DNA from: a virus
Taxonomy: Duplodnaviria > Caudoviricetes
Length of the DNA: 64,000 nucleotides
Virus record (IMG/VR): IMGVR_UViG_3300037470_000126
Coordinates: 18,369-82,368 of that record
Reading direction: 5' to 3' (one strand)
Both the position numbers and the translations under genes were made by a program. The notes beneath the pieces were generated by a model. It was not told the DNA's origin. It ran no database searches and saw only the letters and a list, made by a program, of their open reading frames with translations. Each line of letters begins with the position of its first letter. The first letter of the stretch is position 1. This document shows, one piece after another, positions 1 through 64,000 of this stretch.

Positions 1-2
1 CA

Positions 3-1187
3 TCGAACTTTCTCCGGTGGCTTCTGTACGAACACCTGGAATTGCCTGTCTTCCGACGCGGCAAGGAGAAGGACGACGGTACCCCGGGTGACCCCTCTGT
101 GGCTGAAGGCGTCATGATGGAACTGGCAGAGATCCATCCTGTTGCCCAGCTTCTTCTGGATCGTGTGAAGTGGAACAAATTCTGTTCCTCCTTCTTCGCG
201 GCCTACCTGGAGCTCATTGACGACAACGACCGCATCCACACCACATTCAAGCTCCACGGCACAACCACTGGGCGTCTCTCGTCGGGCAAGGAGAATGACG
301 GCGATAAGATCTCCGCTAAGAAGCAAATCCGCGGAATGAACGTCCAGCAGATCCCCCGAGACAAGTTCATCCGCGGTCTAGTCGGTGCACCCCCCGGTTC
401 GTATTTCGTGGAGTTCGACTATTCCCAGGTTGAGCTCCGCGTGGCTGCCGAACTGTCCAAAGAGCCCACCATGATCCACTTGTACCAGACAGGCCAGGAC
501 ATCCACATGGCTATGGCTATGCAGATGACCGGGAAGCCCGCGCATCTGGTCACGAAGGAAGAGCGGAAGAAAGCCAAGTCCGTGAACTTTGGCTTCCTCT
601 ATGGTATGCAGTGGAAGAAGTACATCCAGACGGCGTGGGAAAGCTACGGGCTCCGGGTCACCGAGGCAGAGGCCCAGGCATTCCGTCAAGCGTTCTTCCA
701 GCAATTCCCGGAGCTTCTCGTCTGGCACCGCAAACAGCGGCAGCTAGTAGCTAAGTACGGGCGCGTAGAGAGCCCTCTCGGGCGCGTTCGTCACCTGCCT
801 GACGTCTACTCGCCGGACCGTGAAGTGAAGTCCGAGGCAGAGCGTCAGGCGATTAACTCGCCGGTCCAGTCGTTCGCCTCTGACCTCATCCTGATATCCC
901 TGGTGATTGCCCACAAGAAATTCCGAGAGATGGGACTCCAGGCTCGTGCCATCGGCACAGTCCATGACGCCATGATCATGGAAGTGCCGGCACATGAGAT
1001 GTCCACCGTTCTCCCGATGGTCAAGGAGATCATGGATAATCCACCCCTAGAAGAGTGGTTCGGCATTCACATGTCCGTACCCCTCGTGGCAGACTGCAAG
1101 GTAGGAACTCACTGGGGCGACGCTATCGAACTAGAGGAGGCACAGACACTCAACTGGGACCCGAGCATCCTGACACAAGCCGCGTAA
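3..1187 (+). CDS. polA: Family A DNA polymerase, C-terminal part (start lies upstream of the window)
   Basis: Motif A EFDYSQVELR, motif B RKKAKSVNFGFLYG, motif C TVHDAM; frame is open from position 3. Confidence 0.97.
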   Translation, partial: SNFLRWLLYEHLELPVFRRGKEKDDGTPGDPSVAEGVMMELAEIHPVAQLLLDRVKWNKFCSSFFAAYLELIDDNDRIHTTFKLHGTTTGRLSSGKENDGDKISAKKQIRGMNVQQIPRDKFIRGLVGAPPGSYFVEFDYSQVELRVAAELSKEPTMIHLYQTGQDIHMAMAMQMTGKPAHLVTKEERKKAKSVNFGFLYGMQWKKYIQTAWESYGLRVTEAEAQAFRQAFFQQFPELLVWHRKQRQLVAKYGRVESPLGRVRHLPDVYSPDREVKSEAERQAINSPVQSFASDLILISLVIAHKKFREMGLQARAIGTVHDAMIMEVPAHEMSTVLPMVKEIMDNPPLEEWFGIHMSVPLVADCKVGTHWGDAIELEEAQTLNWDPSILTQAA

Positions 1188-1194
1188 CTCGCAA

Positions 1195-1215
1195 CCGCAA
1201 ACGAAGGGCTATGAT
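1195..1215 (+). promoter_or_regulatory. Class-2 promoter CCGCAAA-N8-TATGAT, probably giving a leaderless mRNA
   Basis: Same box and 8-bp spacing at five loci; ATG at 1222 is 7 nt after the -10 hexamer. Confidence 0.65.
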
Positions 1216-1221
1216 CAAGTC

Positions 1222-1674
1222 ATGACATCGACACCGTTCCACACCACTGGGCTTGTCTACGACGAGACCCGACAGAAGCCTGGCTGGTACCCAGCTCGTA
1301 TCATCGGTCTCAAGGCTCGCCGCTCCCGGCACGGCAACCCCATGCCCACTGTGGAGTTCGAGACGCCGGCCACCGGTCACATCTACCCCCTGTGGTGCCC
1401 GCTCCCACCCGAGACGGCCAAGAGCTACGCCGACGACCTGGAGAAGTTCAACCAGGTTGCCCGTGCCTGCGACATGCCGGCTCTGACCTGGCACGAGGTC
1501 GTCAACACGATGCCGGTCCAGCGGATGCTCGGCTGCACCGTCGCCGTCCGTCTGGAGTCCGAGCATCACCAGGGCAAGTGGCGTTCCGTGATCAAGGAGG
1601 TCCGACCTCTGTTCGATTTCAAGGTCCGGATCACGTTTCCCACACCCGCCGAGCTTGACGGGGTGTCCGCGTGA
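1222..1674 (+). CDS. DUF669-like OB-fold protein (SSB-like)
   Basis: PGWYPARI..K..SRHGNPM pattern parallels EGEYLGTI..TKSKSGNKM of 3671..4339. Confidence 0.5.
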   Translation: MTSTPFHTTGLVYDETRQKPGWYPARIIGLKARRSRHGNPMPTVEFETPATGHIYPLWCPLPPETAKSYADDLEKFNQVARACDMPALTWHEVVNTMPVQRMLGCTVAVRLESEHHQGKWRSVIKEVRPLFDFKVRITFPTPAELDGVSA

Positions 1675-2777
1675 CTCTGGACATCTCTCAGGGCCTCGCC
1701 GGCAAGCACTTCCCGTTGGAAGTCGTCAGCCAGTCCATGGCCAAGACGTTCAAGCGGTGTCCGCTCCAGTTCAAGTACAAGTACCTAGACGAACTGTCGC
1801 CGCGGGTCTCGTCCAAGCCTCTGACACGAGGCAAGTGGTTCCACTCCCTGCTGGAGACGTACTACACTCCAGAGGACGAGCGAGGGGACGACTACCAGAC
1901 GTGGGAGGAAGTGCATAAGCACATGTCCCACAAGTTCTCCCAGCTCTTTGACGAGGAGAAAGAGGAGCTGGGTGATCTCCCCCGGGAGATGCAACACCTC
2001 ATGGAGTCCTACCTCTGGCACTACAGGAACGACGAGTCCTGGACCGTGCACGAGGTGGAGAAGACCATTGAGGTCCCGCTGCCATTTCTCTCGGGCGTGA
2101 ATCTCAGGCTCCGCCTGGACATGCTCGTGGAGGATGAGTACGGCCTCTGGATCGTGGACCACAAGACCCACAAGACCATCCCCAAGACCACGGACCGCCT
2201 CCTCGACATCCAGTCTCCGCTGTACGTCTGGGCGGCACAGGAAGCGGGCATCCCGGTGTCCGGGTTCCAGTGGAACTACATCCGCACCAAGGCCCCGTCT
2301 GTCCCGAAGATGGCCTACGTGGGTACTCCAAGGCAGCGCCTCTCCAAGGCGGCCTGTGACACGGATTACCCGACGTTCCTCAAGACCATAAAGGAATACC
2401 GCAAGACCTATGGTCTCAAGGTGGACGAGGGGATCAAGCTCTGGGCCGACCGGCTCAAGGCTCAGCGGTACGACTACCACAGTGTCCAGACCTCAGAGTT
2501 CTTCCTCCGGGTTCGCCTGGAGCGAGACGAGGAGCAAATCCAGCGGGCTCTCCGTGAGCTTCACCACACCGCCAAGCGTATCGGCGATTACGACTTTGAC
2601 CCAGACTGGGTGGAGCGTAATCAGGACCGCGGCTGTAACTTCATGTGCTCTTACCGGGACCTGTGTCTCGCGGAATACATGGGCGGTAACGCGGATCTAG
2701 TCCGCCGGAAGAACTACATCCAGCAGGATCCGTGGGCATATTACGAGGAGGGTAAGCCTGACGCTCCGGTGGAGTAA
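1671..2777 (+). CDS. Cas4/RecB-like PD-(D/E)XK exonuclease
   Basis: FKRCP..F and GKWFH near N-terminus, RLDML..IVDHKT nuclease core, C-terminal CNFMCSYRDLC cysteines. Confidence 0.88.
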   Translation: MTLDISQGLAGKHFPLEVVSQSMAKTFKRCPLQFKYKYLDELSPRVSSKPLTRGKWFHSLLETYYTPEDERGDDYQTWEEVHKHMSHKFSQLFDEEKEELGDLPREMQHLMESYLWHYRNDESWTVHEVEKTIEVPLPFLSGVNLRLRLDMLVEDEYGLWIVDHKTHKTIPKTTDRLLDIQSPLYVWAAQEAGIPVSGFQWNYIRTKAPSVPKMAYVGTPRQRLSKAACDTDYPTFLKTIKEYRKTYGLKVDEGIKLWADRLKAQRYDYHSVQTSEFFLRVRLERDEEQIQRALRELHHTAKRIGDYDFDPDWVERNQDRGCNFMCSYRDLCLAEYMGGNADLVRRKNYIQQDPWAYYEEGKPDAPVE

Positions 2778-2805
2778 CACACTCCACGCTCACTGTCAAG
2801 CGAAA

Positions 2806-2826
2806 CCGCAAACACAGTGATAACCT
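2806..2826 (+). promoter_or_regulatory. Class-2 promoter CCGCAAA-N8-TAACCT
   Basis: Repeat of the box at 1195 with identical spacing, intergenic. Confidence 0.65.
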
Positions 2827-2861
2827 CTATCCTATCAACACGACACGACAAGGAGATTCCT

Positions 2862-3671
2862 TTGGCAGTCTCAGCCAAGAAGGATTACGCGGCTATCGCC
2901 GCCGCGAAGATCCAGAAGCCGAGCGGCCAGAAGCGGATGCCTCAGGTTCTGGTCTACGCGAGGAACAAGAAGGGGAAGAGCACTTTCGGTGCCAGCGCCC
3001 CCGACGTCCTCATGATCGACCCGGAGAACGGCACCGATCACCTTCGGAAGGTTGACCCGGCTGTGTGGAAGGTCTCACAGTGGGAAGACCTGGAGGAGGT
3101 GTACCGCTTCCTCCGCCTCGGTACCCACAAGTACAAGTGGGTATGCGTGGACGGTATCACCCGTATCCACAACATGGCCCTCCGATTCGTGATGCAACAG
3201 CAGGAGGAACGAGACCTCGACCGTATTCCTGGGTTCGTCCAGCTCAAGGACTACGGCAAGGCCAACGAACTCCTCAAGGGGATGATGTTGAACTTCCAGG
3301 CCCTGGGAGTCGGCGTCGTCTACACCGTCCAAGAGCGGATGCAAGCGGTGGAGAACACCGCCGAAGAGGACGAGGACGCGGAGGAGTCGGACGTCATGTT
3401 CGTCCCTGACGTGTCCAAGGGAGCCCGTAGCGCCATCAATGCAATGGTGGACGTAATCGGTCGCCTCTACACCGTGCGGACCACCAAGACCGTCAAGCTC
3501 CGGAACGGCGGCACCAAGGAGAAGGAGTACGTCCAGCGCCGTCTGTGGCTGGGTGTGCACCCTCGGTACGACACCGGCTTCCGTTCAGACTACGAACTGC
3601 CGGATTTCCTCACTGACCCGACGGTCCCTCGTCTGGTCGAACTTCTCAACAGTGGAAAGGTCGCTAAGTAA
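2862..3671 (+). CDS. AAA_24/Sak4-like ATPase (recombinase/annealase)
   Basis: Walker A-like ARNKKGKST, ID.E.GT, WVCVDGIT; TTG start after AAGGAG; sits between exonuclease and SSB. Confidence 0.82.
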   Translation: MAVSAKKDYAAIAAAKIQKPSGQKRMPQVLVYARNKKGKSTFGASAPDVLMIDPENGTDHLRKVDPAVWKVSQWEDLEEVYRFLRLGTHKYKWVCVDGITRIHNMALRFVMQQQEERDLDRIPGFVQLKDYGKANELLKGMMLNFQALGVGVVYTVQERMQAVENTAEEDEDAEESDVMFVPDVSKGARSAINAMVDVIGRLYTVRTTKTVKLRNGGTKEKEYVQRRLWLGVHPRYDTGFRSDYELPDFLTDPTVPRLVELLNSGKVAK

Positions 3672-4339
3672 TGGCACAGCAGGAGACCCTAGACTTTTCT
3701 CAGGTACGGGACGCGGGTAACTTCAACCCCAAGCGCAAGACCGAGGGCGAATACCTCGGCACCATCGTGTCGTACGAGGACACCAAGTCCAAGTCCGGCA
3801 ACAAGATGTGGGTCTACGGCATCCAGCTCAAGTCCGACCGCCGTGCCGTGTACCCCGTGTACTGCGTGCTGGACGTCAAGAGCCTGTGGAAGCTCCGTGA
3901 CCTCCTGATGGCCTGCGGCAAGAAGGTCCCCAAGAAGCGGCTGTCCATCAAGGGCGACGTGATCATGGGCAAGGAGGTCGGCATCTTCCTGGAAGACGAC
4001 GAGTACGAGGGCAAGCCCAAGTCCGTCATCACCTCATTCTTCCCCGCCGACGAGTACGAGGGCACCGACGCCGACGGCTCCAACGACGACTCGGACGAGG
4101 ACGAGGAGGTCGAGGAGGAGGAGTACGAGGACGAGGCTCCCGCCGACGACGAGGACGACACCGACGAGGAGTCGGAAGACGACGAGGACGAGGAAGACGA
4201 GGAGGACGAGCCGGAGCCGGCACCCAAGAAGGCTCCTGCCAAGAAGTCTCCCGCGGCTCGCAAGGCCCCGGCCCGTGCCAAGAAGAAGGCCCCGCCGGCT
4301 GACGAGGACGACGACGAGATGGACGTGGAAGATCTCTGA
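3671..4339 (+). CDS. DUF669-like single-stranded DNA-binding protein with long acidic tail
   Basis: OB-like N-terminal domain, D/E-rich linker, PAKK repeats, acidic C-terminus; typical gene position. Confidence 0.72.
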   Translation: MAQQETLDFSQVRDAGNFNPKRKTEGEYLGTIVSYEDTKSKSGNKMWVYGIQLKSDRRAVYPVYCVLDVKSLWKLRDLLMACGKKVPKKRLSIKGDVIMGKEVGIFLEDDEYEGKPKSVITSFFPADEYEGTDADGSNDDSDEDEEVEEEEYEDEAPADDEDDTDEESEDDEDEEDEEDEPEPAPKKAPAKKSPAARKAPARAKKKAPPADEDDDEMDVEDL

Positions 4340-4364
4340 TCTCCCATTCCCCCAGGTCAGAGCG

Positions 4365-4394
4365 TTGACACCGGTAACCCGCTGGTGATACTCT
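4365..4394 (+). promoter_or_regulatory. Sigma70-type promoter
   Basis: TTGACA-18-TACTCT. Confidence 0.65.
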
Positions 4395-4490
4395 CTTGAT
4401 CGTGAGTCCTCACTCTCACGCCATAGGGCCCCGCATCATGTTCCCCTCGGTTCAGATGTGGGGCCCTCTGGTATCTAGACCGGAGCACTC

Positions 4491-4910
4491 ATGCCCAACG
4501 TATTCCACTCGCCGGCGCTGAGAGAGGCACTGGGCTTGCCGGCAAGTCCCACACCCATCGACGCGAGAGCCGACGGAGAGACCATGAGCCAGCCGGAAGC
4601 GCGACTCGGGAGCGCCATCCGCCGTGCGTGTATCGAGCGGGGCGGCTTCGCTTTCAAGATCCATGGCGGACCGACCATGATGGCCGGCCTCCCAGACCTG
4701 ATCTTCTGCTACCGCGGTCAGTTCGTCGCCCTCGAAGTGAAGATGCCAGAGGGTAAAGTCTCTGTGATCCAGAAGCGCCGCATCCGAGAGATCCGAGACG
4801 CTGGCGGTCGTGCGTACGTAGTGCGCTCCGTGAGCGCCGCTATGCGCGTTCTGGACGCCGTAGACAAGTCTCTTGACGCTCACCGCCCGGGAGACTCTGA
4901 GAGCGCCTGA
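4491..4910 (+). CDS. VRR-NUC domain nuclease (resolvase-like)
   Basis: AGLPDLI..ALEVK..Q..I...GG.AYVVRS; alternative start at 4584. Confidence 0.88.
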   Translation: MPNVFHSPALREALGLPASPTPIDARADGETMSQPEARLGSAIRRACIERGGFAFKIHGGPTMMAGLPDLIFCYRGQFVALEVKMPEGKVSVIQKRRIREIRDAGGRAYVVRSVSAAMRVLDAVDKSLDAHRPGDSESA

Positions 4911-4966
4911 GAACGCCGCACAGAGCTTTTCTGTCCCGAGTTTTGTATTACCCTGTTCCACGAGAA

Positions 4967-5001
4967 AGCCCCGTCTCCTCGATCACTCAAGGAGCGGGGC
5001 T
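4967..5001. terminator. Hairpin between convergent genes
   Basis: AGCCCCG...CGGGGCT inverted repeat. Confidence 0.6.
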
Positions 5002-5025
5002 CTCTGCTGTCTGCTGGTGTGGAAC

Positions 5026-5286
5026 TTAGACTCCCATCATGCCGGGGTCGTGGTTGTGGTGCCAGTCCATCGGGTCGAGTTCGTGAGCCAGAGCGAGGTG
5101 ACCCGCAGCCAGCTCCTTGTCGTGGAGACCCATCATCACCTTGTCGGCAGCCTCGTTCATCAGGTCACGGATGCACTGGGGGCACAGCGGGTCATCCTCG
5201 ACGCTGTCCGGCGCGATAACCTCAACCCGACCGCAACGGGTGCACGGGACAGTGTTGGTGAGCTGGGCGTGAAGGTCGTCGGTCAT
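5026..5286 (-). CDS. Small CxxC...CxxC zinc-binding protein
   Basis: CTRC and CPQC motifs, AAGGAG RBS, own promoter. Confidence 0.75.
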   Translation of the reverse strand: MTDDLHAQLTNTVPCTRCGRVEVIAPDSVEDDPLCPQCIRDLMNEAADKVMMGLHDKELAAGHLALAHELDPMDWHHNHDPGMMGV

Positions 5287-5321
5287 GGCGGTGAGCTCCT
5301 TTGCTCTCGACTACACGGACG

Positions 5322-5350
5322 ACGTTACGCCTGTCGTCGGAACGTGTCAA
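5322..5350 (-). promoter_or_regulatory. Sigma70-type promoter
   Basis: TTGACA-17-TAACGT. Confidence 0.75.
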
Positions 5351-5402
5351 GCGCTGAGACCGAGGCGCTGTATGCCCGCCTAAGCGACTGACCCCCGCCG
5401 AG

Positions 5403-5416
5403 GATACCCGGGTATC
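5403..5416. repeat. CCGGGTATCC box, palindromic variant GATACCCGGGTATC
   Basis: Related copies near 7141, 8188, 9607, 10209, 11869 and 12609. Confidence 0.8.
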
Positions 5417-5633
5417 TACGGGCCAGCTAGCGGCGCTTAGAAGCGAAAAGCTCTGTGCGCTCCTCTCGGCGCCTCTCAGACGCTCGCCGAAGAGAGACAC
5501 GCGCGACGTACTGAGAGCTCCTTAGAAGCGCGTACAGGCGCCCTAACGCACGTATTGCGCGCTCTCGATCGCTCACACTCGCAGACATGCGAAAAGGCGC
5601 CCCTCTCGGGACGCCCTCTCTAATCGGGTCGAG

Positions 5634-7019
5634 TCACTCCGCGGCGGGCAGTTCGTCAACGATGGCGCAGCGGGTGAGCTGGGTGGACTTCATGCCCTCC
5701 CACTCCTTGTGCGCCTTCACGGAACCCTTGATCACGTAGCGGGCGCCGATCTCCTCGCCCAGGGTGTCGTTCGAGGCGAACCACTTAACGACGTTGCCCT
5801 CCTCTGTGATCATGGTGTAGAGGGTGGTGCTGCCGTAGTCGCTGTCCAGGTACTTGATGGCCTTGATTTCAACGGTCAGCGTCTCGCGGCTGCCCTTCAC
5901 ACCCGCTGCCTTGTCAGGCGCGGTACCGATGAACTCAGAGGCGGCGTACACGCTGGCCTCACGCTCACGGATCAACGTGCGCTCCAGGTGCTTGGCCCAA
6001 GCCTGCGGGGCAGAGGCGAGGAGGCCGATGTTGCGAGCGGAGACCATCTTGCCTGCGGCAACAGCCTTCATGTTCAGGACGTAGTCAGACGAGCCGGAGA
6101 AGTCGTCGGACAGGATGAACGCGAGAAGCTGGGCAGCCTTGTCGGCAGCCTCGTCGGCAAGCGGGGCGATCTTCGCGGCCCACTCGCGGTCGTGCTTGCT
6201 CTTGCTCGGCGAGAGGGCGGTCATAACGTCGCCCTTCGTGGTGTTGCCGTAAGAGCTGGCGGGCTTGAACCCTTCAAGCTTCACGCAGGCCCAGGCAACG
6301 GCGAGGACGGTCAGCGGGTTGTACTCACGCTCACCGGCTCCCCCGAAGAACGAACCCTCCTCGTCGTCGTCTCCGGACAGCTCGGGGAAGGCAATGGTCG
6401 TGTACTGCCCGGTGAAGTCCTTCAGGCAAGAGCTACCGACCTGGAGCATCTCGCCGGACTCCTGGTTGCGTACGACGTAGGTCACGAGGCGCTGGCGCGT
6501 AGTGCGGCAGTGGTCGCACCAGCCTTCGGTCACGGAGTCGCGGTTCACGCCCTCGACACCCGGGACGGAGCGCACGATCAGGCCAGCGTTCGCGTCCCAA
6601 TCAAGCTTGGCGATGAACTCCCACCCGTTGTACGCGGGGGCGTTGCCGGTGATCTCGACCTTGTACTCGGTCCAGGTCTCGGTGATCTTGGTGAGTTCGT
6701 TGGTCTCGGTGACCTCGACCTCTTCGACGCTCATGGACAGCGTGCCGGCGAGGCCCTTACGCTCGGCGCGGGCGTTGATCTTGTTCAGCTTCTCCTGGGT
6801 GGCGAGGAGCTGGAAGTGGTCGATGCGAGCGCTCATGGCGATCTCGCGGACGGTCACGTCGGTGACAGCCTGGATGGTGTGGGACGGGGTGACGGGCGTC
6901 TGGATCTCGGTGGCGAGCGGCTTAACAACGGGAGCGGAGACACCCTTCGCGGCGGCCTTGCGGCACGCGGCACGCGCGCTCTTGGTCTTCGGGTGGGTGC
7001 AGTTCGCGTGGGCGCTCAT
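5634..7019 (-). CDS. 461-aa hypothetical protein with N-terminal HCHC module, CxxC zinc motif and OB-like C-terminus
   Basis: HANCTHPKTKSARAACR at N-terminus; CDHC...SSCL; GAGGAG RBS; own promoter. Confidence 0.85.
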   Translation of the reverse strand: MSAHANCTHPKTKSARAACRKAAAKGVSAPVVKPLATEIQTPVTPSHTIQAVTDVTVREIAMSARIDHFQLLATQEKLNKINARAERKGLAGTLSMSVEEVEVTETNELTKITETWTEYKVEITGNAPAYNGWEFIAKLDWDANAGLIVRSVPGVEGVNRDSVTEGWCDHCRTTRQRLVTYVVRNQESGEMLQVGSSCLKDFTGQYTTIAFPELSGDDDEEGSFFGGAGEREYNPLTVLAVAWACVKLEGFKPASSYGNTTKGDVMTALSPSKSKHDREWAAKIAPLADEAADKAAQLLAFILSDDFSGSSDYVLNMKAVAAGKMVSARNIGLLASAPQAWAKHLERTLIREREASVYAASEFIGTAPDKAAGVKGSRETLTVEIKAIKYLDSDYGSTTLYTMITEEGNVVKWFASNDTLGEEIGARYVIKGSVKAHKEWEGMKSTQLTRCAIVDELPAAE

Positions 7020-7057
7020 GTCGGGCTCCTCGTCTCGTCGTGTTCTCTCTTGAGAGA

Positions 7058-7086
7058 AGCTTACCAAGTGAAACCGCACGATGCAA
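7058..7086 (-). promoter_or_regulatory. Sigma70-type promoter
   Basis: TTGCAT-17-TAAGCT. Confidence 0.7.
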
Positions 7087-7198
7087 GGCGGGAGCGAAAG
7101 TCGTGTGCGCCCATCTCACGGCGCTATCCGTGCCCGAGGAATGCCGGGTATCCGCCCCTCCCGATCAAGCGTCACACGCCCGTACAGAGCCTTGGGCC

Positions 7199-7210
7199 GT
7201 ACCACACCCA
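7199..7210 (+). repeat. GTACCACACCCA 12-mer
   Basis: Exact copies at 19360 (minus strand), 31812, 38605 and 63861. Confidence 0.8.
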
Positions 7211-7287
7211 ACGTGTGTGCCGGCAAGCTAGCCCGTCCACGAGAAAGGGCCCCGTAGGGCCCCTCTCTGCTACTCTCTCGCCCCCTC

Positions 7288-7719
7288 TCAGTCGGCGAGG
7301 CGGATGTTCCCCGTCAGGTAGTCGCTGGACGAGTACAGCGCGCGCTGGACGGCGCTCTCGGCGTTGGGGTCGATCTGGAAGGCGATGCGCCACAGGCGCT
7401 TGCCGGGCTGGCTCTTGCTGTCCTGGACATAGTCAAGCTGGCCGGTGATCTCGCGGAGGACAACACCCTCGGGCAGACGGTGGTCGTCGTACTTGGCCCA
7501 CCCGGTGACCTTCGTGCCGGCTCGCATCGCAGCGGACAGCTCCTCGTCGGTCAGGGGGGTGAAGCCGGCGATGGTGCTACGGATCTTGCGGCAGTTGGCA
7601 CGGGCCTTCTTCGTGCTCTGGTGGTCACACGCGGCGTGCGAGGTGCCGGCCTTCAGGTACTGCGAGAGGGTCAGGGGGGTCTCGGTGACGGTGGTCTCGG
7701 GGGCGGTGTTCTCAGTCAT
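7288..7719 (-). CDS. Hypothetical protein with HCHC module
   Basis: HAACDHQSTKKARANCR; GAGGAG RBS. Confidence 0.85.
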   Translation of the reverse strand: MTENTAPETTVTETPLTLSQYLKAGTSHAACDHQSTKKARANCRKIRSTIAGFTPLTDEELSAAMRAGTKVTGWAKYDDHRLPEGVVLREITGQLDYVQDSKSQPGKRLWRIAFQIDPNAESAVQRALYSSSDYLTGNIRLAD

Positions 7720-7748
7720 TGTGTGCTCCTCGTGTTGTCGTTGGCACG

Positions 7749-7777
7749 ACTCTAGCATGCCCGTGGCGGTCGTCCAA
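7749..7777 (-). promoter_or_regulatory. Sigma70-type promoter
   Basis: TTGGAC-17-TAGAGT. Confidence 0.65.
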
Positions 7778-7786
7778 GGGGTGAAT

Positions 7787-8101
7787 TCAGGGGCGCATGT
7801 CGTCGGCGAGGATCTCCCACTCGCCCATCAGGCGGGCGGTCTCGTGGACGAGACGAACGGCGAGGGCAGGGTTCCAGTCGGCGAGGCGGTACCCGTGCTC
7901 CTGGGCGACCTCGTCAAGGGTGATGCGGTGGATCATGTTCACGCAACCCTCGGCGCGGGCACGACGGACGAACACGAAGGTGTGGTTAACGATCGTGGCG
8001 GTGGTCTCCTTCACACGCTCACGCCGGCAAGCGGAGCGGGCGGCCTTCGTGGCCTCGTGCTGGCAGCGGCTGTGGTCGGTGGTCTTGCGTGTCGTCGTCA
8101 T
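7787..8101 (-). CDS. Hypothetical protein with HCHC module (probably leaderless)
   Basis: HSRCQHEATKAARSACR; ATG 7 nt after the -10. Confidence 0.85.
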   Translation of the reverse strand: MTTTRKTTDHSRCQHEATKAARSACRRERVKETTATIVNHTFVFVRRARAEGCVNMIHRITLDEVAQEHGYRLADWNPALAVRLVHETARLMGEWEILADDMRP

Positions 8102-8107
8102 GTGACG

Positions 8108-8137
8108 ACCATACACCCTGCCGGCGGTCCCGCGCAA
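8108..8137 (-). promoter_or_regulatory. Sigma70-type promoter
   Basis: TTGCGC-18-TATGGT. Confidence 0.6.
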
Positions 8138-8280
8138 GGGGAGCCCAGAGGCCGTGTGTGCCCGTCTAACGATGGCAGCGGCACGGAGGTATGCCGGGTA
8201 TCCTCTGTCCCGCGTCGGCTCTCAGAAGCCGGCTCAGCCACCGAGAAACCCGCTTGCGCGGGTTCTCTGCTGGGTGCGGC

Positions 8281-8538
8281 TCAGTGGCGGACAGCGGCGA
8301 TGATCTCTTCCACGTCCTTCGTGTTGTCGTAGTACCCTTCGATCAGGGCGGAGTCAATGGCTCCCAGACCGAAGATGATCTCATCGGCGTCGGCGCTGTT
8401 GTCGTAGTACGAGGCGACGAGGGCGGCGATCTTCGTGGCGGTCTCAGTGGCACGAGCCTTGCGAGCGGCGCGGCACTTGGCGCGGGCGGTCTTGGTAGCG
8501 GGGTGGAGGCAGTCGCTGTGGTTCGTGTTCGTCTTCAT
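8281..8538 (-). CDS. Hypothetical protein with HCHC module (probably leaderless)
   Basis: HSDCLHPATKTARAKCR; ATG 7 nt after the -10. Confidence 0.85.
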   Translation of the reverse strand: MKTNTNHSDCLHPATKTARAKCRAARKARATETATKIAALVASYYDNSADADEIIFGLGAIDSALIEGYYDNTKDVEEIIAAVRH

Positions 8539-8544
8539 GTGAGA

Positions 8545-8574
8545 ACAGTACCACGGCCCCACCGGCGAGTGCAA
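8545..8574 (-). promoter_or_regulatory. Sigma70-type promoter
   Basis: TTGCAC-18-TACTGT. Confidence 0.65.
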
Positions 8575-8642
8575 GGGCACAACGCGAGAAAGGGCCTCTC
8601 CCCTTTCGAGAAAGACCCTCGCTCTTATGTGGATTCAGGCTG

Positions 8643-9008
8643 TCAGGCCTCGACAGTCTCCGCGTAGGTGCAGGAGATGGTGGTGCGCTTGGTCTTGCCC
8701 TCGTCGTTCACGTAGTTGATCCACTGCTTACCCCACCCGGAGATCTTGACGCCGGTGGCGACCTCGGACTCCTCGTCGTCGGTCAGGCGAACAGCGATGC
8801 GGACGGGGGTCTCGCGGAACTCCCTCCAGTTCTCAGCGGTAACGCGCACCGGCTCGAACACGGGGGCGGGAGTCTCGATGGTGGTAACACCCTCGGCGGC
8901 AACGGTGGAGAGCATGTCGGCGAACTTGGCGCGGCTCCGACGGCACTGGGCACGGGCGGCCTTCGTGCTGACGTGCTCGCAGTTCGCGTGGCTCTGGATC
9001 TTGGACAT
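8643..9008 (-). CDS. Hypothetical protein with HCHC module
   Basis: HANCEHVSTKAARAQCR; C-terminal domain similar to 11326..11715. Confidence 0.85.
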   Translation of the reverse strand: MSKIQSHANCEHVSTKAARAQCRRSRAKFADMLSTVAAEGVTTIETPAPVFEPVRVTAENWREFRETPVRIAVRLTDDEESEVATGVKISGWGKQWINYVNDEGKTKRTTISCTYAETVEA

Positions 9009-9049
9009 TCTGTGCTCCTCGGTTCGTGTCGTTCTTGCTTACAGGGATA

Positions 9050-9078
9050 ACACTACGCACTCAGCGCCGGGCCGTCAA
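9050..9078 (-). promoter_or_regulatory. Sigma70-type promoter
   Basis: TTGACG-17-TAGTGT. Confidence 0.75.
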
Positions 9079-9208
9079 GGCCAGCTCACGGTTTCTTTCA
9101 AGATTCTTTAGGTTGCCACAATCCCTGCTACAGAAAGGCTCTGTGCGCTCGCCAGTGAGCCGGCACCCTCTCCCCGGAGGTACCGGCTCGGCTGACCCTG
9201 CTAAGCGC

Positions 9209-9463
9209 TTACGCGCCGGCGTGAGGGTTGAGAAGGCGCTCCATGAGCCGGTTGGTCAGCTCACGCGCCACCTCCTGCTCGGTGACGGCGTAGACACGAG
9301 ACGCGGCAGCGTGGAGCTCCGCTACGTCCCACACCTCCCCGAACTTCTGATCCATCGTGGCGTCGGAGAACTCCTTGACCACTGCCGTCATCGGCTCGTG
9401 GATCAAGGGGACCAGCTCGGTGATCAGTTCATCTAGGCGGCGGGATTGATCGGCAGAGAACAT
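9209..9463 (-). CDS. Hypothetical helical protein
   Basis: AAGGGAG RBS and own promoter. Confidence 0.75.
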   Translation of the reverse strand: MFSADQSRRLDELITELVPLIHEPMTAVVKEFSDATMDQKFGEVWDVAELHAAASRVYAVTEQEVARELTNRLMERLLNPHAGA

Positions 9464-9501
9464 GGCACACTCCCTTGTGTACGTTCGGTTCCTACTCGAC
9501 T

Positions 9502-9530
9502 ACAGTACCGCGGTGAGAGACAGATCACAA
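9502..9530 (-). promoter_or_regulatory. Sigma70-type promoter
   Basis: TTGTGA-17-TACTGT. Confidence 0.55.
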
Positions 9531-9751
9531 GGGGGCGCACAGGGGGCGCACGGAGCACGAGGGGCGCACGCACACACGGCCGTCTGACGGCCTCAGTGTC
9601 CGCGGTGGGTACCCGGCATACCTCCGCCTCGTTCAGGCTCTCAGAAGCCCGTACAGGCTTGATCGGCAGATCTCAATATGGCAACGTTGCCAGCTCCCAA
9701 ACGAGGAAGCCCCTCCCTCTTTCGAGGTCGGGGCCTTCCCTAACAGTTTGG

Positions 9752-10060
9752 TTACTCGGCGGCGCGGGCCTTGCGGCAGATCGCGCGGTCCTTCTTGGTC
9801 TTCGGGTGCTTGCACGCTGCGTGGCTGGTGTGGGACTTGGCGATCCCGTTGGAGTGACCCTTCGCCGGCGGCGTGGTCTCAGGGTCGGGGGCACCCTGGC
9901 AGATCAGGCAGTCATCCTGGGCACCCTCGGTCTCGTGGCTCTCGTCACTGTGGGTGTTCTCGTGACCCTGGTAGTCGTAGCAGGCTTCGCAGATGTTGCC
10001 CTCAAGCAGGTCGGAGGAGACGGGGCGGAAGGTGCAGTAGGTGCAAAGCTTGCGAGCCAT
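9752..10060 (-). CDS. Cys/His-rich protein with C-terminal HCHC module
   Basis: CTYC, CEAC and CLIC motifs; ends HAACKHPKTKKDRAICRKARAAE. Confidence 0.85.
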   Translation of the reverse strand: MARKLCTYCTFRPVSSDLLEGNICEACYDYQGHENTHSDESHETEGAQDDCLICQGAPDPETTPPAKGHSNGIAKSHTSHAACKHPKTKKDRAICRKARAAE

Positions 10061-10106
10061 TTGGATCACTCTCTCTGGTTGGTGTTGCTCTGTGCTGATA
10101 GATAGA

Positions 10107-10135
10107 ACATTACACGGGTCCAGTGGCTAGCGCAA
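10107..10135 (-). promoter_or_regulatory. Sigma70-type promoter
   Basis: TTGCGC-17-TAATGT. Confidence 0.65.
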
Positions 10136-10315
10136 GGCCTGGCAACGTTGTCATTGAAAAAATCTTGAGGAGGCCTGTACGGCGATCTGACGCCGGCAGC
10201 CTCTCGCCGGTATGCCGGGTATCCGGCGGCACCGCTGGGCTCTTAGGCGGGCTCTCAGAGCCTCGCTCATGCGAGTGCCCCCGCCCTCTCACGAGGACGG
10301 AGGCTCTCTGATCGG

Positions 10316-10711
10316 TCAGGCGTTACGCTGGCGACGGCACGCGGCTCGTGCGCTCTTGGTCGCGGCGTGATCACACTCGGCGTGAGCGCCACGCACACCC
10401 ACGACCTTCATCTCCTTGACGACAGGTGCGGCAGCGGCCTTCTTGGCGGTCTTCTTCGCAGCCGGCGACGCCTTGTCCAGAGCCTCCGTGCAGCGGCTCT
10501 CGGGGTGGATCTGACGCTGGCGGGCGTCAAGCTCCCAGCCTCCCGTGATCTCGAAGCCACAGAGGCCACAGAGGGGGTTGCAGCGGTAGCAACGGCCGTT
10601 CTCGTCAACCTCGCACACGGTGTCGAGGCAACAAGTGGTCTCGCCGTCCTCGTCGGTCTCGGGGTCGATGGTCTGGCAGGTGGTGCAGTGCTTGGACATC
10701 GGGTCGAACAT
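10316..10711 (-). CDS. Cys-rich protein with C-terminal HCHC module
   Basis: Several CxxC motifs; ends HAECDHAATKSARAACRRQRNA. Confidence 0.85.
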   Translation of the reverse strand: MFDPMSKHCTTCQTIDPETDEDGETTCCLDTVCEVDENGRCYRCNPLCGLCGFEITGGWELDARQRQIHPESRCTEALDKASPAAKKTAKKAAAAPVVKEMKVVGVRGAHAECDHAATKSARAACRRQRNA

Positions 10712-10750
10712 CTGAGGCTCCTTGCTCGCTCGGTCTTGCTTACGAGTAGA

Positions 10751-10779
10751 ACACTACGGCATACGTGGGACCGTGTCAA
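10751..10779 (-). promoter_or_regulatory. Sigma70-type promoter
   Basis: TTGACA-17-TAGTGT. Confidence 0.8.
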
Positions 10780-10870
10780 GGACGTGAGCGAGAATCTTCC
10801 ACACAAGCCTGTGACGTCCGAAAACCCCGTCTCACTAGTGAGAGCGGGGTTCTCTGCCAGGGTCAATATG

Positions 10871-11008
10871 TCAGTATGAGCAGTTCTCGCAGGTCCCGTC
10901 CTCCTCCAGGTGCGTCTCACAGGTCGAGCAGAAGTGGATCTCATCGCGGCAGATCTCGATCGGGCAGCCGACCAGACCCTCAAGTGACATTTCGATCTCG
11001 AAGTCCAT
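10871..11008 (-). CDS. 45-aa acidic zinc-ribbon-like protein (not in the ORF track)
   Basis: MDFEIEMSLEGLVGCPIEICRDEIHFCSTCETHLEEDGTCENCSY; AAGGGAG RBS and own promoter. Confidence 0.75.
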   Translation of the reverse strand: MDFEIEMSLEGLVGCPIEICRDEIHFCSTCETHLEEDGTCENCSY

Positions 11009-11049
11009 TGTCTTCTCCCTTGTTTCGCTCTCTCTTGCTTACATGGACT

Positions 11050-11078
11050 ACTTTACGCGACTGACCCGGGGCCGTCAA
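11050..11078 (-). promoter_or_regulatory. Sigma70-type promoter
   Basis: TTGACG-17-TAAAGT. Confidence 0.75.
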
Positions 11079-11325
11079 GGCAGATCAGTGGTTTTCTTCA
11101 AGATTCTTTTGGAAGCTCTGTGTGCCCGTCTAAGCGCCTGTCAGACACTCGCCGGCAGTCTCGTACGCTCACGCGCTCTCGTGCTCTCACATCGCCGTCT
11201 AGGACGTCTCAGGCGCGTCTCTAGGGCTCTCGCACTCACGACACGCAGACTTGTGCCGGCTCAGACATGCGAAAGCCCGAGAGACTGTCTTAGCTCTCTC
11301 GGGCTCTCTAATCGTGCTGGGCAGT

Positions 11326-11715
11326 TCAGTTGGTCAGGCGGACGCTGTCCTCCTCGATCAGGTCGGCAACGGGGCGACGGACGGTCTTGCCGTCCTCGTT
11401 CTTGAACTGGATGTTCCGCTCGCTCCAGCCGGTCAGCTCGGTGGCGATCACGTCGCCGTCGGTGAAGCGGAGCGTAACGCCGCGGCCCTTGTACTCCTTC
11501 CAGTTCTCGCGGTGCAGGACGAGGGCGTTGACGGAGATGTGAACGCGGTGCGGAGCCGGCATGAGCATCTTCGGGCCGTTCATCGCAGCCTCAACGGCGG
11601 CAAGAATCGGGTTGGCGATCTCGACGGTGGTCGCCTTCTTCATTGCGCGGCGGCAGGCAGCGCGGGCAACCTTGGTGGAGGGGTGCTGGCAGGCGGCGTG
11701 AGAGAAGCGGGCCAT
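11326..11715 (-). CDS. Hypothetical protein with HCHC module
   Basis: HAACQHPSTKVARAACR; GAAGGA RBS. Confidence 0.85.
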   Translation of the reverse strand: MARFSHAACQHPSTKVARAACRRAMKKATTVEIANPILAAVEAAMNGPKMLMPAPHRVHISVNALVLHRENWKEYKGRGVTLRFTDGDVIATELTGWSERNIQFKNEDGKTVRRPVADLIEEDSVRLTN

Positions 11716-11765
11716 TTGGATCATTCCTTCGGTTGGTGTTGCGCTCTGTTGTGCTGACATGGATA

Positions 11766-11794
11766 ACACTACGGCACTCCGCGTGCTCCGTCAA
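11766..11794 (-). promoter_or_regulatory. Sigma70-type promoter
   Basis: TTGACG-17-TAGTGT. Confidence 0.75.
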
Positions 11795-11980
11795 GGCGAG
11801 AACGAGGTTTTCTCCAAGATCTTTTAGAAACCTCTCTGTGGCCTTCTAAGCGCCTCAGCCCGTGCCTCGGTATGCCGGGTATCCTCTGTCCCGCGTCGTC
11901 CGCGAGAGAGCCGCACAGGGCCTCGTTCCATACGAGTGCCCTCACCCTCTTTCGAGGGCAAGGGCTCTCTTCTCTCAGTC

Positions 11981-12160
11981 TCAGAAGATCCAGTTCCAGA
12001 TCTTGACGTGCACGGACTTGATCATGTCCCAGACGACGGAGAACACGGCGGCAACCCCGTCAAACCCGAGAATGGTGATCGTGGTCAGGATAACGGCGAT
12101 CACGAGAATGATCATCGCACCCGAGAACCCGTCTGTGTCGCGCTGGGGGTGGTTCATCAT
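11981..12160 (-). CDS. 59-aa membrane protein (not in the ORF track)
   Basis: MMNHPQRDTDGFSGAMIILVIAVILTTITILGF...WNWIF; hydrophobic segment; own promoter. Confidence 0.7.
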   Translation of the reverse strand: MMNHPQRDTDGFSGAMIILVIAVILTTITILGFDGVAAVFSVVWDMIKSVHVKIWNWIF

Positions 12161-12199
12161 CAGAGACTCCCTGCCTCGTTGTTTCTTGCTTACGAAGTA

Positions 12200-12229
12200 A
12201 GCTTACCACGCGCCCCGCGCTACATGCAA
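12200..12229 (-). promoter_or_regulatory. Sigma70-type promoter
   Basis: TTGCAT-18-TAAGCT. Confidence 0.65.
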
Positions 12230-12277
12230 GGGCGAGAGCTGAATTTCTCAACTCTCGCCCTCGCTCACGTCATCGGA

Positions 12278-12490
12278 TCACTGGTGCTTGGTCGGCGTGA
12301 TCTTCGCGTCGGGGTGCTCACGCTTGATCTCGTCGGCGCTCACGGCGCTGTACGTCTGGAGAGTGACAGGCTTGCCGCTCTCGTCCTTGTACGTCACGAC
12401 GTGCGTGGGACGGTCGATGGACGGCGTACGATCGCTGCCGCTCTCGTCACCCTCGCTCTTGCGTCCCTTGATCTTGTCCCAGAGTCCCAT
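12278..12490 (-). CDS. Hypothetical protein
   Basis: MGLWDKIKG N-terminus, GAGGGA RBS, own promoter. Confidence 0.75.
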   Translation of the reverse strand: MGLWDKIKGRKSEGDESGSDRTPSIDRPTHVVTYKDESGKPVTLQTYSAVSADEIKREHPDAKITPTKHQ

Positions 12491-12526
12491 TAGATCCCTC
12501 TCGTCGTTGTTCTTGCTTACGGAGTA

Positions 12527-12555
12527 AGCTTACCACTCTGCTCCGCGTCATGCAA
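12527..12555 (-). promoter_or_regulatory. Sigma70-type promoter
   Basis: TTGCAT-17-TAAGCT. Confidence 0.7.
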
Positions 12556-12691
12556 GGTGGCACGCCGATGAATCCTACGCGGATCTGAGAGCCGCTAGCT
12601 AGCCGCACTATACCCGGGTATCCGTCGTCCGTCATCGGCTCGCACACGGGCACACAGAGCCTCGTCCATACGAGGAGGCCCCCGCTCGAAG

Positions 12692-12712
12692 CCGCAAATG
12701 GGGGCCTATAAT
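12692..12712 (+). promoter_or_regulatory. Class-2 promoter CCGCAAA-N8-TATAAT
   Basis: Same box and spacing; ATG follows at 12720. Confidence 0.65.
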
Positions 12713-12719
12713 AGATCTC

Positions 12720-13061
12720 ATGCCCATTGGTGTGCCATGTACTAATCCTGACCATCATCGGAAAAGCAAAAGAGGGAGGTGCCTTGACTGTAGGTATCTA
12801 CGCATGAAGCCGCGCAATCACTACGGGGACTATGTCAAGGGTGCCAAGTGTGAAGTATGCGGTTCAACCGAGAACTTGGGCGTGGATCACGATCACTCGT
12901 GCTGCCCCCGTAACGGACGCTCCCGGTCTTGCGGTGAGTGTGTGAGGGGGACACTATGCCAGAGCTGTAACATGGCTCTGACCTATGATGTCACCCCGGA
13001 GATCCTGAGAGCACTAGCGGACTATCTGGAGAAATACGAGAGCGGCACTACTCCCGAGTAG
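12720..13061 (+). CDS. Endonuclease VII-like (His-Me finger) nuclease
   Basis: CEVC...VDHDH..C...VRGTLCQSCNMAL. Confidence 0.88.
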   Translation: MPIGVPCTNPDHHRKSKRGRCLDCRYLRMKPRNHYGDYVKGAKCEVCGSTENLGVDHDHSCCPRNGRSRSCGECVRGTLCQSCNMALTYDVTPEILRALADYLEKYESGTTPE

Positions 13062-13067
13062 TGCCGC
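13042..13067. terminator. Perfect 11-bp hairpin between convergent genes
   Basis: GCGGCACTACT-CCCG-AGTAGTGCCGC. Confidence 0.65.
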
Positions 13068-13089
13068 CCCCTCTTCTTGCCGGCTTCGC

Positions 13090-13341
13090 TTAGCCCTTGT
13101 TGTTGATCTTCTTCATGTGGTCGAGGATCGTGTTGGTGATCAAGGTCTCGGCGGCGTTGTAGATCTTGAGGGCGTCGTGGCTGTCGTGATCTTCCACACC
13201 CTTCTCGTCGCAACGCGCGATGGCGATGGCATCCGCGTAGTCGGCGATCTCGGCGGAGATGGCGTCGATCATCTGATGGGCGATGGCTTCGAGGTTCGCC
13301 TCCTTCATGATGTTGTGGATCTTGAGCTGCATGGCGTCCAT
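13090..13341 (-). CDS. Hypothetical helical protein
   Basis: GGGGAG RBS, own promoter. Confidence 0.75.
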   Translation of the reverse strand: MDAMQLKIHNIMKEANLEAIAHQMIDAISAEIADYADAIAIARCDEKGVEDHDSHDALKIYNAAETLITNTILDHMKKINNKG

Positions 13342-13383
13342 CGTGCTCTCCCCTCAGGCCCGTCTCTCGGGCTCACGTCTACG

Positions 13384-13412
13384 ACTATACACGGTGCCGG
13401 CTCTCGTGACAA
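13384..13412 (-). promoter_or_regulatory. Sigma70-type promoter
   Basis: TTGTCA-17-TATAGT. Confidence 0.7.
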
Positions 13413-13480
13413 GGACGCGCCGGCTCAACCGCCGAGAGAGGGAGTCTCGTGATGCTGTGAGACTCCCTCTCTCTACTCAG

Positions 13481-13765
13481 TCACCCAAGATCGCCGGCGT
13501 TGTACGTAGGCTCTTCGCCGGTCTCGTGGACGTGAAGCTCTTCCGCGTATGCAGCTTCGAGCTTGTCAAGGATCATGCGAAAGATCACGAGTTCAGCGCC
13601 TCGCTTAGCCTTCGGGTCCTTGATGTCAGCAGTAACCTTCTCTGCCTCTCGCTCGATGAAGTTCTCCGCGATGCTTGCCGCACCTTCAGCGCCGATCACG
13701 TTGATCATGTGATCGAAAGCCTGTCGCGCTTCATCCGTCGTGAGCCTGTTAATGCTCTCGCTCAT
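13481..13765 (-). CDS. Hypothetical helical protein
   Basis: GAGGGA RBS, own promoter. Confidence 0.75.
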   Translation of the reverse strand: MSESINRLTTDEARQAFDHMINVIGAEGAASIAENFIEREAEKVTADIKDPKAKRGAELVIFRMILDKLEAAYAEELHVHETGEEPTYNAGDLG

Positions 13766-13833
13766 GTGACTTCCCTCTGTTGAGTTAACAATCGCCTTGC
13801 TCTGTGAGCCGGTCTCGCTTGCTCACGAGAAGA

Positions 13834-13862
13834 ACACTAGCCGGCTACAGCCGGCTTGTCAA
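13834..13862 (-). promoter_or_regulatory. Sigma70-type promoter with palindromic spacer
   Basis: TTGACA-17-TAGTGT; spacer region AGCCGGCT-GT-AGCCGGCT. Confidence 0.8.
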
Positions 13863-14060
13863 CACGTTCACGAGAGAAGTTGAGAAAGCTCTGTGCGTAC
13901 GTCTGAAGCTCTCTCGCGTCGCTCTCGTCTCTCAGCACGTACGCGCTCTGTGAAGCGCTCACAGACGCTCTCACACGCGCTCTCGCGTCGCTCTGCTGTC
14001 TCTGCTCTGTGTCGAGAACGCGCACGTCAGAGCACGTCTCAAAAGATCTTGAAACTTTTC
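13854..14060. other. 207-bp tract with no CC or GG dinucleotide, between divergent promoters
   Basis: Read base by base; last GG is 13853-13854, next CC is 14060-14061. Confidence 0.9.
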
Positions 14061-14072
14061 CTCGCTACTTCC

Positions 14073-14101
14073 TTGCATCGTAGCGAGGAAGCGCGTAGTG
14101 T
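14073..14101 (+). promoter_or_regulatory. Sigma70-type promoter
   Basis: TTGCAT-17-TAGTGT. Confidence 0.75.
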
Positions 14102-14213
14102 CTTACTCAGCAGCACAGAACGACGCAAGACACGCAAGACAGTACAACTGATCTTTGACAACTCAACAGAGTGTGAATCGCAAGAAACGACACACAACAA
14201 CAGGAGTCAGACA

Positions 14214-14474
14214 ATGACGACTAAGCGTTTCTCTCACGCGAACTGTGCTCACGCTTCCTCGAAGGTAGCGCGTGCGAAGTGCCGGCGTGATCGTGCGAAG
14301 TTCGCTCAGATCCTCTCAGACGAGATCTTGAACCACGAGATCGAGACTCAGGAGATCATCCCGAACCCGATCATGGATGAAGTGAGCGCCATGATCAACG
14401 GCCCGAAGATGCTGGAGATGGGCAAGAAGGGTCGGGACACGCTTCGCAAGCGTGCCGCGCGTGCCAAGAAGTAA
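14214..14474 (+). CDS. Hypothetical protein with HCHC module (inverted cassette)
   Basis: HANCAHASSKVARAKCR; AGGAG RBS. Confidence 0.85.
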   Translation: MTTKRFSHANCAHASSKVARAKCRRDRAKFAQILSDEILNHEIETQEIIPNPIMDEVSAMINGPKMLEMGKKGRDTLRKRAARAKK

Positions 14475-14484
14475 CTAGTAGAGA

Positions 14485-14514
14485 AGCCCTGAGAGCTAAC
14501 ACAGTCTCAGGGCT
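14485..14514 (+). terminator. Terminator hairpin homologous to 11274..11305
   Basis: AGCCCTGAGA...TCTCAGGGCT. Confidence 0.65.
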
Positions 14515-14674
14515 TCTCGGCGTTCTCTGACGCTCTCGCGTATGCGACTCGACACAGAGCACACGAGACGCGCGTTAGGCGATTACACGCGCTCTCAGGA
14601 GCTCTCACATACGTAAGAGAGCGAGAGACATACACGCTCTGTCTCTCGCTCCCTATCACGCGCTCACGTCATTC

Positions 14675-14944
14675 TCAGACGTTGATACCCGGGATCCCGC
14701 TCCAGTGCTCGCTCTCGATGCCGACGGCACTCGGGTCTACTTGCCAGTAACCCTCGCAGCCGATCACCACGACCAGCTCACCCCGGGCAGCGTCGAACAG
14801 GATCCAGTGATCGGCAGCGCCGAAGTCTTCCCCGATCACTCCCTCGCACTCCGTGCACTTCGTGGTGGTCAGGATCTCGTTCGTCCCGCTCTTGAGCGCG
14901 TCATCCACCACGCTCAAGTAAATGAGTGTACGGGCGTCTCCCAT
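14675..14944 (-). CDS. Hypothetical protein with CxxC motif
   Basis: CTEC...H...CEG; GAGGGAG RBS; own promoter. Confidence 0.75.
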   Translation of the reverse strand: MGDARTLIYLSVVDDALKSGTNEILTTTKCTECEGVIGEDFGAADHWILFDAARGELVVVIGCEGYWQVDPSAVGIESEHWSGIPGINV

Positions 14945-14982
14945 GTTCTCTCCCTCGTGTTCTGTACGGGCTTACAACGAGA

Positions 14983-15011
14983 ACACTACGCCCCGCGCTA
15001 CACCATGTCAA
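14983..15011 (-). promoter_or_regulatory. Sigma70-type promoter
   Basis: TTGACA-17-TAGTGT. Confidence 0.8.
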
Positions 15012-15210
15012 GGACGCCGGCACAGCCACCAAAAAACCCCCGAGACACGGCCGATCTAGCGACTCTTGGTCTCAGGGGCTTCTGGCGTGGCTGTCTGGCA
15101 TCTGGCTAAGGAGACGACAACTCCCCCACACTCACAACGGGCGCGGCTGTAGCACTAACTGCCCCAGGCATTACCACGCGACCTAACTAACGTGGCACCA
15201 CTTACTTAAA

Positions 15211-15276
15211 GGCTCGGCGGGTTGGGCAAGGACGCCCAGATAGCATGTGGAAGCGATCTCCCCTACCCACCGAACC
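15211..15276 (-). ncRNA. Putative structured RNA (or branched terminator) downstream of tRNA-Ile
   Basis: 12-bp closing helix GGUUCGGUGGGU/ACCCGCCGAGCC enclosing two short hairpins. Confidence 0.4.
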
Positions 15277-15279
15277 TAG

Positions 15280-15356
15280 TCCCGCCAACTGGACTTGAAC
15301 CAGTGACCTCGGCTTTATCAGAGCCGCGCTCTTACCAACTGAGCTACGTAAGCAGG
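15280..15356 (-). tRNA. tRNA-Ile(GAU) with irregular acceptor stem
   Basis: D arm GCTC/GAGC, anticodon arm CGGCT-CTGATAA-AGCCG, T arm ACTGG-TTCAAGT-CCAGT; acceptor stem pairs only in a shifted register. Confidence 0.8.
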
Positions 15357-15357
15357 T

Positions 15358-15439
15358 GTCGCCCCTAGGTCTCCATTTATTCCCCGGCTGGGGAGACTCC
15401 ACGCAGTGCCGGGCCAGATGTTCCCGATGTCAGGGCGAC
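15358..15439 (-). ncRNA. Putative structured RNA between the two tRNAs
   Basis: 8-bp closing stem GUCGCCCU/GGGGCGAC and inner GUCUCC/GGAGAC stem. Confidence 0.35.
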
Positions 15440-15454
15440 TGGGGAACCAACGCG

Positions 15455-15528
15455 TACCCACGGAGGGATTTGAACCCCCAACCTTTCGGACCTAAACCGA
15501 ACGCCTCTCCCAATTGGGCTACGCGGGC
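15455..15528 (-). tRNA. tRNA-Leu(UAG) with short variable loop
   Basis: Acceptor GCCCGCG/CGTGGGT, anticodon arm TTCGG-TTTAGGT-CCGAA, T arm GGGGG-TTCAAAT-CCCTC, discriminator A. Confidence 0.9.
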
Positions 15529-15671
15529 TTAAACAATATCTCGCTATGGAGTTCTCAATGAACGGGGCTTCCTTAGCCCCCTCCCCACATGGACGATACG
15601 GGGAGGGGACCGGCAAGGAGCGTCAGGTTCGGACTGACAAGAAGAACAGTACAGACCGTCACGAGAGTCTG

Positions 15672-15884
15672 TCAACCCTCTACTTTCTTAGTGCGGGTTA
15701 CGGGCTGCCGCTTAGCCTTCCAGGACTTGAACCCCTTGATCGCCGCGGCCTCGTCTCGGTCGCTGAACATGTACCGCTTGCCCGTGCCAGGGTTGTTCCA
15801 CGAGGGCACCGCTCGCAAGAAGCGACGGAACTCCTTCGGGTCCAGGTCGTTGTCTCGGGCTACCTGCGCTCCACTCTTTGCCAT
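15672..15884 (-). CDS. Small putative winged-HTH DNA-binding protein
   Basis: AQVARDNDLDPKEFRRFLR...GKRYMF. Confidence 0.65.
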   Translation of the reverse strand: MAKSGAQVARDNDLDPKEFRRFLRAVPSWNNPGTGKRYMFSDRDEAAAIKGFKSWKAKRQPVTRTKKVEG

Positions 15885-15948
15885 GACTCGCTCCCTCGGT
15901 TTACGAGGGGTGTGGAAGAGTCACGTCCCACACCCCCCTGATAGATGC

Positions 15949-16713
15949 TCAGTGCGTGGCGTTCCAGGCTGCCACGATCTTCTTTACGTCCTCTGCGGTG
16001 AAGACGTAAGAGCCTCCGGCGCTCTGCTGGAAGTTGCGACCTACGGCCCACTTACGAAGCCACGCACGGAAGTTCTTTGCCGGCACACCCATCGCGGCTG
16101 CGACCTCAGGCGCTGAGAACGTCTTAGGAGCGCTCTCGTCAGTCGATGCGAGAGTCTGTGCCGGCGCTGCCTGCGAGGCGCTTACAGGAGCGCTCACGCG
16201 CTTCTCGGGCATACTCACGACGACCGGAGCGACTGTGTCAACGAACGTGATAGCCGCGGCGGCGATCCTCTCGTCTTTCGGCAGGTAAGAGAGGCCCTTC
16301 CAGCACGGCGGGCAGTAGTAGAAACGGCCACCCGTGGGAGCCTTCGGCTTGCGGTGCTTGGAGTAGCGCTTCCCGCACGAGTGCTCGGCGACCCAGCGGC
16401 CTTCGGGCATGTCAGCCTCAGTGCACGGCTTGGGATCCACCACGCCCAACTGGATCGCGACTGCCTGCCACTCGGGACCGTGCTTGGCTCCCGGCGTCAG
16501 GGCGTGGGCAATCTCGTGCCGGCACGTCTGCTCCACGTGCTCACGGTCGTGGCGGTCGACGTACGCGACGGACAGGAGGAGTTCCTTAGGGCCGTACTTG
16601 CACAGGCCCAGGGTCCTCATGCGATTCATCCAAGCGAACCGCCATCCCTGCTCCCACAGACCGTACTCCTTGATTAGGTGGGTCATCATCTGTGCGGCTT
16701 CTTCTCTATTCAT
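15949..16713 (-). CDS. SprT-like zinc metalloprotease with C-terminal HTH-like domain
   Basis: LGLCKY, HEIAHAL (HExxH), HGPEW, HSCG...YYCPPC. Confidence 0.85.
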   Translation of the reverse strand: MNREEAAQMMTHLIKEYGLWEQGWRFAWMNRMRTLGLCKYGPKELLLSVAYVDRHDREHVEQTCRHEIAHALTPGAKHGPEWQAVAIQLGVVDPKPCTEADMPEGRWVAEHSCGKRYSKHRKPKAPTGGRFYYCPPCWKGLSYLPKDERIAAAAITFVDTVAPVVVSMPEKRVSAPVSASQAAPAQTLASTDESAPKTFSAPEVAAAMGVPAKNFRAWLRKWAVGRNFQQSAGGSYVFTAEDVKKIVAAWNATH

Positions 16714-16720
16714 GTCTCCG

Positions 16721-16750
16721 ACTCTATACCTCGTGGTGCCGCACTGTCAA
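16721..16750 (-). promoter_or_regulatory. Sigma70-type promoter
   Basis: TTGACA-18-TAGAGT. Confidence 0.7.
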
Positions 16751-16825
16751 CCCGCACGCATCAAGGAGTTTCCAGCGAAAAGCCCCGGGAGTGTGACGGC
16801 TCCCGGGGCCTCTCTACTCCCGACA

Positions 16826-17161
16826 CTACGGCCGGCAGACCAACTTGCCGATCGGCTCGTGGCCCGTGGCGATGCGCACGTTCCGACGCGCGACCTGGGC
16901 GAGAGCGGCCAGCGTCTCCGTCTCGGAGAACCACTGGTTCTTGAAGACCAGCCACTCGGCCGGCGGACGGTGGGGGTTGTCGGCGCTCCACGCCTCGTCG
17001 GGCGTGTTGATCGCGGCCCACTGGTCGGGGGTGCAGTCCTCGCCGCTCAGGTGCTCAGCCATGCGACGCTCCGCCTGGTCACGGAGCCACCAGAGCATCT
17101 CCAGGTTGCCGGACTTACGCCCGAAGGCCTTGGTCACGCGGACGGTCTCGACAATCTCCAC
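16826..17161 (-). CDS. Hypothetical protein
   Basis: GTG start after GAGGAG; own promoter. Confidence 0.7.
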   Translation of the reverse strand: MEIVETVRVTKAFGRKSGNLEMLWWLRDQAERRMAEHLSGEDCTPDQWAAINTPDEAWSADNPHRPPAEWLVFKNQWFSETETLAALAQVARRNVRIATGHEPIGKLVCRP

Positions 17162-17199
17162 GGCATCTCCTCGTGTCGTCGGTCTTACTGACAGGGCTA

Positions 17200-17229
17200 A
17201 CGTTACTCTTCCACACCTACCCGTGTCAA
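17200..17229 (-). promoter_or_regulatory. Sigma70-type promoter
   Basis: TTGACA-18-TAACGT. Confidence 0.7.
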
Positions 17230-17319
17230 CACGTCTCGGGAAGTTTCTCAAGCCGCCAAAGAACCCCTGCACCATCGGTACAGGGGCTCCCTGGGAGGGG
17301 TTCACGCCGGCGGCATGAA

Positions 17320-18093
17320 TTACTCGTCGTCGTCCGAGTCATCCTCGGCGACGTCCGTGGCCTTCTTGCGCGCCGGGGCCTTGCGACGGCTCGTGGTCGT
17401 CTTGCGCGCGGCCGGCTTACGAGCGGGCTTCTTCGGGGCCGGGGCCTCCTCGACCTCGGCCTCCTCCAGCTCCTCGTCGTCCGCGTCGTCCGCGTCATCC
17501 TCGTCGGCGGACTCCGACTCGGCCTCCGCAGCCAGGCGCTCCTTCTCGGCCTTCTTCGCCGCGCGCTTGGCCTCCGCGGTCTCCTTGAGCTTGTCCAGGG
17601 CCAGCTTCTGGGCCTCGTCGATCTCGCCGGCCTTGACCCGCTTGATGATGGCGACCACCTTCGGGTCGTCCACGCCGGTGAAGGAGTAGCGCTTGCCGTC
17701 CGCAGCCTCGCCCGGCAGCTCGCCGGCGGCCTTCATCTTGCGGAGCAGGACACGCAGGCCGCGGCCGTCGTAGCGCTTGCCGGTCTCCTTCTCGATGTGG
17801 TCCAGGAGCTCGGCGGTGCCGAACGCCACGTCATTGGCCTTCTTCGCCGGCTTCTTGGCAGCGGCCTTCTTGGCGCCGCGCTTGCCCTTGGCCTTCGGGG
17901 CCTCGTCCTCTTCCACCTCGTCCTCGTCGGCGTCCTCGACCTCGTCCAGCTCCAGGTCGTCCAGGTCGTCGCCGGTGCCGGCGATCTCGTTGTCGTCGTC
18001 CTCGACCTCGACGCCGTCCTCATCCTCTTCCAGCTCGAACTCCTCGACCTCTTCCTCAGCGGCCTTGGACTTCGCTCGGGTGCGAGTTGCCAT
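17320..18093 (-). CDS. Acidic/basic low-complexity protein with central HTH-like domain
   Basis: Long D/E tracts, PAKK/PARK repeats, central GLRVLLRK...GKRYSF. Confidence 0.8.
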   Translation of the reverse strand: MATRTRAKSKAAEEEVEEFELEEDEDGVEVEDDDNEIAGTGDDLDDLELDEVEDADEDEVEEDEAPKAKGKRGAKKAAAKKPAKKANDVAFGTAELLDHIEKETGKRYDGRGLRVLLRKMKAAGELPGEAADGKRYSFTGVDDPKVVAIIKRVKAGEIDEAQKLALDKLKETAEAKRAAKKAEKERLAAEAESESADEDDADDADDEELEEAEVEEAPAPKKPARKPAARKTTTSRRKAPARKKATDVAEDDSDDDE

Positions 18094-18169
18094 GGTGTGT
18101 TCCCCTCTCACGGGTAATACGTAGTTGGATGTTCGAGTCGTGGTGACCTCGTTTGTTGCGACGGAGACA

Positions 18170-18198
18170 ACATTACTTCCTCTCGGCCGATGTGTCAA
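18170..18198 (-). promoter_or_regulatory. Sigma70-type promoter
   Basis: TTGACA-17-TAATGT. Confidence 0.8.
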
Positions 18199-18720
18199 AC
18201 CCTTCATTCCCACTCCCGCCGTGGACTGTTCGTGTCGTCCTACTCGCGTGCGCGCGTTCGTTATATGCCCGTACGCGCCTGTGATGATCTTGTTTCCCAG
18301 CTCTAAATGTGGGTGTGATCTGAGTCACGTTTTGATGATCAACTCCTGTCGTTCTCCACCTGGATGCTCCAGTCTCGCACTTGACAGAGACGTTATGCTG
18401 TACTTCGTATCGCCTCGCGACGAAGCGGCTCCGCCGCCGACGAGAGCGCGACGCCCGCAGGGCGCAGCATAACGATCCTCTGCAAGGCGACTTACCGATC
18501 ATGAAACCTGCTGATCAGGACGTTACGCTCACAGACAGTGACGAGATCGTATCGTTCTCAAGATCAGAACACTTCAGAACACAAGCGAAAAACAAGCGCT
18601 TGACGTGCAGGAACATTGGTTCTGTCCCCAAATGTCTGAATTACTCTCGGTGATCTAGCGCTCTTCCCTTCACAGACTGTTACTGTGGGCCGACGTCTGA
18701 TATACTCGTGCCGATAGGCC

Positions 18721-19116
18721 GTGACAACGAGTGAGGACCACATGGAACAGAAACCGCCGGGGAGGCTCGTTCTCCTGTACTTCGGGGACGAGGACAGGGC
18801 CCAAGAGTTCTTCACGAACAACCCGGACGCCCGCGTCGTCGGGATGTATGAAGACCCGAAAGGCAAGGAGTGCCGTTGCCGCTCCCAGAAGACCGCTAGG
18901 AACAAGGACTTTGGTTGGGGCCCCCAACATGAGTTCTGGGGCTGGCAGCGTCACTCCATGTGCAGCCGCGCCGGCGTCTGGTGGCGTCGGAACTACGGCC
19001 GCCGTCTGTTTCTCGCCCTCGGCGTGAACTTGCTGGGCGAGAAGGCACCCAAGATCTTCCAGTCCCCACAGGGCTGGGGCCACCCCAATTACGAGCCGAA
19101 AGACGGGGAAATCTGA
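18721..19116 (+). CDS. Hypothetical protein
   Basis: First ORF of an overlapping rightward operon; CRC...C residues. Confidence 0.65.
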   Translation: MTTSEDHMEQKPPGRLVLLYFGDEDRAQEFFTNNPDARVVGMYEDPKGKECRCRSQKTARNKDFGWGPQHEFWGWQRHSMCSRAGVWWRRNYGRRLFLALGVNLLGEKAPKIFQSPQGWGHPNYEPKDGEI

Positions 19117-19685
19117 TGGCTGACGGCACTTACATCCTGTTTGAGGGTATCGGTACTCTCACGGTGAACGAGAAGCCCCAGAACCATCCCGACTTCTCCA
19201 AGGTCGAACTTCACGAGGTCACGGACTATGATGTCTGTGTCAAGGTCTGGGCCGAGACTCTGGGCAACTTCATCCGCTGGTATGGCACCATCGAGGCCCT
19301 GGGAGAGCTGCCCAAGAACCTCTCAGGCGACTACACACTCCGGCTGTCAGACGACAGGGTGGGTGTGGTACGTGTGCTCGGCCCGTTCATGGATGACCGA
19401 TACCAGTTCCAAGGCCAAGATCTCCCGCCGGGCTTCCTCAACTTCGTGGAGCCCACGGACTTGGTCAGCGTGGAACTCACATCTTCCACACCAACCTGGC
19501 GTGTTTGGTTGTCCCGCGCATTCGGTCTCGTGTCCATCGTGTCGATATTCGCGGCCGTCTGGGTGGACAGCTATCGGGGAGAGCTGGTCTATACCGGCTG
19601 TATCTCCATGCTCCTGGCCCTCGGCTTCACGCCGACTCGCCCTAAGTCCCTGCCGGAGGTGCCCCTTGACTGCCCACACCAGTGA
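19116..19685 (+). CDS. Hypothetical membrane protein
   Basis: TGATG coupling to the upstream gene; two C-terminal hydrophobic segments. Confidence 0.7.
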   Translation: MADGTYILFEGIGTLTVNEKPQNHPDFSKVELHEVTDYDVCVKVWAETLGNFIRWYGTIEALGELPKNLSGDYTLRLSDDRVGVVRVLGPFMDDRYQFQGQDLPPGFLNFVEPTDLVSVELTSSTPTWRVWLSRAFGLVSIVSIFAAVWVDSYRGELVYTGCISMLLALGFTPTRPKSLPEVPLDCPHQ

Positions 19686-19953
19686 ACCCCTCAAGGTCTG
19701 TTTCCAGTTCGTCACCAAGGGCGGCGCGGTGATGGACACGGAGCCTGAAGAGTTCCCGAACATCCAGGCCGCCACCAAGCGGGCCCAGGAATGGATGGAG
19801 CTCAAGGGACGGGTCCTAGCCTTTACATCATTCGAGGGCTACGGCGTCAGTATGCGGACAGACGAGATCGAGCATATTACCGCCATGCCCGCAGCAAAGA
19901 TGGCCGAGCTATTCGACGCGGCCTCCACGGAAGGATTCCCGACCAATGAGTAA
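19666..19953 (+). CDS. Hypothetical protein
   Basis: TTG start after GGAGG; overlaps both neighbours. Confidence 0.55.
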   Translation: MTAHTSEPLKVCFQFVTKGGAVMDTEPEEFPNIQAATKRAQEWMELKGRVLAFTSFEGYGVSMRTDEIEHITAMPAAKMAELFDAASTEGFPTNE

Positions 19954-20998
19954 GACCCTGTTCCTCACGGGAGCCTCCGGTTTTGTGGGGTCCGCTGCTC
20001 TCCAGCACGTTCTGGAGAACACGGACTGGCGGGTCATCTGCCCCACGACCATGCGCCACTACGGGGACCAGTCCAGGCTAGTGGAGCTCCGCGAGAAGTA
20101 CGGCGAGCGTGTCCACGTCGTCCCCTGCGACCTTGCCATGCCGTTCCACCCTGAGCTGTTCGGCCTCGACGGTCCGGGCTCCGTGGACTTCATCTGGAAC
20201 ATCGCCTCGGAGTCTCACGTCGACCGCTCCCTAGGCGACCCTGAGGGCTTCATCAGGAACAACATGGAGCTTATGCTTAACGTCCTGCGGTTCGCCATTG
20301 ACGTCAAGCCGAGGCTGTTCCTGCACATGAGCACCGACGAGGTGTTTGGCCCGCAGTACGACGGCGACTCTCCCCACACGGAGTGGTCCTCGATCAAGCC
20401 CAGCAATCCGTACAGTGCGAGCAAGGCGGCCCAGGAAGCCATCGCCTACTCGTACTGGAGGGCATACGGCATCCCACTGGTGATCACGAACACCATGAAC
20501 CTCATCGGGCCTCGGCAGCACCCGGAGAAGTTCGTCCCCAAGATGATCCGCGCCCTCAAGGCCGGCGAGCCGCTGACTATCCACTCTAACCCGGACGGTG
20601 AGAGCGGGACCAGGTGCTGGATCGGTATCGAGGACTTCGCCAATGCGTGGCTGTGGCTAACGCGGAAGTTTGACCTCATCACCCAGTCGTCGGCACACGC
20701 GGATCACCTCACTTACTACCCGTCCATGCCGCGAGAGCCTCACCGGTTCAACATCGTGGGCCAGCGTGCGTCGAACCTGGAAGTAGCGGAACTCCTCGCC
20801 GAGATCATGGGTGTGGAAGAGCCGGACATTCAGATGGTGAACTTCCACACCAGCCGGCCGGGACACGATATGCACTACGGCCTAGACGGATCCAAGCTAG
20901 CCCACTTCGGCTGGACCCCGCCGTCGAACCTCACGGACCGCCTGATCGAGACCGTCCACTGGTACCAGGACTTCCCCTCTGCTCTGGAGACACGGTGA
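19946..20998 (+). CDS. rmlB: NDP-sugar 4,6-dehydratase (dTDP-glucose 4,6-dehydratase-like)
   Basis: TGASGFVG, ASESHVDRS, STDEVFG, NPYSASKA, HPEKFVPK, RPGHDMHY. Confidence 0.9.
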   Translation: MSKTLFLTGASGFVGSAALQHVLENTDWRVICPTTMRHYGDQSRLVELREKYGERVHVVPCDLAMPFHPELFGLDGPGSVDFIWNIASESHVDRSLGDPEGFIRNNMELMLNVLRFAIDVKPRLFLHMSTDEVFGPQYDGDSPHTEWSSIKPSNPYSASKAAQEAIAYSYWRAYGIPLVITNTMNLIGPRQHPEKFVPKMIRALKAGEPLTIHSNPDGESGTRCWIGIEDFANAWLWLTRKFDLITQSSAHADHLTYYPSMPREPHRFNIVGQRASNLEVAELLAEIMGVEEPDIQMVNFHTSRPGHDMHYGLDGSKLAHFGWTPPSNLTDRLIETVHWYQDFPSALETR

Positions 20999-21408
20999 AC
21001 CCGCCTCTATACCTCGTAGGTTCGTGGGGTATCGGTAAGTCCACCGTGGCGAACCAGCTAGGTATCCCCCACCTGGATCTGAGTAAGGACCTGAATCTCC
21101 CCGACACAATCGACCAACCGAGGCTGGTGTGGGAGAATATGATCAAGCCCGCTCTAGCCTACTCCGAGTTGCGGGGCGGCATGGTCATCTCCGTAGGTTC
21201 CCGGTGCATGGTCGGGGATGATGAGCGGGAGTGGGCACTCCGTGATTGGCTGGCTGATCTTAGCCCCCGAGTGGTTAGGCTAACTGGGGAACCCCGGCGG
21301 CCGTTGACTCGGTGCGAGGAGGCTATCCTGCCCGTTGCGGGTAAGTCAGTTCCTGCCCGCCCTCGGAGTGAAGCGGTAGCCCGGATCAAGGAATGGTTTT
21401 CACTATGA
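20995..21408 (+). CDS. P-loop kinase-like protein
   Basis: YLVGSWGIGKST Walker A. Confidence 0.65.
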   Translation: MNPPLYLVGSWGIGKSTVANQLGIPHLDLSKDLNLPDTIDQPRLVWENMIKPALAYSELRGGMVISVGSRCMVGDDEREWALRDWLADLSPRVVRLTGEPRRPLTRCEEAILPVAGKSVPARPRSEAVARIKEWFSL

Positions 21409-21950
21409 CCACGTTCTATCTCGTAGGCTCATCCGGAGTAGGTAAGACGACCACCGCGGGACTTCTGGCCAAGCGGGGGGTCTGTGTCCATCGTGAGGCG
21501 AGCACAGAGTCCAGGAACAAGGCTGGTGCCAAGTGGCACAAGTCGCCTGAGACCGACTGGCAGATCATCCAGCCGGTGCTGACTGACATGGAAGCTCACC
21601 AGGGATCCCTTCCCCTCATGGTTGTACTAGGAGCCGGCACACAGCTATACGGTCAGTTGAACAACCGGGCTATCCAGAAGTGGCTGGACTCTCGAAAGGA
21701 CCGGGTGATCTGGCTACAGTCTTCCCACGAGGAAGCTTACCGTCACTACCGGGAGCGGGCGGTTAAGCACCGTCACGGGGCCAGTAAGACCTTCCCCCAG
21801 TTCGTCAAGGTCGAGTTTGATCCGCTCCGCACCGACCTGTATTCCGTAGCAGGCCTGAGGGTGGACGTCAACGGGCAGACAGTCAGCCAGACAGCAGACG
21901 CGGTAACCAGCCTGATCAACCAGTACGGGAAGGCTTCGAACCATGCATAA
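21405..21950 (+). CDS. P-loop small-molecule kinase (shikimate/nucleotide kinase fold)
   Basis: YLVGSSGVGKTT, VVLGAG, VIWLQ. Confidence 0.75.
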   Translation: MTTFYLVGSSGVGKTTTAGLLAKRGVCVHREASTESRNKAGAKWHKSPETDWQIIQPVLTDMEAHQGSLPLMVVLGAGTQLYGQLNNRAIQKWLDSRKDRVIWLQSSHEEAYRHYRERAVKHRHGASKTFPQFVKVEFDPLRTDLYSVAGLRVDVNGQTVSQTADAVTSLINQYGKASNHA

Positions 21951-22737
21951 GATCCTGGACGCCCTCGCCGCCGGCAACTTCCATGAGCCGCTGGAAGCTA
22001 ACCCCCTCCGAGCCATGGGAGTTGGTCTCCCCAGTGATGAGGGCTACCAGGCCCTCCAAGAGGAGGTCCGGTATATCATGGCTCATCTGTCCCCGTCTCA
22101 CGTGGCATCCAAGGGCCATGGTACTAACTGGACCAAGCCGGTGGGGCAGGTGCGACAGTGGTCCCTCTTCAACACCCACAGGGACACGAGCAACACCAGC
22201 GACGATTTCAACTACCACAACATCCCCGACAAGCGACCCGTTCCCGGGTACAGCTTCCTCGGGAAGATGTGCCGAACTCTGCCGAGTCTGGTGAACATGC
22301 GGCTTAACGCCATGTCGCCTGGCGGTGCCTTGTCGCCCCATGAGGAGCACCTACCGATCGCCATCGGCTCAGACAAGGTGGCTTTCCGTTGCCGCTTCCA
22401 CCTCCCTGTGTTCACCAACCCAGAATCGGTCATGCTGGCCGACGGGGACCTGTTCCACTTCCAGGGAGGCAAGGTCTATGCCTTCAACAACGGGTGTATC
22501 CACTCCGCGAAGAACGACGGCGGCAGTGAGAGGGTACACCTGGTCTGGGACCAGCTCATGACCGAGCGGGCTATCCAAGCCATGTTTGATGGTGACCGAA
22601 CTCCGTCCTGGCTCATCTCTGCCGTCCAGCCGATCAACCCGGTGGGTCACCTGGATGTGACCAAGTTCCAGCCGTCAGGCGGCATGAAGCGCCAGGAGTT
22701 CGACCGCCGTCGAGTCGTGTTCCACCCGGGGGTCTGA
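21943..22737 (+). CDS. Aspartyl/asparaginyl beta-hydroxylase family 2OG-Fe(II) dioxygenase
   Basis: MSPGGALSPHEEH, RFHLPVFTN, FNNGCIHSAKN, RVHLVWD. Confidence 0.82.
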   Translation: MHKILDALAAGNFHEPLEANPLRAMGVGLPSDEGYQALQEEVRYIMAHLSPSHVASKGHGTNWTKPVGQVRQWSLFNTHRDTSNTSDDFNYHNIPDKRPVPGYSFLGKMCRTLPSLVNMRLNAMSPGGALSPHEEHLPIAIGSDKVAFRCRFHLPVFTNPESVMLADGDLFHFQGGKVYAFNNGCIHSAKNDGGSERVHLVWDQLMTERAIQAMFDGDRTPSWLISAVQPINPVGHLDVTKFQPSGGMKRQEFDRRRVVFHPGV

Positions 22738-22738
22738 C

Positions 22739-23395
22739 ATGACCAGTATCGGAATGTGGTGGTTCAGACCGTCCGCTGGTACCACCAACTTCGGGGATGA
22801 GCTAGGTCCACAGATTGTCACCCGTCTGGGTTACGAGGTCCATCGGGTCCCTCTCGAACAAGCGGACCTAGTAGGCTGCGGGAGCATCCTAGGCATTGTG
22901 GACGCGAAAGCCAAGCCTGGTACCATAGTGTGGGGATCCGGCCTGATCATGCCCACGGACAACATGAGGGCCAAGAGATTCAACGTCAAGGCAGTGCGAG
23001 GCGTGATCTCAGCACGTCGGTTGGGTGTGGAAGTTCCTCTTGGTGATCCAGGCATCCTGGTGCCCCTGCTGTGGCCTCGAAAGGTTAACCCCCGTCACCG
23101 CATCGGGGTTATCCCTCACTACGTGGATAAGAACCGGTATGCCTGGGCGGACAAGGTAATCAATCCCAAGTCACCGGTAGACCAGGTTATCGAGGAGATC
23201 CAGTCGTGCCACACCATCGCCTCGTCTAGTCTCCACGGGCTCATCATCGCCGAAGCCTACGGCATTCCTGCCGTCCGCCTTTACCACCCAAAGGTAGTCG
23301 GGGATGAGTTCAAGTGGGTGGACTACATGAGCGCGTTTGCCGGCACGTCTATGTCAGAAGCGCAACGGGGGTTGATTAGGGCGCTTGAATCATGA
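22739..23395 (+). CDS. Polysaccharide pyruvyl transferase-like protein (ExoV type)
   Basis: NFGDEL, WGSG, AVRG, GDPG, SSSLHGLIIAEAYGIPA. Confidence 0.85.
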   Translation: MTSIGMWWFRPSAGTTNFGDELGPQIVTRLGYEVHRVPLEQADLVGCGSILGIVDAKAKPGTIVWGSGLIMPTDNMRAKRFNVKAVRGVISARRLGVEVPLGDPGILVPLLWPRKVNPRHRIGVIPHYVDKNRYAWADKVINPKSPVDQVIEEIQSCHTIASSSLHGLIIAEAYGIPAVRLYHPKVVGDEFKWVDYMSAFAGTSMSEAQRGLIRALES

Positions 23396-24030
23396 GTGAG
23401 CTAGAGATCCTAGACAGTATCACTGTGGTGATCCCCGTACACCCCGAACGTGTCCGTAACGGTATGCTAGAGCGTGCTCTTAGCTCTGTGAGAAGTCAGA
23501 CACTGCCGGCGGACGAGATCATCGTGGTTGAGGACCATGAGGGTCAAGGAGCCGCCAGGACCCGCCATCAAGGCCTCATGGAAGTAACCTCCGAATGGGT
23601 GGCCTTCCTGGACTCCGATGATGAGTTCCTGCCTCGTCACCTGGAGAGGCTCATGGCTTGTGCCCAGGAGACCGAGGCGGACTTTGTATACTCGTGGTAC
23701 AAGATCAAAGGTGCCTCGGATCCCATGCCTAACCGCTTCGGCAAGGCATGGAACCCAGATAAGCCCGCCCTAACCACCATTACCGTAATGGTTAAGACCC
23801 AGCTAGCCCAACGAGTGGGTTTTCACCCTGACCCCAACCGCGTTAAGAATAGCGGTGAGGACATGATGTTTGTCCGCGGGTGTAACAGTCTGGGTGCTAA
23901 GATTGTGCATCTCCCAGAGAGGACCTGGGTATGGCACCATCACGGCGGCAACACATCAGGCCTGAACACTCGGGGTGACGCGGTACCACCAGCACCCGTC
24001 AAGGGGCGTAAGAAGGGAAGGAGGAAGTAA
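23392..24030 (+). CDS. Glycosyltransferase family 2
   Basis: VVIP, IIVVED, WVAFLDSDD, GED. Confidence 0.92.
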   Translation: MSELEILDSITVVIPVHPERVRNGMLERALSSVRSQTLPADEIIVVEDHEGQGAARTRHQGLMEVTSEWVAFLDSDDEFLPRHLERLMACAQETEADFVYSWYKIKGASDPMPNRFGKAWNPDKPALTTITVMVKTQLAQRVGFHPDPNRVKNSGEDMMFVRGCNSLGAKIVHLPERTWVWHHHGGNTSGLNTRGDAVPPAPVKGRKKGRRK

Positions 24031-24626
24031 TGGACATCACGGTTATCATTCCTACGATCCCCAGCCGTAAGGAGAGACTGTACGAGGCGATGGCGTCTGT
24101 TAGCTCCCAGACCAAGCCAGCTACTAGCATCATCATCCAGGCTGATCTGAACTGGGAAGGTTCAGCGGAGACGAGGAACAGGGCCCTGAAAGCTGTCAGG
24201 ACGCCGTGGGTCGCCTTCCTAGACGACGACGACTCATTCCTTCCGCATCACCTAGAGAGGCTGTCTCAGGCGCTCTCAGACGCCCAGGCGGACGTGGCGT
24301 ACCCTCTGCCCCTGGTGCTGGACAAGAACGGCAGGAAGATCCCGAGGCAGAGGGATTGGGGTGGCGGCCCCGAGTTCAGCGGCGAGACACTGGAACAGCG
24401 GTCGTACATCAACATCTGTTCAGTGGTCCGCACAGAGCTAGCGGTGGGTGTGGGAGGGTTTGAGTTCGTCCGAGGATCTACCGGCCAGCTTAACGACGAC
24501 CATGGTTTCTATCTCAAGCTATACCGAGCTGGTGCCAAGTTCGTCCATGTTCATGAGCCTACTTTCATCTGGAATCACCACGGTGGAAACACCTCGGGCC
24601 AACCCGGTAAAGGAGATGCCGCATGA
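24030..24626 (+). CDS. Glycosyltransferase family 2
   Basis: VIIPT, TRNRAL, WVAFLDDDD, DD.GFY; paralogous to the upstream GT2 (both end WxHHGGNTSG). Confidence 0.92.
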   Translation: MDITVIIPTIPSRKERLYEAMASVSSQTKPATSIIIQADLNWEGSAETRNRALKAVRTPWVAFLDDDDSFLPHHLERLSQALSDAQADVAYPLPLVLDKNGRKIPRQRDWGGGPEFSGETLEQRSYINICSVVRTELAVGVGGFEFVRGSTGQLNDDHGFYLKLYRAGAKFVHVHEPTFIWNHHGGNTSGQPGKGDAA

Positions 24627-25087
24627 GGGTTTTCCTGGGCGGCTGGTCTGGCACGGGAAAGACTACGGTGGGCAATTACCTAAGATCTCATGGATGGGTA
24701 CATGTGGACGTGGAGGATATGTTCCACACCAGCCCTCGATCCTTCGGGACCTTTATTCGTAATCCCGCAGTGTGGCTTAGTGACAGGACTTACCCCACCG
24801 ACGACGTGGTCATAACCTGGGGCTACGGTCGAGAGGGCAAGCCAACCGTTGGGCGGATTCTGGACATCGGGTTCAAGCCAGTTTGGCTGACGGGAGACCT
24901 TAAGCACAGCCTGGCCAATAGAGCCCGACGGGGGGACAAGATCCAGCACCGACCAGACCTTGAGAGACTACAGGAGGTAGAATACCTCAAGGCGGGTTAC
25001 ACCTGGACTAACATCCAGGTCTTTCACCCAGATGGTACAATGCTAGCCACAAAGGAAGTGGCTGACATGGTATGTGACGCGGAGTAG
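24623..25087 (+). CDS. P-loop kinase-like protein
   Basis: VFLGGWSGTGKTT, HVDVED. Confidence 0.7.
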   Translation: MRVFLGGWSGTGKTTVGNYLRSHGWVHVDVEDMFHTSPRSFGTFIRNPAVWLSDRTYPTDDVVITWGYGREGKPTVGRILDIGFKPVWLTGDLKHSLANRARRGDKIQHRPDLERLQEVEYLKAGYTWTNIQVFHPDGTMLATKEVADMVCDAE

Positions 25088-25095
25088 GGGATTAA

Positions 25096-25734
25096 ATGTT
25101 CGTGGTAACTGGCTCTGGCCACTCGGGGACGGGCTGGGCATCCGAGTTCTTCACCCAGTTAGGATTCCCGTGCGGCCATGAGGAGTGGTTCAACGAGAGG
25201 CTTTACCGGGGCATGAGGACTTCGGACGCCTCTTGGGCGGCTGTACCTCGTCTGGCCGTGATCGGTGATGCCCCGCTGATTCTGCTCCTACGGGACCCGC
25301 TGGCTGTCGTCCAGTCGTTCCTACGGTCGGGAACTTACCGGAGCCCTAACACCTCGTGTGTCATGACTCGGTACACTTACGACCAGCTCCCCAGTCTCAA
25401 GTCTACTCCGGATGAGCTGGGGCGGTGCATCGTGAGAACTGCCGACTGGGACATGCCGGCGCAGAGCCATCACCTTCTCATGACCCTCCGCATTGAGGAC
25501 ATGGCCCTAAACTCTCCCGACTGGTGGGACGAGGTCAGCGCCATGGTCCGATTTGTTACCGGTGAGACCGTGAGCGAGGATAAAGCCGGTCAGGTTCTGT
25601 ATGACCTGGGCAAGAACTACAACGCCCACGCCCGGGACGCTCGGGTGGATCTGTCGTGGGAAGACATCCTGAAGCACCCGCTGGGATACAAGCTGGTGGA
25701 GCGGGCCACACAATTCGGATACGAGGTGAACTAG
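25096..25734 (+). CDS. Sulfotransferase-like protein
   Basis: FVVTGSGHSGT (5'-PSB-like) and LLLRDPLAVVQS (3'-PB-like), LRIED. Confidence 0.65.
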   Translation: MFVVTGSGHSGTGWASEFFTQLGFPCGHEEWFNERLYRGMRTSDASWAAVPRLAVIGDAPLILLLRDPLAVVQSFLRSGTYRSPNTSCVMTRYTYDQLPSLKSTPDELGRCIVRTADWDMPAQSHHLLMTLRIEDMALNSPDWWDEVSAMVRFVTGETVSEDKAGQVLYDLGKNYNAHARDARVDLSWEDILKHPLGYKLVERATQFGYEVN

Positions 25735-26717
25735 TGAGGATCTGGGGCTGGTCGGCAGACCGAGGCGGGTGTCAGGCTTACCGGGTTAGGTTCCCGTTCG
25801 ACGCCATCAAGGAACACAGGCCTGACCTGGTCATAGGCTGGGGTGGGGTAATTCCCAAGCCGGCACGAGAGACCGCGGACGTAATCGTAGGTCAGCGGGT
25901 GTGTAACCCCGGACCGTCGGAACTCTGGCAGAAGTGGGCTAAAGCCGGGGATCGGAAACTGGTCTATGAGATGGACGACGATCTCTGGAATGTGGATCCG
26001 TCCAACGAGAGGGCCTATTACTTCTTCCGGAACCTGGATATCCAAAGGCGGATCACAGAGAATATCCAGGTGGCCCACGCGGTTACTGTCTCGACCCCTG
26101 AGCTAGCCGAGATGGTACGAGAGAAGACCGGCCACGGTAACATCCACGTGGTGCCCAATGCTGTACCGGCGTGGCTTCTCGACCACCAGGCGGAGCGGAA
26201 TCATCACGTCGGCTGGGGAGGATCTCCCACACACCACGGAGACTTTGGTCTCCTTCGGCAGGGAATGAAGAAGTTCCTCCAGCACAACAAGGACAAGACG
26301 TTCCACTGTATCGGCATGAACTACGCGGAGTGGATGAAGCTCCCGCCGGCACAGTGCGCATTCACCAAGTGGGTTCCCACGCCCGAGGACTTCTTCCTCA
26401 CCATCGACTACTCGGTGGGTGTGGCACCCCTCGCGGACACCTTGTTCAACAGTTCCAAGTCGGACATTAAGTTCCTGGAGCTGGCCGCTCTCGGTATCCC
26501 CACTATCGCGTCTGACGTGCCGGCATACAAGTCCATCCAGGATGGCTGTAACGGCCTGCTCATCAAGAATGACCACGAGTGGGGCCGAGCCCTAAAGGCC
26601 AGCGTGGAACAGCGGGACTTCTTCCTGGAAATGGGGCAGGACGCAAAGGAGTATGTGGCCGCCAACCGGACGACCGCTCACACTGCCCCGCTCTGGTTGA
26701 AGGCTCTAGAATCTTGA
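25734..26717 (+). CDS. GT-B fold glycosyltransferase (family 4-like)
   Basis: YEMDDDLW, VTVST, VVPNAV, GWGGS, APL...FNSSKSDIKFLE...GIPTIAS. Confidence 0.88.
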   Translation: MRIWGWSADRGGCQAYRVRFPFDAIKEHRPDLVIGWGGVIPKPARETADVIVGQRVCNPGPSELWQKWAKAGDRKLVYEMDDDLWNVDPSNERAYYFFRNLDIQRRITENIQVAHAVTVSTPELAEMVREKTGHGNIHVVPNAVPAWLLDHQAERNHHVGWGGSPTHHGDFGLLRQGMKKFLQHNKDKTFHCIGMNYAEWMKLPPAQCAFTKWVPTPEDFFLTIDYSVGVAPLADTLFNSSKSDIKFLELAALGIPTIASDVPAYKSIQDGCNGLLIKNDHEWGRALKASVEQRDFFLEMGQDAKEYVAANRTTAHTAPLWLKALES

Positions 26718-26742
26718 CATAGGCCACTTGACAGACTACCAT
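26714..26742 (+). promoter_or_regulatory. Sigma70-type promoter upstream of the packaging genes
   Basis: TTGACA-17-TACCAT, with a second TTGACA at 26728. Confidence 0.65.
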
Positions 26743-26781
26743 AGATACGGTACACACCCTTCTTATCTTACGGAGTCTGCC

Positions 26782-27306
26782 ATGGGAAACAGGGAGCCGG
26801 GAACCACGTCTCGTCCGCGTCCTACCCACTTCAACAAGGAGAAGGAGGCCGCGGACGCCAAGCGGATGTTCCAGTTGCGGACGGGCCCGGACAGGCTGAC
26901 CCTCGCCGCCATCGCCGACGAGATGGGGTGTTCAGTCTTCCGGGTCCAGAAGCTCCTCAACAAGTACACCCCCAAGCTCCTTGAGAAGGACGCAAACGCC
27001 CACCGGGATATCGAGATCGGCAAGCTGGACCTCCTGGAGGAAAAGCTGTGGATGATGGTGGACGAGAATTACTACACGGTTTCTAATGGCCAGGTGGTCA
27101 TCTTCGAGACCGGCGAGCCAGTCCCGGACATCGACCCCGTCCTAAAAATCATCGACCGAATCCTCAAGGTGGCCGAGCGTCGATCCAAGCTCCTCGGCCT
27201 GGACAAGCCGATCCGCGTGGACGCCACCGTGACTCAGGTGGATTCCATGGACCGAGAACTGATGGAGATGATGCGTCAGGGGAGGGGCCAGTTCAATGGT
27301 AGTTGA
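26782..27306 (+). CDS. Terminase small subunit (HTH)
   Basis: LTLAAIADEMG HTH; ERRSKLLGLDKP; directly upstream of the large subunit. Confidence 0.78.
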   Translation: MGNREPGTTSRPRPTHFNKEKEAADAKRMFQLRTGPDRLTLAAIADEMGCSVFRVQKLLNKYTPKLLEKDANAHRDIEIGKLDLLEEKLWMMVDENYYTVSNGQVVIFETGEPVPDIDPVLKIIDRILKVAERRSKLLGLDKPIRVDATVTQVDSMDRELMEMMRQGRGQFNGS

Positions 27307-28939
27307 CCCCCTGGGTCCCGACCTTCACTCTGGCAACTTCGACCATATCGCTTACATGGAGTGGTGTGTTAACCATGTAATGCGTGAAGACGGGGTACGG
27401 GGGACCTTTGATGATCCAGATTTCGGCCTGACTCTATGGGCTCGGGATGAACATGATGAGTTCCTCCTGAACGAGGCGGGAGAGAGATTTCCCGTACTAA
27501 CCGCCAAGGGAAGAATCTTCGCCACCGAAGATAATCCCATGCTGTTTGCCTTGGTCTACTGTCGGAATCTGATCTCCGATGACTCGGGACACGTTTCGTT
27601 TGCCGACCTTCACCTAGAGCTATGCCGCTACGTCCAGGCGTGGAAGAAGGCTATTGAGCCGAGGGAGTCTCGGACGGCATTCGTCGCTCCTCGTGAGGCC
27701 GGCAAGTCCTCATGGGTGTTCAAGATCCTGCCTCTGTGGGCAGCGGCTCATAGACACATCCGGTTCGTGGCCGCGTTCTCATCGTCGGCAACCCAGGCAC
27801 AGAAGCACCTGTCCGGCTTCAAGCGGCAGCTAGACACCAACGTCAAGATCCGCGAGGACTACCCGGATCTATGCAAGCCAGCCAAGAGGCCTAGCGGCGG
27901 TAACGTCTCCGACACTCAGGAGATGTACCACTCCACGTCCGGGTTTACGTTCACCGCGGCCGGTCTCGACTCCGAGATCCTGGGTCTGGTCGACCCGAAC
28001 AACGTCCGTCCTGACTTGATTATCCTAGATGACATCGAGCCGGACGAGTCGAATTACAGCCAGTACCAGATGAAGAAGCGCCGTACCACGATCCTGGACA
28101 CGGTGCTCCCGATGAACGAGCGGGCACACGTTGCCCTCATCGGTACTGTGACCATGCCTCAGTCTATCGTCCACCAGTTGGTCGAGACTGTCACCACGGA
28201 CAAAGAAGTTCCACAGTGGATCAAGGACGAGAAGTTCAACGTCCGCTACCTGGAGCCTATTGTCAACGAGGAGGACGGCGAGCGTCGCTCCATCTGGCCG
28301 TTCAAGTGGCCGCTGGTCTACCTGGAAGAGATCGAACATACACGGTCCTACAAGAAGAACTTTAAGAACCAGCCCGTCTCCGAGGATGGAGACTACTGGA
28401 CCGAGCAGGACTTCCAGTACGGGGACGTTCCACACCCAACGCATGTGGTCCTCCAGATTGACCCCGCCGTCACGAGTAAGCAAACCTCGGACTATTACGG
28501 GGTAGCGGTGGTCGCCTTTGACCGAGACGCGCGTAAGTGTGCGGTGTGGTACTGCCGGCAGTTCAAGGTCTCGCCCAAGGTCATGCGGAAGAAGGCTCTT
28601 GAGATCTGCGAGCTATTCCCCCAGATCGGCCGTATCCGGGTCGAGGCTAACCAGGGTCACGAGACATGGCATTCTGTATTCCACGATATGCCGGTTAAGG
28701 TAATCCTCCATTCGGAGTCCATCCCTAAGAAGGTACGGGCCTCGCATACGTTGAATCACTACCAGCGCGGTCGGGTGTTTCATACCAAGAAGTTCCCCGA
28801 GCTGGAAGACCAAATGCTCGCCTTTCCACACGTTCTCAATGATGATATGGTTGATGCCGTAGGTGCGGGTACGAGTTACTTCCTCAAGCCCATGAAGAAA
28901 GCCGGCGGCAACTCCATTCCCTATGGCGGGAGGTCCTAG
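27296..28939 (+). CDS. terL: Terminase large subunit
   Basis: APREAGKS Walker A, LIILDDIE Walker B, IDPA, DDMVDA nuclease motifs. Confidence 0.93.
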   Translation: MVVDPLGPDLHSGNFDHIAYMEWCVNHVMREDGVRGTFDDPDFGLTLWARDEHDEFLLNEAGERFPVLTAKGRIFATEDNPMLFALVYCRNLISDDSGHVSFADLHLELCRYVQAWKKAIEPRESRTAFVAPREAGKSSWVFKILPLWAAAHRHIRFVAAFSSSATQAQKHLSGFKRQLDTNVKIREDYPDLCKPAKRPSGGNVSDTQEMYHSTSGFTFTAAGLDSEILGLVDPNNVRPDLIILDDIEPDESNYSQYQMKKRRTTILDTVLPMNERAHVALIGTVTMPQSIVHQLVETVTTDKEVPQWIKDEKFNVRYLEPIVNEEDGERRSIWPFKWPLVYLEEIEHTRSYKKNFKNQPVSEDGDYWTEQDFQYGDVPHPTHVVLQIDPAVTSKQTSDYYGVAVVAFDRDARKCAVWYCRQFKVSPKVMRKKALEICELFPQIGRIRVEANQGHETWHSVFHDMPVKVILHSESIPKKVRASHTLNHYQRGRVFHTKKFPELEDQMLAFPHVLNDDMVDAVGAGTSYFLKPMKKAGGNSIPYGGRS

Positions 28940-30669
28940 TGGCAATCGAGGATAAGGTGGTGGACGGCATGGTCGTTCCCACCTCGAAGGACTCAGGGGG
29001 TGAAACCCCAAACCAGTCAGCCGGCGTGCCTGAGCCGAAGGTCTGGGAAGACCTGGAAGAGGCTCTGGAAGATCTAGAAGCCGCCATTCCCGGCTACCAG
29101 AAGGCAGAGGAGTATTACGAGGGAACGGTCAAGGAGAAGTTCCTCAACAAGGCCGTACAGGCTCTCCTGACGGGCTCCGATACAGACTTCCGAGTCAACC
29201 TAGCTGGCCGTGTTGTTGACGCCGTACAGGACCGTATGGAGGTCGCAGCGGTCACGGCGGAGCCTATCGACGACGACGAGGACGGCATCCCCGACTCGGA
29301 GCAGGACGATACCGACAACCAGACCGAGGACGCCACCGGCTTCGAGGGTGACGAACCCGAAGAAGAGGTCATGTCCGAGGAGGAGAAGCTCCTGGACGAG
29401 GCCATCTCCAAGATCTGGCGTGACAATGAAATGGACATCGAGGCTCCCGAGGTCCACCAGAAGATGCTCACGTACGGGGACGCCTACCTGTTCGTGGGTC
29501 TCTCCGACGACGAGGAAGAAGAGGACAGGGTGGACCTGTTCTTCAACTCCCCGTTGAATGTCCGTATCCTGTACCAGGACGAGAACCCGCGGAAGAAGCG
29601 GCTGGCCATCAAGAAGTGGGAGGTGGGCCCGAAGAACAGTAAGAAGGTCCGCCTTAACCTGTACTACCCGGAGGGTACGTACAAGTTCATTTCCCAGGGT
29701 GCCGGCCGATCGTCCACGGGAACCTCCTCTGCCAACTTCGAGGTGTTCACGGACGACTCCACGGACGAGATGGGTTTCGTGGAGAACGAGACGGGAGAGA
29801 TTCCGTTCTTCCACTTCCGCACCGCCCGGCCATACGGTCGCCCTGAGCACAAGAAGGCTTTCGGTGCCCAGGACGCTCTGACCAAGCTGGTCACCAACAT
29901 GATGTCCACCTCCGACTTTGCGGCCTTCCCGCAGAGGTGGGCACTCCAAGAAACTGGCACCACCACGGACGATGACCTCGACTGGGACGGCGGGGACTCC
30001 GACGTTTCGGACGAGAAGAACCCGTCCACGCTCCAGTCCCAGCTCATCTCGGGTCCTGGTCGCATCTGGCCGCTCCGCAACATGAAGGCAGTTGGTCAGT
30101 TCACCGCGGCCGACGTGGAACAGTTCCTCAAGCCCATTAACCTGTTCACGGGTCTAATGGCTGCGGTCACTGCCACGCCAGTCTCGTACTTCCTGGTCTC
30201 GCTCGGGGCAACTGCCACACCAGCCTCCGGCGAGTCGCAGCGGAAGGGCGAGAGCCCGTTCCTTTCCAAGGTCAATGCCCGGCAGCTCTCCGCCGAGGCC
30301 TCGTGGCAAGATGCTCTAGGCTATGGCCTGGGTCTGCTAAACCTGGAAGCCGAGGTTCGTGTCCGCTGGGCACCGTCTCAGGTCGTCTCTGGCGAGTCGG
30401 GATGGAAGGCCGTACAGGAACAGCAGAAGGCGGGCGTACCGGTCCGTCAGACGCTCCTGGAAGCCGGCTACACGGACGCCGAGGTTACGTCGTGGGGCTA
30501 CACCGACGACAACCCGGATGGGCCCGGTATCGACCTCTCAGGCATGGTCAACCCGCCTCCCGTTCCCGGTCAGGCGCCCCCCACCCAGCCGACGGCACCG
30601 GGAGCACCAATCCCGACCGAGGCCCCCGCTCCCCCGCCGGCTCAGACGCCCGCCCCCGTAGGAGCGTAA
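28939..30669 (+). CDS. Portal protein (SPP1 gp6-like)
   Basis: YYEG, YGDAY, AFPQRW; position after terminase. Confidence 0.9.
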   Translation: MAIEDKVVDGMVVPTSKDSGGETPNQSAGVPEPKVWEDLEEALEDLEAAIPGYQKAEEYYEGTVKEKFLNKAVQALLTGSDTDFRVNLAGRVVDAVQDRMEVAAVTAEPIDDDEDGIPDSEQDDTDNQTEDATGFEGDEPEEEVMSEEEKLLDEAISKIWRDNEMDIEAPEVHQKMLTYGDAYLFVGLSDDEEEEDRVDLFFNSPLNVRILYQDENPRKKRLAIKKWEVGPKNSKKVRLNLYYPEGTYKFISQGAGRSSTGTSSANFEVFTDDSTDEMGFVENETGEIPFFHFRTARPYGRPEHKKAFGAQDALTKLVTNMMSTSDFAAFPQRWALQETGTTTDDDLDWDGGDSDVSDEKNPSTLQSQLISGPGRIWPLRNMKAVGQFTAADVEQFLKPINLFTGLMAAVTATPVSYFLVSLGATATPASGESQRKGESPFLSKVNARQLSAEASWQDALGYGLGLLNLEAEVRVRWAPSQVVSGESGWKAVQEQQKAGVPVRQTLLEAGYTDAEVTSWGYTDDNPDGPGIDLSGMVNPPPVPGQAPPTQPTAPGAPIPTEAPAPPPAQTPAPVGA

Positions 30670-30672
30670 GCC

Positions 30673-31557
30673 ATGGCACTAGAGGATGAACTCATTGGCC
30701 AGGCTGCGGCTGATGCTCTGGTGAAGTGGGAAGAGCGCGCGTCGTCTGGTGTGGGAGATATCATTACTGACGCTGTAGCTCAGTTCGGTTACAGCGCACA
30801 AGCGCTCCTAACGTCCCAAATCAGCGTTACGGAGTTCATCGGTAGCACACTCGCTCAAGTCTTCAACGTCGGTACTGCCATCGCCGGAGGCGCCTTCCAG
30901 CTCATTACTGGACGCCGCCCAACCGTTCGGCGGAGGGGAATCAACGTGCGTGAGCTACCTCCCACACCAGCTATCACATACCCGCAGAGGGTGGAAGCCA
31001 CGATCACCCAAGCGGTTGCGCTCATTGAGCAACAGCCGGACCAGTCTCAGCGTATCGTGGAGCGTGCGCGAGATGACATGAAAGGCATTGCCGCATCGGA
31101 AGTCAATTCCACTGCGGCTCGTGCCTCGGAGATTACTGCCCGGTCACTAGGTGCCCGCGGCGTGATCTGGGTTGCCGAGAGGGATGCCTGTGTGAACTGC
31201 ACGGCTCTAGCCGGTCAGGTAGCCAGGCCCGGTCAGTCATTCGACGGTTCCCTAACATGGGGTGATAAGCCGCTGGCATGGACTGGGTTCAACGGTAGGC
31301 CACCTCGTCATCCCCACTGCCGTTGTCGACTCATTCCATGGGACGGCGGACGAGAAACTCCAGATGCCATCAAACGTGAGGCGGAACGGTCTGTTGCTCG
31401 TGGCTGGTCTCTGCCCAGTGAGTCCAACGCGGCTCGTCTCCGTGCCCTTGACAGACTTCTCCGTCAAGGTACGGGCCTACCGCCTAGCGTAGTCAAGAGA
31501 GCGCGCGCCGCTCTTGCAGCCGGGAACTTCCCACAGGGTAGAAACTTTCCCGGTTGA
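30673..31557 (+). CDS. Head morphogenesis (MuF-like) protein
   Basis: W.AERDACVNC...PPRHPHCRC. Confidence 0.78.
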   Translation: MALEDELIGQAAADALVKWEERASSGVGDIITDAVAQFGYSAQALLTSQISVTEFIGSTLAQVFNVGTAIAGGAFQLITGRRPTVRRRGINVRELPPTPAITYPQRVEATITQAVALIEQQPDQSQRIVERARDDMKGIAASEVNSTAARASEITARSLGARGVIWVAERDACVNCTALAGQVARPGQSFDGSLTWGDKPLAWTGFNGRPPRHPHCRCRLIPWDGGRETPDAIKREAERSVARGWSLPSESNAARLRALDRLLRQGTGLPPSVVKRARAALAAGNFPQGRNFPG

Positions 31558-31590
31558 TCGTGTATAGTTCCATCAACAGGTAAGGAGGTA

Positions 31591-31812
31591 GTGGTGGCCA
31601 CCACTCCTGGTAAGGGCGGAACGACTCCGGGCGGGTCATTCCGGATCAACAATGAGGCGGATCTCCGGAAGGCCATCTCCGCGGCCGGCTCGGTAGCTGG
31701 CAGTGAAGAGGAGAAGCGGCGCGTCCGTCGTCTCGTCATGCGCAAGGCCAAGGCGATGGGGAAGGCCAACATGATCCCCAGCGGCTGGGCAGCCGACGGC
31801 TCCACCAAGTAG
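31591..31812 (+). CDS. Small basic head-region protein
   Basis: FRINNEADLRKAI...KAKAMGKANMIPSGW; AGGAGG RBS. Confidence 0.75.
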   Translation: MVATTPGKGGTTPGGSFRINNEADLRKAISAAGSVAGSEEEKRRVRRLVMRKAKAMGKANMIPSGWAADGSTK

Positions 31813-31880
31813 TACCACACCCAGCGGTGCGAGGCTCTGGCGGATACCAACCTCGCCCGCCCGATTGAGAGAGAGGGCCC

Positions 31881-32600
31881 ATGCCCAAGGAGAACGACGA
31901 GACCAAGCCCGAGGGCACCGAGGCGGAGACCGAGGAAGAGGAGGACACCGAAGCGGAGCGACTTCTCGCGGCAGCCGTCAAGAACAAGGGCAAGGGCGGC
32001 AAGCCCTCGGACGACGACGACACGGAAGATGAGGACGAGGCCGAAGCGGAAGCCGGCGCGAACGACACCGTTCCGCGGGCGGAACTCCTCAAGGCCATCA
32101 AGTCTCGTCAGGCGGCCAAGAAGCGGATCCGCGAGATGGAAACGGCCATCGCTGCGGAGAAGGCCAAGAACGAGACGGAGTCTGAGAAGGCTGTCCGCGA
32201 GGCTCAGGAGAAGACCCTCAAGGCCGCCACGGACAAGTACAAGCCGGCTCTGGTCAAGGCCGGTGCGACGGCTGCACTTCTCGCGGCTGGGCCCAAGAAG
32301 GGCAAGGACGGCGTCCCGCGTCTCCTCAAGCTCATGGACCTGGACGCCATCGACCTCACCGACGACAACGACCTGGAGGGTGTGGAAGAGGAGGTCATGC
32401 GCCTCCAGGAGGAGTACCCCGAGCTATTCAACGACGGGTCCGAGTCGGTCAAGGGGGATGACGACGAGGAGGACGAGGAGAAGCCGAAGCCTCGCCGGCG
32501 TACCACCTCCAAGTCCCAGGACGGCGCCGGCAAGAAGCCTGCCCCCAAGAAGCTCTCCACGTCGGAGCTCATCCTCAAGAAGATGAGGGGCGAAGCATAA
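31881..32600 (+). CDS. Capsid scaffolding protein
   Basis: Charged coiled-coil protein directly upstream of the capsid gene. Confidence 0.82.
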   Translation: MPKENDETKPEGTEAETEEEEDTEAERLLAAAVKNKGKGGKPSDDDDTEDEDEAEAEAGANDTVPRAELLKAIKSRQAAKKRIREMETAIAAEKAKNETESEKAVREAQEKTLKAATDKYKPALVKAGATAALLAAGPKKGKDGVPRLLKLMDLDAIDLTDDNDLEGVEEEVMRLQEEYPELFNDGSESVKGDDDEEDEEKPKPRRRTTSKSQDGAGKKPAPKKLSTSELILKKMRGEA

Positions 32601-32650
32601 CGATTTGGTAACGGAATAGTGCCTGCCGCTTGACAAAAGCCGCCCCGCCC

Positions 32651-32680
32651 TTGACACGTTCAAGGAATTTCCGTTACCGT
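32651..32680 (+). promoter_or_regulatory. Sigma70-type promoter upstream of the capsid gene
   Basis: TTGACA-18-TACCGT. Confidence 0.55.
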
Positions 32681-32826
32681 TGTGGCAATTGTAAGACCCA
32701 TAGCCCTCTGGATAGAGGGTGGCGAAACGTCGGAAGACGAGACACCACCCCTTTTCACGAGGGCTTTGTGGTATCTCGGCCTCCTTCTTTCGTGATCATC
32801 TCTTACCCTGAAGGAGGGTTGACATC

Positions 32827-33753
32827 ATGGCACGTAATACCTTTGAGGACTGGATCCCCGAAGAGTGGGACTCCAAGGTCATCATGCGGGTCAATCAGGT
32901 CTCGGTCATCGAGTCTGAGGCCACTCCGTATCCGATGAGCACCGACACCCGTCACATCCCCCGGTCCGCCGGCGTGGACGTCAACGGCGTCTCCAAGGGC
33001 TCCGCGTACGGCGAGGACCAGTCTGAGAACGACGATGTCCTCCTCACCGCCAAGAAGGCCGGCCGTGCCATCCGCATCGCCGACGAGGACCTCCAGGACT
33101 CCAACGTCGCGATCCTGGAGCAGAAGCGCGTGGACTGGGCCACTTCGTGGGCCAAGTACATCGACAATGCCGCGCTCGCCGTCACCGCTGCGGAGTCGGG
33201 CGTCACCGTCCCCTACAAGTCCGTCTACAAGGCGATCCGCACGACCAACGCGGACACGGACTACACCGCGGATGACAACTACGTGGCCACGGCCACCGGT
33301 TCCGCGCTGACCTACAACGATCTGTCCTCGGTCCTGGGCAAGGTCGAAGGCGGCGACTACTGGGACGAGGGCCTGACCCTGGTCATCGCGCACCCGTCGC
33401 TCCGGGAGCGGATCCGGAACATCAAGGACGACGACGGCATGCCGATCTTCGTTCGCGGCCAGGGCGGTGACAGCGGCACGCCGGACACGCTGTTCGGTCA
33501 CCGGATCCGCTGGAGCCTCGGCGCCAAGACCTCTGCGACCGCCGTCCACAACCCGACCGGCAACCCGCTGCTGATCGTCGCGAACCGTGAGTTCCTGGCC
33601 ATCGGCAAGCGCTCCGGTCCGGAGTCCCGCGTCGCCGGTCCCGACTCGGGTGCCGCGTTCCTCACGGATGAGGCTCTGCTCAAGATGCGTGCCCGTCGCG
33701 CGTTCGCTCTCACCCACGAGAAGGCCGCGGCCGTCCTGGAGGTTGTGGCGTAA
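32827..33753 (+). CDS. Major capsid protein (HK97 fold)
   Basis: WIPEEW, D+DG.PIF, TLFG.RI, EALLKMRARRAF; strongly optimised codons; position. Confidence 0.9.
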   Translation: MARNTFEDWIPEEWDSKVIMRVNQVSVIESEATPYPMSTDTRHIPRSAGVDVNGVSKGSAYGEDQSENDDVLLTAKKAGRAIRIADEDLQDSNVAILEQKRVDWATSWAKYIDNAALAVTAAESGVTVPYKSVYKAIRTTNADTDYTADDNYVATATGSALTYNDLSSVLGKVEGGDYWDEGLTLVIAHPSLRERIRNIKDDDGMPIFVRGQGGDSGTPDTLFGHRIRWSLGAKTSATAVHNPTGNPLLIVANREFLAIGKRSGPESRVAGPDSGAAFLTDEALLKMRARRAFALTHEKAAAVLEVVA

Positions 33754-33796
33754 CTGCCACACCCACCGGACTAACGTCTGAGAGGAGGTGAACAGT

Positions 33797-34285
33797 ATGG
33801 CGAAGGAAGACGAGAAGGTTACCTGTGCCGAGTGCGGCTACCCGGTAGGCACGAAGGAAGACGGTACCAAGCTCAAGGTCCACAAGGTCGAAGGAGTTCG
33901 ATGCGACGGATCGGACAGTGAGGTTCTGTACGACGACGCGCAGACCGGGGGAATCGACAAGGGACAGTCCTACGAGACGCTGGAGAGCGCTCAGGACGAC
34001 GAACAGGGACCGAACGACTCTACCGACCCGGTCACGCCGACGGAGCCCGAGACGGGCACACAGGGCGTTGCCAAGTCGGCCACCGCCTCGTTCACCCACA
34101 CCATCACTGTTCGTAAGCCGTGTCCCTACCTGGGAGACCAGGCGTGGCACGTCGAGAACGGCAAGATGGTGTACCGCCTCGCGATGAAGGCCGGGCATGT
34201 CCCGACCACCGGCGAGGCCAAGCACACCGGCACAACTGAGACGGACCGTCACGTTCTCGTGACGTACACCGTCCCCGTGAAGTAG
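33797..34285 (+). CDS. Hypothetical protein with N-terminal zinc-finger-like motif
   Basis: CAECG...KVHK...RC; GAGGAGG RBS. Confidence 0.7.
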   Translation: MAKEDEKVTCAECGYPVGTKEDGTKLKVHKVEGVRCDGSDSEVLYDDAQTGGIDKGQSYETLESAQDDEQGPNDSTDPVTPTEPETGTQGVAKSATASFTHTITVRKPCPYLGDQAWHVENGKMVYRLAMKAGHVPTTGEAKHTGTTETDRHVLVTYTVPVK

Positions 34286-34299
34286 AGGGAGGAGGAGTC

Positions 34300-35460
34300 A
34301 TGGCAGCAACCGGATACACTACCGGCGACCCGAACAAGGTCAGTCGTTCAGGCGACACCATGACCGGCGAGCTGGTTTTGCCTGACTCCTCCCCCGATGC
34401 TGCACTATCGGCCGCGTCCCGTGGATACGTGGACAACGAGGTCAACGCCCTATCTGGTACCTACGTGGACACGTCGGGTGACACCATGACGGGCGACCTT
34501 CGAATCCAGTATGGTCTGGTGAACACCCTACTTGGTCATGACATGTCTGTGGTGGCATCCACGGGCATTATGTACCAGGAGGGCCCGCTTTCTCTAGCTA
34601 CTTCCACTTCCGTGACCGTGCCGGCGGGCATCGCCACATTCGTGGGACCACATCATGTTCACGACGATCCGCGGATCGGTTCTGTTGCCTACGGGCCGGA
34701 GACGGTCACCATCACGGACTTGACCGACCCCCTGACGTACCTACTGGTGGATTCCACGGGTGCGATCATCCAGAATGCCGGCGTACCGACTCGTGCCCAG
34801 CGCCGAGAGTTCGCCGTCCTGGGACGGGTCGTGGTTCTGTCAAACGTCATCGTGAGTGTGCAGGATAGCCCGATCCTGGCCTCACAGCCGCTGGCAACGA
34901 CCCTCGACATCCTGAACGCCATGGGTGACATCAGGTTGAGTGGCGTCCGGCTAACCCCCGTCGGCGGAAACCTTGAGTTCAACGTGTCCGAGGGTCAGAT
35001 CTTCAACCTGGGCGCGAACAACTCGGTAGACCCCGACGACCCGAACGTCTCCACGTTCACCGCCCAGACTCCTGGGTCATTCCGCTACGTGTCCCAGAAC
35101 TCGATCATCAGTGCCACACCTCGCACGACGATTGATCCCACGATCTATGATGTGGGTGGCGTCTCGACCGCTGTACCCGGCGGAGCCGGTACCTCAACGA
35201 TCCAGCGCGTCCACTGCTTCCCCACCCAGAACACCTTTATTCAGCTTGGCCAGAACACGTTCTCCAGTCTCCAAGCCGCGCTGGATTCACTTACCCTTGG
35301 AGAGTCGGGAGCCATGCCCTTCGTGACTCACCCCGATCTAGTGGGGGGCGGAGTGCGAACCGGGTTCATCGTGGTCACTCGTACCGCCACTGATCTAGCC
35401 GACACCGTCAATGCCCGGGTGCTCCGCGCCACTCGACTCGGTGACCCAGGAGGCCTGTGA
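34300..35460 (+). CDS. Putative virion fibre/decoration protein
   Basis: Two GDTMTG(E/D)L repeats then a beta-rich domain; located in the head-neck region. Confidence 0.55.
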   Translation: MAATGYTTGDPNKVSRSGDTMTGELVLPDSSPDAALSAASRGYVDNEVNALSGTYVDTSGDTMTGDLRIQYGLVNTLLGHDMSVVASTGIMYQEGPLSLATSTSVTVPAGIATFVGPHHVHDDPRIGSVAYGPETVTITDLTDPLTYLLVDSTGAIIQNAGVPTRAQRREFAVLGRVVVLSNVIVSVQDSPILASQPLATTLDILNAMGDIRLSGVRLTPVGGNLEFNVSEGQIFNLGANNSVDPDDPNVSTFTAQTPGSFRYVSQNSIISATPRTTIDPTIYDVGGVSTAVPGGAGTSTIQRVHCFPTQNTFIQLGQNTFSSLQAALDSLTLGESGAMPFVTHPDLVGGGVRTGFIVVTRTATDLADTVNARVLRATRLGDPGGL

Positions 35461-36227
35461 TGACCAGTGTTGCACAGGGTAGCGAGATCACCCTCATCTC
35501 CCAGTGGTTCGAGTACGGCGGGGGCCCCGCTGTTGACCTCGTCACAGGCCCGACCATCAACATCATCCGGCTGTCGGACAACGACAACACGGTACCCGAG
35601 ACGACGGCGGGAATCAGCCACCCGTCCGTCGGAGTCTACACCTTCAACTGGACGCCTGCGGCGGATGCCGAGCTGGGCAACTATCTGGTGGTGTGGGAAG
35701 GGACCGACGCCGACTCCGAGACTGTCACGGCCAACGAGGTCGTAGAGGTCACGGTCACAGCCGCTCTTGCCGGCACGTGGGCTACTCCCGCCGAGGCGTC
35801 CAGCATCACCGGGCAGTCTCTCACCCAGGCTCAGTTGAACGTGGCCTACCACGTGATCGAGATCTTCGTGGGCGCGATCATCAACAGCCGGGCGAATCTG
35901 ACCAACCGAGACTTGCGCGGGCTCAAGAAGGCTGAGTCCTACCAGGCCGCGTGGATGGCAGCACAGATCGACCTCACTGGCCGATCGGATGCCACGCTGG
36001 TTGCCCAAGACGGCTTGCAGTACAGCAAGGGTGACCCGGACATGCACATCCTGGGTCCGCTCGCTAAGGCTGCGATCATGCGGTTGTCGTGGATGCGAAC
36101 CCGCACAATTGACCCGCTCACGCCGGCACAGGCTCTCGTCCTTCGGAACAAGGTTACCGCAGAGACCTACGGCTTGGATGACCGGGAGGACCTGGATGAT
36201 CTCGGCGGCGACTGGGAACCGCTATGA
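35457..36227 (+). CDS. Head-to-tail adaptor with N-terminal Ig-like extension
   Basis: Position; C-terminal WATPAE...AESYQAAWM...LAKAAIMRLSW. Confidence 0.65.
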   Translation: MMTSVAQGSEITLISQWFEYGGGPAVDLVTGPTINIIRLSDNDNTVPETTAGISHPSVGVYTFNWTPAADAELGNYLVVWEGTDADSETVTANEVVEVTVTAALAGTWATPAEASSITGQSLTQAQLNVAYHVIEIFVGAIINSRANLTNRDLRGLKKAESYQAAWMAAQIDLTGRSDATLVAQDGLQYSKGDPDMHILGPLAKAAIMRLSWMRTRTIDPLTPAQALVLRNKVTAETYGLDDREDLDDLGGDWEPL

Positions 36228-36586
36228 GTACCTCCGCGAACTTCCGGCCAACCACCCTCGTAACCGTATTGCGCACGTCTCCCAGTAACAATACGGATGA
36301 GTTCGGGGACCCTGAGGACAACGAAACTGAGTCCTCGACGGGAAACCCCTTCTCCATCATCATGCAGTCCAAGCGGGTGTTTGTTCCCGCTGAGAATCGC
36401 ACCACCATCGTCCAAACGATCGCCGGACGATGCCGAGCCAACGTGGACGTAAAGGAAACGGACCGGCTCAAGGATGAGCGCACAGGCTACCTCTACATGA
36501 TCGAATCCATCGTGGAACCACAGGATCCGATCGGCGCGGCGGCCAAGAGTTTCCTCCTCAAGAGGGTCCAGACTAACAATCTCTAG
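36224..36586 (+). CDS. Head-to-tail stopper
   Basis: Position; DEFGD, DRLKDERTG. Confidence 0.7.
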   Translation: MSTSANFRPTTLVTVLRTSPSNNTDEFGDPEDNETESSTGNPFSIIMQSKRVFVPAENRTTIVQTIAGRCRANVDVKETDRLKDERTGYLYMIESIVEPQDPIGAAAKSFLLKRVQTNNL

Positions 36587-36609
36587 CCAACGTAAAGGAG
36601 GCTGAGGGC

Positions 36610-36999
36610 ATGACCACTGTTGTGGCCCACATCGAAGTACGGATGGCATCCGGGTTCCACCAGAACCTAGAAGAAGCTGTCCAGCCTGCCTTGATCCAGG
36701 TGGCCAAAGAGGTTGAGGAAGACATCAAGCGGAACGCCCCCGTTGACACGGGAGAGCTGGTCCGTTCTGTCCGGAGACGTGGTACTGTAATTACCATCTC
36801 CGCTCCCTACTGGCACTTTGTGGAGTATGGCACCCGGCCGCACATCATCCGGCCTCGTCGGAGGCAGGCACTATGGTGGCCAGACGCTCACCACCCGGTC
36901 CGACAGGTTTACCACCCCGGCACCCAGGCTCAGCCGTTCATCCGCCCCGCGGCGCTCCGCCAACGGCGCCTCCGGCCTGGCATCTCAGTGGGGGTGTGA
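36610..36999 (+). CDS. HK97 gp10-like neck protein
   Basis: APVDTGEL..S, FVEYGT, AQPFIRPA. Confidence 0.88.
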   Translation: MTTVVAHIEVRMASGFHQNLEEAVQPALIQVAKEVEEDIKRNAPVDTGELVRSVRRRGTVITISAPYWHFVEYGTRPHIIRPRRRQALWWPDAHHPVRQVYHPGTQAQPFIRPAALRQRRLRPGISVGV

Positions 37000-37001
37000 A
37001 C

Positions 37002-37448
37002 GTGGCTTTTCTTCCGACCAATGAGCTGGTGGGAATCCACTGGATCAAGTCCATCACAGGTATCCCGACCAACTCTGTGGGCACCACGCTACCCGCGGAC
37101 AACAGCACGTGGGAAGCCTCAGGCTTCATCCAGGTGCAACTGGCTTCGGGTAACCCTGACCTCTACACCCCCCAGAACCAGCCTGTCTTCCAGGTCGACT
37201 GTTGGGCCGCCAAGCCTAACTCCCAAAAGCCGCCGTGGGGTAAGGCCAACAACCTGGCTGAGATCATCAAGGCAGCCACCTACGATAAGACCTACTGGGG
37301 GTCCCTGGCTCTGCCGGCGACACACGACGATGCCCGCGTCCTCGGTTCGGTGGCAGTAACAGAACCGCGACGAGTCCTAGGAGATGAAGCACGGTTCGCC
37401 AATTACACATTTGATCTCCAACTGTTCTGGGTGAGGAAACTACCATGA
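37002..37448 (+). CDS. Tail terminator
   Basis: Position; QVDCWA, W.KA..LAE. Confidence 0.75.
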   Translation: MAFLPTNELVGIHWIKSITGIPTNSVGTTLPADNSTWEASGFIQVQLASGNPDLYTPQNQPVFQVDCWAAKPNSQKPPWGKANNLAEIIKAATYDKTYWGSLALPATHDDARVLGSVAVTEPRRVLGDEARFANYTFDLQLFWVRKLP

Positions 37449-37705
37449 TGACCGTCATAAACCAGGAAGCTGTCAAGCTGCCCACCGGGCAACTGTACGG
37501 ACTCTGGGGCGAGAAGTCGGGACAGTTCCTCACACAGGGAGGCCGGGTAATCTTCCACACCAACCGTGCGGAGCTTGAGTTCCTGTTCCCGGGAACCCGA
37601 GTGAAGCCCGTGGACGTGAGCCCGTTGGAGGGAATCCCGCTCCAGTACATGCGCGGGATGGAAGCCGTTCGATTTCCACTGGACAGGAGTGAGTTCCGTG
37701 CCTGA
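37445..37705 (+). CDS. Hypothetical protein
   Basis: Overlapping start and stop codons with neighbours. Confidence 0.65.
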   Translation: MMTVINQEAVKLPTGQLYGLWGEKSGQFLTQGGRVIFHTNRAELEFLFPGTRVKPVDVSPLEGIPLQYMRGMEAVRFPLDRSEFRA

Positions 37706-37922
37706 CATCCGAACTACATTCCAGCCGGGTACCGTGCGAACGGTATCCGACTCGGAATTCCTCGACCTCAAGCGCCAGGGCCTGATCAAGGAGGTAGTGC
37801 CTCCGCCCGCCCCGGTGGCCCCGGCTCCCAAGCCGACGGCCAAAACGAGGCCGACCCCCACGCCAAAGGTCTTCCGGACCTCCACGACCACGAGCAACAC
37901 CGACGGCGACTCCTCCGAGTAG
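37698..37922 (+). CDS. Hypothetical protein with Pro/Thr-rich tail
   Basis: AGGAG RBS; T..P...R.VSD.EFLDLKRQGLI. Confidence 0.65.
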   Translation: MPDIRTTFQPGTVRTVSDSEFLDLKRQGLIKEVVPPPAPVAPAPKPTAKTRPTPTPKVFRTSTTTSNTDGDSSE

Positions 37923-37945
37923 CCTGAGCCAGAAGGGAGAGCACC

Positions 37946-38521
37946 ATGGCCGTAACCGTAACCAACCTTACCCTTGGCCCGGGTGAACTGTTCAAGGGAG
38001 ACGTTGGCGCCACCGAGCCCGACGACACGGACGTTTCCAACGAGATCTCCAACACCTCGGTCTCCGGCGACTGGGACGACCTGGGGGGTACCCAGGGCGG
38101 TATCACCCTGGAGCTGAACCAGGAGTACACGGAGCTGGAAGTCGACCAGGTCGTGGACATCCCCGGCCGCCGGCTCACCAAGCGTGAGTTCAAGATCAAC
38201 ACCAACCTGGCGGAGCCTACGCTGGAGAACTACCAGCTAGCCTCCAACGGCGGTGAGATCACGACCGGCTCCGGCTTCCGTACCTACGAGCCGTCCATGG
38301 ACAACTCGGGAGAGACTCCGGAGTTCGCGGCTCTGATCTTCGACGGCTTCGGCCCGAACAGCCTCAAGCGCCGCGTGATCGCCCGGAAGGTGCTGAACGT
38401 CGCCACCGTCGGCCAGGAGTACATGAAGGACTCCCAGCTCCTGTTCCCCGTCGAGTTCTCGTGCCACTACATCTCCGCGGCCACGCGCCCGTTCCGGTAC
38501 GTGGACGAGGTCGCCGCCTGA
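37946..38521 (+). CDS. Major tail protein
   Basis: DLGGTQGG, EVDQ, F.V.F; optimised codons; followed by a hairpin and the chaperone gene. Confidence 0.88.
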   Translation: MAVTVTNLTLGPGELFKGDVGATEPDDTDVSNEISNTSVSGDWDDLGGTQGGITLELNQEYTELEVDQVVDIPGRRLTKREFKINTNLAEPTLENYQLASNGGEITTGSGFRTYEPSMDNSGETPEFAALIFDGFGPNSLKRRVIARKVLNVATVGQEYMKDSQLLFPVEFSCHYISAATRPFRYVDEVAA

Positions 38522-38657
38522 CATCTGCGCCAGCTTCGGCTGGTGTGGAACGTAAGATCTCTCGGGGCCTCGTGCCTCACTCCCGTGTGCCGGGGCCCCG
38601 AGTTGTACCACACCCAACGTTCGCCCGTAAACGGCGACCGCTTCTAGGAGAAACGCC

Positions 38658-39038
38658 ATGTCTGTAGAAGACGAGTTCGAGGGCTACGACATCATCCAGC
38701 TTCCGTCCACCGAGACGGTGGAAGGTGCCGAGGTCGAGGTTCCCATGGAGCCTCTGTTCGAGTTGAACGATGAGGTCTACCTCATCCCCAAGAAGCCCTC
38801 AGCCGGCATGGCGCTCGGCTACCTGGAGCGGCAGACCGAGGTCGGTCCCGACGCGGCCATCCACTGGATGATGCTGGAGATGCTCGGCGAGGAGGGTTAC
38901 GACGCCCTCAAGAACCACCCCACCCTAGAGCGGGAGACCCTGGACCAGATCATCGGCAAGGTCGAGAAGAAGGTCCTGGGGGGCATGGAGGGAAAGCGCC
39001 CTTCTGGCAAGAGCCGTCGCCGCGTCTCCAGGAAGTAG
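38658..39038 (+). CDS. Tail assembly chaperone (G)
   Basis: Position before tape measure; slippery site near the 3' end. Confidence 0.85.
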   Translation: MSVEDEFEGYDIIQLPSTETVEGAEVEVPMEPLFELNDEVYLIPKKPSAGMALGYLERQTEVGPDAAIHWMMLEMLGEEGYDALKNHPTLERETLDQIIGKVEKKVLGGMEGKRPSGKSRRRVSRK

Positions 39039-39358
39039 CCTGGGTCCTCGACTATCTAGAGGACATCTGGAGCGATCTATCCGCCTTCCACCGAGTCGGA
39101 GAATGGGACGAGGTAGAGGACATGAGCGCTGAACGCTTCTTCTCGTTCACAGATCGCCTAGTGAGCTACAGCGGCGTTGTAAGGGCCCGAGCATCGCGTG
39201 AGCGTCACTCTGTATCAGACTCGTCTGACAGCGCCCCTAACGCGCGTACAGAGACGCGACAGACGTCCTCTAGAAGCAACGACGGCGGCGTTAAGCATTA
39301 CCGGGACGTCAAGCATAACCCCGAGCTATCCGTGTACTTTGAGAAGGGAGCGGGCTAG
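38658..39358 (+). CDS. Tail assembly chaperone, frameshifted (GT) form
   Basis: Open -1 frame from 38990 to the stop at 39358. Confidence 0.82.
38990..38996 (+). other. -1 programmed frameshift site GGGAAAG
   Basis: The -1 frame reads APFWQEPSPRLQEVAWVLDYLEDIWSDL and joins 39122..39358 without a stop. Confidence 0.88.
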
Positions 39359-42300
39359 TGGCTGTGAGAGTGGCTGATGGTATTGTAACCATCAGTGCCC
39401 AGATTGACGACAATACGGTTCGTCGCTCTGCCACACGAGCCGGTCAGCGTGCCGGCGACTCGTTCTCCCGTGGCTTTGTCCGCACCGCCGATGACGGGAT
39501 GGATCCCGCTCGGTTCAGGCGCATGGGTGACGATGCGGGAGACGGCCTGGTTCGGGGTGCTGACGGTCGTCTCCGGAACTCTCGGGGGCGGTTTGCACGA
39601 GCCGGAACCCAAGCTGGTGACTCGTTCTCCACAGGTCTAGGTGACGGCGGCTCACGAGGCATGAACCAGGCCTCCGGCAAGATGGGCAAGGCTCTTGCCG
39701 CCGGCGCTGCATTCGCGGCCGCTGGTGCTGCTGTGGGAGCCGTGTTCGTTAAGGCCTTCGCCGACGCTATGGCTCAGGAACAGTCCGTCGCTCTCCTGTC
39801 CGCTCAGGTGGGAGCCTTCGGGCCGGAGTCCAAGAAGCTCGGCAAGGTCGCGGGCTCTCTGTACGCGGACGGTTATGGTGAGTCGTTCGGCGACGTAACC
39901 GACGCCATCCGCGGCGTCAAACAGAACATGAACGCCCTCGGCGTGTCGGGTGACGAGGACCTAAAGAAGATCGCCAAAGGCTCCATGAACGTGAGCCAGA
40001 TCATGGGCGAAGACGTGGGTAAGACTACCCGCGCCGTGGCCAAGATGATCAAAACGGGGATCGCCAAGAACTCCGAAGAGGCTTTCGATATCCTCACGCG
40101 CGGCGTACAGACGGGCGCCAATGAAGCTGAGGACCTGCTAGACACCTTCTCGGAGTACAGCACCCAGTTCCGGAACGTCGGGCTCAATGGCAAGCAGGCA
40201 ATGGGCCTGATTAGCCAGGGTCTACAGGGCGGCGCTCGTGATGCTGACTTGGTGGCCGACACTATCAAGGAATTCTCCATCGAGGCGGTACAGGGTGGAG
40301 AGCGCGTTCGTGGAGGCTTTGAAAGCCTCAAGCTAAATGCGGATGACATGGTGGATGCCTTTGCCGCAGGCGGACCGAAGGCGGCCGAGGCATTCGACAC
40401 GGTACTGGATAAGCTCCGAGACATCAAGGATCCCGCCGAGCGGAACGCCGTTGCAGTAGAAGTGTTCGGTACCAAGGCCGAGGACATGGGCGATGCTCTA
40501 TTCGCCTTGGACCCGTCCAAGGCTGAGAAGACCCTCGGCGATGTGGGCGGTGCGGCCAAGAAGGCCGGCGACATGATCCACTCCAGCCTTTCCGCGAGGC
40601 TAGAGCGGCTAAAGCGGACCATGCAACAGGGCTTGGTCAACTTCATCAACGACAGGGTTATGCCGGTCATTGACCGGTTCGCCAAGTGGATGAAAGACAA
40701 CCCCAAGATCGTTAAGCCGGTCATCGAGGCCATGAAGACCTTGGCCATTGTGTTCGGCGGCCTGGCTGTCGGTGGTGCGATCATTGCCGGCGTCGCCGCT
40801 GCGTTCGCTCTCGTGTCTGGCCCCGTTCTCGCGGTGATCGCTGCCATTGCTGCCCTAACCCTCGGCCTCAAGTTCGCATGGCAGAACTCGGAGACCTTCC
40901 GAGACGTCGTACTAGGTGTGTGGGACAAGGTCAAGGAAGGTGCCGAGGCCGCGGTCAAGTTCTTCAAGTCCGACGTGGTTCCCACCTTCGTCAACGCCTG
41001 GGACAGCATCAAGGAGAAGGGTCAGGTCCTACTAGACTTTTTCCAGGGTACTCTGTGGCCTATGCTCCAGGCGGGCTGGGATATCCTGGTCGCCGCGGTC
41101 CAGCCAATCATCGAGCGGTTTAAGGGCTTCTTTGATGACATGGCCGGCAAGGGTGAGGGACTGTCCGGTGTCTGGGAGACGGTAACCACATTCATCGGTG
41201 AGAAGGTCAATGAGATCTGGGACGTAATCCAGACCGCTCTAGAGGCCATCACCGCCATCTGGGAGAAGCACAAGGGTTGGATTATTCCCACCCTAACATT
41301 CATCTGGACCACCATCGGCACGATCATCGGCGTGGCTCTCGGTAACATCTGGGCCACGATCAAGGGTGTCTGGACTGCCATCTCCGGCGTGATCTCAGGC
41401 GCCATGCAGGTGATCAAGGGTATCATCCAGGTTATCACCGGCATCATTACCCTCGACTGGAAGACCACCTGGGAGGGGATCAAGAACATCTTTGGCGGCA
41501 TCTGGAAGGCCGTCCTCTCAATCCTCAAGGGCGCCTGGCAGATCATGAAGGGCGTCTTTACCAACATGTGGAACTTCATTACGGGGATCTTCAAGAAGCT
41601 GTTTAACTGGCTGGTTGGTAACTCCCTCATCCCCGACCTGGTAAAGGCCATCATCAAGTGGTTCACCACTCTCCGGGATAAGGCTGTCGCCCTTATCGGG
41701 TTGCTCAAGGACTGGGTGATCAGGCGATTCAATGCCCTAAGGGATTCAGCGGTTCGAGCGGTCACCAACCTGCGGGATCGAGCCGTCGCCATTTTCAACA
41801 ACATCCGCGACTGGGTTACGTCCCGAGCGCGTAAGCTCCGGGACAATGTCGTCGGGGCATTCAACACCTTCAAAGATAAGGCCATCTCAGCCTTCAGGAA
41901 GGCTAAAGACGGCATCAAGGTTGTCTGGAACAAGCTTAAGAAGCTGGCAGCCAGCCCCGTCAACTTCGTAATCGGGACGGTCTACAACAAGGGTATCCGG
42001 AAGTTCTGGAACGCCATCGCGGGTAAGGTCGGGCTCGGCAAGCTAGGCGAGATCCCCACCCTCAAGTTCCAGAAGGGTGGTGTGGCGGATCTTCGTAACG
42101 GCGCCAAGCTACCCGGCTTCTCCACCAAGGATGATACGCTCGCCATGGTTCGAAGTGGCGAAGGCGTTCTAGTCCCGGAGGCTGTCCAGGCTCTCGGCGG
42201 TGCTCAGTTCATCAACCGTGCCAACCGGATGAAGGGACGAGCCGGCTCCCTAGCGGGGAAGAGTAAGGGAACTGGAATTCCTCACTTCTTCCTCGGCGGC

Positions 42301-43296
42301 ATCGTGGACGCGGTCGGTGGATTCATTGACAAGGGCAAGGACTTTTTTAAGCAGGGCTTTGTAAAGGCCCTCAACGCAGTGACCGCTCCTATCGTGAATA
42401 ACATGAAGGACCGGTTTGGAACGTCAGGCTTCAAGGGACTTCCCACACAAGCCGTTATGGCGATCGTGAGTAAGATCAAGGCTTTCCTTGGTCCGAAGGC
42501 TGGTCAGCTTGAAGGCGGTGACGGCAAGAAGGTCGCGGACGTTGCTCGCTCCCAGACGGGTTACTACGGCCGCCCGAACAAGTTCACCAAGGCACCAGGC
42601 ATGTGGACCGACGAGTGGTGCGGCATGTTCGTGGACTGGGTGTTCAAGAAGGCCGGCGCCAGTAAGGCCCTGAGCGGGATCCGTACTCCCTCCGTCGCCT
42701 CGTACCGACAGATGGGCAGCACGAGCAAGGGCTCCATGAGGCCCGGCGACCTCGCTCTGTACCGCGGTGACTCTGGCCACATCAACATCGTGACCGATCC
42801 CAAGTCCAAGGAAACTGTCGGCGGTAACGAGTCGAACAACCGGGTGGCCAAGACCCGCGGCTACGTCAACTCCGCGTCCTCGATCCGTCGACCTGCGTTC
42901 GCACGAGGAGGCGTCCTAGACGCCCGTACAGTGCGTTTGGCGGGAGGCCTAGAGGGACTACGCAACATTGCTTGGCAGGACCGTCTAGAGTCCCCTGACG
43001 TCGATCCTGAGACTCAGCGTCGCCGTGCTCTGTTCGCAGCTCCGCCGTGGGTGTCTCGTGATATGGGTGGCCTACTACCCGACGGCATGATGGCTGTCAA
43101 CACTTCGGGTACGGCTGAGGTTGTCAGTACACTTGATCAGTTGAAGGCGCTGGTGGCCTCCGGTAAGGGTCAAACCTACATCTTCAACGAGGGCGCCATT
43201 ACCCTTGACGCCTCCAAGATCAAGAGTGTCCAAGATCTAGTGGACATGATTGAGTCCATCCAGGTTACCTCACGTCAGTTTGGAGCGAGACTGTGA
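39358..43296 (+). CDS. Tape measure protein with C-terminal CHAP-like peptidoglycan hydrolase domain
   Basis: 1312 aa, Ala/Gly-rich with W/F periodic repeats; EWCGMFVDW...GHINIV...GGNESN. Confidence 0.93.
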   Translation: MAVRVADGIVTISAQIDDNTVRRSATRAGQRAGDSFSRGFVRTADDGMDPARFRRMGDDAGDGLVRGADGRLRNSRGRFARAGTQAGDSFSTGLGDGGSRGMNQASGKMGKALAAGAAFAAAGAAVGAVFVKAFADAMAQEQSVALLSAQVGAFGPESKKLGKVAGSLYADGYGESFGDVTDAIRGVKQNMNALGVSGDEDLKKIAKGSMNVSQIMGEDVGKTTRAVAKMIKTGIAKNSEEAFDILTRGVQTGANEAEDLLDTFSEYSTQFRNVGLNGKQAMGLISQGLQGGARDADLVADTIKEFSIEAVQGGERVRGGFESLKLNADDMVDAFAAGGPKAAEAFDTVLDKLRDIKDPAERNAVAVEVFGTKAEDMGDALFALDPSKAEKTLGDVGGAAKKAGDMIHSSLSARLERLKRTMQQGLVNFINDRVMPVIDRFAKWMKDNPKIVKPVIEAMKTLAIVFGGLAVGGAIIAGVAAAFALVSGPVLAVIAAIAALTLGLKFAWQNSETFRDVVLGVWDKVKEGAEAAVKFFKSDVVPTFVNAWDSIKEKGQVLLDFFQGTLWPMLQAGWDILVAAVQPIIERFKGFFDDMAGKGEGLSGVWETVTTFIGEKVNEIWDVIQTALEAITAIWEKHKGWIIPTLTFIWTTIGTIIGVALGNIWATIKGVWTAISGVISGAMQVIKGIIQVITGIITLDWKTTWEGIKNIFGGIWKAVLSILKGAWQIMKGVFTNMWNFITGIFKKLFNWLVGNSLIPDLVKAIIKWFTTLRDKAVALIGLLKDWVIRRFNALRDSAVRAVTNLRDRAVAIFNNIRDWVTSRARKLRDNVVGAFNTFKDKAISAFRKAKDGIKVVWNKLKKLAASPVNFVIGTVYNKGIRKFWNAIAGKVGLGKLGEIPTLKFQKGGVADLRNGAKLPGFSTKDDTLAMVRSGEGVLVPEAVQALGGAQFINRANRMKGRAGSLAGKSKGTGIPHFFLGGIVDAVGGFIDKGKDFFKQGFVKALNAVTAPIVNNMKDRFGTSGFKGLPTQAVMAIVSKIKAFLGPKAGQLEGGDGKKVADVARSQTGYYGRPNKFTKAPGMWTDEWCGMFVDWVFKKAGASKALSGIRTPSVASYRQMGSTSKGSMRPGDLALYRGDSGHINIVTDPKSKETVGGNESNNRVAKTRGYVNSASSIRRPAFARGGVLDARTVRLAGGLEGLRNIAWQDRLESPDVDPETQRRRALFAAPPWVSRDMGGLLPDGMMAVNTSGTAEVVSTLDQLKALVASGKGQTYIFNEGAITLDASKIKSVQDLVDMIESIQVTSRQFGARL

Positions 43297-43721
43297 GTAT
43301 CCACGACGACCTGGGAGCCCTCCGAGAAGAAGCTCCCACCGCCGCCCAGGCGTTGCAACGTATCAGCCGGGAGAAGGCCCGAGAGGTAGCGAGGCAGTGG
43401 GATAAGCACCCCTCCCGGAACATGGACGGTACCGCTACGTTCCACACCCGCGCAGGAAAGGCGACCATCGGGTCCATCCGATACCACCCGGATGATGACC
43501 GACTGGACTCTGTAGAGGTCTGGACTGGCCCCCAGCAGGGTCCTCCCCAGTACCGCCTCATCAATCCGCCTATGCTTGTTCCCGACTCCCGCGGTGAGGT
43601 GGTATTGAACGAGGTCAACAAGGCAAGAGGGAAGACCACCGCCCGCCGCTATCGGATTGATCCCCTCGTGGCCATCGCGGAATTCATCGCGTCTCACCAG
43701 GGTGGGAAGGAAAAGGGATGA
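43293..43721 (+). CDS. Hypothetical protein
   Basis: Overlaps both neighbours by 4 bp. Confidence 0.7.
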   Translation: MSIHDDLGALREEAPTAAQALQRISREKAREVARQWDKHPSRNMDGTATFHTRAGKATIGSIRYHPDDDRLDSVEVWTGPQQGPPQYRLINPPMLVPDSRGEVVLNEVNKARGKTTARRYRIDPLVAIAEFIASHQGGKEKG

Positions 43722-46700
43722 CCACCACCGTAGCATTCGCCAACACGAATGACGCCTATCTGTTCTCGGGGTCCTCGTCTTATTCCTCCGCTCTGTCCGG
43801 GCCCGCCGACGGTGTGAGCGCGGTTGACGACGCCTCGCTATTCATCGGCCAGCAACTCTCCGGCAGTACGTTCACCATCTACCAGGCGTTTGTCCAGTTC
43901 GGCTACACCGCAGCCGCGGACCAGATGCCGACCTCCGCGTACTTCCGTCTGAACTCCCACAGTGTTACCGGCACTAGCGTGGCTCGTGGTCTGGAAGTTC
44001 AGACCTTCGACTGGGATGGCACGGTAGATGTCAACGACTGGCGCACGCCGGCACAGCTAGCCCTGGGCAATAACAACCGTGTTGCCAACCTGATCGACAT
44101 CCAGAATGCCAGTAACCTAACCATGCGTGCGGGCATCCCGGATCTAGACGAGGTGGACGACGACGCCACCCTCCGGTACGTCATCAACTCCACGAACAAC
44201 CGCCAGCAGGAAGCCCCGTCTAGTCTAGAGTACAACGGCATCCGCTCAGCGGACTACAGCGGCACCTCGGCGGATCCCGCGCTGTACGTAGCCAGCGTTA
44301 CGGACTCCCTCCTGAACCGCTCCCTAGGTGCCCAGGTTCAGCTCTCAGACGGCACCCACGTTTACATCGAGTTCTCCAGCGTGGTCGACGGGGAGGACGA
44401 CAACTCCCTAATCCATCAGGACAACGATGGGAACACCACCAACCTCGGAACCTTCACTGGTCAGACGTTCACCCGACGGGGAGCCCAGAACTACTCACTG
44501 GCTCGTGACGCCGACGATAACCTGTACGTCATCAACCAGAGGGACGCGGACAACTCCCTAAACTGCCGGGCATTCATCAAGGGCTCCGGTTACTCGTGGT
44601 CCACTGGAACTCTGCGGGGTCTAACCCTGCCCACCTACGAGTCAGACGTTAACAACACCGCTCTTACCTGGCACCCTCAGGGCGGCTCGTTCGGCACTCT
44701 GGTGGCTCTCATCGGTCACCGGGCGGCGGGCAACCGCAACCGAGAGAACCAGATGCTTTATGCCCTACTGAACTGTGACCACCTGATCAACGGGTCCGGG
44801 TCTCTGGCTCGTCGGGTAGCCAGCGCGGACGGCCTTCTCGTTGCCGGCACCTCCATCAACGGGTTCAACAACTTCCCGAATGAGACGGGTACCCTTCTGG
44901 ATGTCTCGTCGGCCCAGGAAGGATCTGCCCGCGGGTACGTGATGAGCACGGCTCGTCACCACGTACTATCAGCCAACTCGGGGCAGTCTGTAGCCCGGTA
45001 CACCTTGAACGGGTCGGGTACCGGCTTCTCGGAGGTGTGGAACTTCCACGACAACTTCTCCGGGTTCTCCACCAAGGATGCCAATGCCAAGTCCCGTCTA
45101 CTTCCGGTCTCTGAGTCTCGGTATGCCACGGTAAATGCCAGCTCATCCACTGAGTTCGGCCTGGTGGTTAAGCACCGGCAACAGCTCGGTAATGAGTTCA
45201 CCGTGTTGGCAGACGTGAGGCTGGATGAGCAGGACCTAACCTCCATGCCGTCCGCCTCTACTCTGTCCACCGCGAACAACTGGGACGCCATCTATAACCC
45301 GCTGGATAACCGGGTATGGGTGTACTACTTTGACACCAACGACGGTCAAAGGCTCATGCGTACCCACGTGGATCTCAGCACAGGCCAAGCCGGCCAGGAC
45401 GAGGTGGAAGTAAACGACTCGGTCGGAGCTACCGGGTCAACCAACCACGCCATCCGTGTTCACCGCCACCACACCATCGGTGAGCAGATGCTCATTACGG
45501 TGGCCAATGAGACCTCAGGTGGAACTCACTCGCTCATCTACGTTGACGACTTGATTAACGTAGCTCCTGACCAGCCCGTATTGATCCCTAAGGAGAATTT
45601 CGACTCAGACGAAGAGGCTACCTTTGAGTGGACATTCATCGACCCCAACGAGTCCGATACTCAATCAGCGTTTCAGCTCCAGATTGATAACGCCACCACG
45701 GAAGCCTCCGCATTCGACACGGGTAAGACCGCGAGTACGGACAGCAATTACACGCTGGCTGCCAGCTCCATCGACAACGAGGAAGACTACCGTTGGCGGA
45801 TCCGAGTCTGGGATAGCTCGGACGAGGTCTCGGAGTGGTCGGATTACGGGTTCTTCACCACCTCGGCCTCAGGTGTCGTCAACATCACGGATCCAGACTC
45901 GGACAATGATCCAGACATTGTCACGGCCAACTACCTGGTCCAATGGGAAGTGTCAGGTACCACCCAAGAGGACTACCGGGTGGTGGTGTTCAGGACGGAC
46001 ACCGACGAGGAGCTGGTGGACACCGGCTGGGTTGAGTCGGATGACACTGAATACCTCGTGGAAGGTATGCTGGCCGACGTAGAGTGGCAGGTGGAAGTAA
46101 CGGTTCGTGACTCCGCCGATATCGAGTCCAACACCGCCACCCGCCTGATCACCCCGGACTACAACTCTCCCGAGGTGCCCATCATCTCCTTCAACGTGGA
46201 GAACGATGGTGGTTATATCGGACTGAGCATTGAGAACCCGGAGCCTGTTGGAGACCGACCCAACCCAGACACCAACGTAATCCACCGTCGGGAGGTTAGC
46301 ACCTCTGCCACACCAGACGCTTTCCAGGTGCTCGGCGAGGTGGAAGAGAACGGCTCGTTCCGCGACTACACCGCGGCAAGCGGGGTTGAGTACGAGTACC
46401 GTGTCCGAGCGGTTGCTGGTGAGTTCTTCACCGACTCCACCATCACCGAGGTGGACGATACGCTGGAGATTGAGGGTGTCTGGATCCACAACCCGGCAGA
46501 CGCCCAGACAACGGTGAGGCAATTCCGGTTCGGCAAAGACAACCGCTCCACTTCCATTGACATCATGGGAACCGTTCAGACCTTCGCCGGTCGTAAGTTC
46601 CCGGTGGTTGACTTCGGGGAACACGAGGAAGAGGACTTCTCGATCTCCGTGGACATCCCCCACGGCCCGGACTACCGCACCCAGGAAGCGGATCTGAAGG

Positions 46701-46855
46701 ACTTTGCTGAGTCCAAGATTACCCTTGTTCTCCGGGACAATCGGGGTCGATCCGCTTATGGTACACTGACTGGATTCAACCAATCGGATCAGGCTTGGGG
46801 AATCTCGGTCGCGTTCAAGTTCTCCCGAGTGAGCTTTGACATTGAGGAGGTGTGA
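43718..46855 (+). CDS. Large minor tail protein (distal-tail-like, FN3/Ig-like segments)
   Basis: Position; YRWRIRVWD and YEYRVRAV FN3-like motifs. Confidence 0.75.
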   Translation: MTTTVAFANTNDAYLFSGSSSYSSALSGPADGVSAVDDASLFIGQQLSGSTFTIYQAFVQFGYTAAADQMPTSAYFRLNSHSVTGTSVARGLEVQTFDWDGTVDVNDWRTPAQLALGNNNRVANLIDIQNASNLTMRAGIPDLDEVDDDATLRYVINSTNNRQQEAPSSLEYNGIRSADYSGTSADPALYVASVTDSLLNRSLGAQVQLSDGTHVYIEFSSVVDGEDDNSLIHQDNDGNTTNLGTFTGQTFTRRGAQNYSLARDADDNLYVINQRDADNSLNCRAFIKGSGYSWSTGTLRGLTLPTYESDVNNTALTWHPQGGSFGTLVALIGHRAAGNRNRENQMLYALLNCDHLINGSGSLARRVASADGLLVAGTSINGFNNFPNETGTLLDVSSAQEGSARGYVMSTARHHVLSANSGQSVARYTLNGSGTGFSEVWNFHDNFSGFSTKDANAKSRLLPVSESRYATVNASSSTEFGLVVKHRQQLGNEFTVLADVRLDEQDLTSMPSASTLSTANNWDAIYNPLDNRVWVYYFDTNDGQRLMRTHVDLSTGQAGQDEVEVNDSVGATGSTNHAIRVHRHHTIGEQMLITVANETSGGTHSLIYVDDLINVAPDQPVLIPKENFDSDEEATFEWTFIDPNESDTQSAFQLQIDNATTEASAFDTGKTASTDSNYTLAASSIDNEEDYRWRIRVWDSSDEVSEWSDYGFFTTSASGVVNITDPDSDNDPDIVTANYLVQWEVSGTTQEDYRVVVFRTDTDEELVDTGWVESDDTEYLVEGMLADVEWQVEVTVRDSADIESNTATRLITPDYNSPEVPIISFNVENDGGYIGLSIENPEPVGDRPNPDTNVIHRREVSTSATPDAFQVLGEVEENGSFRDYTAASGVEYEYRVRAVAGEFFTDSTITEVDDTLEIEGVWIHNPADAQTTVRQFRFGKDNRSTSIDIMGTVQTFAGRKFPVVDFGEHEEEDFSISVDIPHGPDYRTQEADLKDFAESKITLVLRDNRGRSAYGTLTGFNQSDQAWGISVAFKFSRVSFDIEEV

Positions 46856-46858
46856 CGG

Positions 46859-49800
46859 GTGCAGCCGCTTAACTTGCCCGAGGGGGATCACAACCCCAAC
46901 AACTACAGCGCGGCAGAGATCCTAGCTGCCATCCAAGGTTCCACCGGTTCGCGGAAGTTCTCTTTCCGCTATGAGCTCCTGAACGAGTTCAACCGTAAGA
47001 CCGCGGACCTTACCAACGTCAAGGCCTGCAAGATCAGCCAGAACTGGCTGGCAGACATCAAGCGGACTGCCTCCTTCGACCTGCGAACCGGTGAGACAGA
47101 CCGGATCGACTACCTGAAGGACCGCATTAAGCCGTGGGTCCGTCTGCACATGCCGCCCAAAGAGAATGAAGAGTCCGGCCCCGAGCTTCCTCCGGATCCC
47201 CAGGACCCTCCCGCCTTCGAGGGTCTGACGGACGACTTTGAAACTCAGGAGATGGCCGATGTATGGGACCGCTACAGTGAGGGCGTGAAGAACGTTGGCG
47301 GGCGCCTGAGGATCCCTACAAAGACCTCGTTCCCCGCTGCCGTATCTAACCGCTCGTGGTCTCTCACAGGCTCTTACGTGGCCGCTGAGGTGAACTCTGT
47401 ACCGTCCCTCAGCGGCGGCACAGACGTGGCCCTGAGTATGGTGATCAACTCCAACACTGCGGGCACGAACCTTACCATCCAGTACCGACTGATTGGATTC
47501 GGCTCCGAGAACAAGCTGGAGTTTATCAGCTTCGATAACGTGTTCCAGGACCCCGGGTTTACCAGTATCGACTACGACCCGGACGAACACGTATGGTGGC
47601 GGATCCGAGAAGACAGCGGCACCATGTTCTGGGAGACGAGCCGAACGGGTCTGCCCGGTACCTGGACCATCCAGCGTCAGGATGACACTCCGGACTGGGT
47701 GGTAGACGAGGACGAGACACTGGAACTGTTCTTCCAGTGCAACGGTGACGCATCGGAAGATGACTTTGCCGAGGTCGACAACGTCAACCTTACGCCGGAG
47801 GGTGTGGAAGTCTCCTTTGACGACCAGATCACGTGGCAGAACAACTTCAACGGCACGCCCGGCGTAACCGGTGAAGAGGTCACGGTTAACAACTCGGCTC
47901 GTCATGGAAACGCCCTAGATGAAGTTCTAGGGACTGTAGTCTATGACGATGAGGTCTCCGCAGACAACAGTAGGTCCGTTCGCCTAGGAGAAGACTCAAC
48001 GGATGAGGGGACTATTGTTATCCGGCTGAAGTCTGCTCTTCCAGAGTGGTCTCTCCGGTGCTACTTCCAGATCCCCAGCGGCGGACTTCTCAACATCCAG
48101 CCGGATGCCGTTGACCCCGACTCGGATAACTACATTTTCCTAGATGACGACTCGGGAACCTGGACAGCCGGCTCGGTTAATCTGACCGAAGAGGTCACGG
48201 GCAACTTGATTGATCAGCCAGTAAAGCTGGAAGTTCTCAACACGGAGGATCTAACCATCTATCGGTTCTTTTGGACCGATATCACTTCAAGCTCTCCCGA
48301 CTATGTAACATCGGAATCCAATGCGGGCCGGGACCCCCTCCAATCCCTTACGTTCACGGGAGGCAGTTCTACCACACCAGCCGTGTTCGTAGATAATGTC
48401 CTGATCGCCGAGCCGGAGACGTTCGAGAGGTTCACCCCCGACTCGGTCAACTACGTGGAGTGGCCCCAGGGCGTATTCATCCTCTCCAGCCCCAGCCAGG
48501 AATCTGACCAGTCCGACGTTATCACCCGCGGCGTTGAGGGGTATGACCTGACCCAGGTTCTCCACGACAACCTGGTCAGTGACCGATTTTCCTCATCGGG
48601 CCTACTCACTGTGGACGACAACTTCGCTCGGGAAGAGTCCGGTGACTGGGGAGAGTCCGACGACGGCACCACTTGGGCCCATAACACAGTGGCTAATACC
48701 GAGCTGGGTGTTTCGGCTGACGGGTATGCCTTCGTAGTTATCGAGGCTAACCCCTCGACCATCCGTCTGAACCAGGCCGGCACCACGAGCCAAGAGATCC
48801 TGGGGGACTCTGAGGTCTACACCCGGATCTCCGTGGATCAAACCGCCACGGGTAACAGCTTCTTGCCGGCAGTAGTCTTCCGCCTGTTCTCGGTAAGTGC
48901 CTATTACCGTCTCCGCGTTCACCACCTGACCGGCGGCACCATCAACCTGTCAGTTACTCGCGTGGGTACCCAGTTCGGTGACACGGTAGTCACCAGCGTG
49001 ACCTACACCCCCGGTGAGTTCTTGAACGTCCGTGCTCAGTGCATTGGCCACGTGATCCGAGGTAAGGTCTGGGCCGACGGCGAGGTGGAGCCCACCTCGT
49101 GGATGATCGAGGAAGAGATCACCTCAGACCTCATCGACTTTGGGTTTACTGGCCTGTCGGCCTCGGCATTCGGGGACAACACGAACACGGACCCTGAATT
49201 CCGGTATGACCTGTTCCAACTGAACGGCAACCCCAAGAACCTCTATACCGAACTGATCCACCGCCTGTTCCATGAGAACAGCCTGTCCCACCGCATCACC
49301 CTGTCCGACGAGGTGATCCCCACGATCCGGGAGTGGGAAGCTGGTACGTCTCACCTGACCATCATCAATGACCTCCTGGACGCCATCAACTACGAATCCT
49401 TGTCCTTCGATGAAAACGGGTTCGCGGTTGTCAAGCCGTATGTGTCCCCGCAGGATCGCGGCTCGGAGTTCACGTACCAGGACAATGACCTGTCCATCAT
49501 GTATCCGGAGGTCATGAAGGAACTGGATCTGTTCTCCATCCCTAACCGATGGATCCTCACAGTCTCCGATCCAGATCGAGAGGCCATCACAGTAGTCCTG
49601 GAGAACAACGACCCGGCTAGCCCCACCAGCACGGTTCGACGTGGGCGCACCATCACTCGGTTCGAACAAGAGCAGGAAGCATCCAGTGAGGCCACTCTAG
49701 TTGAGAAGGCTTCCCGGATGGCGTTCGAGGCTTCACAGGTATATGAGGCCATTGAGTTTGACACGGGATTGAATCCCATCCACTCGGGTAACGACGTTTA

Positions 49801-50230
49801 CAAGATCCACTATGACCCGCTGGGAGTTAGGGGTAAGTACCAGGAGCACACCTGGGAAATGGATCTCAAGGCTGGCGCCAAGATGTCCCACCGGGCTCGC
49901 CGCGTTATCTCTCTCGTGGCCGGTCAGGACCCCAGCATCATCACCGATGATCTGGAGGTTACGGGCGCACTACAAGCCGGCAACATCGCTTCAGGTGTGG
50001 AAACAGTCAATCCAGTGGCTAACACTCGAACCTCCCATGCCATCACTGGTCTAGACCTCCAAGGTCGGGGACCTGTCCGAGTGTTCGTAACAGCGGAGTC
50101 TATCGTTCCGGGTAGCGTGTTCATGGAGGTAACCACCGCGGATCATACCCCACGAGGGTTTACCATCTGGGTCTACCGCACAACCTCCACTGCCACCAAC
50201 ATCCACTGGCTAGCTATGAGGGGCGCCTGA
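46859..50230 (+). CDS. Large minor tail/hub protein with inserted beta-sandwich domains
   Basis: IKRTASF N-terminus, D.FSIPNRW and RRGRTI C-terminal hub-like motifs. Confidence 0.78.
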   Translation: MQPLNLPEGDHNPNNYSAAEILAAIQGSTGSRKFSFRYELLNEFNRKTADLTNVKACKISQNWLADIKRTASFDLRTGETDRIDYLKDRIKPWVRLHMPPKENEESGPELPPDPQDPPAFEGLTDDFETQEMADVWDRYSEGVKNVGGRLRIPTKTSFPAAVSNRSWSLTGSYVAAEVNSVPSLSGGTDVALSMVINSNTAGTNLTIQYRLIGFGSENKLEFISFDNVFQDPGFTSIDYDPDEHVWWRIREDSGTMFWETSRTGLPGTWTIQRQDDTPDWVVDEDETLELFFQCNGDASEDDFAEVDNVNLTPEGVEVSFDDQITWQNNFNGTPGVTGEEVTVNNSARHGNALDEVLGTVVYDDEVSADNSRSVRLGEDSTDEGTIVIRLKSALPEWSLRCYFQIPSGGLLNIQPDAVDPDSDNYIFLDDDSGTWTAGSVNLTEEVTGNLIDQPVKLEVLNTEDLTIYRFFWTDITSSSPDYVTSESNAGRDPLQSLTFTGGSSTTPAVFVDNVLIAEPETFERFTPDSVNYVEWPQGVFILSSPSQESDQSDVITRGVEGYDLTQVLHDNLVSDRFSSSGLLTVDDNFAREESGDWGESDDGTTWAHNTVANTELGVSADGYAFVVIEANPSTIRLNQAGTTSQEILGDSEVYTRISVDQTATGNSFLPAVVFRLFSVSAYYRLRVHHLTGGTINLSVTRVGTQFGDTVVTSVTYTPGEFLNVRAQCIGHVIRGKVWADGEVEPTSWMIEEEITSDLIDFGFTGLSASAFGDNTNTDPEFRYDLFQLNGNPKNLYTELIHRLFHENSLSHRITLSDEVIPTIREWEAGTSHLTIINDLLDAINYESLSFDENGFAVVKPYVSPQDRGSEFTYQDNDLSIMYPEVMKELDLFSIPNRWILTVSDPDREAITVVLENNDPASPTSTVRRGRTITRFEQEQEASSEATLVEKASRMAFEASQVYEAIEFDTGLNPIHSGNDVYKIHYDPLGVRGKYQEHTWEMDLKAGAKMSHRARRVISLVAGQDPSIITDDLEVTGALQAGNIASGVETVNPVANTRTSHAITGLDLQGRGPVRVFVTAESIVPGSVFMEVTTADHTPRGFTIWVYRTTSTATNIHWLAMRGA

Positions 50231-50535
50231 TGGTTGAAGTAAGGAACCATGATCTCCGGATCAGCGGTCGACTAAAGGCCGGCAACATCGCTCAAGGCAC
50301 AGAGACCATCACCCCGGTGGCCAACACTCCCACCTCAGTAACCATCTCTGGTCTAGATCTCCAAGGAACAGGAACCATCACCGGCCTGTGTACTCCCGTG
50401 ACTTCCGTTCCCGGCACCACAGTCCTAGAGACCGCCGTGTCCAGTGTCTCGTCCTCAGGCATGGATCTATACATCTACCGCACCAACACCACAGCCACCA
50501 AGGTGGGTTGGTTCATGATCCGACAACGAACATAA
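50230..50535 (+). CDS. Small tail-associated beta-sandwich protein
   Basis: Paralogous to the last ~95 aa of 46859..50230. Confidence 0.75.
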   Translation: MVEVRNHDLRISGRLKAGNIAQGTETITPVANTPTSVTISGLDLQGTGTITGLCTPVTSVPGTTVLETAVSSVSSSGMDLYIYRTNTTATKVGWFMIRQRT

Positions 50536-50609
50536 CTCCCCGGTCACCCCTTGACAAGTGTGTTACACTTCCGGTATCGGACTTGACAACAACTTGGAGG
50601 AGGTGCTAA

Positions 50610-50921
50610 GTGACCACGATCATTGACGACGACCTAGTGGTGTCGGGTGCCCTCAGCGCGGCTAACGTTATCTTCGGCTCGGTGACCATCACTCCCGAGG
50701 TTAACACCCCGACCAAGGCTGAGGTTCGAGGCCTGAACCACCCAGACACCAACGAGCCTACGGTTATCCTGTCTGCTCACTCGGCTTATCCACAGGTTCG
50801 GGTTCGAGAAGTCGGGTATCGCTTCTCCAACTCGGATGGCTTTGATGCCTACATCTACCGGACCAGTGGAGTGGACACCAACGTGCACTGGCTGTCGTGG
50901 CAGGAGGCAGAGCTAGAATGA
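50610..50921 (+). CDS. Small tail-associated beta-sandwich protein
   Basis: Third copy of the same domain (DDL.V.G.L.A.N...YRT...T.VHW). Confidence 0.75.
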   Translation: MTTIIDDDLVVSGALSAANVIFGSVTITPEVNTPTKAEVRGLNHPDTNEPTVILSAHSAYPQVRVREVGYRFSNSDGFDAYIYRTSGVDTNVHWLSWQEAELE

Positions 50922-51193
50922 AAAGGAGTGAGTACCTAAAGCGGTCCCGGGAGTTCCGATCGTATCTCCAGTCGGAGGCTGCAAAACCTGAGGCGGAGCG
51001 TAGATTCCCCACCCGGCCTGAAGACTGGTTCTCGGTGGAAGCCATTCTCACTTGTACCACACCCACCTGCGTTGTTCGTGGTCAAGGCTTCTCCCACAGC
51101 ATCAAGGAGAATGCAGATGGGGTATATCGGGCAGTCTGTGGCCGCTGTCACACCCCCATCACTGACATCAACCTACAGCTAGAGGAGGATTGA
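50918..51193 (+). CDS. Small zinc-ribbon protein
   Basis: CTTPTC and CGRC. Confidence 0.65.
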   Translation: MKRSEYLKRSREFRSYLQSEAAKPEAERRFPTRPEDWFSVEAILTCTTPTCVVRGQGFSHSIKENADGVYRAVCGRCHTPITDINLQLEED

Positions 51194-52137
51194 TGACCGA
51201 CCCTCGACGGAACGCAGAGATCTTCCTCCGTAGCGTTGCCGGCTTCACAGACAAGCAAGGAGCCAAGCGCTCTCACAACAGGCCCATCCGCCTGGGCGCG
51301 ATTGACTACGATTACGTCCCGGAGGAGTTCCTGGGCGGGGTGAACCCCCGGATCCTGTTCGACGGCGAGAACACGGTATCCAACAAGCGTTATGCCGTCA
51401 TGGCCCCGTATTACCCTCTCGCGGGTGACCGGGTCTGCCTCCTACCCATCGGCAATTCTTACCTGATCATTGGGCCTGTCTCGTCACAGGCTATCCCTCC
51501 CGATGTCCAGTATTACACAGCCGACGGTACCTGGACTAAGCCCCCCGGCGCCCGCACCATCTACGTTCAGGTGCAGGCCGCGGGTGGGGGTGGAGGAGGC
51601 TGTCCCAACGCAGGTTCAGGTGAAGGTGCCGTGGCGGGGGGTGGAGGTGGGGGCGGTTACGCGGAGAGCTGGCTCACCGCTAACACCGTCTCGTCCTCTG
51701 AGGCGGTCACAGTAGGTACCGGCGGTGCGGGTGGGACTGGGGCTGACGACGGGTCTGCCGGCAGCTCATCTTCTTTCGGTTCCCATGTATCTGCAAACGG
51801 TGGTGGGGGCGGTACTCAAGGTACAGCTTCCTCCACCCGGTTTGCTCGTGCTGGCGGCTCTGGAGGTACCGGGTCAGCCGGTGATCTCCTCATCCAAGGC
51901 GGGGACGGCTTCAACGGTTATACCCATGGGGGTGAGATCACTTACTCTGCCGCCGGGGGTGATTCCCAACTAGCCCATAACCGTCGAGGCACGGCAGTAA
52001 GCGGCTCCTCTGCAAATGGTACCGCAGGTTACACCTACGGGGGCGGGGGCGGAGGAGGTGTTGCTCGAAACAACAGTGGCACCTCCAACGGGGGAAGTGG
52101 TGCCGACGGCATCGTAATCGTAACCACGTATTTCTAG
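51190..52137 (+). CDS. Minor tail protein with glycine-rich domain
   Basis: GDRV N-terminal motif; YTADGTWTKP, AAGGGGG, GADGIVIV. Confidence 0.8.
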   Translation: MMTDPRRNAEIFLRSVAGFTDKQGAKRSHNRPIRLGAIDYDYVPEEFLGGVNPRILFDGENTVSNKRYAVMAPYYPLAGDRVCLLPIGNSYLIIGPVSSQAIPPDVQYYTADGTWTKPPGARTIYVQVQAAGGGGGGCPNAGSGEGAVAGGGGGGGYAESWLTANTVSSSEAVTVGTGGAGGTGADDGSAGSSSSFGSHVSANGGGGGTQGTASSTRFARAGGSGGTGSAGDLLIQGGDGFNGYTHGGEITYSAAGGDSQLAHNRRGTAVSGSSANGTAGYTYGGGGGGGVARNNSGTSNGGSGADGIVIVTTYF

Positions 52138-52146
52138 GAGGACACC

Positions 52147-52452
52147 ATGTTCGGTGACTACCTGGTTTCACAGATCCGCACCTACGTCCCGTCTGGAGTC
52201 GGCGCTCTCATCTCATGGCTTGCCCTGCGAGGTGTGGAAGTCACCTCGGACCACAAGCTCCTTCTGGTCACCGGATCCACGGCTCTCGCCACGGGCTTGT
52301 ACTTCACCGCCGCGAGTGCGGTCCAGCGTAAGTGGCCGTCGATCGGCCGCCTACTGCTGGGCTCCAAGAAGACGCCGACCTATTCACTCCCCGCGGGAGG
52401 TGGTGCTGGCGATAACGCCCAAAGCAATGACTCCATCGGAGACGCCAGGTGA
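52147..52452 (+). CDS. Holin
   Basis: IRTYVP..VG, two hydrophobic segments, LLLG..K.P.Y. Confidence 0.75.
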   Translation: MFGDYLVSQIRTYVPSGVGALISWLALRGVEVTSDHKLLLVTGSTALATGLYFTAASAVQRKWPSIGRLLLGSKKTPTYSLPAGGGAGDNAQSNDSIGDAR

Positions 52453-52700
52453 GTACGGAGATGCCCAGAGAAGACGTGGAAAGACTGGTCCGTATCGAGA
52501 CAAAGCTAGACCAGGTTCTAGCTCGCTCCGATGAGGACCGGCAAGCTCACGAGAAGGCCATGGCCGAGGTCAAGCAAAAGCACGAGACCCTACGGAGTCG
52601 AGTCAACTCCTTGGAGAACTGGCGATACGCCGTGGGTGCCGCGTTGCTCATGAGCAGTGCCGGCGCAATCGGGGCAGCCATCAACATCGCTCCGAAGTAG
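52449..52700 (+). CDS. Coiled-coil protein with C-terminal membrane anchor (lysis accessory)
   Basis: RLVRIETKLD...LENWRY then a hydrophobic tail. Confidence 0.7.
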   Translation: MSTEMPREDVERLVRIETKLDQVLARSDEDRQAHEKAMAEVKQKHETLRSRVNSLENWRYAVGAALLMSSAGAIGAAINIAPK

Positions 52701-52717
52701 CACCAGCACCAACCAGA

Positions 52718-52751
52718 GAGCTCCGCTCATGTCAGGTACAGAGCGGAGCTC
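52718..52751 (+). terminator. Late-operon terminator hairpin
   Basis: GAGCTCCGCTC...GAGCGGAGCTC. Confidence 0.65.
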
Positions 52752-53018
52752 AATGGTGGCGTGACTGCTGTCTCATCACCGATGACGACGATACAGACGC
52801 TCTCGCCTAGCTCCAAAACTTACAGAATCGCGTCTCTCGGCGTCTCTCATAGCTCAGTGACAGATACTCTCACGCTCTCTATTCGATCTCTCCTAACGAG
52901 CGTACAGAGCTTCACTCACTTCTCGGGCTAGCCGCCAGAGAGCCCCGACCGAATGACCCTCAGCATCCGATCGGGGCTCTCCTGCCGAGGGGGGGGGATC
53001 TCGGCGATGGGCGCTGGG

Positions 53019-53546
53019 CTACCAGCCCATGCCCTGGTTCATGTCGGCCAGGGACTTGAACGGGTGAAGCCCGCTCTCGTCCATGACCCAGAACTCCCTG
53101 GTGTGCTCGCCGTACCAGACGTGCACACCCAGGTGGCGCTTGAGGTTCTGCACCTGACGGGCCATGCGGTGCTGGTCGGCGAACTCAGACGGCTTGCCGG
53201 TCATCCTCTCGACAGCCGGTAGGGCGTGGGTCAGTGTGGTCTCAGACGACTCCTGTTCCACACCCGCCGTCTCAGGCTCGGTGCTCAGCGCCTTGACGAC
53301 CTCCACCACATCCTCGATGGGAGCCTCCGCGGCGAACTTCTCGATGGCACGACGAACCGGGAAGGGACCCGAGAACCCATCCATGCGACGAGGCACGCGG
53401 CTGACTTCCACCGCGTCCATATTCACGTCCGTTGCGTGGATGACTCCATCGCTCACCGCCTGCTGTACGTCGGCCACTCGGAGAGGCATGGTCTCGTCCA
53501 GCTTGTCCGGCATCTGAGCCAGCGGCATGACCTGGGTCTCGTTCAC
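53019..53546 (-). CDS. Hypothetical protein
   Basis: AAGGAG RBS; own promoter. Confidence 0.7.
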   Translation of the reverse strand: MNETQVMPLAQMPDKLDETMPLRVADVQQAVSDGVIHATDVNMDAVEVSRVPRRMDGFSGPFPVRRAIEKFAAEAPIEDVVEVVKALSTEPETAGVEQESSETTLTHALPAVERMTGKPSEFADQHRMARQVQNLKRHLGVHVWYGEHTREFWVMDESGLHPFKSLADMNQGMGW

Positions 53547-53577
53547 GGGTTACTCCTTGTCGTCGTTGCTTGCACTC

Positions 53578-53607
53578 ACGCTACTTGCCACATGACCTGT
53601 CGGTCAA
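53578..53607 (-). promoter_or_regulatory. Sigma70-type promoter
   Basis: TTGACC-18-TAGCGT. Confidence 0.55.
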
Positions 53608-53616
53608 GACTGTGGT

Positions 53617-54582
53617 TCAGCTCTTGAGCCGCTCCGCCAGCTTGTCCGCTACCACGTCGGCGAGGTCGTCACCGAGCCTCTCCACGATCTTCTCCGCGAG
53701 AGCGTCCAGGTCCACCGTCGGCGTGCTCAGGCCGGCTACCGACTTCTCCAGGCCTCGCACCCGAGCCAGAGTCTCGCGGCCTGCACGGACGATCGTATAG
53801 ACCGCGTACTTGACCGTCCAGAACTTGTTGCCGTTGTGCCAGTCCTTGTTCTCGTACGGCTCCGGCTGCGCGGGGATCAGGTCCGCATACCAGATATCGT
53901 GGATGTCGTCCTTGGTCAGCGCCACGGCGCCTCCTGTGTCTGCTAGGTCCTCGCCCTTGGCATATGCGAGGATCTTGTCCATGCGGAGATTGCCCGGGTC
54001 CCCGTGAGAGTTCTCCGGGACATGCTGGTGGCCACACCATCCGTAGAAGGCCAGCCACTCACTTCCCGTCAGCCGCGACGAGGTCGCACCGTACGACGAG
54101 GGATTGGCCTTCCACTGCGACTGAGGAAGGGTGTGGAGCTTGACCTTGTGCTGGTCGTGAGCCCACTTGACGAACTTGCCGACCTCGGCAAGAGCCCAGT
54201 CCGGTGCGTCCGGCCAGAAGATGTAATCCACGCCGGCACGCTTGTTGCCCCATGAGGTCTTGTACTTGGGGTCACACGTGCCGACCAGTTCGACCTGGAC
54301 GGCGTTCATGGTGTTGGTCTCGACACCGCCCGACTTGTTGACCAGGGCCCGCGAGGACCGGTCAAAGTCGAAGTGTTGATACCACACCAGCCGGTGGTTC
54401 TTCATGTCCGGCAGAGCCGTGAAGTTCGGAGCCGATGCACCGCCACCGTACGAGGGAACAGACGTGCCCTCAGTCGTGTGCAGTACGCCGACGTTCGACT
54501 CCATGCGGTCGCCGCCGTATGTCTTCTGGAACCAGTAGGCTGTACTGGCTCCCGGATACTTCTGGGGTCCGCTGTAGACCAT
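53617..54582 (-). CDS. Endolysin, N-acetylmuramoyl-L-alanine amidase
   Basis: VLHTTEG, VQVELVG, GHQHVPENSHGDPG. Confidence 0.88.
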   Translation of the reverse strand: MVYSGPQKYPGASTAYWFQKTYGGDRMESNVGVLHTTEGTSVPSYGGGASAPNFTALPDMKNHRLVWYQHFDFDRSSRALVNKSGGVETNTMNAVQVELVGTCDPKYKTSWGNKRAGVDYIFWPDAPDWALAEVGKFVKWAHDQHKVKLHTLPQSQWKANPSSYGATSSRLTGSEWLAFYGWCGHQHVPENSHGDPGNLRMDKILAYAKGEDLADTGGAVALTKDDIHDIWYADLIPAQPEPYENKDWHNGNKFWTVKYAVYTIVRAGRETLARVRGLEKSVAGLSTPTVDLDALAEKIVERLGDDLADVVADKLAERLKS

Positions 54583-54842
54583 CAGGCCCCCTGTGTATTC
54601 TGAGGAGCGTTCGGGTCCTGAGCCCGTGCCAGTGAGGCATTCGCCCAGAACATGGCCTCCTCCAGCTTGGTGATCGCCAGGGACAGTTCACGCCCGTGGG
54701 GGAGGTTGCCGGCGAAGGACATAGCCAGACGCTCGCACGATTGGCGGACGTACTCGTGTCCCTTCTTCCTCTCCTCACTCTGTGGCGGGTGGTAGGTGAA
54801 TCGGTTGTGGACCTCGTCCGGGGTGAATCCAGGGGCGCTCAT
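54582..54842 (-). CDS. Small helical-hairpin protein, Acb2/Tad1-like candidate
   Basis: NRFTYHPP...GRELSLAITKLEEAMFWANASLAR. Confidence 0.6.
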   Translation of the reverse strand: MSAPGFTPDEVHNRFTYHPPQSEERKKGHEYVRQSCERLAMSFAGNLPHGRELSLAITKLEEAMFWANASLARAQDPNAPQNTQGA

Positions 54843-54850
54843 GTCTCTCC

Positions 54851-55279
54851 TTAGTAGTCCCAGGTCATGCCGACGAACTGACAGTGGCCGACCTCGACCG
54901 GCTCGTGGTGATCGTGCCAGACACGAACCCCGACAGGCTGACCGGCTCGTCCGAGAAACGGCCACATGGTTGTGTTCCAGCTCTTGCCGGGTGTGGCAAG
55001 GCTGTCATCCGCTCCGGTGTCATCCGGCGCCCCATACGGGTCACGGCAGAATTGCTCCATGAACTGGCGCGGCCTGTCGTCTCCCTCAGGGATGACATAC
55101 CCGTTCCATCGGACATTCCTGGCCCAGATGAAATCCCCATTCTTCGGGGGAGTAATCAGGGTCAGATCCGGGCTCATGTTGTGGTCGTTGCGGAGAGCCT
55201 TGTCAAACTCCAGAACAGTCCACGTCTTGGGCTGGATGACCTGCGGGGTATTCCGGTACAGCTTGCACTGAGTGGCCAC
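54851..55279 (-). CDS. Hypothetical beta-rich protein
   Basis: AAGGAGG RBS; part of the leftward operon. Confidence 0.7.
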   Translation of the reverse strand: MATQCKLYRNTPQVIQPKTWTVLEFDKALRNDHNMSPDLTLITPPKNGDFIWARNVRWNGYVIPEGDDRPRQFMEQFCRDPYGAPDDTGADDSLATPGKSWNTTMWPFLGRAGQPVGVRVWHDHHEPVEVGHCQFVGMTWDY

Positions 55280-55295
55280 TCAGCCTCCTTGTTTC

Positions 55296-55967
55296 CTACA
55301 GGCTGTGAAGGAACCGAGCCTTCGCCAGATTCCCGATAGCGTCTGCCAGAGCATTGTGCTCCTTGCCCTTTTGCTTCGGCATCTCAGGGTTATCCAGACG
55401 CATGGCTTCCGACTTGAGGTCGTGGGTCAGCATTGGGATATGTGCCGGCAGGTAGATCATGGGCCCCCAGCACTGAGCCAGACGGACGTGATCATACGCC
55501 CCGTACCAAGCCCACATCTGGATATTGTCGCGGTGGAAATCGTCTTCTCCCACACCCACCGGGTGTGATGCTTCCAGGAAGTCCGAGACCAGCCGGCGGA
55601 TCTGTCCCATCGGCCTGACATCCGGATGGTCCTTGTCCAGCCTGCCGTTCATGCAGTGGCACGCGAACTCTCGCTCCGTGCCTTCCACAGGCATACACCG
55701 GCACTTCTTCTCCGGCTCGTTAGGGTAACGTCCATACCCTCGCGGCTCGGGAAGATCGGACAGGGGCAGGTGCGGCCAGACGTTCTTCCGCATCCAGTCA
55801 TGAGCCAGAAGCTTCTTCTGGTCCATCTCCCGGTTCACGACGTACAGAGTCCGACCGTCGCCAGAAGCCATGCCGAGCGACACCAGGTCAATTTTGGTGC
55901 CGTCGTCAATGAACTCCAGGTCGTAGGTCACGAACTCCTGGTCCCACGGCTTCAGTAGGGTGGGCAT
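55296..55967 (-). CDS. 3'-5' exoribonuclease (DEDDh, RNase AS/Rv2179c-like)
   Basis: YDLEF, AWYGAYDHV, HNALADA. Confidence 0.82.
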   Translation of the reverse strand: MPTLLKPWDQEFVTYDLEFIDDGTKIDLVSLGMASGDGRTLYVVNREMDQKKLLAHDWMRKNVWPHLPLSDLPEPRGYGRYPNEPEKKCRCMPVEGTEREFACHCMNGRLDKDHPDVRPMGQIRRLVSDFLEASHPVGVGEDDFHRDNIQMWAWYGAYDHVRLAQCWGPMIYLPAHIPMLTHDLKSEAMRLDNPEMPKQKGKEHNALADAIGNLAKARFLHSL

Positions 55968-56015
55968 TCTAGCTCCTCACTCTCCGTTACAGTCTCTCGC
56001 TCTTACCACAGTCTG

Positions 56016-56210
56016 TCAAGCTGTGGCAGCTTCGGCCCACGGGAGAGGCCGAGTACGGGGCAGACTGTCCTCCCAGAACACAGCCTGGACCGGCACGCTC
56101 ATGCGCGGTGCAGCCTTGGCCTGGTTCCAGTACCGGTCATCTTCCACACCCAGCGCGATCCATCCGGCCAGCCCTATCAGGAGCATTACCAGGAGGAAAA
56201 TCTCCACCAT
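56016..56210 (-). CDS. Small membrane protein
   Basis: N-terminal hydrophobic helix. Confidence 0.6.
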   Translation of the reverse strand: MVEIFLLVMLLIGLAGWIALGVEDDRYWNQAKAAPRMSVPVQAVFWEDSLPRTRPLPWAEAATA

Positions 56211-56232
56211 CTCAGCCTCTCCCTGTTCCGTG

Positions 56233-56436
56233 TTACTTGTTCTCGGTCTGGACAGTAACCGACTGGCTCTTGTCCTTCTTATCTGCCTGGTCGTCACACG
56301 AGACGCCGCCCGCAAGGACAGCTCCGACGACAACACCCGCGACGAATACCGCGGACTTACTGATAGGTCCACCGCTGGTTGGCTCAGCAGTGGCGGTCGT
56401 GTACCGCACGTTAGTGACCTCTATCGGCTTACCCAC
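56233..56436 (-). CDS. Small membrane/lipoprotein-like protein
   Basis: Hydrophobic segment ending GVSC. Confidence 0.6.
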   Translation of the reverse strand: MGKPIEVTNVRYTTATAEPTSGGPISKSAVFVAGVVVGAVLAGGVSCDDQADKKDKSQSVTVQTENK

Positions 56437-56483
56437 TGTGATCTCCCTCGGTTCTCAGTGTGTCCTCTCGGACAGTCTAGCGC

Positions 56484-56717
56484 TTACTCTGCGGGATGAA
56501 CACGCCGCCTCGATAGAACTTCCCGAGCGGAGTCATACAGGCGCTTCATACCTCGACACACGCCCATCACCGCGGCACAGGCGATCATGAACCAGAAGAT
56601 CAGACCTCCCACGAAGATGAGTATGGCAGCGCCGAGGGCGAGATCCGAACTCACGCCAGTTCCTTCCGTGTATTCATAGATGGTAAAGAAGACCATGAGC
56701 AGGTCCCAGGCATTCAC
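56484..56717 (-). CDS. Small membrane protein
   Basis: Hydrophobic central segment. Confidence 0.6.
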   Translation of the reverse strand: MNAWDLLMVFFTIYEYTEGTGVSSDLALGAAILIFVGGLIFWFMIACAAVMGVCRGMKRLYDSAREVLSRRRVHPAE

Positions 56718-56755
56718 AGTGGGTTACGCTTACTTCCTAGCCACTGACTTACTGG

Positions 56756-57247
56756 TCAGTAGCCCTTTGGGTTCGGGCAGTTGTATTCGACGTGGGGCCA
56801 CTTGTCGGCCTTCACAGTGCCGCCGGTGTAGATAGCGGCGGACTTCTCGTCACGGACCCAGCGGCCCTTACAGATGTACGTCTTATCCGCGTCATCACCA
56901 AGGATCATGATGCTGTACTCCGGCTGGTCGCTGTCCGAGTTGAGGACGTCATCCACGTACCGCTTGATCGCCTTACGGGCGTTGTCCTCGTTCGGATCCT
57001 CCAGCACCAGCTCCGCTCGGTTGTTCGTCTCGCGGATGATCGTGTACTGGACAGGCTTCTCTTCCACCTTGTCCTCCAGCTTCTCTTGTGGGGTCGGCTT
57101 CGTTTCGCTCACCCCGGCAGGTGTGGTACTCTCCGGTGGATCATCGAATCCCCCGGCCAACCCGATGATGACAAACAGAGCGCCACCGCCGGCACACCCG
57201 AGTTTAGCCGGAACGCTCAAGCTGTTCCACTTCTTCTTGATGTCCAT
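56756..57247 (-). CDS. Membrane-anchored exported protein
   Basis: N-terminal TM, Pro/Thr linker, globular domain with two Cys. Confidence 0.75.
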   Translation of the reverse strand: MDIKKKWNSLSVPAKLGCAGGGALFVIIGLAGGFDDPPESTTPAGVSETKPTPQEKLEDKVEEKPVQYTIIRETNNRAELVLEDPNEDNARKAIKRYVDDVLNSDSDQPEYSIMILGDDADKTYICKGRWVRDEKSAAIYTGGTVKADKWPHVEYNCPNPKGY

Positions 57248-57281
57248 CTCTTCCTCCAGGTATCTTACAGATCATGCCTTG

Positions 57282-57302
57282 ACTCTACAGGCAGGTTTGC
57301 GG
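57282..57302 (-). promoter_or_regulatory. Class-2 promoter CCGCAAA-N8-TAGAGT
   Basis: Same box and spacing, intergenic. Confidence 0.65.
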
Positions 57303-57511
57303 TTTCACTGTGCGCCTTACATGCCGAGAGCTCCACCCATCTTTCCCGAGTGGAGCTCTCAGCATATCAGGTCGCTACTTGTTTCCCAAGAGGTGCTCCA
57401 TAGTTGCGTGCTTAGCCTCAGCTACGGAGCCCGTAGACCAAGCCACGAACACGAACCAGGCTGCGGCCCATGGCGAGTCGCCAGCCTGACGGAAAAGTCG
57501 GTACAACTCCA

Positions 57512-58000
57512 TCACTCACCATCCCAGCGAACGTCTCGGATGTCGTGGAACATGACCGCGTTCCCCAGGATCGGCGACTGCACCCGAGCACGAGGGTAAG
57601 CACGGTACCGCTGGAGGTCAAACTCACACCGGACGGACTTCTCGTACTCACGGTACTTGATTGGCCACCTGTCTACGAACCAGCGGGCGAACCAGTGGTG
57701 CCCGTTCTGGAACTTCCACATCTGCCAGGTACTCCGGGGTTCCTGCACCTTGATCATGGTGGACTGGGTCACACGCTCGGGCGGCAGGTCGTCGGTCAGG
57801 AGCTTGGTGACCATCTGCACCGTGATCTGATCACAGAGGAAGTCGTACGAACCAGCCGGCCCGACCCGGAACTCCATCTCCGCCATGATGCCAGCGTCTA
57901 CAGCCATCGCCTGGGCAAACCTCTTGAACTCCAGGACATGACGCTCGGATACGAGGTCTTCAGGCCCCATCTTCCACACCCTCCTCCGGCTCATCGTCAA
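57512..58000 (-). CDS. Hypothetical protein
   Basis: Overlapping operon structure. Confidence 0.65.
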   Translation of the reverse strand: MTMSRRRVWKMGPEDLVSERHVLEFKRFAQAMAVDAGIMAEMEFRVGPAGSYDFLCDQITVQMVTKLLTDDLPPERVTQSTMIKVQEPRSTWQMWKFQNGHHWFARWFVDRWPIKYREYEKSVRCEFDLQRYRAYPRARVQSPILGNAVMFHDIRDVRWDGE

Positions 58001-58493
58001 TCGGATCCCACGTTGCTAGCGGGTCTCGATCCTTGGTTGCCCAGACAACAGCCGGGCAGGGGTAGACTTGGTAGCACTCGACACATACGCCGTGTGTACC
58101 GCCGTGCTCATCCACGTCCTTCTTGTGCGCCTCGGCGATACGCGAGAGACGCGCCTCAGGCGTGCTCAGGGCTACGTCAGGCATGAGCGAGAACAGAGAC
58201 TCAGCACTGGACAGGCTCATCACCGCATACGCCGTACGGGACAGCATGACGATCCAGTCCCCCGGCTCGACCTTCTGTCCCCCACCCTTGAAGTCGCGGA
58301 GGATGAGCTCCTGCTGGTCGTTGTACCCGAGGATCCCCCGTCCGAAGATGAACGACTCCGTGACGTTAGGCCCACCCGGGACACCCCACTGGATGGCCGC
58401 ATACGTCTTGCCGGCGAACGTCACCGACTTGATGTGGTTCTCCAGCGCGCTGACCGAGAGCATGGAGAACGGTCCGGCACCCTCAGACATCAT
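57960..58493 (-). CDS. Hypothetical multi-module protein with C-terminal H/C zinc motif
   Basis: VEPGDWIV; H..C.EC...YPC. Confidence 0.65.
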   Translation of the reverse strand: MMSEGAGPFSMLSVSALENHIKSVTFAGKTYAAIQWGVPGGPNVTESFIFGRGILGYNDQQELILRDFKGGGQKVEPGDWIVMLSRTAYAVMSLSSAESLFSLMPDVALSTPEARLSRIAEAHKKDVDEHGGTHGVCVECYQVYPCPAVVWATKDRDPLATWDPIDDEPEEGVEDGA

Positions 58494-59241
58494 AATCCCC
58501 CCGGGCCTGCGGGGGGATGGACGAGATGCCATGAACCTTGCTCATGTGCTCAGCCAGCGCGTGGCGCGGCATACGTCCGCCGCATCCGCCTTGGAGCGGC
58601 GAGCACTCCACCAGCTCTTCCCTGTCGTACCCCTCGTCCTCAGCCGGCTCCTGTGGGGAGTAGGCGTCGGTCAGGTTCTCCCCGTCCGTGCTCATCAGGC
58701 AGTTACACCCAGTAGACGAGCAACGGAGACCCAGGTGGGGCGTACACCCACAGCCGGCACACCGGCCCCGCACAACCTCGAACCCTTCGCCGGGTTCCGT
58801 GCGCAGCCAGCCGTCGCGGGCCAGTTGCACCAGCGCGTGGGCGAGGAAGTTCCGGCCGTGCGGGTCCCGGGCCCACGCGTCGAGTGCGCTGGCCCCGTCG
58901 GTCGCGGAGTCGAGGGCGCCGGGCGGGAGACCCTCGGCGGACGGGGGGACGAACGCGGCGGTCTGGTTGGTCATGGTGTGCTCCTTGATCGGTGAGAATC
59001 GGGTGGGCCGGCCGCCCCGCGGGTCGAACGCGGCGCCTTTCATGAACTGGAGGAGGAAGATCTCGCGGCAGTCCTCGCACAGGTCAAAGACCGGCCCGTC
59101 AGACTGGACGTTCTCCGGCCTCATGCACGGCGATACCGCAACACGGGACCAGGCAACTAGCTCCTGGCTGACCGCCTGATAGCTCCCCTCCGGAATGTCC
59201 TGTTCCCCGCCACATCGGTTACACCTCATGATCCGAGACAT
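58483..59241 (-). CDS. Hypothetical Cys-rich multi-module protein
   Basis: CNRC, DLCEDC, CAGC..H..C.C, C..C...H..H motifs. Confidence 0.7.
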   Translation of the reverse strand: MSRIMRCNRCGGEQDIPEGSYQAVSQELVAWSRVAVSPCMRPENVQSDGPVFDLCEDCREIFLLQFMKGAAFDPRGGRPTRFSPIKEHTMTNQTAAFVPPSAEGLPPGALDSATDGASALDAWARDPHGRNFLAHALVQLARDGWLRTEPGEGFEVVRGRCAGCGCTPHLGLRCSSTGCNCLMSTDGENLTDAYSPQEPAEDEGYDREELVECSPLQGGCGGRMPRHALAEHMSKVHGISSIPPQARGDYDV

Positions 59242-59276
59242 ACCCTCGGTTCCTTTCGTCGGTTACTGACAGGATT

Positions 59277-59297
59277 ACGCTAGCCCATTGCTTGCGG
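59277..59297 (-). promoter_or_regulatory. Class-2 promoter CCGCAAG-N8-TAGCGT
   Basis: One mismatch to the box, identical spacing. Confidence 0.55.
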
Positions 59298-59299
59298 CA

Positions 59300-59947
59300 T
59301 CACACTCGGCGCAGGAACGAAAAGCCAATGCCCTCATTTCCATTCACGCACGTCTGGAGAGCGATATCCGCACCCTTCCCGTTCTCGGGAAACATCTTGT
59401 TGGATGAAAACCCGTTGTCATACACACGGTATGTGCCGGCAAGCTTTCCGCTGGAGATCACAACCTGCCGGCCCACCGGCAAGTCATCCATCCAGTACCA
59501 CCCCTTGTAGTCGTGGCCTCCGAGCGTTGTTACACCTGCGGGATAGTACAGGACTAGACCCCCCTTGTCAATACACGGCTGAGCTTCACTCGCAGACGCA
59601 CCGCAGTACGTGTATCCCGAGATGTACGTCACGCGCTCTGTCGTCGTTCGCTTCTCACGAGAAGCACCGTTAGGAGCGCTAGATGACTCGCTAGGCGTCG
59701 GTGACACGCTCTCGCGTGTCTCGCTTCGCTCTCGCTCTGCCGGGCTCTTAGAAGCGCTCTCAGAGCTTTTCACCGGCGAGGGCGTCACGACAGGTGCGGT
59801 GCCCTCAGTCGGGAGGGTCTGTCCCACACCCACCGGTCGTGTGTCTTCTGTCGAGGGCGCCGAGATGAACGGGTTAACGATCGGCACCACCGTCAGAGCT
59901 ACCCCGCCGGCAATCCCCGCCAGCACAATCCGTACAGACTTCCTCAT
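59300..59947 (-). CDS. Membrane-anchored sortase-like protein
   Basis: TM, S/T/P linker, LGGHDY...L.VG..V...Y.V...IALQTC. Confidence 0.55.
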   Translation of the reverse strand: MRKSVRIVLAGIAGGVALTVVPIVNPFISAPSTEDTRPVGVGQTLPTEGTAPVVTPSPVKSSESASKSPAERERSETRESVSPTPSESSSAPNGASREKRTTTERVTYISGYTYCGASASEAQPCIDKGGLVLYYPAGVTTLGGHDYKGWYWMDDLPVGRQVVISSGKLAGTYRVYDNGFSSNKMFPENGKGADIALQTCVNGNEGIGFSFLRRV

Positions 59948-60004
59948 GACCTGCTCCTCCTTGAGTACCGAGCGAGGCGAGAACGGATGAACCGCCTCGC
60001 CTCG

Positions 60005-60033
60005 ACTCTACACCCGCCGGCTCACCCGGTCAA
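60005..60033 (-). promoter_or_regulatory. Sigma70-type promoter
   Basis: TTGACC-17-TAGAGT. Confidence 0.65.
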
Positions 60034-60039
60034 GGTGGG

Positions 60040-60504
60040 TCAGTCGTTCGCTGCCAGCCACTCGTCCCGGCTGACGTTGACCATGGAACAGTCGGCCTTG
60101 CCGATCTCTACGCCCTTCAGGTCCTCGCTCGTGAACAGGCCCCCGAAGTTCTGGGAGCTGGACTTACCGGGAGCCAGGTTCTCGACCGAGGCCAGGAGCT
60201 CACCGATCTTGTTGCCGTCAGACGATAGGAGCTCACCCTCGACCAGGTAGTTGGCCCGCTTCTCGCCGTTGTTCGTGATCTCGACACGAGCGGAGAGGTC
60301 CTTGCCGAGGAACTCCTCTTCCGTGACCTCGCACTTGGTGATCTTGACGTCCTGGTCGGCTGCCCTCTTGTCGTCCGCCTCATCGGCCTTGATCGACTTG
60401 TCAACCTCGTTCACGGCCGCCCCGACCATGAGGGTACAGCCGCCGAAGAGGAGAACACAGCCACCGGCGATGGATCCCAAGACGATCTTGGTGGACTTCT
60501 TCAT
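60040..60504 (-). CDS. Exported Ig-like (FxLYD-type) protein
   Basis: N-terminal TM with GGC; VEITNNG...Y.V.GELL..DG...NLAPG. Confidence 0.65.
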   Translation of the reverse strand: MKKSTKIVLGSIAGGCVLLFGGCTLMVGAAVNEVDKSIKADEADDKRAADQDVKITKCEVTEEEFLGKDLSARVEITNNGEKRANYLVEGELLSSDGNKIGELLASVENLAPGKSSSQNFGGLFTSEDLKGVEIGKADCSMVNVSRDEWLAAND

Positions 60505-60597
60505 GGTATGGACTCACTCTCGTGTAAGGGTCTTTTCACTTCCCCATGCCCGACACTCAGAGAGTGCCGGGCTGGGTGATGTGGGTGCCGCCGTAGG

Positions 60598-61194
60598 TCA
60601 GTTCTTGATCTTGGACGGACCCATCGGTGTGGCGTTCTTGTACTGCGGGGGGTCCATCGGCTGGTCGTACAGGAAGTACGACTGGTTGGTGCCGACCGTG
60701 AACTCCAGGTAGGCGCCGGACTCAGCGTCCATGCCGTAGTAGGAATTGCACTGGGTGCCGGAGTAGTAGGCGCCGTCCATGCCGGGAGCCGGCACCTTCA
60801 TCTTGCCGTTGTTGCCGCCCAGGTCCTGCTGGGTCAGCTTGTACGTGGGGGTGATGGAAGCGCAGTACGAGACGGGGAGACCCTTGAGGATGTAGTACCC
60901 GTACTCTCCGTTGGCGTTCTGGATGTAAACGTAGGACTTCTTCCCCGGCTTCTTCATCCAGGTGTCGATCCACGCATTGATGGTCTCGCGGGTCGGCGAG
61001 TACGAACCCGAGTGCGCCGGCTGGTTGGCGGCCAGTCGGGCATACTGGTCCTGCTGAGACTTGCTCTCCTTGCCGGTAGCCTTGCTACCCGGGGAGTCGT
61101 CCTCACACGCGCCGGCGGTGATGCTCAGTCCTACGACCAGGACAGCGGGCAGTACACCCAGGCGGATGACCTGCTTACGGGTGGGCTTGTTCAC
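60598..61194 (-). CDS. Lipoprotein
   Basis: Signal peptide ending TAGAC; GTG start after GTGAGGA. Confidence 0.72.
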   Translation of the reverse strand: MNKPTRKQVIRLGVLPAVLVVGLSITAGACEDDSPGSKATGKESKSQQDQYARLAANQPAHSGSYSPTRETINAWIDTWMKKPGKKSYVYIQNANGEYGYYILKGLPVSYCASITPTYKLTQQDLGGNNGKMKVPAPGMDGAYYSGTQCNSYYGMDAESGAYLEFTVGTNQSYFLYDQPMDPPQYKNATPMGPSKIKN

Positions 61195-61208
61195 TTGAGT
61201 CCTCACTC

Positions 61209-62084
61209 TTAGGGCGCTACGCGCCCGTTGTCGTTGAACGCCTTGTGGGTGTACGGCATGAGCCCCGCCCACTCGGCTTCCATCTTCCGGGCCACCAGTT
61301 CGATCTCCCACTGGGGTCCGGACTTCACCTTCGCACGCTCGTCTTTGGTCCGCAGGCTCAGGAAGTGCATGAGCGAACGGGCGTTGCACGTTGCGTACAT
61401 GGAAGACAGTACACCAACTGGCAGAGAAAGTCTAGCCACTTCACGAGCAATGCCCGCCGCCAACATTGCCTGGTATGACTCCCATGCCTGGGCGTAGGCC
61501 ACATTGAGTTCGTGCCACACCACCCTGTGCTGGTGCTCAGTGCCCGCCACGTACTCGTAGGCACCAGGCTTGCCGACCTGTACGAGAGGCCGACCCCCGT
61601 CAGGGGCATAGAACTTCTTGTCCAGGATCTTGTACCGCCCGGACTCCTCGTTGTACGACCAGCCAGCGCGGTGACGGTGGAACTCCCGGAACACGAAGAT
61701 TGGGGCCTGGATGAAGAACGTCATGGAGTTGTGCTCGAACGGCGAGCCGTGACGCTCCCTCATGAGGAAGTTGATCAGGCCCTCATTCCGCTCGTTGTCC
61801 TCAGTGACCCGACCCCATCGCTCGAAACCGGCCTGTACCCGATCGCCCTGGGTAGAGACCCTGGCAGCGTGCACCGCGGACGTGTCGTCGCCGGCATGCT
61901 GCACCAGCTCCACGGTCACGTCTGAGACCATGAACTCCTCGGGCGGCTCACCGGTGTATCCGAGGTCATCCAGAGTCAGCTTGCCGTCCTCAGTCGTCAT
62001 CGCCGCTGGGCTCCAGAGTCTCAGCTCCCAGTTCAGGACGGTGTTCTCGTCGTTCTCCTCCGGCTGTTCCGGCTGGTTACTCAT
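61209..62084 (-). CDS. thyX: Flavin-dependent thymidylate synthase
   Basis: HGSPFEH, REFHRHRAGWSYNEESGRY, REVARLSLP, QWEI. Confidence 0.95.
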   Translation of the reverse strand: MSNQPEQPEENDENTVLNWELRLWSPAAMTTEDGKLTLDDLGYTGEPPEEFMVSDVTVELVQHAGDDTSAVHAARVSTQGDRVQAGFERWGRVTEDNERNEGLINFLMRERHGSPFEHNSMTFFIQAPIFVFREFHRHRAGWSYNEESGRYKILDKKFYAPDGGRPLVQVGKPGAYEYVAGTEHQHRVVWHELNVAYAQAWESYQAMLAAGIAREVARLSLPVGVLSSMYATCNARSLMHFLSLRTKDERAKVKSGPQWEIELVARKMEAEWAGLMPYTHKAFNDNGRVAP

Positions 62085-62164
62085 CAGGCCACTCCTCGTC
62101 AGGGTCAGGGTCGATCGTGCTGGGGTGCGGCTCGTCGTGACCAGCCGGCTCTTCTGTGGTCGGC

Positions 62165-62611
62165 TCAGTCGCCACGGCCCACCCTCGACAGGTACTCGGT
62201 CCAGTCGCGGCAGTAGTCCACGTCCTCGTACAGCGTGTCCGCGAGGATCAAGACGACTGTGCCGGGAAGGAAGTGATCCAGCTCTCGCCAGACGCCGGGG
62301 CGCAGGAGGATTCCTTCGGTCTCGCCCTTCTTCCTGGCCAGACCCGACTGGAGGTTCCAAGTACGCCAGGTCACGCCGTTTGAGACGTTCAGAGCGAACC
62401 CACCCGCCAGCGGGATCATGAGCTGGAGTCCGTTGAACGTTGCATGTGCCCCGCGCTTGCCGGCGTCGGCGATGTCATGCAGCCAGTACGTCCGCTTGAT
62501 CTCGAACGGCACCAGCCCGACAGGGCCGCTCTGCGCCATCGTGAGCGAGCCTCGCTCATCGGTGTGGGACGGGAATGAGATCAGCTCCCACGGGAATTCC
62601 TTGATACTCAT
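62165..62611 (-). CDS. FdtA/QdtA (WxcM-like) dTDP-sugar 3,4-ketoisomerase, cupin fold
   Basis: DERGSL, PFEIKRTYW, RGAHA, PGVWREL, YE..DY.RD. Confidence 0.85.
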   Translation of the reverse strand: MSIKEFPWELISFPSHTDERGSLTMAQSGPVGLVPFEIKRTYWLHDIADAGKRGAHATFNGLQLMIPLAGGFALNVSNGVTWRTWNLQSGLARKKGETEGILLRPGVWRELDHFLPGTVVLILADTLYEDVDYCRDWTEYLSRVGRGD

Positions 62612-62754
62612 CCGTTCCACCGATCCGGGATAGAGTCGGCCTGGACGATCGTGACCTCGGGCGTCTCCTCTGCACCGATACACGGGCTGTCCTGGTTGTC
62701 ATCGGTCGACACCTCCAGGTTCTCCGTGCTCGGGTCCTGCGCTCCGCCTCGCAT
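62608..62754 (-). CDS. 48-aa acidic peptide (not in the ORF track)
   Basis: GAAGGA RBS; stop overlaps the start of the isomerase. Confidence 0.4.
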   Translation of the reverse strand: MRGGAQDPSTENLEVSTDDNQDSPCIGAEETPEVTIVQADSIPDRWNG

Positions 62755-62840
62755 AGGCTTTCCTTCCTCTCTTCTACGTCCCCAAGCCCGGAACCCCGAA
62801 GGGAACCAGGCTGGGTACTGCCGGCTGTCTCAGACAGCCA

Positions 62841-63314
62841 TCAGAGCTTGCACTCCGTGTTGAAGTTGTTCACGTCCAGGCGGTCAGGCAGACCCGCGTC
62901 CTTGAAGGCGCCGCGGAGTTCGTTGCCGGCCTTGGAGTTGTAGTCGCGGACGCTCTCGGCCCGGGTGTTCTTCGTAGCCGTGATGGTCTGCCGGAGCTTG
63001 GCCTTGCGGTCGTCGGCTGTCTCGTCGGCCTCCAGCTCTTCCTCCAGGTTGCGGATGCTGTCCTCGTCGGACTGCACGGAAGAACACAGGTCGTAGAAGG
63101 ATTCGTATGACCCGATCCTCCACGCCGCATCGGCCTTGGTCTGCTCCTTGACCTTCACGTCACCACGCCAGTCAGCGGTCCACTTCTGGATCGTGCCAGT
63201 GGCAAACATCACCAGCACGGAGAACGCGAGGATGGTGCCCAGGGCCAGAAGCGCAAGGCCCCAACCCTTCGCATACCACTTGGCACCCTCGCGGATCTCA
63301 CTGCGCTTTACCAT
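62841..63314 (-). CDS. Membrane-anchored coiled-coil protein
   Basis: N-terminal TM; SYESFYDLC. Confidence 0.72.
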   Translation of the reverse strand: MVKRSEIREGAKWYAKGWGLALLALGTILAFSVLVMFATGTIQKWTADWRGDVKVKEQTKADAAWRIGSYESFYDLCSSVQSDEDSIRNLEEELEADETADDRKAKLRQTITATKNTRAESVRDYNSKAGNELRGAFKDAGLPDRLDVNNFNTECKL

Positions 63315-63468
63315 CTTGTTCCTCACTCTTACGGATCGCTTCCTCGTCGGTCATACGAGCCAACCAAGTCTCACGCCAGTTCGGCTCTTGCCGGCTGGTA
63401 CGGGTCTGCCACAGAGTGAACAGGCCCGAGACACTGAGGACCGAGATCACAACCAGAGCCCAAAACAT
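63298..63468 (-). CDS. 56-aa membrane protein (not in the ORF track)
   Basis: MFWALVVISVLSVSGLFTLW...; GAGGGGG RBS. Confidence 0.55.
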   Translation of the reverse strand: MFWALVVISVLSVSGLFTLWQTRTSRQEPNWRETWLARMTDEEAIRKSEEQDGKAQ

Positions 63469-63591
63469 CGGACCCCCTCACTCTCTTTCCCCCCGGTGGT
63501 GAGGGACCCCGGGCGGGGGGAAGTATCCCGGGGTCCCTACTGTGCCGAGCGGGAGATCATCGCGGATTCGACTCTCGCTCGGACAAGACAA

Positions 63592-63621
63592 ACACTAGCG
63601 CCCGGACTAACGACGTGTCAA
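63592..63621 (-). promoter_or_regulatory. Sigma70-type promoter
   Basis: TTGACA-18-TAGTGT. Confidence 0.75.
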
Positions 63622-63644
63622 CCCACGCTCCTAATCGTTTGCCA

Positions 63645-63836
63645 TTACCTCTTCCTTCGGCTCCGCTTCCTACCACGAGAGCGGTGACCGACATGGTATT
63701 TATCGCACCAGGGGCACCTGTATACCTCCAGCAGAATATTACCCTTGCGGATTAAGTTGTGCATGTGGACCTGTGCCTGAGCCTTTGTGTCATGACCTTG
63801 TTTCCCCTCACACGCCCGGTCCCGTGACCTTCTCAT
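63645..63836 (-). CDS. Small basic zinc-binding protein
   Basis: CEGK...YRCPWCDKYHVGH; GGAGGTG RBS. Confidence 0.7.
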   Translation of the reverse strand: MRRSRDRACEGKQGHDTKAQAQVHMHNLIRKGNILLEVYRCPWCDKYHVGHRSRGRKRSRRKR

Positions 63837-64000
63837 ATCACCTCCACTCCCCCCGTGCCCGTACCACACCCAGCGTGTGTGCTCACATCCAGGCTCTCCA
63901 TGCCGATGTCCTCGACCACAGAGGAAGTGGACGAGGACATCTCTCATGGCTTTTTACCCCTCGCGGAATCCCATGTCCTCCATGGCCCCGCTCCACCCAC

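Follow-up and report, generated by a model that had tools for sequence, protein, structure and literature searches.

A small HCHC module carried by unrelated phage proteins: a new domain family and a possible nucleic-acid tether

The analyzed window, a stretch of 64,000 nucleotides from an 82-kb Zukovirus-like Streptomyces phage, encodes nine proteins that have in common a module of about 25 residues, which is a new small domain family and not a new kind of system. The favored reading, with a probability of roughly 45%, is that of a zinc-held module that tethers proteins to nucleic acid, analogous to the NUMODs of homing endonucleases. The module is compact, easily recognized, and undescribed in curated domain libraries, and it labels up to ten orphan genes per genome.

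The nine copies and the genes that carry them

A six-frame regular-expression scan of the window returned nine strict matches to H..C.H...K..R..CR, all but one of them on the minus strand (Table 1), and no further copies elsewhere in the full 82,368-bp virus record. The original prediction had described nine copies of identical spacing, all of which were matched by the scan at the same positions, with H-x2-C-x-H-x9-C kept in 9/9 and with H1, C4, H6, K10, R13, C16, and R17 invariant as claimed. The consensus reads [TS]-[SA]-H-[AS]-x-C-x-H-x-x-[TS]-K-x-A-R-A-x-C-R-[RK]-x-R, and the mean net charge over 25 residues is +4.4. When the window was shuffled (n = 30), the strict pattern gave 0 matches and the loose form H..C.H.{9}C an average of 0.1. 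Since synonymous codons vary at the conserved residues (TGC/TGT; CGT/CGC/CGA/CGG; ACC/ACG; GCN) and the DNA flanking the copies is unrelated, the repeat is kept at the protein level and not as a DNA element. The nine copies are best explained as one autonomous mini-domain.

Table 1. Tagged genes of the window, from open reading frames and the pattern scan (positions in the window; residues counted in the protein).
Gene	Length (aa)	Gene position	Strand	Module position	Module residues	Remark
p1	461	5634..7019	-	6960-7010	4-20	
p2	143	7288..7719	-	7588-7638	28-44	
p3	104	7787..8101	-	8024-8074	10-26	
p4	85	8281..8538	-	8470-8520	7-23	
p5	121	8643..9008	-	8940-8990	7-23	
p6	102-105	9752..10069	-	9773-9823	83-99 of 105	C-terminal
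p7	131	10316..10711	-	10334-10384	110-126	C-terminal
p8	129	11326..11715	-	11650-11700	6-22	
p9	86	14214..14474	+	14235-14285	8-24	sole plus-strand copy

The carriers span 85-461 aa, as had been stated, and the predicted placement was borne out as well, with the module starting at residue 4-10 in six proteins, at residue 28 in one, and lying C-terminally in two. That the carriers mostly share nothing else stood in general, but BLASTP with the module masked found a C-terminal domain common to p5 and p8 (E 3e-7) and a 19-residue stretch common to p8 and p9 (E 1e-4).

The tagged genes are promoter-terminator cassettes apart from the structural genes. Host-type promoter-like boxes and hairpins flank each of them and are what the putative early expression would be based on, and a strong hairpin closes every cassette in the array. 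The start codon of p2 was picked by an upstream promoter-like box and GAGGAG. The transcript of p3 is probably leaderless because a -10-like box lies only 7 nt upstream of its ATG, and that of p4 is probably leaderless too.

The relative KimJongPhill holds ten module copies. Gene product p1 is 75% identical to its gp88, and the p1 body matches PHROG 2319 (unknown function) with an E value of 1e-65. The p2 body has no counterpart in KimJongPhill, where only the leader ahead of the module recurs, in gp91; in this protein, the module stands between a leader like that of p2 and a body like that of p3, and the p3 body matches it. The body of p4 consists of YYDNS...EEI repeats and matches KimJongPhill gp93 and P0085/P0146. 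The N-terminal domain of p6 is Cys/His-rich and similar to nothing beyond generic small zinc fingers (Z <= 3.2), and the N-terminal part of p7, with homologues in P0051 and KimJongPhill gp96, is Cys-rich. Identity between p8 and P0004 is 74%, and P0012 is a homologue of p9. Of the tagged KimJongPhill genes, gp89, gp90, and gp92 have bodies without a match among the nine tagged proteins of the window.

Predicted structure was obtained from two independent AlphaFold2 runs, on p5 (N-terminal module) and p6 (C-terminal module), in which the module reached a pLDDT of 80-94. The p5 model (mean pLDDT 85) has coil at residues 1-15, a long helix at 16-39, and an SH3-like beta-barrel at 55-118, for which Foldseek returned weak SH3-like matches only. 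In p6, the module has a pLDDT of 90-94 and its helix begins at the conserved K. In both metal-free models, H, C, H, and T lie in coil and the helix sets in at the conserved K, with the last Cys on this basic helix, which agrees with the basic-helix part of the zinc knuckle that had been proposed. On a helical wheel, K10, R13, and R17 point away from the side of A12 and C16. This arrangement suggests that H1, C4, and H6 in a short loop clasp one metal ion, most likely zinc, and that C16 on the second turn of the helix would close the site as the fourth ligand. A12 and C16 would then face the loop, and K10, R13, R17, and R20 would form a continuous exposed basic stripe.

Distribution and partner domains

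Among 1.84 billion representatives, a profile of the module matched 515 protein clusters at E <= 1e-3. All of the 150 matches listed out of the 515 have the exact H-2-C-1-H-9-C spacing; the module is N-terminal in 89 of these 150, C-terminal in 43, and internal in 18, and 6 of them carry 2-4 modules in tandem, at distances of about 20-35 residues. The proposal of a portable tag is thus upheld, as the module sits, mostly terminally, on many unrelated proteins and known domains. Across 185,579 species genomes, the strict DNA pattern turned up at just 10 loci. Carriers occur in actinomycete phages and prophage-like loci only and belong to at least three phage lineages, and two unrelated viral contigs of about 60 kb hold seven and ten copies, which are clustered there too. 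K10 is invariant within this phage lineage but not outside it, being replaced by Pro in 5/7 modules of one phage and in 4/5 modules read in two Gordonia phages, also on orthologues that carry Lys elsewhere.

Partner domains were recognizable in a minority of carriers, with about 130 of the 150 listed having none, and comprised HNH_3, endonuclease VII, a SprT-like protease, Rho_N/SAP, Phage_zn_bind_8, and DUF2786. Those of known function all act on or bind nucleic acid, and none overlaps the module. A (module-HNH_3)x2 architecture was seen, with the module ahead of each HNH_3 unit in several proteins, and the endonuclease VII carrier has four modules. Nucleases and the SprT-like protease, a replication-region gene, carry the module in Gordonia and Mycobacterium phages, and module-bearing HNH endonucleases also occur in bacterial genomes.

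Relation to known families

The module had not been recognized as a named family, and searches of Pfam, NCBIfam, and PDB sequences likewise found none that covers it; a literature search found no publication on it. The profile search of phage proteins and Pfam that had been suggested as a check led to the 515 clusters and to no characterized domain, but the module already lies inside two PHROGs. All nine proteins match PHROG 18656 and/or PHROG 1342 via the module region (E 7e-14 to 8e-3), over about 25-45 residues of profiles with 153-208 positions, which correspond to the module plus the residues immediately beside it. The two PHROGs include the module sequence, which is therefore present in public clustering, although they are whole-protein clusters of unknown function without a name or a domain definition.

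Several families were compared and rejected. Phage_zn_bind_8 (PF24623) is likewise a small Cys-based phage zinc module, is putatively DNA-binding, and co-occurs with the tag, but none of the nine proteins match it; in the five of the 150 listed proteins that do (P0037, P0041, P0078, P0094, and P0119), it covers N-terminal residues about 5-70 and the module lies elsewhere, C-terminally or internally. DUF7298 (PF23972) is matched by p4 only, at 12.6-15.6 bits and below its gathering score of 27 bits, and by none of the other eight modules. The CCHC zinc knuckle (C-x2-C-x4-H-x4-C) binds nucleic acid and resembles the module in its length of about 17 residues, its four-ligand Cys/His set, its basic context, and its often terminal or tandem position. 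However, zf-CCHC has no Pfam match in the nine proteins or the 150 listed, its ligand order and spacing differ, and the last ligand of the module is on a long alpha-helix. NUMODs are also short portable modules, single or tandem, attached through linkers to nucleases of the HNH type and others, and found on other proteins as well. They are helix-turn-helix-like or other non-metal motifs, in contrast to the fixed H-C-H-C set of the module, most carriers of which are not nucleases, and NUMOD1/3/4 gave no Pfam match in the nine proteins, the 150 listed, or the HNH_3 fusions.

A solved "HCHC-type" finger is ZnF2 of Rice yellow mottle virus (RYMV) P1, whose HCHC site binds zinc weakly and is redox-sensitive (bioRxiv 10.1101/2020.02.24.963488). 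Its topology is reversed and its spacing different, with His109 on an N-terminal helix followed by Cys140, His145, and Cys149 in a loop, and this plant RNA virus protein has no sequence relation to the module, to which it is analogous but not related. The capsid-targeting sequence of T4 internal proteins is comparable as one short terminal sequence common to several unrelated small phage proteins. It is strictly N-terminal, cleaved off by the prohead protease, and found on virion proteins, whereas the module is also placed C-terminally, internally, and in tandem (43, 18, and 6 of the 150 listed matches, respectively) and occurs on nucleases and a protease.

Readings of the function

As a nucleic-acid tether, the module would sit at either end of unrelated effector domains, connected through flexible linkers, and would act as a portable attachment, probably to DNA. 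A changing set of accessory proteins might in this way be brought to the host nucleoid or the phage genome, much as homing endonucleases use their appended NUMODs and zinc knuckles. This reading is favored because the recognized partner domains act on or bind nucleic acid, and it is supported by the tandem arrays, which are the usual layout of nucleic-acid-binding fingers. However, HNH, Rho_N/SAP, and Phage_zn_bind_8 already bind DNA, so a tag of another purpose would fit equally, and it is uncommon for a purely structural zinc site to have His versus Cys strictly fixed at each of its ligand positions. If the module is a zinc-held tether to DNA or to a protein hub, a single binding experiment would reveal where a whole class of orphan proteins acts, the tag would allow searches for accessory or host-takeover genes, and the 25-residue targeting peptide could serve engineering in Streptomyces; an ordinary non-specific DNA clasp would make it a new domain family of modest interest.

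The main rival reading, possible if on balance doubtful, is that the folded module is instead a docking tag that binds one conserved actinobacterial or phage protein hub and delivers all tagged effectors to the same machine, candidates being RNA polymerase or a sigma factor, the sliding clamp, SSB, or a chaperone/protease. The terminal, linker-attached, and portable placement and the outward-facing K10, R13, and R17, strictly conserved in this lineage, are consistent with docking. Confinement to actinomycete phages would be explained better by a host-clade-specific protein target than by DNA, although gene flow, and not the target, may be what keeps the module within one gene pool. Co-evolution with a single common partner would produce the concerted, lineage-wide change of K10 to Pro that affects most of a genome's modules, and module exchange within a genome would explain it too. 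Short hub-binding tags recruit SprT-family proteases (Spartan/Wss1), which counts for docking. Arrays of 2-4 modules and a module ahead of each HNH_3 unit in homing-type endonucleases are atypical of hub tags.

More broadly, and only tentatively, the module may be a shared address label by which several actinophage lineages send up to ten fast-changing, unrelated early effectors to one host target, with the labels co-evolving with that target. The target would be either one particular protein hub or a defined structure of the nucleoid, and the K10-to-Pro switch would be an example of concerted label evolution. The small early genes of actinobacteriophages are for the most part orphans; with such a label, finding the target would show where many of them act, all in one step, and host-takeover genes could be picked out by the tag in any actinophage genome.

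Binding to structured RNA, such as phage leader or terminator hairpins, by a metal-clasped basic helix in the manner of lambda N is unlikely. The T-K-x-A-R-x-x-C-R-R-x-R-A-K helix resembles the arginine-rich motifs of lambda N and Rev peptides, fusions to Rho_N-like domains occur, and the cassette-closing hairpins would offer targets, but most identified partners (HNH_3, endonuclease VII, SprT-like) are DNA enzymes and no conserved RNA element was linked to the tag. Metal-bridged association of tagged proteins, or a redox- or metal-sensitive switch controlling the effectors, appears more improbable still. The strict H-C-H-C identity in all 150 listed matches and the properties of the RYMV P1 site are in line with it; in the monomer, however, the loop is confidently modeled as folding back onto its own helix, and combinatorial pairing of nine or ten unrelated effectors would have no evident logic.

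Among the targets named in the original prediction, DNA or RNA agrees with the partner domains, and capsid loading fared badly. A virion-loading signal of the T4 type, sending proteins into the capsid for co-injection, is favored by nothing but the sharing of one terminal signal among many small proteins and is highly improbable, given the C-terminal, internal, and tandem tags, the tagged HNH endonucleases in bacterial genomes, the tagged replication-region genes such as the SprT-like protease, the absence of a protease-site-like feature after the tag, and the location of the cassettes away from the structural genes. Finally, shuffling occurs at the module, so the shared sequence may double as a recombination joint, but a translated DNA or RNA element, a joint of this kind, or chance as the whole explanation can practically be dismissed in view of the shuffled controls, the synonymous variation, and the unrelated flanks, and the same peptide is retained across Streptomyces, Gordonia, and Mycobacterium phages despite their different DNA.

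Nine module copies in an array of small cassettes

A six-frame scan with the strict pattern H..C.H...K..R..CR returned exactly nine matches in the window, bearing out the original prediction in count, coordinates, and the invariant H, C, H, K, R, C, and R of the aligned copies. The strict pattern did not occur in 30 shuffles of the window, the looser H..C.H.{9}C occurred 0.1 times on average in 30 shuffles, and no further copy was found outside the window in the whole 82,368-bp virus record, of which the window covers bases 18369–82368. The module, a mini-domain of about 25 residues, is carried by nine proteins of 85–461 aa (p1 to p9, starts picked from upstream signals). It lies near the N-terminus in seven of them, with the first His at residue 4–10 and once at 28, and is C-terminal in two. 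Once the module was masked, significant similarity persisted in just two pairs of carriers: p5 and p8 have a C-terminal domain in common (E 3e-7), and p8 and p9 have 19 residues in common (E 1e-4). Synonymous codons vary at the conserved module residues and the flanking DNA of the nine copies is unrelated, so the repeat is maintained at the protein level. A repeat at the DNA level was ruled out by the synonymous variation.

Coordinates of tagged genes and neighboring features in the window
Feature	Position	Strand	Remark
p1	5634–7019	-	tagged gene
p2	7288–7719	-	tagged gene
p3	7787–8101	-	tagged gene
p4	8281–8538	-	tagged gene
p5	8643–9008	-	tagged gene
p6	9752–10069	-	tagged gene
p7	10316–10711	-	tagged gene
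p8	11326–11715	-	tagged gene
p9	14214–14474	+	tagged gene
Eight module copies	6960–11700	-	
One module copy	14235–14285	+	
Endonuclease VII gene	12720–13061	+	untagged; Pfam E 6e-11
tRNA-Leu (anticodon TAG)	15454–15528	-	just past the array; sole tRNA of the window
GGATACCCGGCAT, four exact copies	7141–7153, 8191–8203, 10212–10224, 11872–11884	-	
GGATACCCGGCAT variants	9607–9619, 14683–14695		1–2 mismatches

The closest records were the Streptomyces phages KimJongPhill and Zuko (genus Zukovirus), with about 78–79% identity over parts of the region, and all of their genes in the matching region are annotated as “hypothetical protein”. A generic scan for sigma-70 promoters and terminators was uninformative in this high-GC DNA, and direct reading of the flanks was more useful. 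Each tagged gene is preceded by its own TTGAC-like and TAGTGT-like boxes, starts either leaderless or behind a Shine-Dalgarno sequence, and is followed by a GC-rich hairpin. These signals fit a set of independent cassettes that the host polymerase transcribes, which makes early expression of the tagged genes plausible. Every small gene between 5000 and 14600 likewise lies between its own TTGAC- and TAGTGT-like boxes and a GC-rich hairpin. Both p3 and p4 appear to be leaderless, their ATG being 7 nt downstream of a -10-like box. The endonuclease VII gene, on the plus strand within the minus-strand array, resembles an inserted homing-type nuclease. All copies of GGATACCCGGCAT, which may be an operator-like box, fall between array cassettes, and six matches were reached in none of 100 shuffles.

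Family status and distribution

Neither Pfam nor NCBIfam matched over the module in the nine window proteins, Pfam did not match over it in the 150 profile matches listed, and the module profile found no match among all PDB sequences up to E 10, in agreement with the original prediction, which recognized no named family in the module. Matches of all nine proteins to PHROGs 18656 and 1342, two families of unknown function, are limited to the module region. DUF7298 was rejected as the module family, being sub-threshold and found in one of nine proteins only, and a search of the ESM Atlas with the module as query gave no usable feature match. Where database names of module carriers are given, they read “hypothetical protein”; two additional homologue searches returned only such entries without Pfam domains and no new partner domains. 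Full-text literature searches on the motif and related terms (HCHC fingers, Zukovirus, Gordonia phage SprT-like protease) turned up no description of the module. ZnF2 of Rice yellow mottle virus P1 is the only “HCHC-type” finger in the literature built along similar lines: three of its ligands lie in a loop and the fourth on a helix, and it exposes a basic surface (bioRxiv 10.1101/2020.02.24.963488). Its topology is reversed and its spacing different compared to the module, to which it is analogous but unrelated. The module is an undescribed small domain family in a familiar class, that of modular metal-binding add-ons, and nothing yet shows a mechanism of a new kind.

The profile built from the nine copies gave 515 matches at E ≤ 1e-3 in 1.84 billion representative proteins. 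Among the 150 matches listed, all kept the exact H-2-C-1-H-9-C spacing, 89 carried the module N-terminally, 43 C-terminally, and 18 internally, and six had two to four copies per protein. The terminal peptides MRISDWSSDVCSSDL and RSEEHTSELQSLMR of the database matches P0015, P0051, and P0060 recur in unrelated entries; these ends look like assembly artefacts, which would make them unreliable. The strict DNA pattern, for which we estimate fewer than one match by chance, was found in 19 stretches on 12 IMG/VR contigs and, in the genomes of 185,579 species of bacteria and archaea, at only 10 loci, every one in an actinomycete (Streptomyces, Frankia, Nocardiopsis, and Pseudonocardia). With tblastn, the module was detected in 101 phage records, comprising 94 Gordonia, four Streptomyces, two Mycobacterium, and one Nocardia phage.

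The KimJongPhill genome carries ten copies, in gp88–96 and gp98. Unrelated genomes also hold clusters of several copies: a complete 58.9-kb contig has seven within 5 kb, and a 59.8-kb contig has ten, nine of them within 6 kb. In Gordonia phage RanchParmCat, three consecutive genes each start with the module. The notable habit of the family is that a single phage has many unrelated cassette genes labeled with it.

Partner domains and exchange of the module

Most module carriers have no recognizable domain; known domains, wherever this was checked, did not overlap with the module. The partners identified were HNH_3 homing-type endonucleases, including a (module-HNH_3)x2 arrangement, endonuclease VII with four modules, SprT-like metalloproteases in many Gordonia phages and Mycobacterium phage NoShow, Rho_N/SAP (helix-extension-helix), Phage_zn_bind_8, and DUF2786.

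KimJongPhill gp91 (locus L009, 8483–8836) joins a leader like that of p2 to the module and a body like that of p3. Its residues 7–22 share 94% identity with the p2 leader preceding the module, and the part beyond the module matches the p3 body; relative to the window it is a chimera, with the recombination joint at the module. The tagged gp89, gp90, and gp92 have no match among the nine tagged window proteins, and no counterparts of the p2 and p9 bodies were found in the KimJongPhill array. The occurrence of the module on unrelated bodies, between which it is exchanged, gives computational support to the earlier idea of a portable tag.

Predicted fold and candidate target

The consensus of 240 distinct copies was [TS]-[SA]-H-[AS]-x-C-x-H-x-x-[TS]-K-x-A-R-A-x-C-R-[RK]-x-R, with a mean net charge of +4.4 over 25 residues. 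AlphaFold2 models of p5 and p6, made with 90 and 44 aligned sequences, respectively, both reached a module pLDDT of 80–94, with coil through H1, C4, H6, and T9 and a helix beginning at K10. They give computational support to the structure guessed in the original prediction, a minimal zinc knuckle plus a basic helix; the zinc itself is putative. On a helical wheel, A12 and C16 would share the face expected toward the loop and metal, K10, R13, R17, and R20 would run along another, and T9 would be placed as a helix cap. Outside the module, the p5 model has a linker and a small SH3-like barrel, and Foldseek against the PDB gave only weak SH3-like and RimP-like matches to this C-terminal barrel (E ≥ 0.02). 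Complex modeling of a homodimer of p5 residues 1–45 with two zinc ions, run without controls, gave no support at a score of 0.01, which weighs neither for nor against such a complex.

A metal-clasped nucleic-acid tether, with metal and target both presumed, has a probability of roughly 0.45. It is favored by the partner domains, the tandem arrays, the basic stripe, and a resemblance to the modular DNA-binding add-ons of homing endonucleases. The main rival, with a lower probability, is that the module targets a protein. Its confinement to phages and prophage-like loci of actinomycetes speaks for this, as does a concerted change of K10 to Pro. In this variant, T-P replaces T-K at positions 9–10 in five of the seven modules that one phage carries (L024, an IMG/VR contig of 58,905 bp, G001, modules at 48.8–53.5 kb) and in four of five modules read in Gordonia phages MAnor and RanchParmCat (L010, L041). 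Some Pro-type modules sit on orthologues of proteins with Lys elsewhere. T-P is a lineage-wide concerted variant. It fits co-evolution with one partner, and modules moving between genes of the same genome would also explain it. Less likely than either reading are an RNA target and a metal-bridged or redox role, and capsid loading, an option of the original prediction, is unlikely.

The N-terminal domain of p6 follows the pattern C-x2-C ... C-x2-C-[YF]-D-x-x-G-x-E-N-x-H-x-D-x-x-H ... C-x2-C, which has no Pfam match and is conserved in the relatives P0115, P0121, P0132, P0102, P0122, and P0117. In a wide VIA-align search, this part resembled only generic small zinc fingers (Z ≤ 3.2, module not covered). 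The tag follows the domain in those relatives and in the IMG/VR homologues read.

Follow-up and report, generated by a model that had tools for sequence, protein, structure and literature searches.

A 207-bp phage spacer free of CC and GG is conserved in dinucleotide composition while its sequence diverges

The non-coding DNA directly upstream of a small leftward gene of a Streptomyces phage contains neither CC nor GG over 207 bp, and the homologous DNA of related lineages keeps the same bias even though its sequence has diverged widely. The tract lies in a window of 64,000 nucleotides, the whole stretch of DNA that was analysed, which corresponds to bases 18369-82368 of an 82,368-bp viral record. 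It is possible, with a probability of about 0.35, that the tract serves as a phased, protein-bound or wrapped architectural or regulatory element upstream of a promoter. The evidence for this tentative reading is presented below together with several alternatives.

The nearest cultured relatives are the Streptomyces phages KimJongPhill and Zuko (Zukovirus), with approximately 72-80% nucleotide identity over patches of the sequence. Both are siphophages assigned to cluster BR in the Actinobacteriophage database (PMC10690885), and as judged from this similarity the source phage is itself a cluster BR, Zukovirus-like Streptomyces siphophage. Comparison with KimJongPhill places the tract in the right arm, an array of small leftward genes, each of which has its own near-consensus promoter (TTGACA, 16-18 nt, TA...T) and usually its own hairpin as well. 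The original prediction located the tract at the point of divergent early transcription, which is correct locally and in 3 of the 11 lineages studied, namely those with an inserted cassette of opposite direction, but not genome-wide. The genes on either side of the tract are leftward in the remaining 8 lineages, and the genome-scale divergence of transcription is found away from the tract, at 18.2-18.7 kb of the window. The 507-bp intergenic region at this divergence of the leftward right arm and the rightward left arm contains another CC/GG-free run of 92 bp (18518-18610), which is A/T-richer than the main tract and includes AA and TT, and thus differs from it in composition.

The tract fills essentially the whole 210 bp between two divergent -35 boxes (Table 1). 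It starts at the -35 box of the leftward promoter, an abutment that is found in all lineages, and ends 12 bp short of the rightward promoter. The leftward promoter hexamers, TTGACA and TAGTGT, occur without mismatch in 8 of the 11 lineages; promoters of the TAGTGT type, including this one, are missed by a sigma-70 scan based on the TATAAT consensus and were found by a separate scan. The sole CC/GG occurrences between 13854 and 14203 are contained in the perfect inverted repeat that overlaps the rightward -35 box, and the leader that follows this promoter is unlike the spacer in composition.

Table 1. Coordinates of the CC/GG-free tract and of the features surrounding it in the window
Feature	Position	Strand	Details
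94-aa acidic protein gene	13481-13765	-	homologue of KimJongPhill gp105 and Zuko gp103
Leader of the leftward gene	13766-13833	-	carries conserved CACAGAGC and AACTCAACAG motifs
Leftward sigma-70/HrdB-type promoter	13834-13862	-	TTGACA 13862-13857, 17-nt spacer, TAGTGT 13839-13834
CC/GG-free tract	13854-14060		207 bp, 55.6% G+C
Promoter-proximal spacer-module copy	13884-13980	-	nhmmer E = 6e-13
Left duplication copy	13902-13982		80 bp, 60% identical to right copy 14526-14606
Inverted expression cassette	13983-14525	+	~540 bp; module end, promoter, leader, gene, terminator
Perfect 11-bp inverted repeat (TTCCTCGCTAC / GTAGCGAGGAA)	14058-14090		overlaps rightward -35 box
Rightward promoter	14073-14101	+	TTGCAT 14073-14078, 17-nt spacer, TAGTGT 14096-14101
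A/C-rich leader	14102-14213	+	without CC/GG until AGGAG ribosome-binding site 14201-14205
86-aa basic protein gene	14214-14474	+	N-terminal His/Cys (HCHC) module; paralogue of several array genes
Terminator-like hairpin	14481-14518		perfect 14-bp inverted repeat, 3' of the + gene
Terminator-proximal spacer-module copy	14519-14674	-	nhmmer E = 3e-23; includes hairpin 14616-14654
Upstream gene, 89 aa	14675-14944	-	homologue of KimJongPhill gp106; the spacer module is the region past its 3' end

The base content of the tract itself predicts 32.5 CC/GG, and none is present, in agreement with the original estimate of about 30 expected. Under a first-order Markov model of the window, the probability of finding no CC/GG in 207 nt is 5.8e-16 per start, or ~4e-11 once 64,000 start positions are allowed for. 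This is the longest CC/GG-free run of the whole 82,368-bp genome, followed by runs of 116 bp (14087-14203, adjacent to the tract) and of 92 bp at the genome-scale divergence; in simulated genomes (n = 200, Markov-1) the longest such run had a mean of 61 bp and a maximum of 97 bp. The same genome-wide test gave no comparable outlier run for any other complementary dinucleotide pair. The depletion was also said to continue to about 14340, and indeed only 9 CC/GG are found against 38 expected in 14061-14340, these being at 14060, 14071 and 14087 (hairpin/-35), at 14203 (ribosome-binding site) and within the opening codons of the + gene. Outside the tract the genome has normal observed/expected ratios (0.92 for CC and 1.00 for GG), and the intergenic regions elsewhere in the array are mostly normal as well (0.8-1.2). 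An independent metagenome contig (run X6) spans 13361-14051 with zero differences, and no variants, joints or molecule ends were seen among the contigs of X6, X7, X8 and X10 at this region, which are low-depth, window-identical pieces.

The comparison across lineages included the window, KimJongPhill, Zuko and eight metagenomic lineages that were retrieved via homologues of the 94-aa protein (64-81% amino-acid identity). In all 11 lineages the minimum of CC/GG density within ~6 kb lies directly upstream of the leftward -35 box, approximately -60 to -310 from the gene start of the 94-aa homologue, so that each of the ten other lineages is most depleted at the homologous site, as anticipated if relatives keep the bias. 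CC/GG-free runs extend over 203-211 bp in the three lineages with the insertion and over 48-100 bp in seven lineages that do not have it (observed/expected 0.10-0.22), and the depletion is weak in the most divergent lineage, L006 (56 bp, 0.35). The tracts are 50-82% identical in pairwise comparisons and thus diverged at 18-50% of sites, and they hold 0-8 CC/GG per pair where random substitution predicts 11-27; for most lineage pairs, none of 2000 substitution simulations was as low in CC/GG as observed. To judge from these alignments, shared sequence alone does not account for the bias, which is maintained by selection or else by some highly unusual process acting locally; this supports the selection that was originally proposed.

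The transition/transversion ratio of the tract is 0.66, similar to the 0.63 at third codon positions, and it therefore appears that the region is free to evolve except for the rule on dinucleotide steps. On the same ratio, conservation of the purine/pyrimidine pattern as such was rejected. Measured from where the terminator stem (CGCTCT) ends, the spacing to the -35 box comes in two classes, 118-122 bp in five lineages and 131-133 bp in two, a difference of approximately one helical turn, and the indels that separate the lineages are concentrated at 9-12 bp. As 2-bp gaps account for only 1 of 31 internal gaps, an origin of the tract by dinucleotide slippage was rejected. A protein-coding tract was also rejected, since its period is 2 and not 3 and the gap totals of the lineages are not multiples of 3; promoters fall inside the open frames of the region.

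CC and GG are not the specific target of the bias that they were first taken to be, because AA, TT, AT and TA are depleted too. Pooled over lineages, the observed/expected ratios of the depleted steps are 0.18 for GG, 0.27 for CC, 0.44 for both AA and AT, 0.53 for TA and 0.70 for TT, and the enriched steps are GA, AG, CG, TC, GT, GC and CT; the window tract has one AT and two TA. Lag-1 identity is 0.04-0.16 and lag-2 identity is 0.44 (0.34-0.49) versus 0.24 genome-wide. The DNA is thus made of short alternating pairs such as GAGAG, CGCG, GTGT and CTCTC, with a strong period of 2. The words GCTCTC and CGCTCT of the + strand read GAGAGC and AGAGCG in the sense of the leftward gene, and in this sense GAGAGC occurs 30 times versus 8.0 expected from dinucleotide content and AGAGCG 31 times versus 7.4, with pooled z-scores of ~9 that are inflated by shared ancestry, the lineages not being independent. 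The complement GCTC is not enriched, and the excess of words is accordingly in one orientation. The best-conserved word block, GCGCACAGAGCTT, lies just upstream of the -35 box and is missing from L008 and L009, yet both lineages keep the bias.

In the window, words of the GAGAGC type are placed at -132, -122, -110, -98 and -87 from the -35 box, and 18 of 52 intervals between such words are 10-13 bp long. Spectral peaks are found at 9.75-10 and 11.25 bp, chiefly in the purine/pyrimidine pattern. The periodicity of the window tract ranks second among 244 sliding control segments and is modest in the other lineages (top 4-17% of control segments); weak/strong bases give just a faint signal at 10-10.5 bp (pooled power 4.2 versus a median of 1.3). 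The statement that the tract is not a tandem repeat was only partly right: a degenerate phased repeat of ~10-12 bp appears to be present, of which Tandem Repeats Finder reports just 2.2-2.7 copies of 10- and 12-bp units with scores of 33-40.

Three options for the tract were offered in the original prediction, and among them a wrapping site for a protein appears to fit best, because of the ~10-11-bp purine/pyrimidine periodicity, the phased GAGAGC words and the 9-12-bp indels. The tract would then be a cis-acting DNA spacer in a right-arm array of small, self-contained early-gene cassettes, where it separates one cassette's terminator from the -35 box of the promoter that follows. Selection would act on dinucleotide steps, with no same-letter steps and few A/T-A/T steps being allowed; the spacer also carries oriented GAGAGCG words, often ~10-12 bp apart. 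A DNA-binding protein of the phage or its host, or a topoisomerase, may coat the spacer or wrap it, and such a candidate would respond to the shape of the DNA and to short phased words instead of a long specific sequence. The bound spacer could set the activity or the insulation of the adjacent promoter or promoters; both the binding of a protein to the tract and its effect on transcription are what we infer.

A word array alone cannot explain the avoidance of CC/GG at filler positions. A related reading, possible though doubtful, is that of a shape code, in which the only genus-wide invariant would be the absence of same-letter steps, above all CC/GG, combined with loosely phased GAGAGCG words. 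Such a code might be read by a candidate phage or host factor, or by the mechanics or topology of DNA, and would control immediate-early transcription.

The layout of the tract resembles that of iteron or operator arrays and of strong gyrase sites, the new aspect being conservation by composition and not by sequence. Iteron and centromere-type arrays are cooperatively bound, with the DNA wrapped. Such arrays, including the 11-bp repeats of R1 parC that are recognized by ParR and the omega heptads of pSM19035, are 100-200 bp long and abut or flank a promoter, and the tract appears to share with them short oriented direct repeats approximately one helical turn apart. The repeats of the tract, however, are far more degenerate, with dinucleotide composition being conserved and the unit sequence less so; in addition, the phage is of lytic type without a partition system, and the cognate protein of the tract is presumed. 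Strong gyrase sites (phage Mu SGS, pSC101 and BIME/REP) are likewise long, degenerate and helically phased, and are located downstream of transcription units. The gyrase motif, as defined in E. coli, is a degenerate 130-bp signal with phased variation in G/C content (PMC6379681). The ancestral spacer, at 118-133 bp from terminator to -35 box, is of similar length; however, the period of the tract is mainly that of purines and pyrimidines with a faint weak/strong signal, and the host is Streptomyces, whereas the motif is that of E. coli. Repeated non-coding elements at gene boundaries are also represented in actinobacteriophages by the cluster A stoperators and the cluster K start-associated sequences, but these are 13-17 bp long and conserved in sequence, whereas the present element is 120-210 bp long, conserved in composition and diverging in sequence.

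No earlier description was found in the literature on Zukovirus, on homodinucleotide avoidance or on Z-DNA upstream of phage promoters. Usually it is conserved sequence that reveals non-coding control DNA, whereas here the whole genus keeps a strict dinucleotide rule at one site upstream of a promoter (CC/GG virtually absent, other same-letter steps scarce) and up to half of the sequence changes. Should this rule be read by a protein or through DNA topology, the tract would provide a clear and easily testable case of a phage early-gene switch with indirect readout, based on DNA shape, and it might also be of use in Streptomyces engineering as a portable insulator or regulatory part. As Zuko and KimJongPhill are cultured and recodable, the question is directly testable.

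An unlikely alternative is that the tract is a torsional buffer of non-B DNA, in which alternating CG/CA stretches (Z-prone) and GA/TC runs would absorb the negative supercoils that arise upstream of strong promoters, divergent ones in this case. Runs of purine-pyrimidine alternation, each 8-14 bp long, make up 7-35% of the tract versus 2.2% genome-wide (3-16-fold), same-letter steps break alternation, and the tract lies directly upstream of near-consensus promoters, between divergent ones in the window lineage. CG tracts upstream of active promoters are known to flip to Z-DNA in vivo (the twin-domain model), and the likeness to Z-DNA-prone promoter-upstream tracts consists of alternating CG/CA runs at a place where negative supercoils arrive. 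However, the runs are short for Z-DNA and interleaved with GA/TC blocks, alternating steps make up exactly 50% of all steps in the tract, and the Z-breaking steps GA, AG, TC and CT are the most enriched. Folding of the tract as single-stranded DNA is no better than that of shuffled sequences (z = 0.5), the excess of oriented GAGAGCG words is left unexplained, and the energetics of Z-DNA do not single out CC/GG for exclusion.

The history of the spacer can be traced by comparison with KimJongPhill and Zuko, which do not have the rightward unit and possess a single ~280-bp intergenic region between the gp105 and gp106 homologues. Two segments of the window, 13702-13982 and 14524-14767, both align to this one region with an overlap of ~80 bp, and 13902-13982 and 14526-14606 therefore represent a diverged duplication, the two 80-bp copies of which flank the inserted cassette. 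The cassette is common to 3 of the 11 lineages (the window, L008 and L009), with orthologous genes in L008 and L009 (72-74% amino-acid identity), and is absent from KimJongPhill and Zuko. According to these alignments, an inverted cassette was inserted into the spacer and enlarged it in the window lineage; in the ancestral layout the tract is preceded by a terminator and followed by the next promoter of the same direction. The length of the 207-bp run is explained by this insertion, as it left a duplicated module that fills the 210 bp between the divergent promoters. In Zuko (75651-75908), L011 (2042-2296) and L012 (2173-2304), a small gene of the opposite strand is located beyond the gp106 homologue and is not homologous to the + gene of the window, and inverted cassettes thus seem to have entered this neighbourhood more than once.

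A profile search (nhmmer) with the ancestral spacer of the relatives identified copies at 14525-14637, 13884-13980, 5446-5552 and 11112-11307, which accordingly constitute a small family of terminator-to-promoter spacer modules. The terminator-proximal module of the tract locus has 9 CC/GG versus 32.5 expected, and the paralogous copies are only mildly depleted (observed/expected ~0.6). The paralogues at 5446-5552 and 11112-11307, both on the minus strand, each follow a terminator hairpin, start near TTTCGCATGTCTG and end near GCGCACAGAGCTT. The promoter at 5350 has a perfect, operator-like palindrome, GATACCCGGGTATC, at 5403-5420, which separates its -35 box from the spacer module; this palindrome is absent upstream of the promoter of the 94-aa gene. 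Weak profile matches at 59600-59790 and 16113-16196, the latter within an SprT-like gene, contain CGCTCT clusters and the same period-2 pattern as the tract.

It is conceivable, if improbable, that the tract is a non-functional by-product, that is, cryptically simple DNA arising from duplication and deletion of ~10-12-bp units and from exchange between paralogous modules, with the absence of CC/GG merely reflecting the founder unit. The multi-copy module family, the 9-12-bp indels between lineages, the 80-bp duplication and cassette insertion inside the tract and the short 10- and 12-bp repeats would all be in line with such an origin. However, substitutions at up to half of the sites should long have introduced many more CC/GG than the 0-8 observed per pair, and module copies of the same genome tolerate CC/GG, indicating that homogenisation does not enforce the rule. 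In addition, phage genomes seldom retain 120-210 bp of useless DNA across a genus.

A less probable scenario is a signal-free insulator, selected to hold nothing that starts, stops or nucleates between a terminator and a strong early promoter. It would exclude promoter-like hexamers (which need TT, TA, AA or AT), Shine-Dalgarno-like GG, ATG, A/T-rich Lsr2 sites and U-tracts, and the joint depletion of AA, TT, AT, TA, CC and GG is what it predicts. As the host has ~72% G+C, the A/T-richer intergenic DNA of the phage is a likely target of the Lsr2 silencer. However, a shorter spacer would suffice for this purpose and avoidance of CC would be unnecessary, neither the phased oriented words nor the 10-11-bp periodicity is predicted, and the other spacers of the array are normal in composition.

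The tract is quite unlikely to be a replication origin or a pac site, read through its phased repeats by an initiator or the small terminase. Phased short direct repeats do extend over 120-210 bp beside a strong promoter, and the genome is probably headful-packaged, so that a pac site must exist somewhere. However, the repeats are degenerate, the terminase genes are ~8 kb from the tract, and the primase/helicase region is remote from it. An origin had been among the original options and is unsupported, since no AT-rich unwinding element was found in the ancestral form of the spacer and no GC-skew switch at the tract, GC skew on the whole being uninformative. A terminus or first-injected segment, named in the same option, finds no support either: in the records of both KimJongPhill and Zuko the first base is base 1 of gene 1, and near-full-length metagenome contigs of relatives open at differing points, from which it follows that the genome is probably circularly permuted and without a fixed end. 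A fixed genome end at the tract was rejected on these grounds; in KimJongPhill the position of the tract is ~7 kb from the arbitrary end of the record.

Avoidance of an enzyme, whether a CC/GG-directed nuclease, a methylase or another modifier, or an unmodified window in a genome modified at CC/GG, was the remaining original option and is very improbable. Depletion is strongest for CC and GG, and the constraint has been maintained in evolution. However, the rest of the genome is normal in both steps, the loss of AA, AT, TA and TT, the oriented GAGAGCG words and the helical phasing are left unexplained, and the glycosyltransferase and methyltransferase clusters of the relatives, going by their annotation, look like functions of virion glycosylation and not of DNA modification.

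Least probable of all is an RNA element, either a non-coding RNA with a defined structure or, on one of the strands, a rut site at which Rho would load, despite the CUCUC-rich antisense strand, the position of the module directly after a terminator hairpin and the use of (UC)n as an artificial rut site, since the tract had no Rfam match (a permissive threshold gave only the two tRNAs and one chance miRNA match), its RNA folding is no better than that of shuffled sequences (z = 0.0), the RNAalifold consensus of 7 relatives supports the terminator hairpin only with an unfavourable covariation term, and the antisense strand is read by no known promoter. A Rho utilisation site in particular was rejected because the sense strand has more G than C and the antisense strand has a C/G ratio of 1.3 with zero CC; as Rho binds CC as well as UC, a rut site would not ban CC.

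The small proteins encoded on both sides of the tract gave no informative Pfam, PHROG or PDB match in sequence searches, and for the 94-aa protein no Pfam or PHROG family was found. The product of the + gene, which matches only PHROG families of unknown function, has an N-terminal His/Cys and basic module in common with several leftward genes of the array (5634-11769) and a strongly basic C-terminus, and it has 6-8 paralogous tblastn matches in KimJongPhill and Zuko. Next after gp106, a glycosyltransferase-methyltransferase-glycosyltransferase cluster is present in KimJongPhill, Zuko and most metagenomic relatives and absent from that place in the window phage (window 14945-15282 compared with KimJongPhill 76059-78532); a related fragment matches on the other strand at 23596-23698 of the window. 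With respect to the leaders, CACAGAGC looked like an operator, with copies in the leader of the leftward gene and also upstream, but was rejected as one because L008 and L009 retain the bias without it. The two divergent leaders share a AACTCAACAGAG block as a 17-bp inverted repeat pair that is 88% complementary (14150-14172 and 13775-13791). The rightward block is preceded by TCTTTGACAA, which is boxA-like, and the AACTCAACAGAG block is kept in nearly all relatives, immediately ahead of the ribosome-binding site.

Follow-up and report, generated by a model that had tools for sequence, protein, structure and literature searches.

A ten-gene glycan module beside the terminase genes of a Streptomyces-type phage may decorate the virion

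A soil-derived, Streptomyces-type phage carries ten contiguous genes (g1–g10) whose products are best read as a set that would glycosylate virion proteins and give the glycan an anionic decoration. As judged from the genes, the most likely reading is that they form one translationally coupled module with such a virion target, to which we assign a probability of about 0.45. The window analysed, a stretch of 64,000 nucleotides, comes from a complete 82-kb genome that is represented by a metagenome record, with no isolate, and whose relatives include Zuko and KimJongPhill of cluster BR. If the reading is right, the phage sugar-coats its own particle; to our knowledge sugar-coating of the virion has been proven experimentally in only a few phages.

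Gene layout and genomic setting

All ten genes lie on the + strand, with neighbours overlapping by 1–8 nt or separated by gaps of no more than 8 nt. The open reading frames are those listed in the sequence-only reading, apart from small corrections to the starts. For g10 the start is the GTG at 25734, within a TAGTG overlap, rather than 25656, and for g3 it is probably 21405, the longest open reading frame beginning at 21393. The terminase genes follow directly downstream on the same strand. The proposal that the cluster is coupled to the packaging operon is borne out only as far as this same-strand adjacency goes. The cluster had been said to end at the terminase promoter. A consensus match does lie at the g10 stop, and sites of this TTGACA-17-TACCAT type occur only three times on the + strand in the 64 kb, another being upstream of the capsid gene; the number of sigma-70-like matches in the region, however, is not above that in shuffled sequence.

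Table 1. Features of the ten-gene module and the adjoining terminase region.
Feature	Coordinates	Strand	Basis
g1, NDP-hexose 4,6-dehydratase-like SDR (RmlB-like)	19946..20998	+	PF01370 1.6e-39; TIGR01181 1.2e-56 (score below that model's cut-off); motifs
g2, short P-loop protein, 137 aa, GSWGIGKST	20995..21408	+	weak g3 paralogue
g3, shikimate-kinase-like P-loop protein	21405..21950	+	fold and family matches
g4, Fe(II)/2-oxoglutarate dioxygenase, Asp/Asn beta-hydroxylase family	21943..22737	+	PF05118 2.3e-9
g5, short polysaccharide pyruvyl transferase family member	22739..23395	+	PF04230 1e-8
g6, soluble GT2 (GT-A) glycosyltransferase	23392..24030	+	PF00535 6e-18; phrog_14775 4e-42
g7, second GT2	24030..24626	+	PF00535 4e-13; paralogue of g6
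g8, P-loop protein, 154 aa, GGWSGTGKTT (Walker A)	24623..25087	+	AAA_18 3e-4, N-terminal 35 residues only
g9, minimal sulfotransferase-fold protein, both PAPS-binding motifs	25096..25734	+	fold and motifs
g10, GT-B (GT4-like) glycosyltransferase	25734..26717	+	PF13692, PF13524; phrog_7162 5e-53
Sigma-70-like promoter match TTGACA-17-TACCAT	26714..26742	+	between g10 stop and small-terminase-like gene; consensus match only
Small-terminase-like HTH gene and large terminase	26728..28939	+	69% / 72% aa identity to KimJongPhill gp7 / gp8; context

Enzymes of the module

Families, folds and motifs agree with the earlier proposal of a glycan-building and decorating pathway, the module encoding a dehydratase and three glycosyltransferases together with one protein of the pyruvyl transferase family, one with a sulfotransferase fold and at least one that resembles small-molecule kinases. 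The RmlB-like assignment of g1 is confirmed by its profile matches, that to TIGR01181 falling below the cut-off, and by the 4,6-dehydratase signatures GASGFVG (GxxGxxG), STDE and YSASK (YxxxK). Its orthologues share 77% amino acid identity in both Zuko and KimJongPhill and 45% in the Arthrobacter phage Atuin. The two GT2 proteins, also recognised correctly, are paralogues that are 38% identical and carry FLDSDD / FLDDDD motifs; the orthologue of g6 is KimJongPhill gp107 (55%), situated in the right arm of that genome. The GT-B family of g10 likewise stands, with the altered start given above. Its orthologues in Zuko and KimJongPhill are 73% and 69% identical, and distant relatives occur in Atuin and in Phapecoctavirus/Justusliebigvirus.

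The Asp/Asn beta-hydroxylase-family and pyruvyl-transferase-like assignments of g4 and g5 both hold, with scores above the family cut-offs (37.7 and 35.9 bits, respectively). In g4 the residues H133-x-E135, H187 and R197 are invariant across 29 homologues. The fold of g5 is also consistent with its family: compared with the PS_pyruv_trans clusters of the Atlas, which are mostly viral, it scores 0.97 on features and TM 0.86–0.90 on structure. Relatives of g5 also occur in Lak megaphages, Tunturi_5 and Carin-5, while g4 has a single weak homologue among 50,697 isolated phages. Homologues of the two form a conserved pair in approximately 50 bacterial and metagenome loci and lie on the chromosome in approximately 18 Streptomyces genomes. 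The bacterial pairs sit inside an uncharacterised cluster that contains no phage genes and includes a sulfotransferase and a second dioxygenase, with no classical glycosyltransferases.

No family profile matched g9, and its description as sulfotransferase-like is upheld instead by the predicted fold and both PAPS-binding motifs. The AF2 model has a pLDDT of 85.7, every one of the top 26 structural matches (Foldseek, VIA) is a sulfotransferase, the highest Z being 10.6, and the motifs GxGxSGT and RDPxxxxxS (R66-P68-S74) are invariant. Six homologues of g9 were found, none of them in isolated phages. Contigs of the same sizes (7445, 8450 and 13732 nt) recur for the homologues of g4 and of g9, which suggests that the two co-occur. 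No APS kinase match was found anywhere in the phage.

Of the three P-loop kinases that had been proposed, only g3 proved kinase-like, with a shikimate-kinase fold (TM 0.73–0.78 to the SKI clusters of the Atlas). Its family is rare (26 representatives among 1.84 billion proteins), and 10 of 20 members match PF01202 (SKI); g3 carries E31/S33 at the family D-x-D position, so that one family Asp is missing. By comparison, g2 is a shorter and weak paralogue of g3 (blastp E 6e-4 over 102 aa) with no family match in profile searches. As for g8, it has a Walker A motif but is nearly an orphan, a search of 5.8 billion proteins giving two distant homologues, and the pLDDT of 34 is too low for a usable fold prediction.

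A possible route to a decorated virion glycan

The enzyme classes rest on family, fold or motif, and from them we infer the order of steps and the substrates. In the cytoplasm of the infected cell the module would produce a glycan with its decorations, which would be joined to head and/or tail proteins of the phage itself, either ahead of assembly or while it proceeds. A host NDP-hexose would be converted to NDP-4-keto-6-deoxyhexose by g1, and a short chain would be begun and lengthened by g10 together with the g6/g7 pair. The dioxygenase g4, with its partner g5, would then tailor a sugar or the residue that serves as acceptor, and g5 may add a pyruvate-derived group. Sulfate from host PAPS would be transferred by g9, and g3, perhaps with g2 and g8, may add phosphate or activate a precursor. 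Some elements of the sequence-only reading did not gain support, among them the actual capping of the chain with pyruvate, sulfate or phosphate and the capsule-like nature of the coat. Another is that the chain is built of deoxysugar, as the dehydratase gene has no reductase or epimerase gene after it. A further one is that hydroxylation creates the acceptor: the neighbourhoods of bacterial g4 homologues hold GT1, GT2, pyruvyl transferases, sulfatases, GH71 and SLH proteins, and because these are glycan neighbourhoods g4 may act on a sugar instead.

Genomic context favours a virion target. The nearest reachable phage relatives of g4, on two actinophage-like contigs, adjoin the capsid protease or major capsid genes: on contig L003 the order is MuF, capsid maturation protease and hydroxylase (47% to g4), and on contig L004 it is major capsid protein, hydroxylase (38% to g4), PyrT-like protein and GT2. 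A search of this phage's virion proteins for possible acceptors gave no mucin-like or collagen-like tract and no Ser/Thr tract at a C-terminus, and the only collagen-like or Pro-rich candidate is the C-terminal tail of the portal.

Comparison with related phages

Zuko and KimJongPhill (Zukovirus) share the genome plan of this phage at approximately 78–80% nucleotide identity and, as here, have the SDR and GT-B genes ahead of the terminase genes. The interval that separates the dehydratase gene from the GT-B gene is variable, with no gene in Zuko, one (a methyltransferase) in KimJongPhill and eight in this phage. Both relatives have a second locus elsewhere, not found in this phage, with the order GT2, methyltransferase, GT2 and dioxygenase; a GT2 is 51–55% identical to g6 and the dioxygenase is prolyl-hydroxylase-like (PF13640). 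Their glycan genes are thus split over two loci, with methyltransferases and without g2–g5, g8 and g9. Comparison of the layouts gives each phage a total of one SDR, one GT-B, two GT2s and one dioxygenase in addition to decorating enzymes. A shared core with exchanged loci points to a conserved system whose decorating part is swapped, a neutral (methyl) set in the relatives having been replaced here by a potentially anionic one. The relatives also pair GT2s with a dioxygenase, albeit a different one, and this supports the view that the hydroxylase belongs to the glycan system. A search for published work on glycans of Zuko or KimJongPhill found none. In Justusliebigvirus, Atuin, KimJongPhill and Zuko the neighbours of the g10 and g6 homologues are genes for replication or RNA repair, or early genes, so that position gives no consistent clue.

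Alternative readings

The bacterial g4/g5 cluster, with its sulfotransferase and second dioxygenase but no classical glycosyltransferases, also bears on whether the ten genes are a single pathway. The SDR, GT-B and GT2 core might glycosylate something while g2–g5, g8 and g9 are a borrowed piece of such a bacterial cluster acting on another substrate, a small molecule or peptide, with some of the P-loop genes perhaps decaying. Tailoring by AspH-like enzymes and sulfotransferases is also known from lasso peptides (PMC10040529), and the shortness of g2, the missing Asp of g3 and the near-orphan state of g8 fit this account. A mixed set nevertheless seems rather unlikely, given the tight overlap of the ten genes, the position of both GT2s between the g4/g5 pair and the sulfotransferase-like gene, the suggested co-occurrence of g4 and g9 homologues on contigs of equal size, and the joining of hydroxylase, PyrT-like protein and GT2 beside the capsid gene on L004. 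It would also seem unlikely that the target is a host molecule, such as a lipid-linked cell-wall glycopolymer precursor, a teichoic/teichulosonic-acid-type polymer or a host protein, with an altered surface of the infected cell as the outcome, which might, for instance, block superinfection or keep progeny off debris. The glycan neighbourhoods of the bacterial g4 homologues and the chromosomal g4/g5 pairs of Streptomyces point this way, and cytoplasmic enzymes could use undecaprenyl-linked intermediates that the host later exports. Profile searches, however, matched none of the ten proteins to transporter, flippase, polymerase or ligase families, the phage appears lytic, with an integrase annotated in none of its relatives, and in the three phage contexts the hydroxylase lies in packaging or head modules.

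The sequence-only reading had offered a new DNA hypermodification as its alternative, and this is disfavoured, appearing quite improbable. A divergent thymidylate-synthase-like enzyme would supply a hydroxymethylated pyrimidine, to which sugar and further decorations would be added once the DNA is replicated, in the manner of T-even phages; alternatively, the logic of thymidine hypermodification would apply to the kinase and transferase steps. T4 glucosyltransferases are GT-B enzymes, and GT-B and P-loop proteins are both present in this cluster. Outside the cluster the genome encodes a very divergent, cytosine-type ThyA-like enzyme (25 bits to PF00303, with the catalytic Cys kept and Asp at ThyA Asn177), as well as ThyX, a dUTPase_2/MazG-like NTP pyrophosphatase and a dNMP-kinase-like enzyme, and the Justusliebigvirus homologues of g10 adjoin primase/helicase and DNA polymerase genes. 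Against this, six-base palindromes are strongly avoided in the phage DNA: CTCGAG (0 observed against 27.5 expected), CAGCTG (1 against 19.7), TGTACA (0 against 17.8), AGTACT (0 against 16), ATCGAT (0 against 12.4) and CTGCAG (0 against 10.2). Such avoidance indicates that the DNA can still be cut by restriction enzymes and argues against bulk modification. In addition, the glycosyltransferases and the ThyA-like gene occur independently: 126 phages from other genera (Gordonia, Mycobacterium, Serratia and others) have a member of the ThyA-like family, and these phages are absent among the g6 and g10 matches, and Atuin has SDR, GT-B and GT2 with no ThyA-family gene. Moreover, g4 belongs to PF05118, the genome has no Tet/JBP match and the dioxygenase of the relatives is of the prolyl-hydroxylase type.

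Relation to known glycosylation systems

Virion glycosylation remains the preferred reading, and a close parallel among phages is the O-glycosylation of mycobacteriophage virions by Che8 gp108–110, Corndog gp37–38 and Myrna (Freeman et al, 2023, as described in PMC12363180 and PMC11256854). These actinophages also use small soluble GT-A enzymes of approximately 200–230 aa, sometimes with methyltransferases, encoded at the edge of or within the head/packaging genes. Corndog gp37–38 lie immediately upstream of the capsid protease and Che8 gp108–110 at the right genome end, a placement comparable to that of g1–g10. The likeness is at the level of fold only, and the enzymes are not orthologous to those described here; Che8 gp110 and Corndog gp38 are GT25, and the best similarity is between g7 and gp108 (E 9e-5, 19% identity). 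As described, the mycobacteriophage systems lack the dehydratase, dioxygenase, pyruvyl-transferase-like, sulfotransferase-like and P-loop genes present here, while the C-terminal acceptor tracts reported for them have no obvious counterpart in this phage.

In gene content the module resembles the fibril clusters of the Megavirinae, where a viral 4,6-dehydratase and glycosyltransferases are combined in one cluster with a pyruvyltransferase, or with a kinase and a sulfotransferase. The Mimivirus cluster R135–L143 includes the pyruvyltransferase L143, and ma457–ma468 of Moumouvirus australiensis includes SAT/APS kinase and a sulfotransferase (PMC10117803, PMC9614988). Those clusters decorate particle proteins. 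They belong to giant viruses of eukaryotes, whose multi-domain glycosyltransferases are much larger and which encode full nucleotide-sugar pathways and no dioxygenase; the APS kinase there is bona fide, unlike here where none was matched, and sulfation is unproven in both.

Protein glycosylation primed by hydroxylation is known from Skp1 (PhyA and Gnt1), from collagen (lysyl hydroxylase and GT25) and from Mimivirus L230. The encoding of a 2OG dioxygenase beside glycosyltransferases, prolyl-hydroxylase-like in Zuko and KimJongPhill, is reminiscent of these systems, although the bacterial relatives of g4 differ in lying in polysaccharide-type neighbourhoods.

Organisation of the glycan cluster

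The IMG/VR record is complete at 82,368 bp, the 64 kb window being its bases 18369-82368. Across the structural, replication and early genes its nucleotide sequence shows about 78-80% identity to those of Zuko and KimJongPhill, two Streptomyces phages of cluster BR (genus Zukovirus). The glycan cluster occupies the position of the first left-arm genes of these relatives and is followed by a small-terminase-like gene, the large terminase, the portal and the capsid. Virion genes further along the window include those for the major capsid protein (32827-33753), a 386-aa head protein (34300-35460) and the tail tube (37946-38521). As the sequence-only reading had proposed, window positions 19946-26717 are filled by ten plus-strand open reading frames (g1-g10), which overlap by 1-8 nt or are separated by gaps of at most 8 nt, and most of the family labels that it gave them were borne out by family searches. 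The small-terminase-like gene begins 10 nt after the end of g10. Promoter-like and terminator-like sites within the cluster did not exceed shuffled expectation and, given this and the tight spacing, the ten genes read as a single translationally coupled block. Consensus matches to TTGACN-N16-18-TAnnnT number only three on the plus strand of the 64 kb, and the scan of the window found none ahead of the glycan cluster. The sites before the terminase and capsid genes, and a minus-strand array, are listed in the table.

Coordinates of promoter-like sites and of the loci used for comparison
Feature	Location	Strand	Description
Promoter-like site	window 26714-26742	+	TTGACN-N16-18-TAnnnT match before the small-terminase-like gene
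Promoter-like site	window 32651-32680	+	TTGACN-N16-18-TAnnnT match before the major capsid gene
Promoter-like array	window 5350-18198	-	11 sites, dense in the early region
Right-arm GT2-methyltransferase-GT2-oxygenase locus, KimJongPhill	L121:13060-15533 (KimJongPhill 76059-78532)
Right-arm GT2-methyltransferase-GT2-oxygenase locus, Zuko	L124:1489-3981
Bacterial seven-gene cluster	L122:2988-10696 (Eleftheria terrae plasmid)		also at L086, L015 and ~20 other loci
Nucleotide module	genome 12637-15974 (L120), upstream of the window		dNK-like kinase, dUTPase_2/MazG-like, 350-aa phrog_13667 protein, ThyA-like

Predicted sugar synthesis and transfer in this phage and its relatives

The first gene product, g1, matches PF01370 at 1.6e-39 and PF16363 at 2.9e-33, and its translation contains GASGFVG (GxxGxxG), STDE (the S/T-D-E triad) and YSASK (YxxxK). 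With these motifs g1 is an extended SDR of the NDP-hexose 4,6-dehydratase (RmlB) type; against TIGR01181, the equivalog specific for dTDP-glucose, it scores 192 bits, under the cut-off of 365. The two GT2 proteins, g6 and g7, are paralogues, 38% identical, with DxD-type motifs, and both match PF00535. The assignment of g10 to the GT-B class held, while its start had to be moved from 25656 to a GTG at 25734, which overlaps the stop of g9.

Between the dehydratase and GT-B genes lies a variable slot that is empty in Zuko, contains one small methyltransferase gene in KimJongPhill and holds eight genes (g2-g9) in this phage. Zuko and KimJongPhill have a second locus of four genes in the right arm, on the opposite strand, encoding in this order a GT2 (51-55% identical to g6), a SAM methyltransferase, a further GT2 and a 2OG-Fe(II) oxygenase; no trace of this locus was found in the present phage. 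The oxygenase (KimJongPhill gp110, Zuko gp109), annotated as 'hypothetical protein', matches PF13640 at 2e-16, and its best solved relatives are HIF prolyl hydroxylase, OGFOD1 and prolyl 4-hydroxylase. Taking the slot and the right-arm locus together, all three genomes encode a single dehydratase, a single GT-B, a single dioxygenase, two GT2s and a set of decorating enzymes. This phage gathers the glycan set into one locus, its dioxygenase is of a different family from that of the relatives, and the methyltransferases are replaced by pyruvyl-transferase-family, sulfotransferase-fold and P-loop proteins. The comparison argues that the dioxygenase would be part of the glycosylation system and that it is the decoration that varies between phages. 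In the Arthrobacter phage Atuin the dehydratase (45%), GT-B (28%) and GT2 (41%) are scattered across 13 kb. A literature search on the glycans or DNA of Zukovirus returned no paper.

The hydroxylase and pyruvyl-transferase-like pair

The dioxygenase, g4, scores 37.7 bits against PF05118, the Asp/Asn beta-hydroxylase family (gathering threshold 22.6). The Fe(II) triad H133/E135/H187 and the 2OG-binding R197 are invariant across 29 sequences, and the H-x-E...H...R pattern aligns with the HxD...H...R of L-proline cis-4-hydroxylase, so that the active centre of this Fe/2OG dioxygenase is intact. Lipid A, ornithine lipids and free proline are also substrates of PF05118 enzymes. The family match, together with the lack of any PF12851 match in the genome, led us to reject a Tet/JBP-type role for g4. 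The adjacent g5 scores 35.9 bits against PF04230, polysaccharide pyruvyl transferase (gathering threshold 25.3), with 218 residues aligned with large gaps to the ~280 positions of the profile. Its structure matches PF04230 clusters of the Atlas with TM 0.86-0.90, these being short PS_pyruv_trans clusters that are mostly viral, and a sequence search of the PDB found no solved relative.

Of 43 genome loci, 30 have homologues of g4 and g5 next to each other; for metagenome loci the figure is 22 of 70, with many of these loci too short for an assessment. The genome loci with adjacent genes include ~18 from Streptomyces and others from Nonomuraea, Micromonospora, proteobacteria, acidobacteria, cyanobacteria and Chlamydiia. 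Many of the pairs sit inside a conserved bacterial cluster of seven genes that is found across several phyla, including many Streptomyces, and that encodes a Sulfotransfer_3 protein of ~700 aa, a 2OG-FeII_Oxy_3 protein of ~450 aa, a hypothetical protein, DUF1826, a DUF6492-like protein, a pyruvyl-transferase-family protein and an AspH-like dioxygenase, accompanied at some loci by a B12 radical SAM enzyme; no paper on this cluster was found. Loci outside this cluster have GT1, GT2, pyruvyl transferases, GH71, sulfatases, methyltransferases and SLH proteins as neighbours. The conserved adjacency and these neighbourhoods mark g4 and g5 as a functional unit associated with sulfation and with glycans, and the phage set of g4, g5 and g9 echoes this association. 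For g4, whose family takes several kinds of substrate, the gene neighbourhoods indicate glycans too.

A search of 50,697 isolated phages gave a single weak match for g4 and none for g9, and neither the g4 sequence nor its alignment picked up a further viral contig in IMG/VR. Homologues of g4 and g9 are recorded on Logan contigs of matching size (7445, 8450 and 13732 nt), which suggests that the two may travel together. Hydroxylases 49% identical to g4 occur on contigs of 50-55 kb.

The sulfotransferase-fold and P-loop proteins

When g9 was folded with six homologues (pLDDT 85.7) its top 26 structure matches in VIA were all sulfotransferases. These include the olefin synthase ST (4gox; Z 10.6, rmsd 3.7, 172 aligned), TPST1 (Z 10.4, rmsd 4.3, 182 aligned; range for TPST1/2 Z 10.3-10.4) and StaL (Z 9.1). 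The top 50 Foldseek matches were likewise all sulfotransferases, but with E values of at least 5.6e-3. Both PAPS motifs, GxGxSGT of the 5'-phosphosulfate loop (G6, G8, S10, G11, T12) and RDPxxxxxS of the 3'-phosphate site (R66, P68, S74), are invariant in seven sequences, and the spacing of 8 from Arg to Ser is the same as in RNPKDVAVS of SULT1A1. No match to a curated sulfotransferase sequence family was found in Pfam, NCBIfam or PHROG, and hhalign against the bacterial Sulfotransfer_3 neighbours, using crude ORF alignments, was not significant. The fold and the two motifs support the earlier 'sulfotransferase-like' label, which we accept for g9.

The sequence-only reading had listed three P-loop kinases, of which one could be upheld as kinase-like. 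The fold of g3 is shikimate-kinase-like (TM 0.73-0.78); its family is rare, numbering 26 representatives in a set of 1.84 billion proteins, PF01202 is matched by half of the members scanned, and g3 itself carries Ser at the second Asp position of the family D-x-D motif. Neither g2, a shorter and weak paralogue of g3, nor g8, which has a Walker A motif, almost no relatives and a single-sequence fold prediction of pLDDT 34.5, could be carried as far as a kinase. Sequence searches of the PDB with g2, g3, g5 and g8 gave no usable match, and hhalign of g2, g3 and g8 against the bacterial neighbour families, again with crude ORF alignments, was not significant. An APS-kinase role for the P-loop proteins found no support, as g2, g3 and g8 have no APS kinase match and g3 is shikimate-kinase-like; PF01583 had no match at E ≤1 anywhere in the 82-kb genome.

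A possible pathway and its novelty

Matches at the level of family, fold or motif identify g1 as an SDR of the 4,6-dehydratase type, g6, g7 and g10 as GTs, g4 as an Fe/2OG dioxygenase and g5 as a PF04230 protein; they also show that g9 has a sulfotransferase fold with PAPS motifs and that g3 is shikimate-kinase-like. From these we infer the sugar, the order of the steps and the acceptor, and the cluster would presumably transfer pyruvate, sulfate and phosphate. The NDP-hexose, any 4-keto reduction and PAPS would be supplied by the host. The dioxygenase may act on a protein residue, which would fit the prolyl-hydroxylase-like enzymes of the relatives, or on a sugar, which would fit the bacterial g4 neighbourhoods.

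The main reading, glycosylation of virion proteins with anionic decoration, has in our estimate a probability of roughly 0.45. A more elaborate proposal, which we regard as unlikely, is that this tailed phage covers its own capsid or tail with a negatively charged coat resembling a proteoglycan. A minimal sulfotransferase, a short enzyme of the pyruvyl-transferase family and shikimate-kinase-like kinases would cap a dioxygenase-dependent glycan with sulfate, a pyruvate-derived group and/or phosphate, and the hydroxylase/pyruvyl-transferase-like pair would be a phage version of a widespread bacterial tailoring cluster. If so, the phage pair would reveal the chemistry of that cluster. An anionic coat could alter adsorption, binding to soil particles, stability or immune recognition of the phage. 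To our knowledge, no phage glycan has yet been shown to carry sulfate, pyruvate or phosphate.

Putative GTs in Streptomyces phages and virion glycosylation in mycobacteriophages are already known; so are giant-virus clusters with a pyruvyltransferase, or with an APS kinase and a sulfotransferase (PMC10117803). Experimental demonstrations of virion glycosylation are limited to a few mycobacteriophages, whose particles it protects against antibodies. New here are this combination of enzymes in an actinophage, the like-for-like exchange of decoration sets among close relatives, the minimal sulfotransferase family of g9 and the tie to the widespread bacterial hydroxylase/pyruvyl-transferase-like pair. 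The locus offers a compact ten-gene test case, with Zuko, which lacks the insert, and KimJongPhill, with its methyl-type set, as comparison genomes, and it puts a pair conserved in Streptomyces and other bacteria into a testable context.

Possible target of the modification

A virion target is favoured by the position of the cluster, which lies directly beside the packaging genes and on their strand, and by two actinophage-like contigs. On one of these (L003) the gene order is MuF, a capsid maturation protease resembling that of phiAsp2, and then the closest readable relative of g4 (47%); the other (L004) has a major capsid protein gene, with matches to the annotated capsid genes of 776 phage records, and after it a hydroxylase (38%), a pyruvyl-transferase-like gene and a GT2. 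These placements resemble those of the virion-glycosylating GTs proven in mycobacteriophages (Freeman et al 2023, as summarised in PMC12363180 and PMC11256854), where Corndog has gp37-38 ahead of its capsid protease and Che8 has gp108-110 at the right end of its genome. No transporter or polymerase family was matched among the ten proteins, which would fit a cytoplasmic acceptor. Against a virion target, the GTs are not orthologous to those of Che8 and Corndog: the best blastp match to Che8 gp110 has an E of 0.035, and gp110 and Corndog gp38 are GT25 proteins that match PF01755, unlike g6 and g7. In the Che8/Corndog-type system O-glycans are reported on the C-termini of capsid and tail-tube subunits; the C-termini here have no Ser/Thr-rich extension. 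When 19 virion proteins were searched for acceptor-like tracts of the mucin, collagen or C-terminal Ser/Thr kind, the sole finds were a portal tail rich in Pro/Thr/Ala and a Gly_rich_2 minor tail protein. The homologous GTs of other phages, moreover, are located among early, RNA-repair or replication genes.

The portal tail, of ~40 residues at the C-terminus (window 30550-30669; PPPVPGQAPPTQPTAPGAPIPTEAPAPPPAQTPAPVGA), is the only linker-like tract prone to hydroxylation or glycosylation among the virion proteins inspected. Distant homologues of g10 occur in Escherichia phage PaulScherrer as two tandem 'putative disaccharide synthase' genes, together with two putative glycosyltransferases (L123:4707-7883), adjoining primase/helicase and DNA polymerase genes; such genes are found in more than 100 Phapecoctavirus and Justusliebigvirus genomes.

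The sequence-only reading had offered DNA hypermodification as its alternative. In favour of DNA as the target, the genome encodes a very divergent ThyA-like enzyme in which the catalytic Cys is retained and Asp takes the place of ThyA Asn177, a cytosine-type signature in established enzymology, in a module that also holds a MazG-like dUTPase (dUTPase_2) and a dNMP-kinase-like (dNK-like) protein; together these suggest a modified cytosine nucleotide pathway. KimJongPhill has a separate ThyX-type gene (gp49, phrog_85). However, six 6-bp palindromes are present in 0-1 copies against 10-27 expected over the whole genome (observed/expected CTCGAG 0/27.5, CAGCTG 1/19.7, TGTACA 0/17.8, AGTACT 0/16, ATCGAT 0/12.4, CTGCAG 0/10.2), which implies DNA exposed to type II restriction and would be consistent with selection from Streptomyces type II systems. 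The ThyA-like family is found in about 126 phages of other genera, including those of Gordonia, Mycobacterium (among them Muddy) and Serratia, that are absent from the g6 and g10 matches. Atuin carries the transferases and lacks a ThyA-family gene. Given this independence, the avoided palindromes and the lack of a Tet/JBP (PF12851) match, bulk glycosylation of the phage DNA by the cluster is unlikely; a rare or site-specific DNA modification may still occur. Downstream of the ThyA-like gene lies an Endonuclease VII-domain protein (PF02945, 3e-25; L120:16026-16529), and at about the same position KimJongPhill has a gene annotated as dCMP deaminase.
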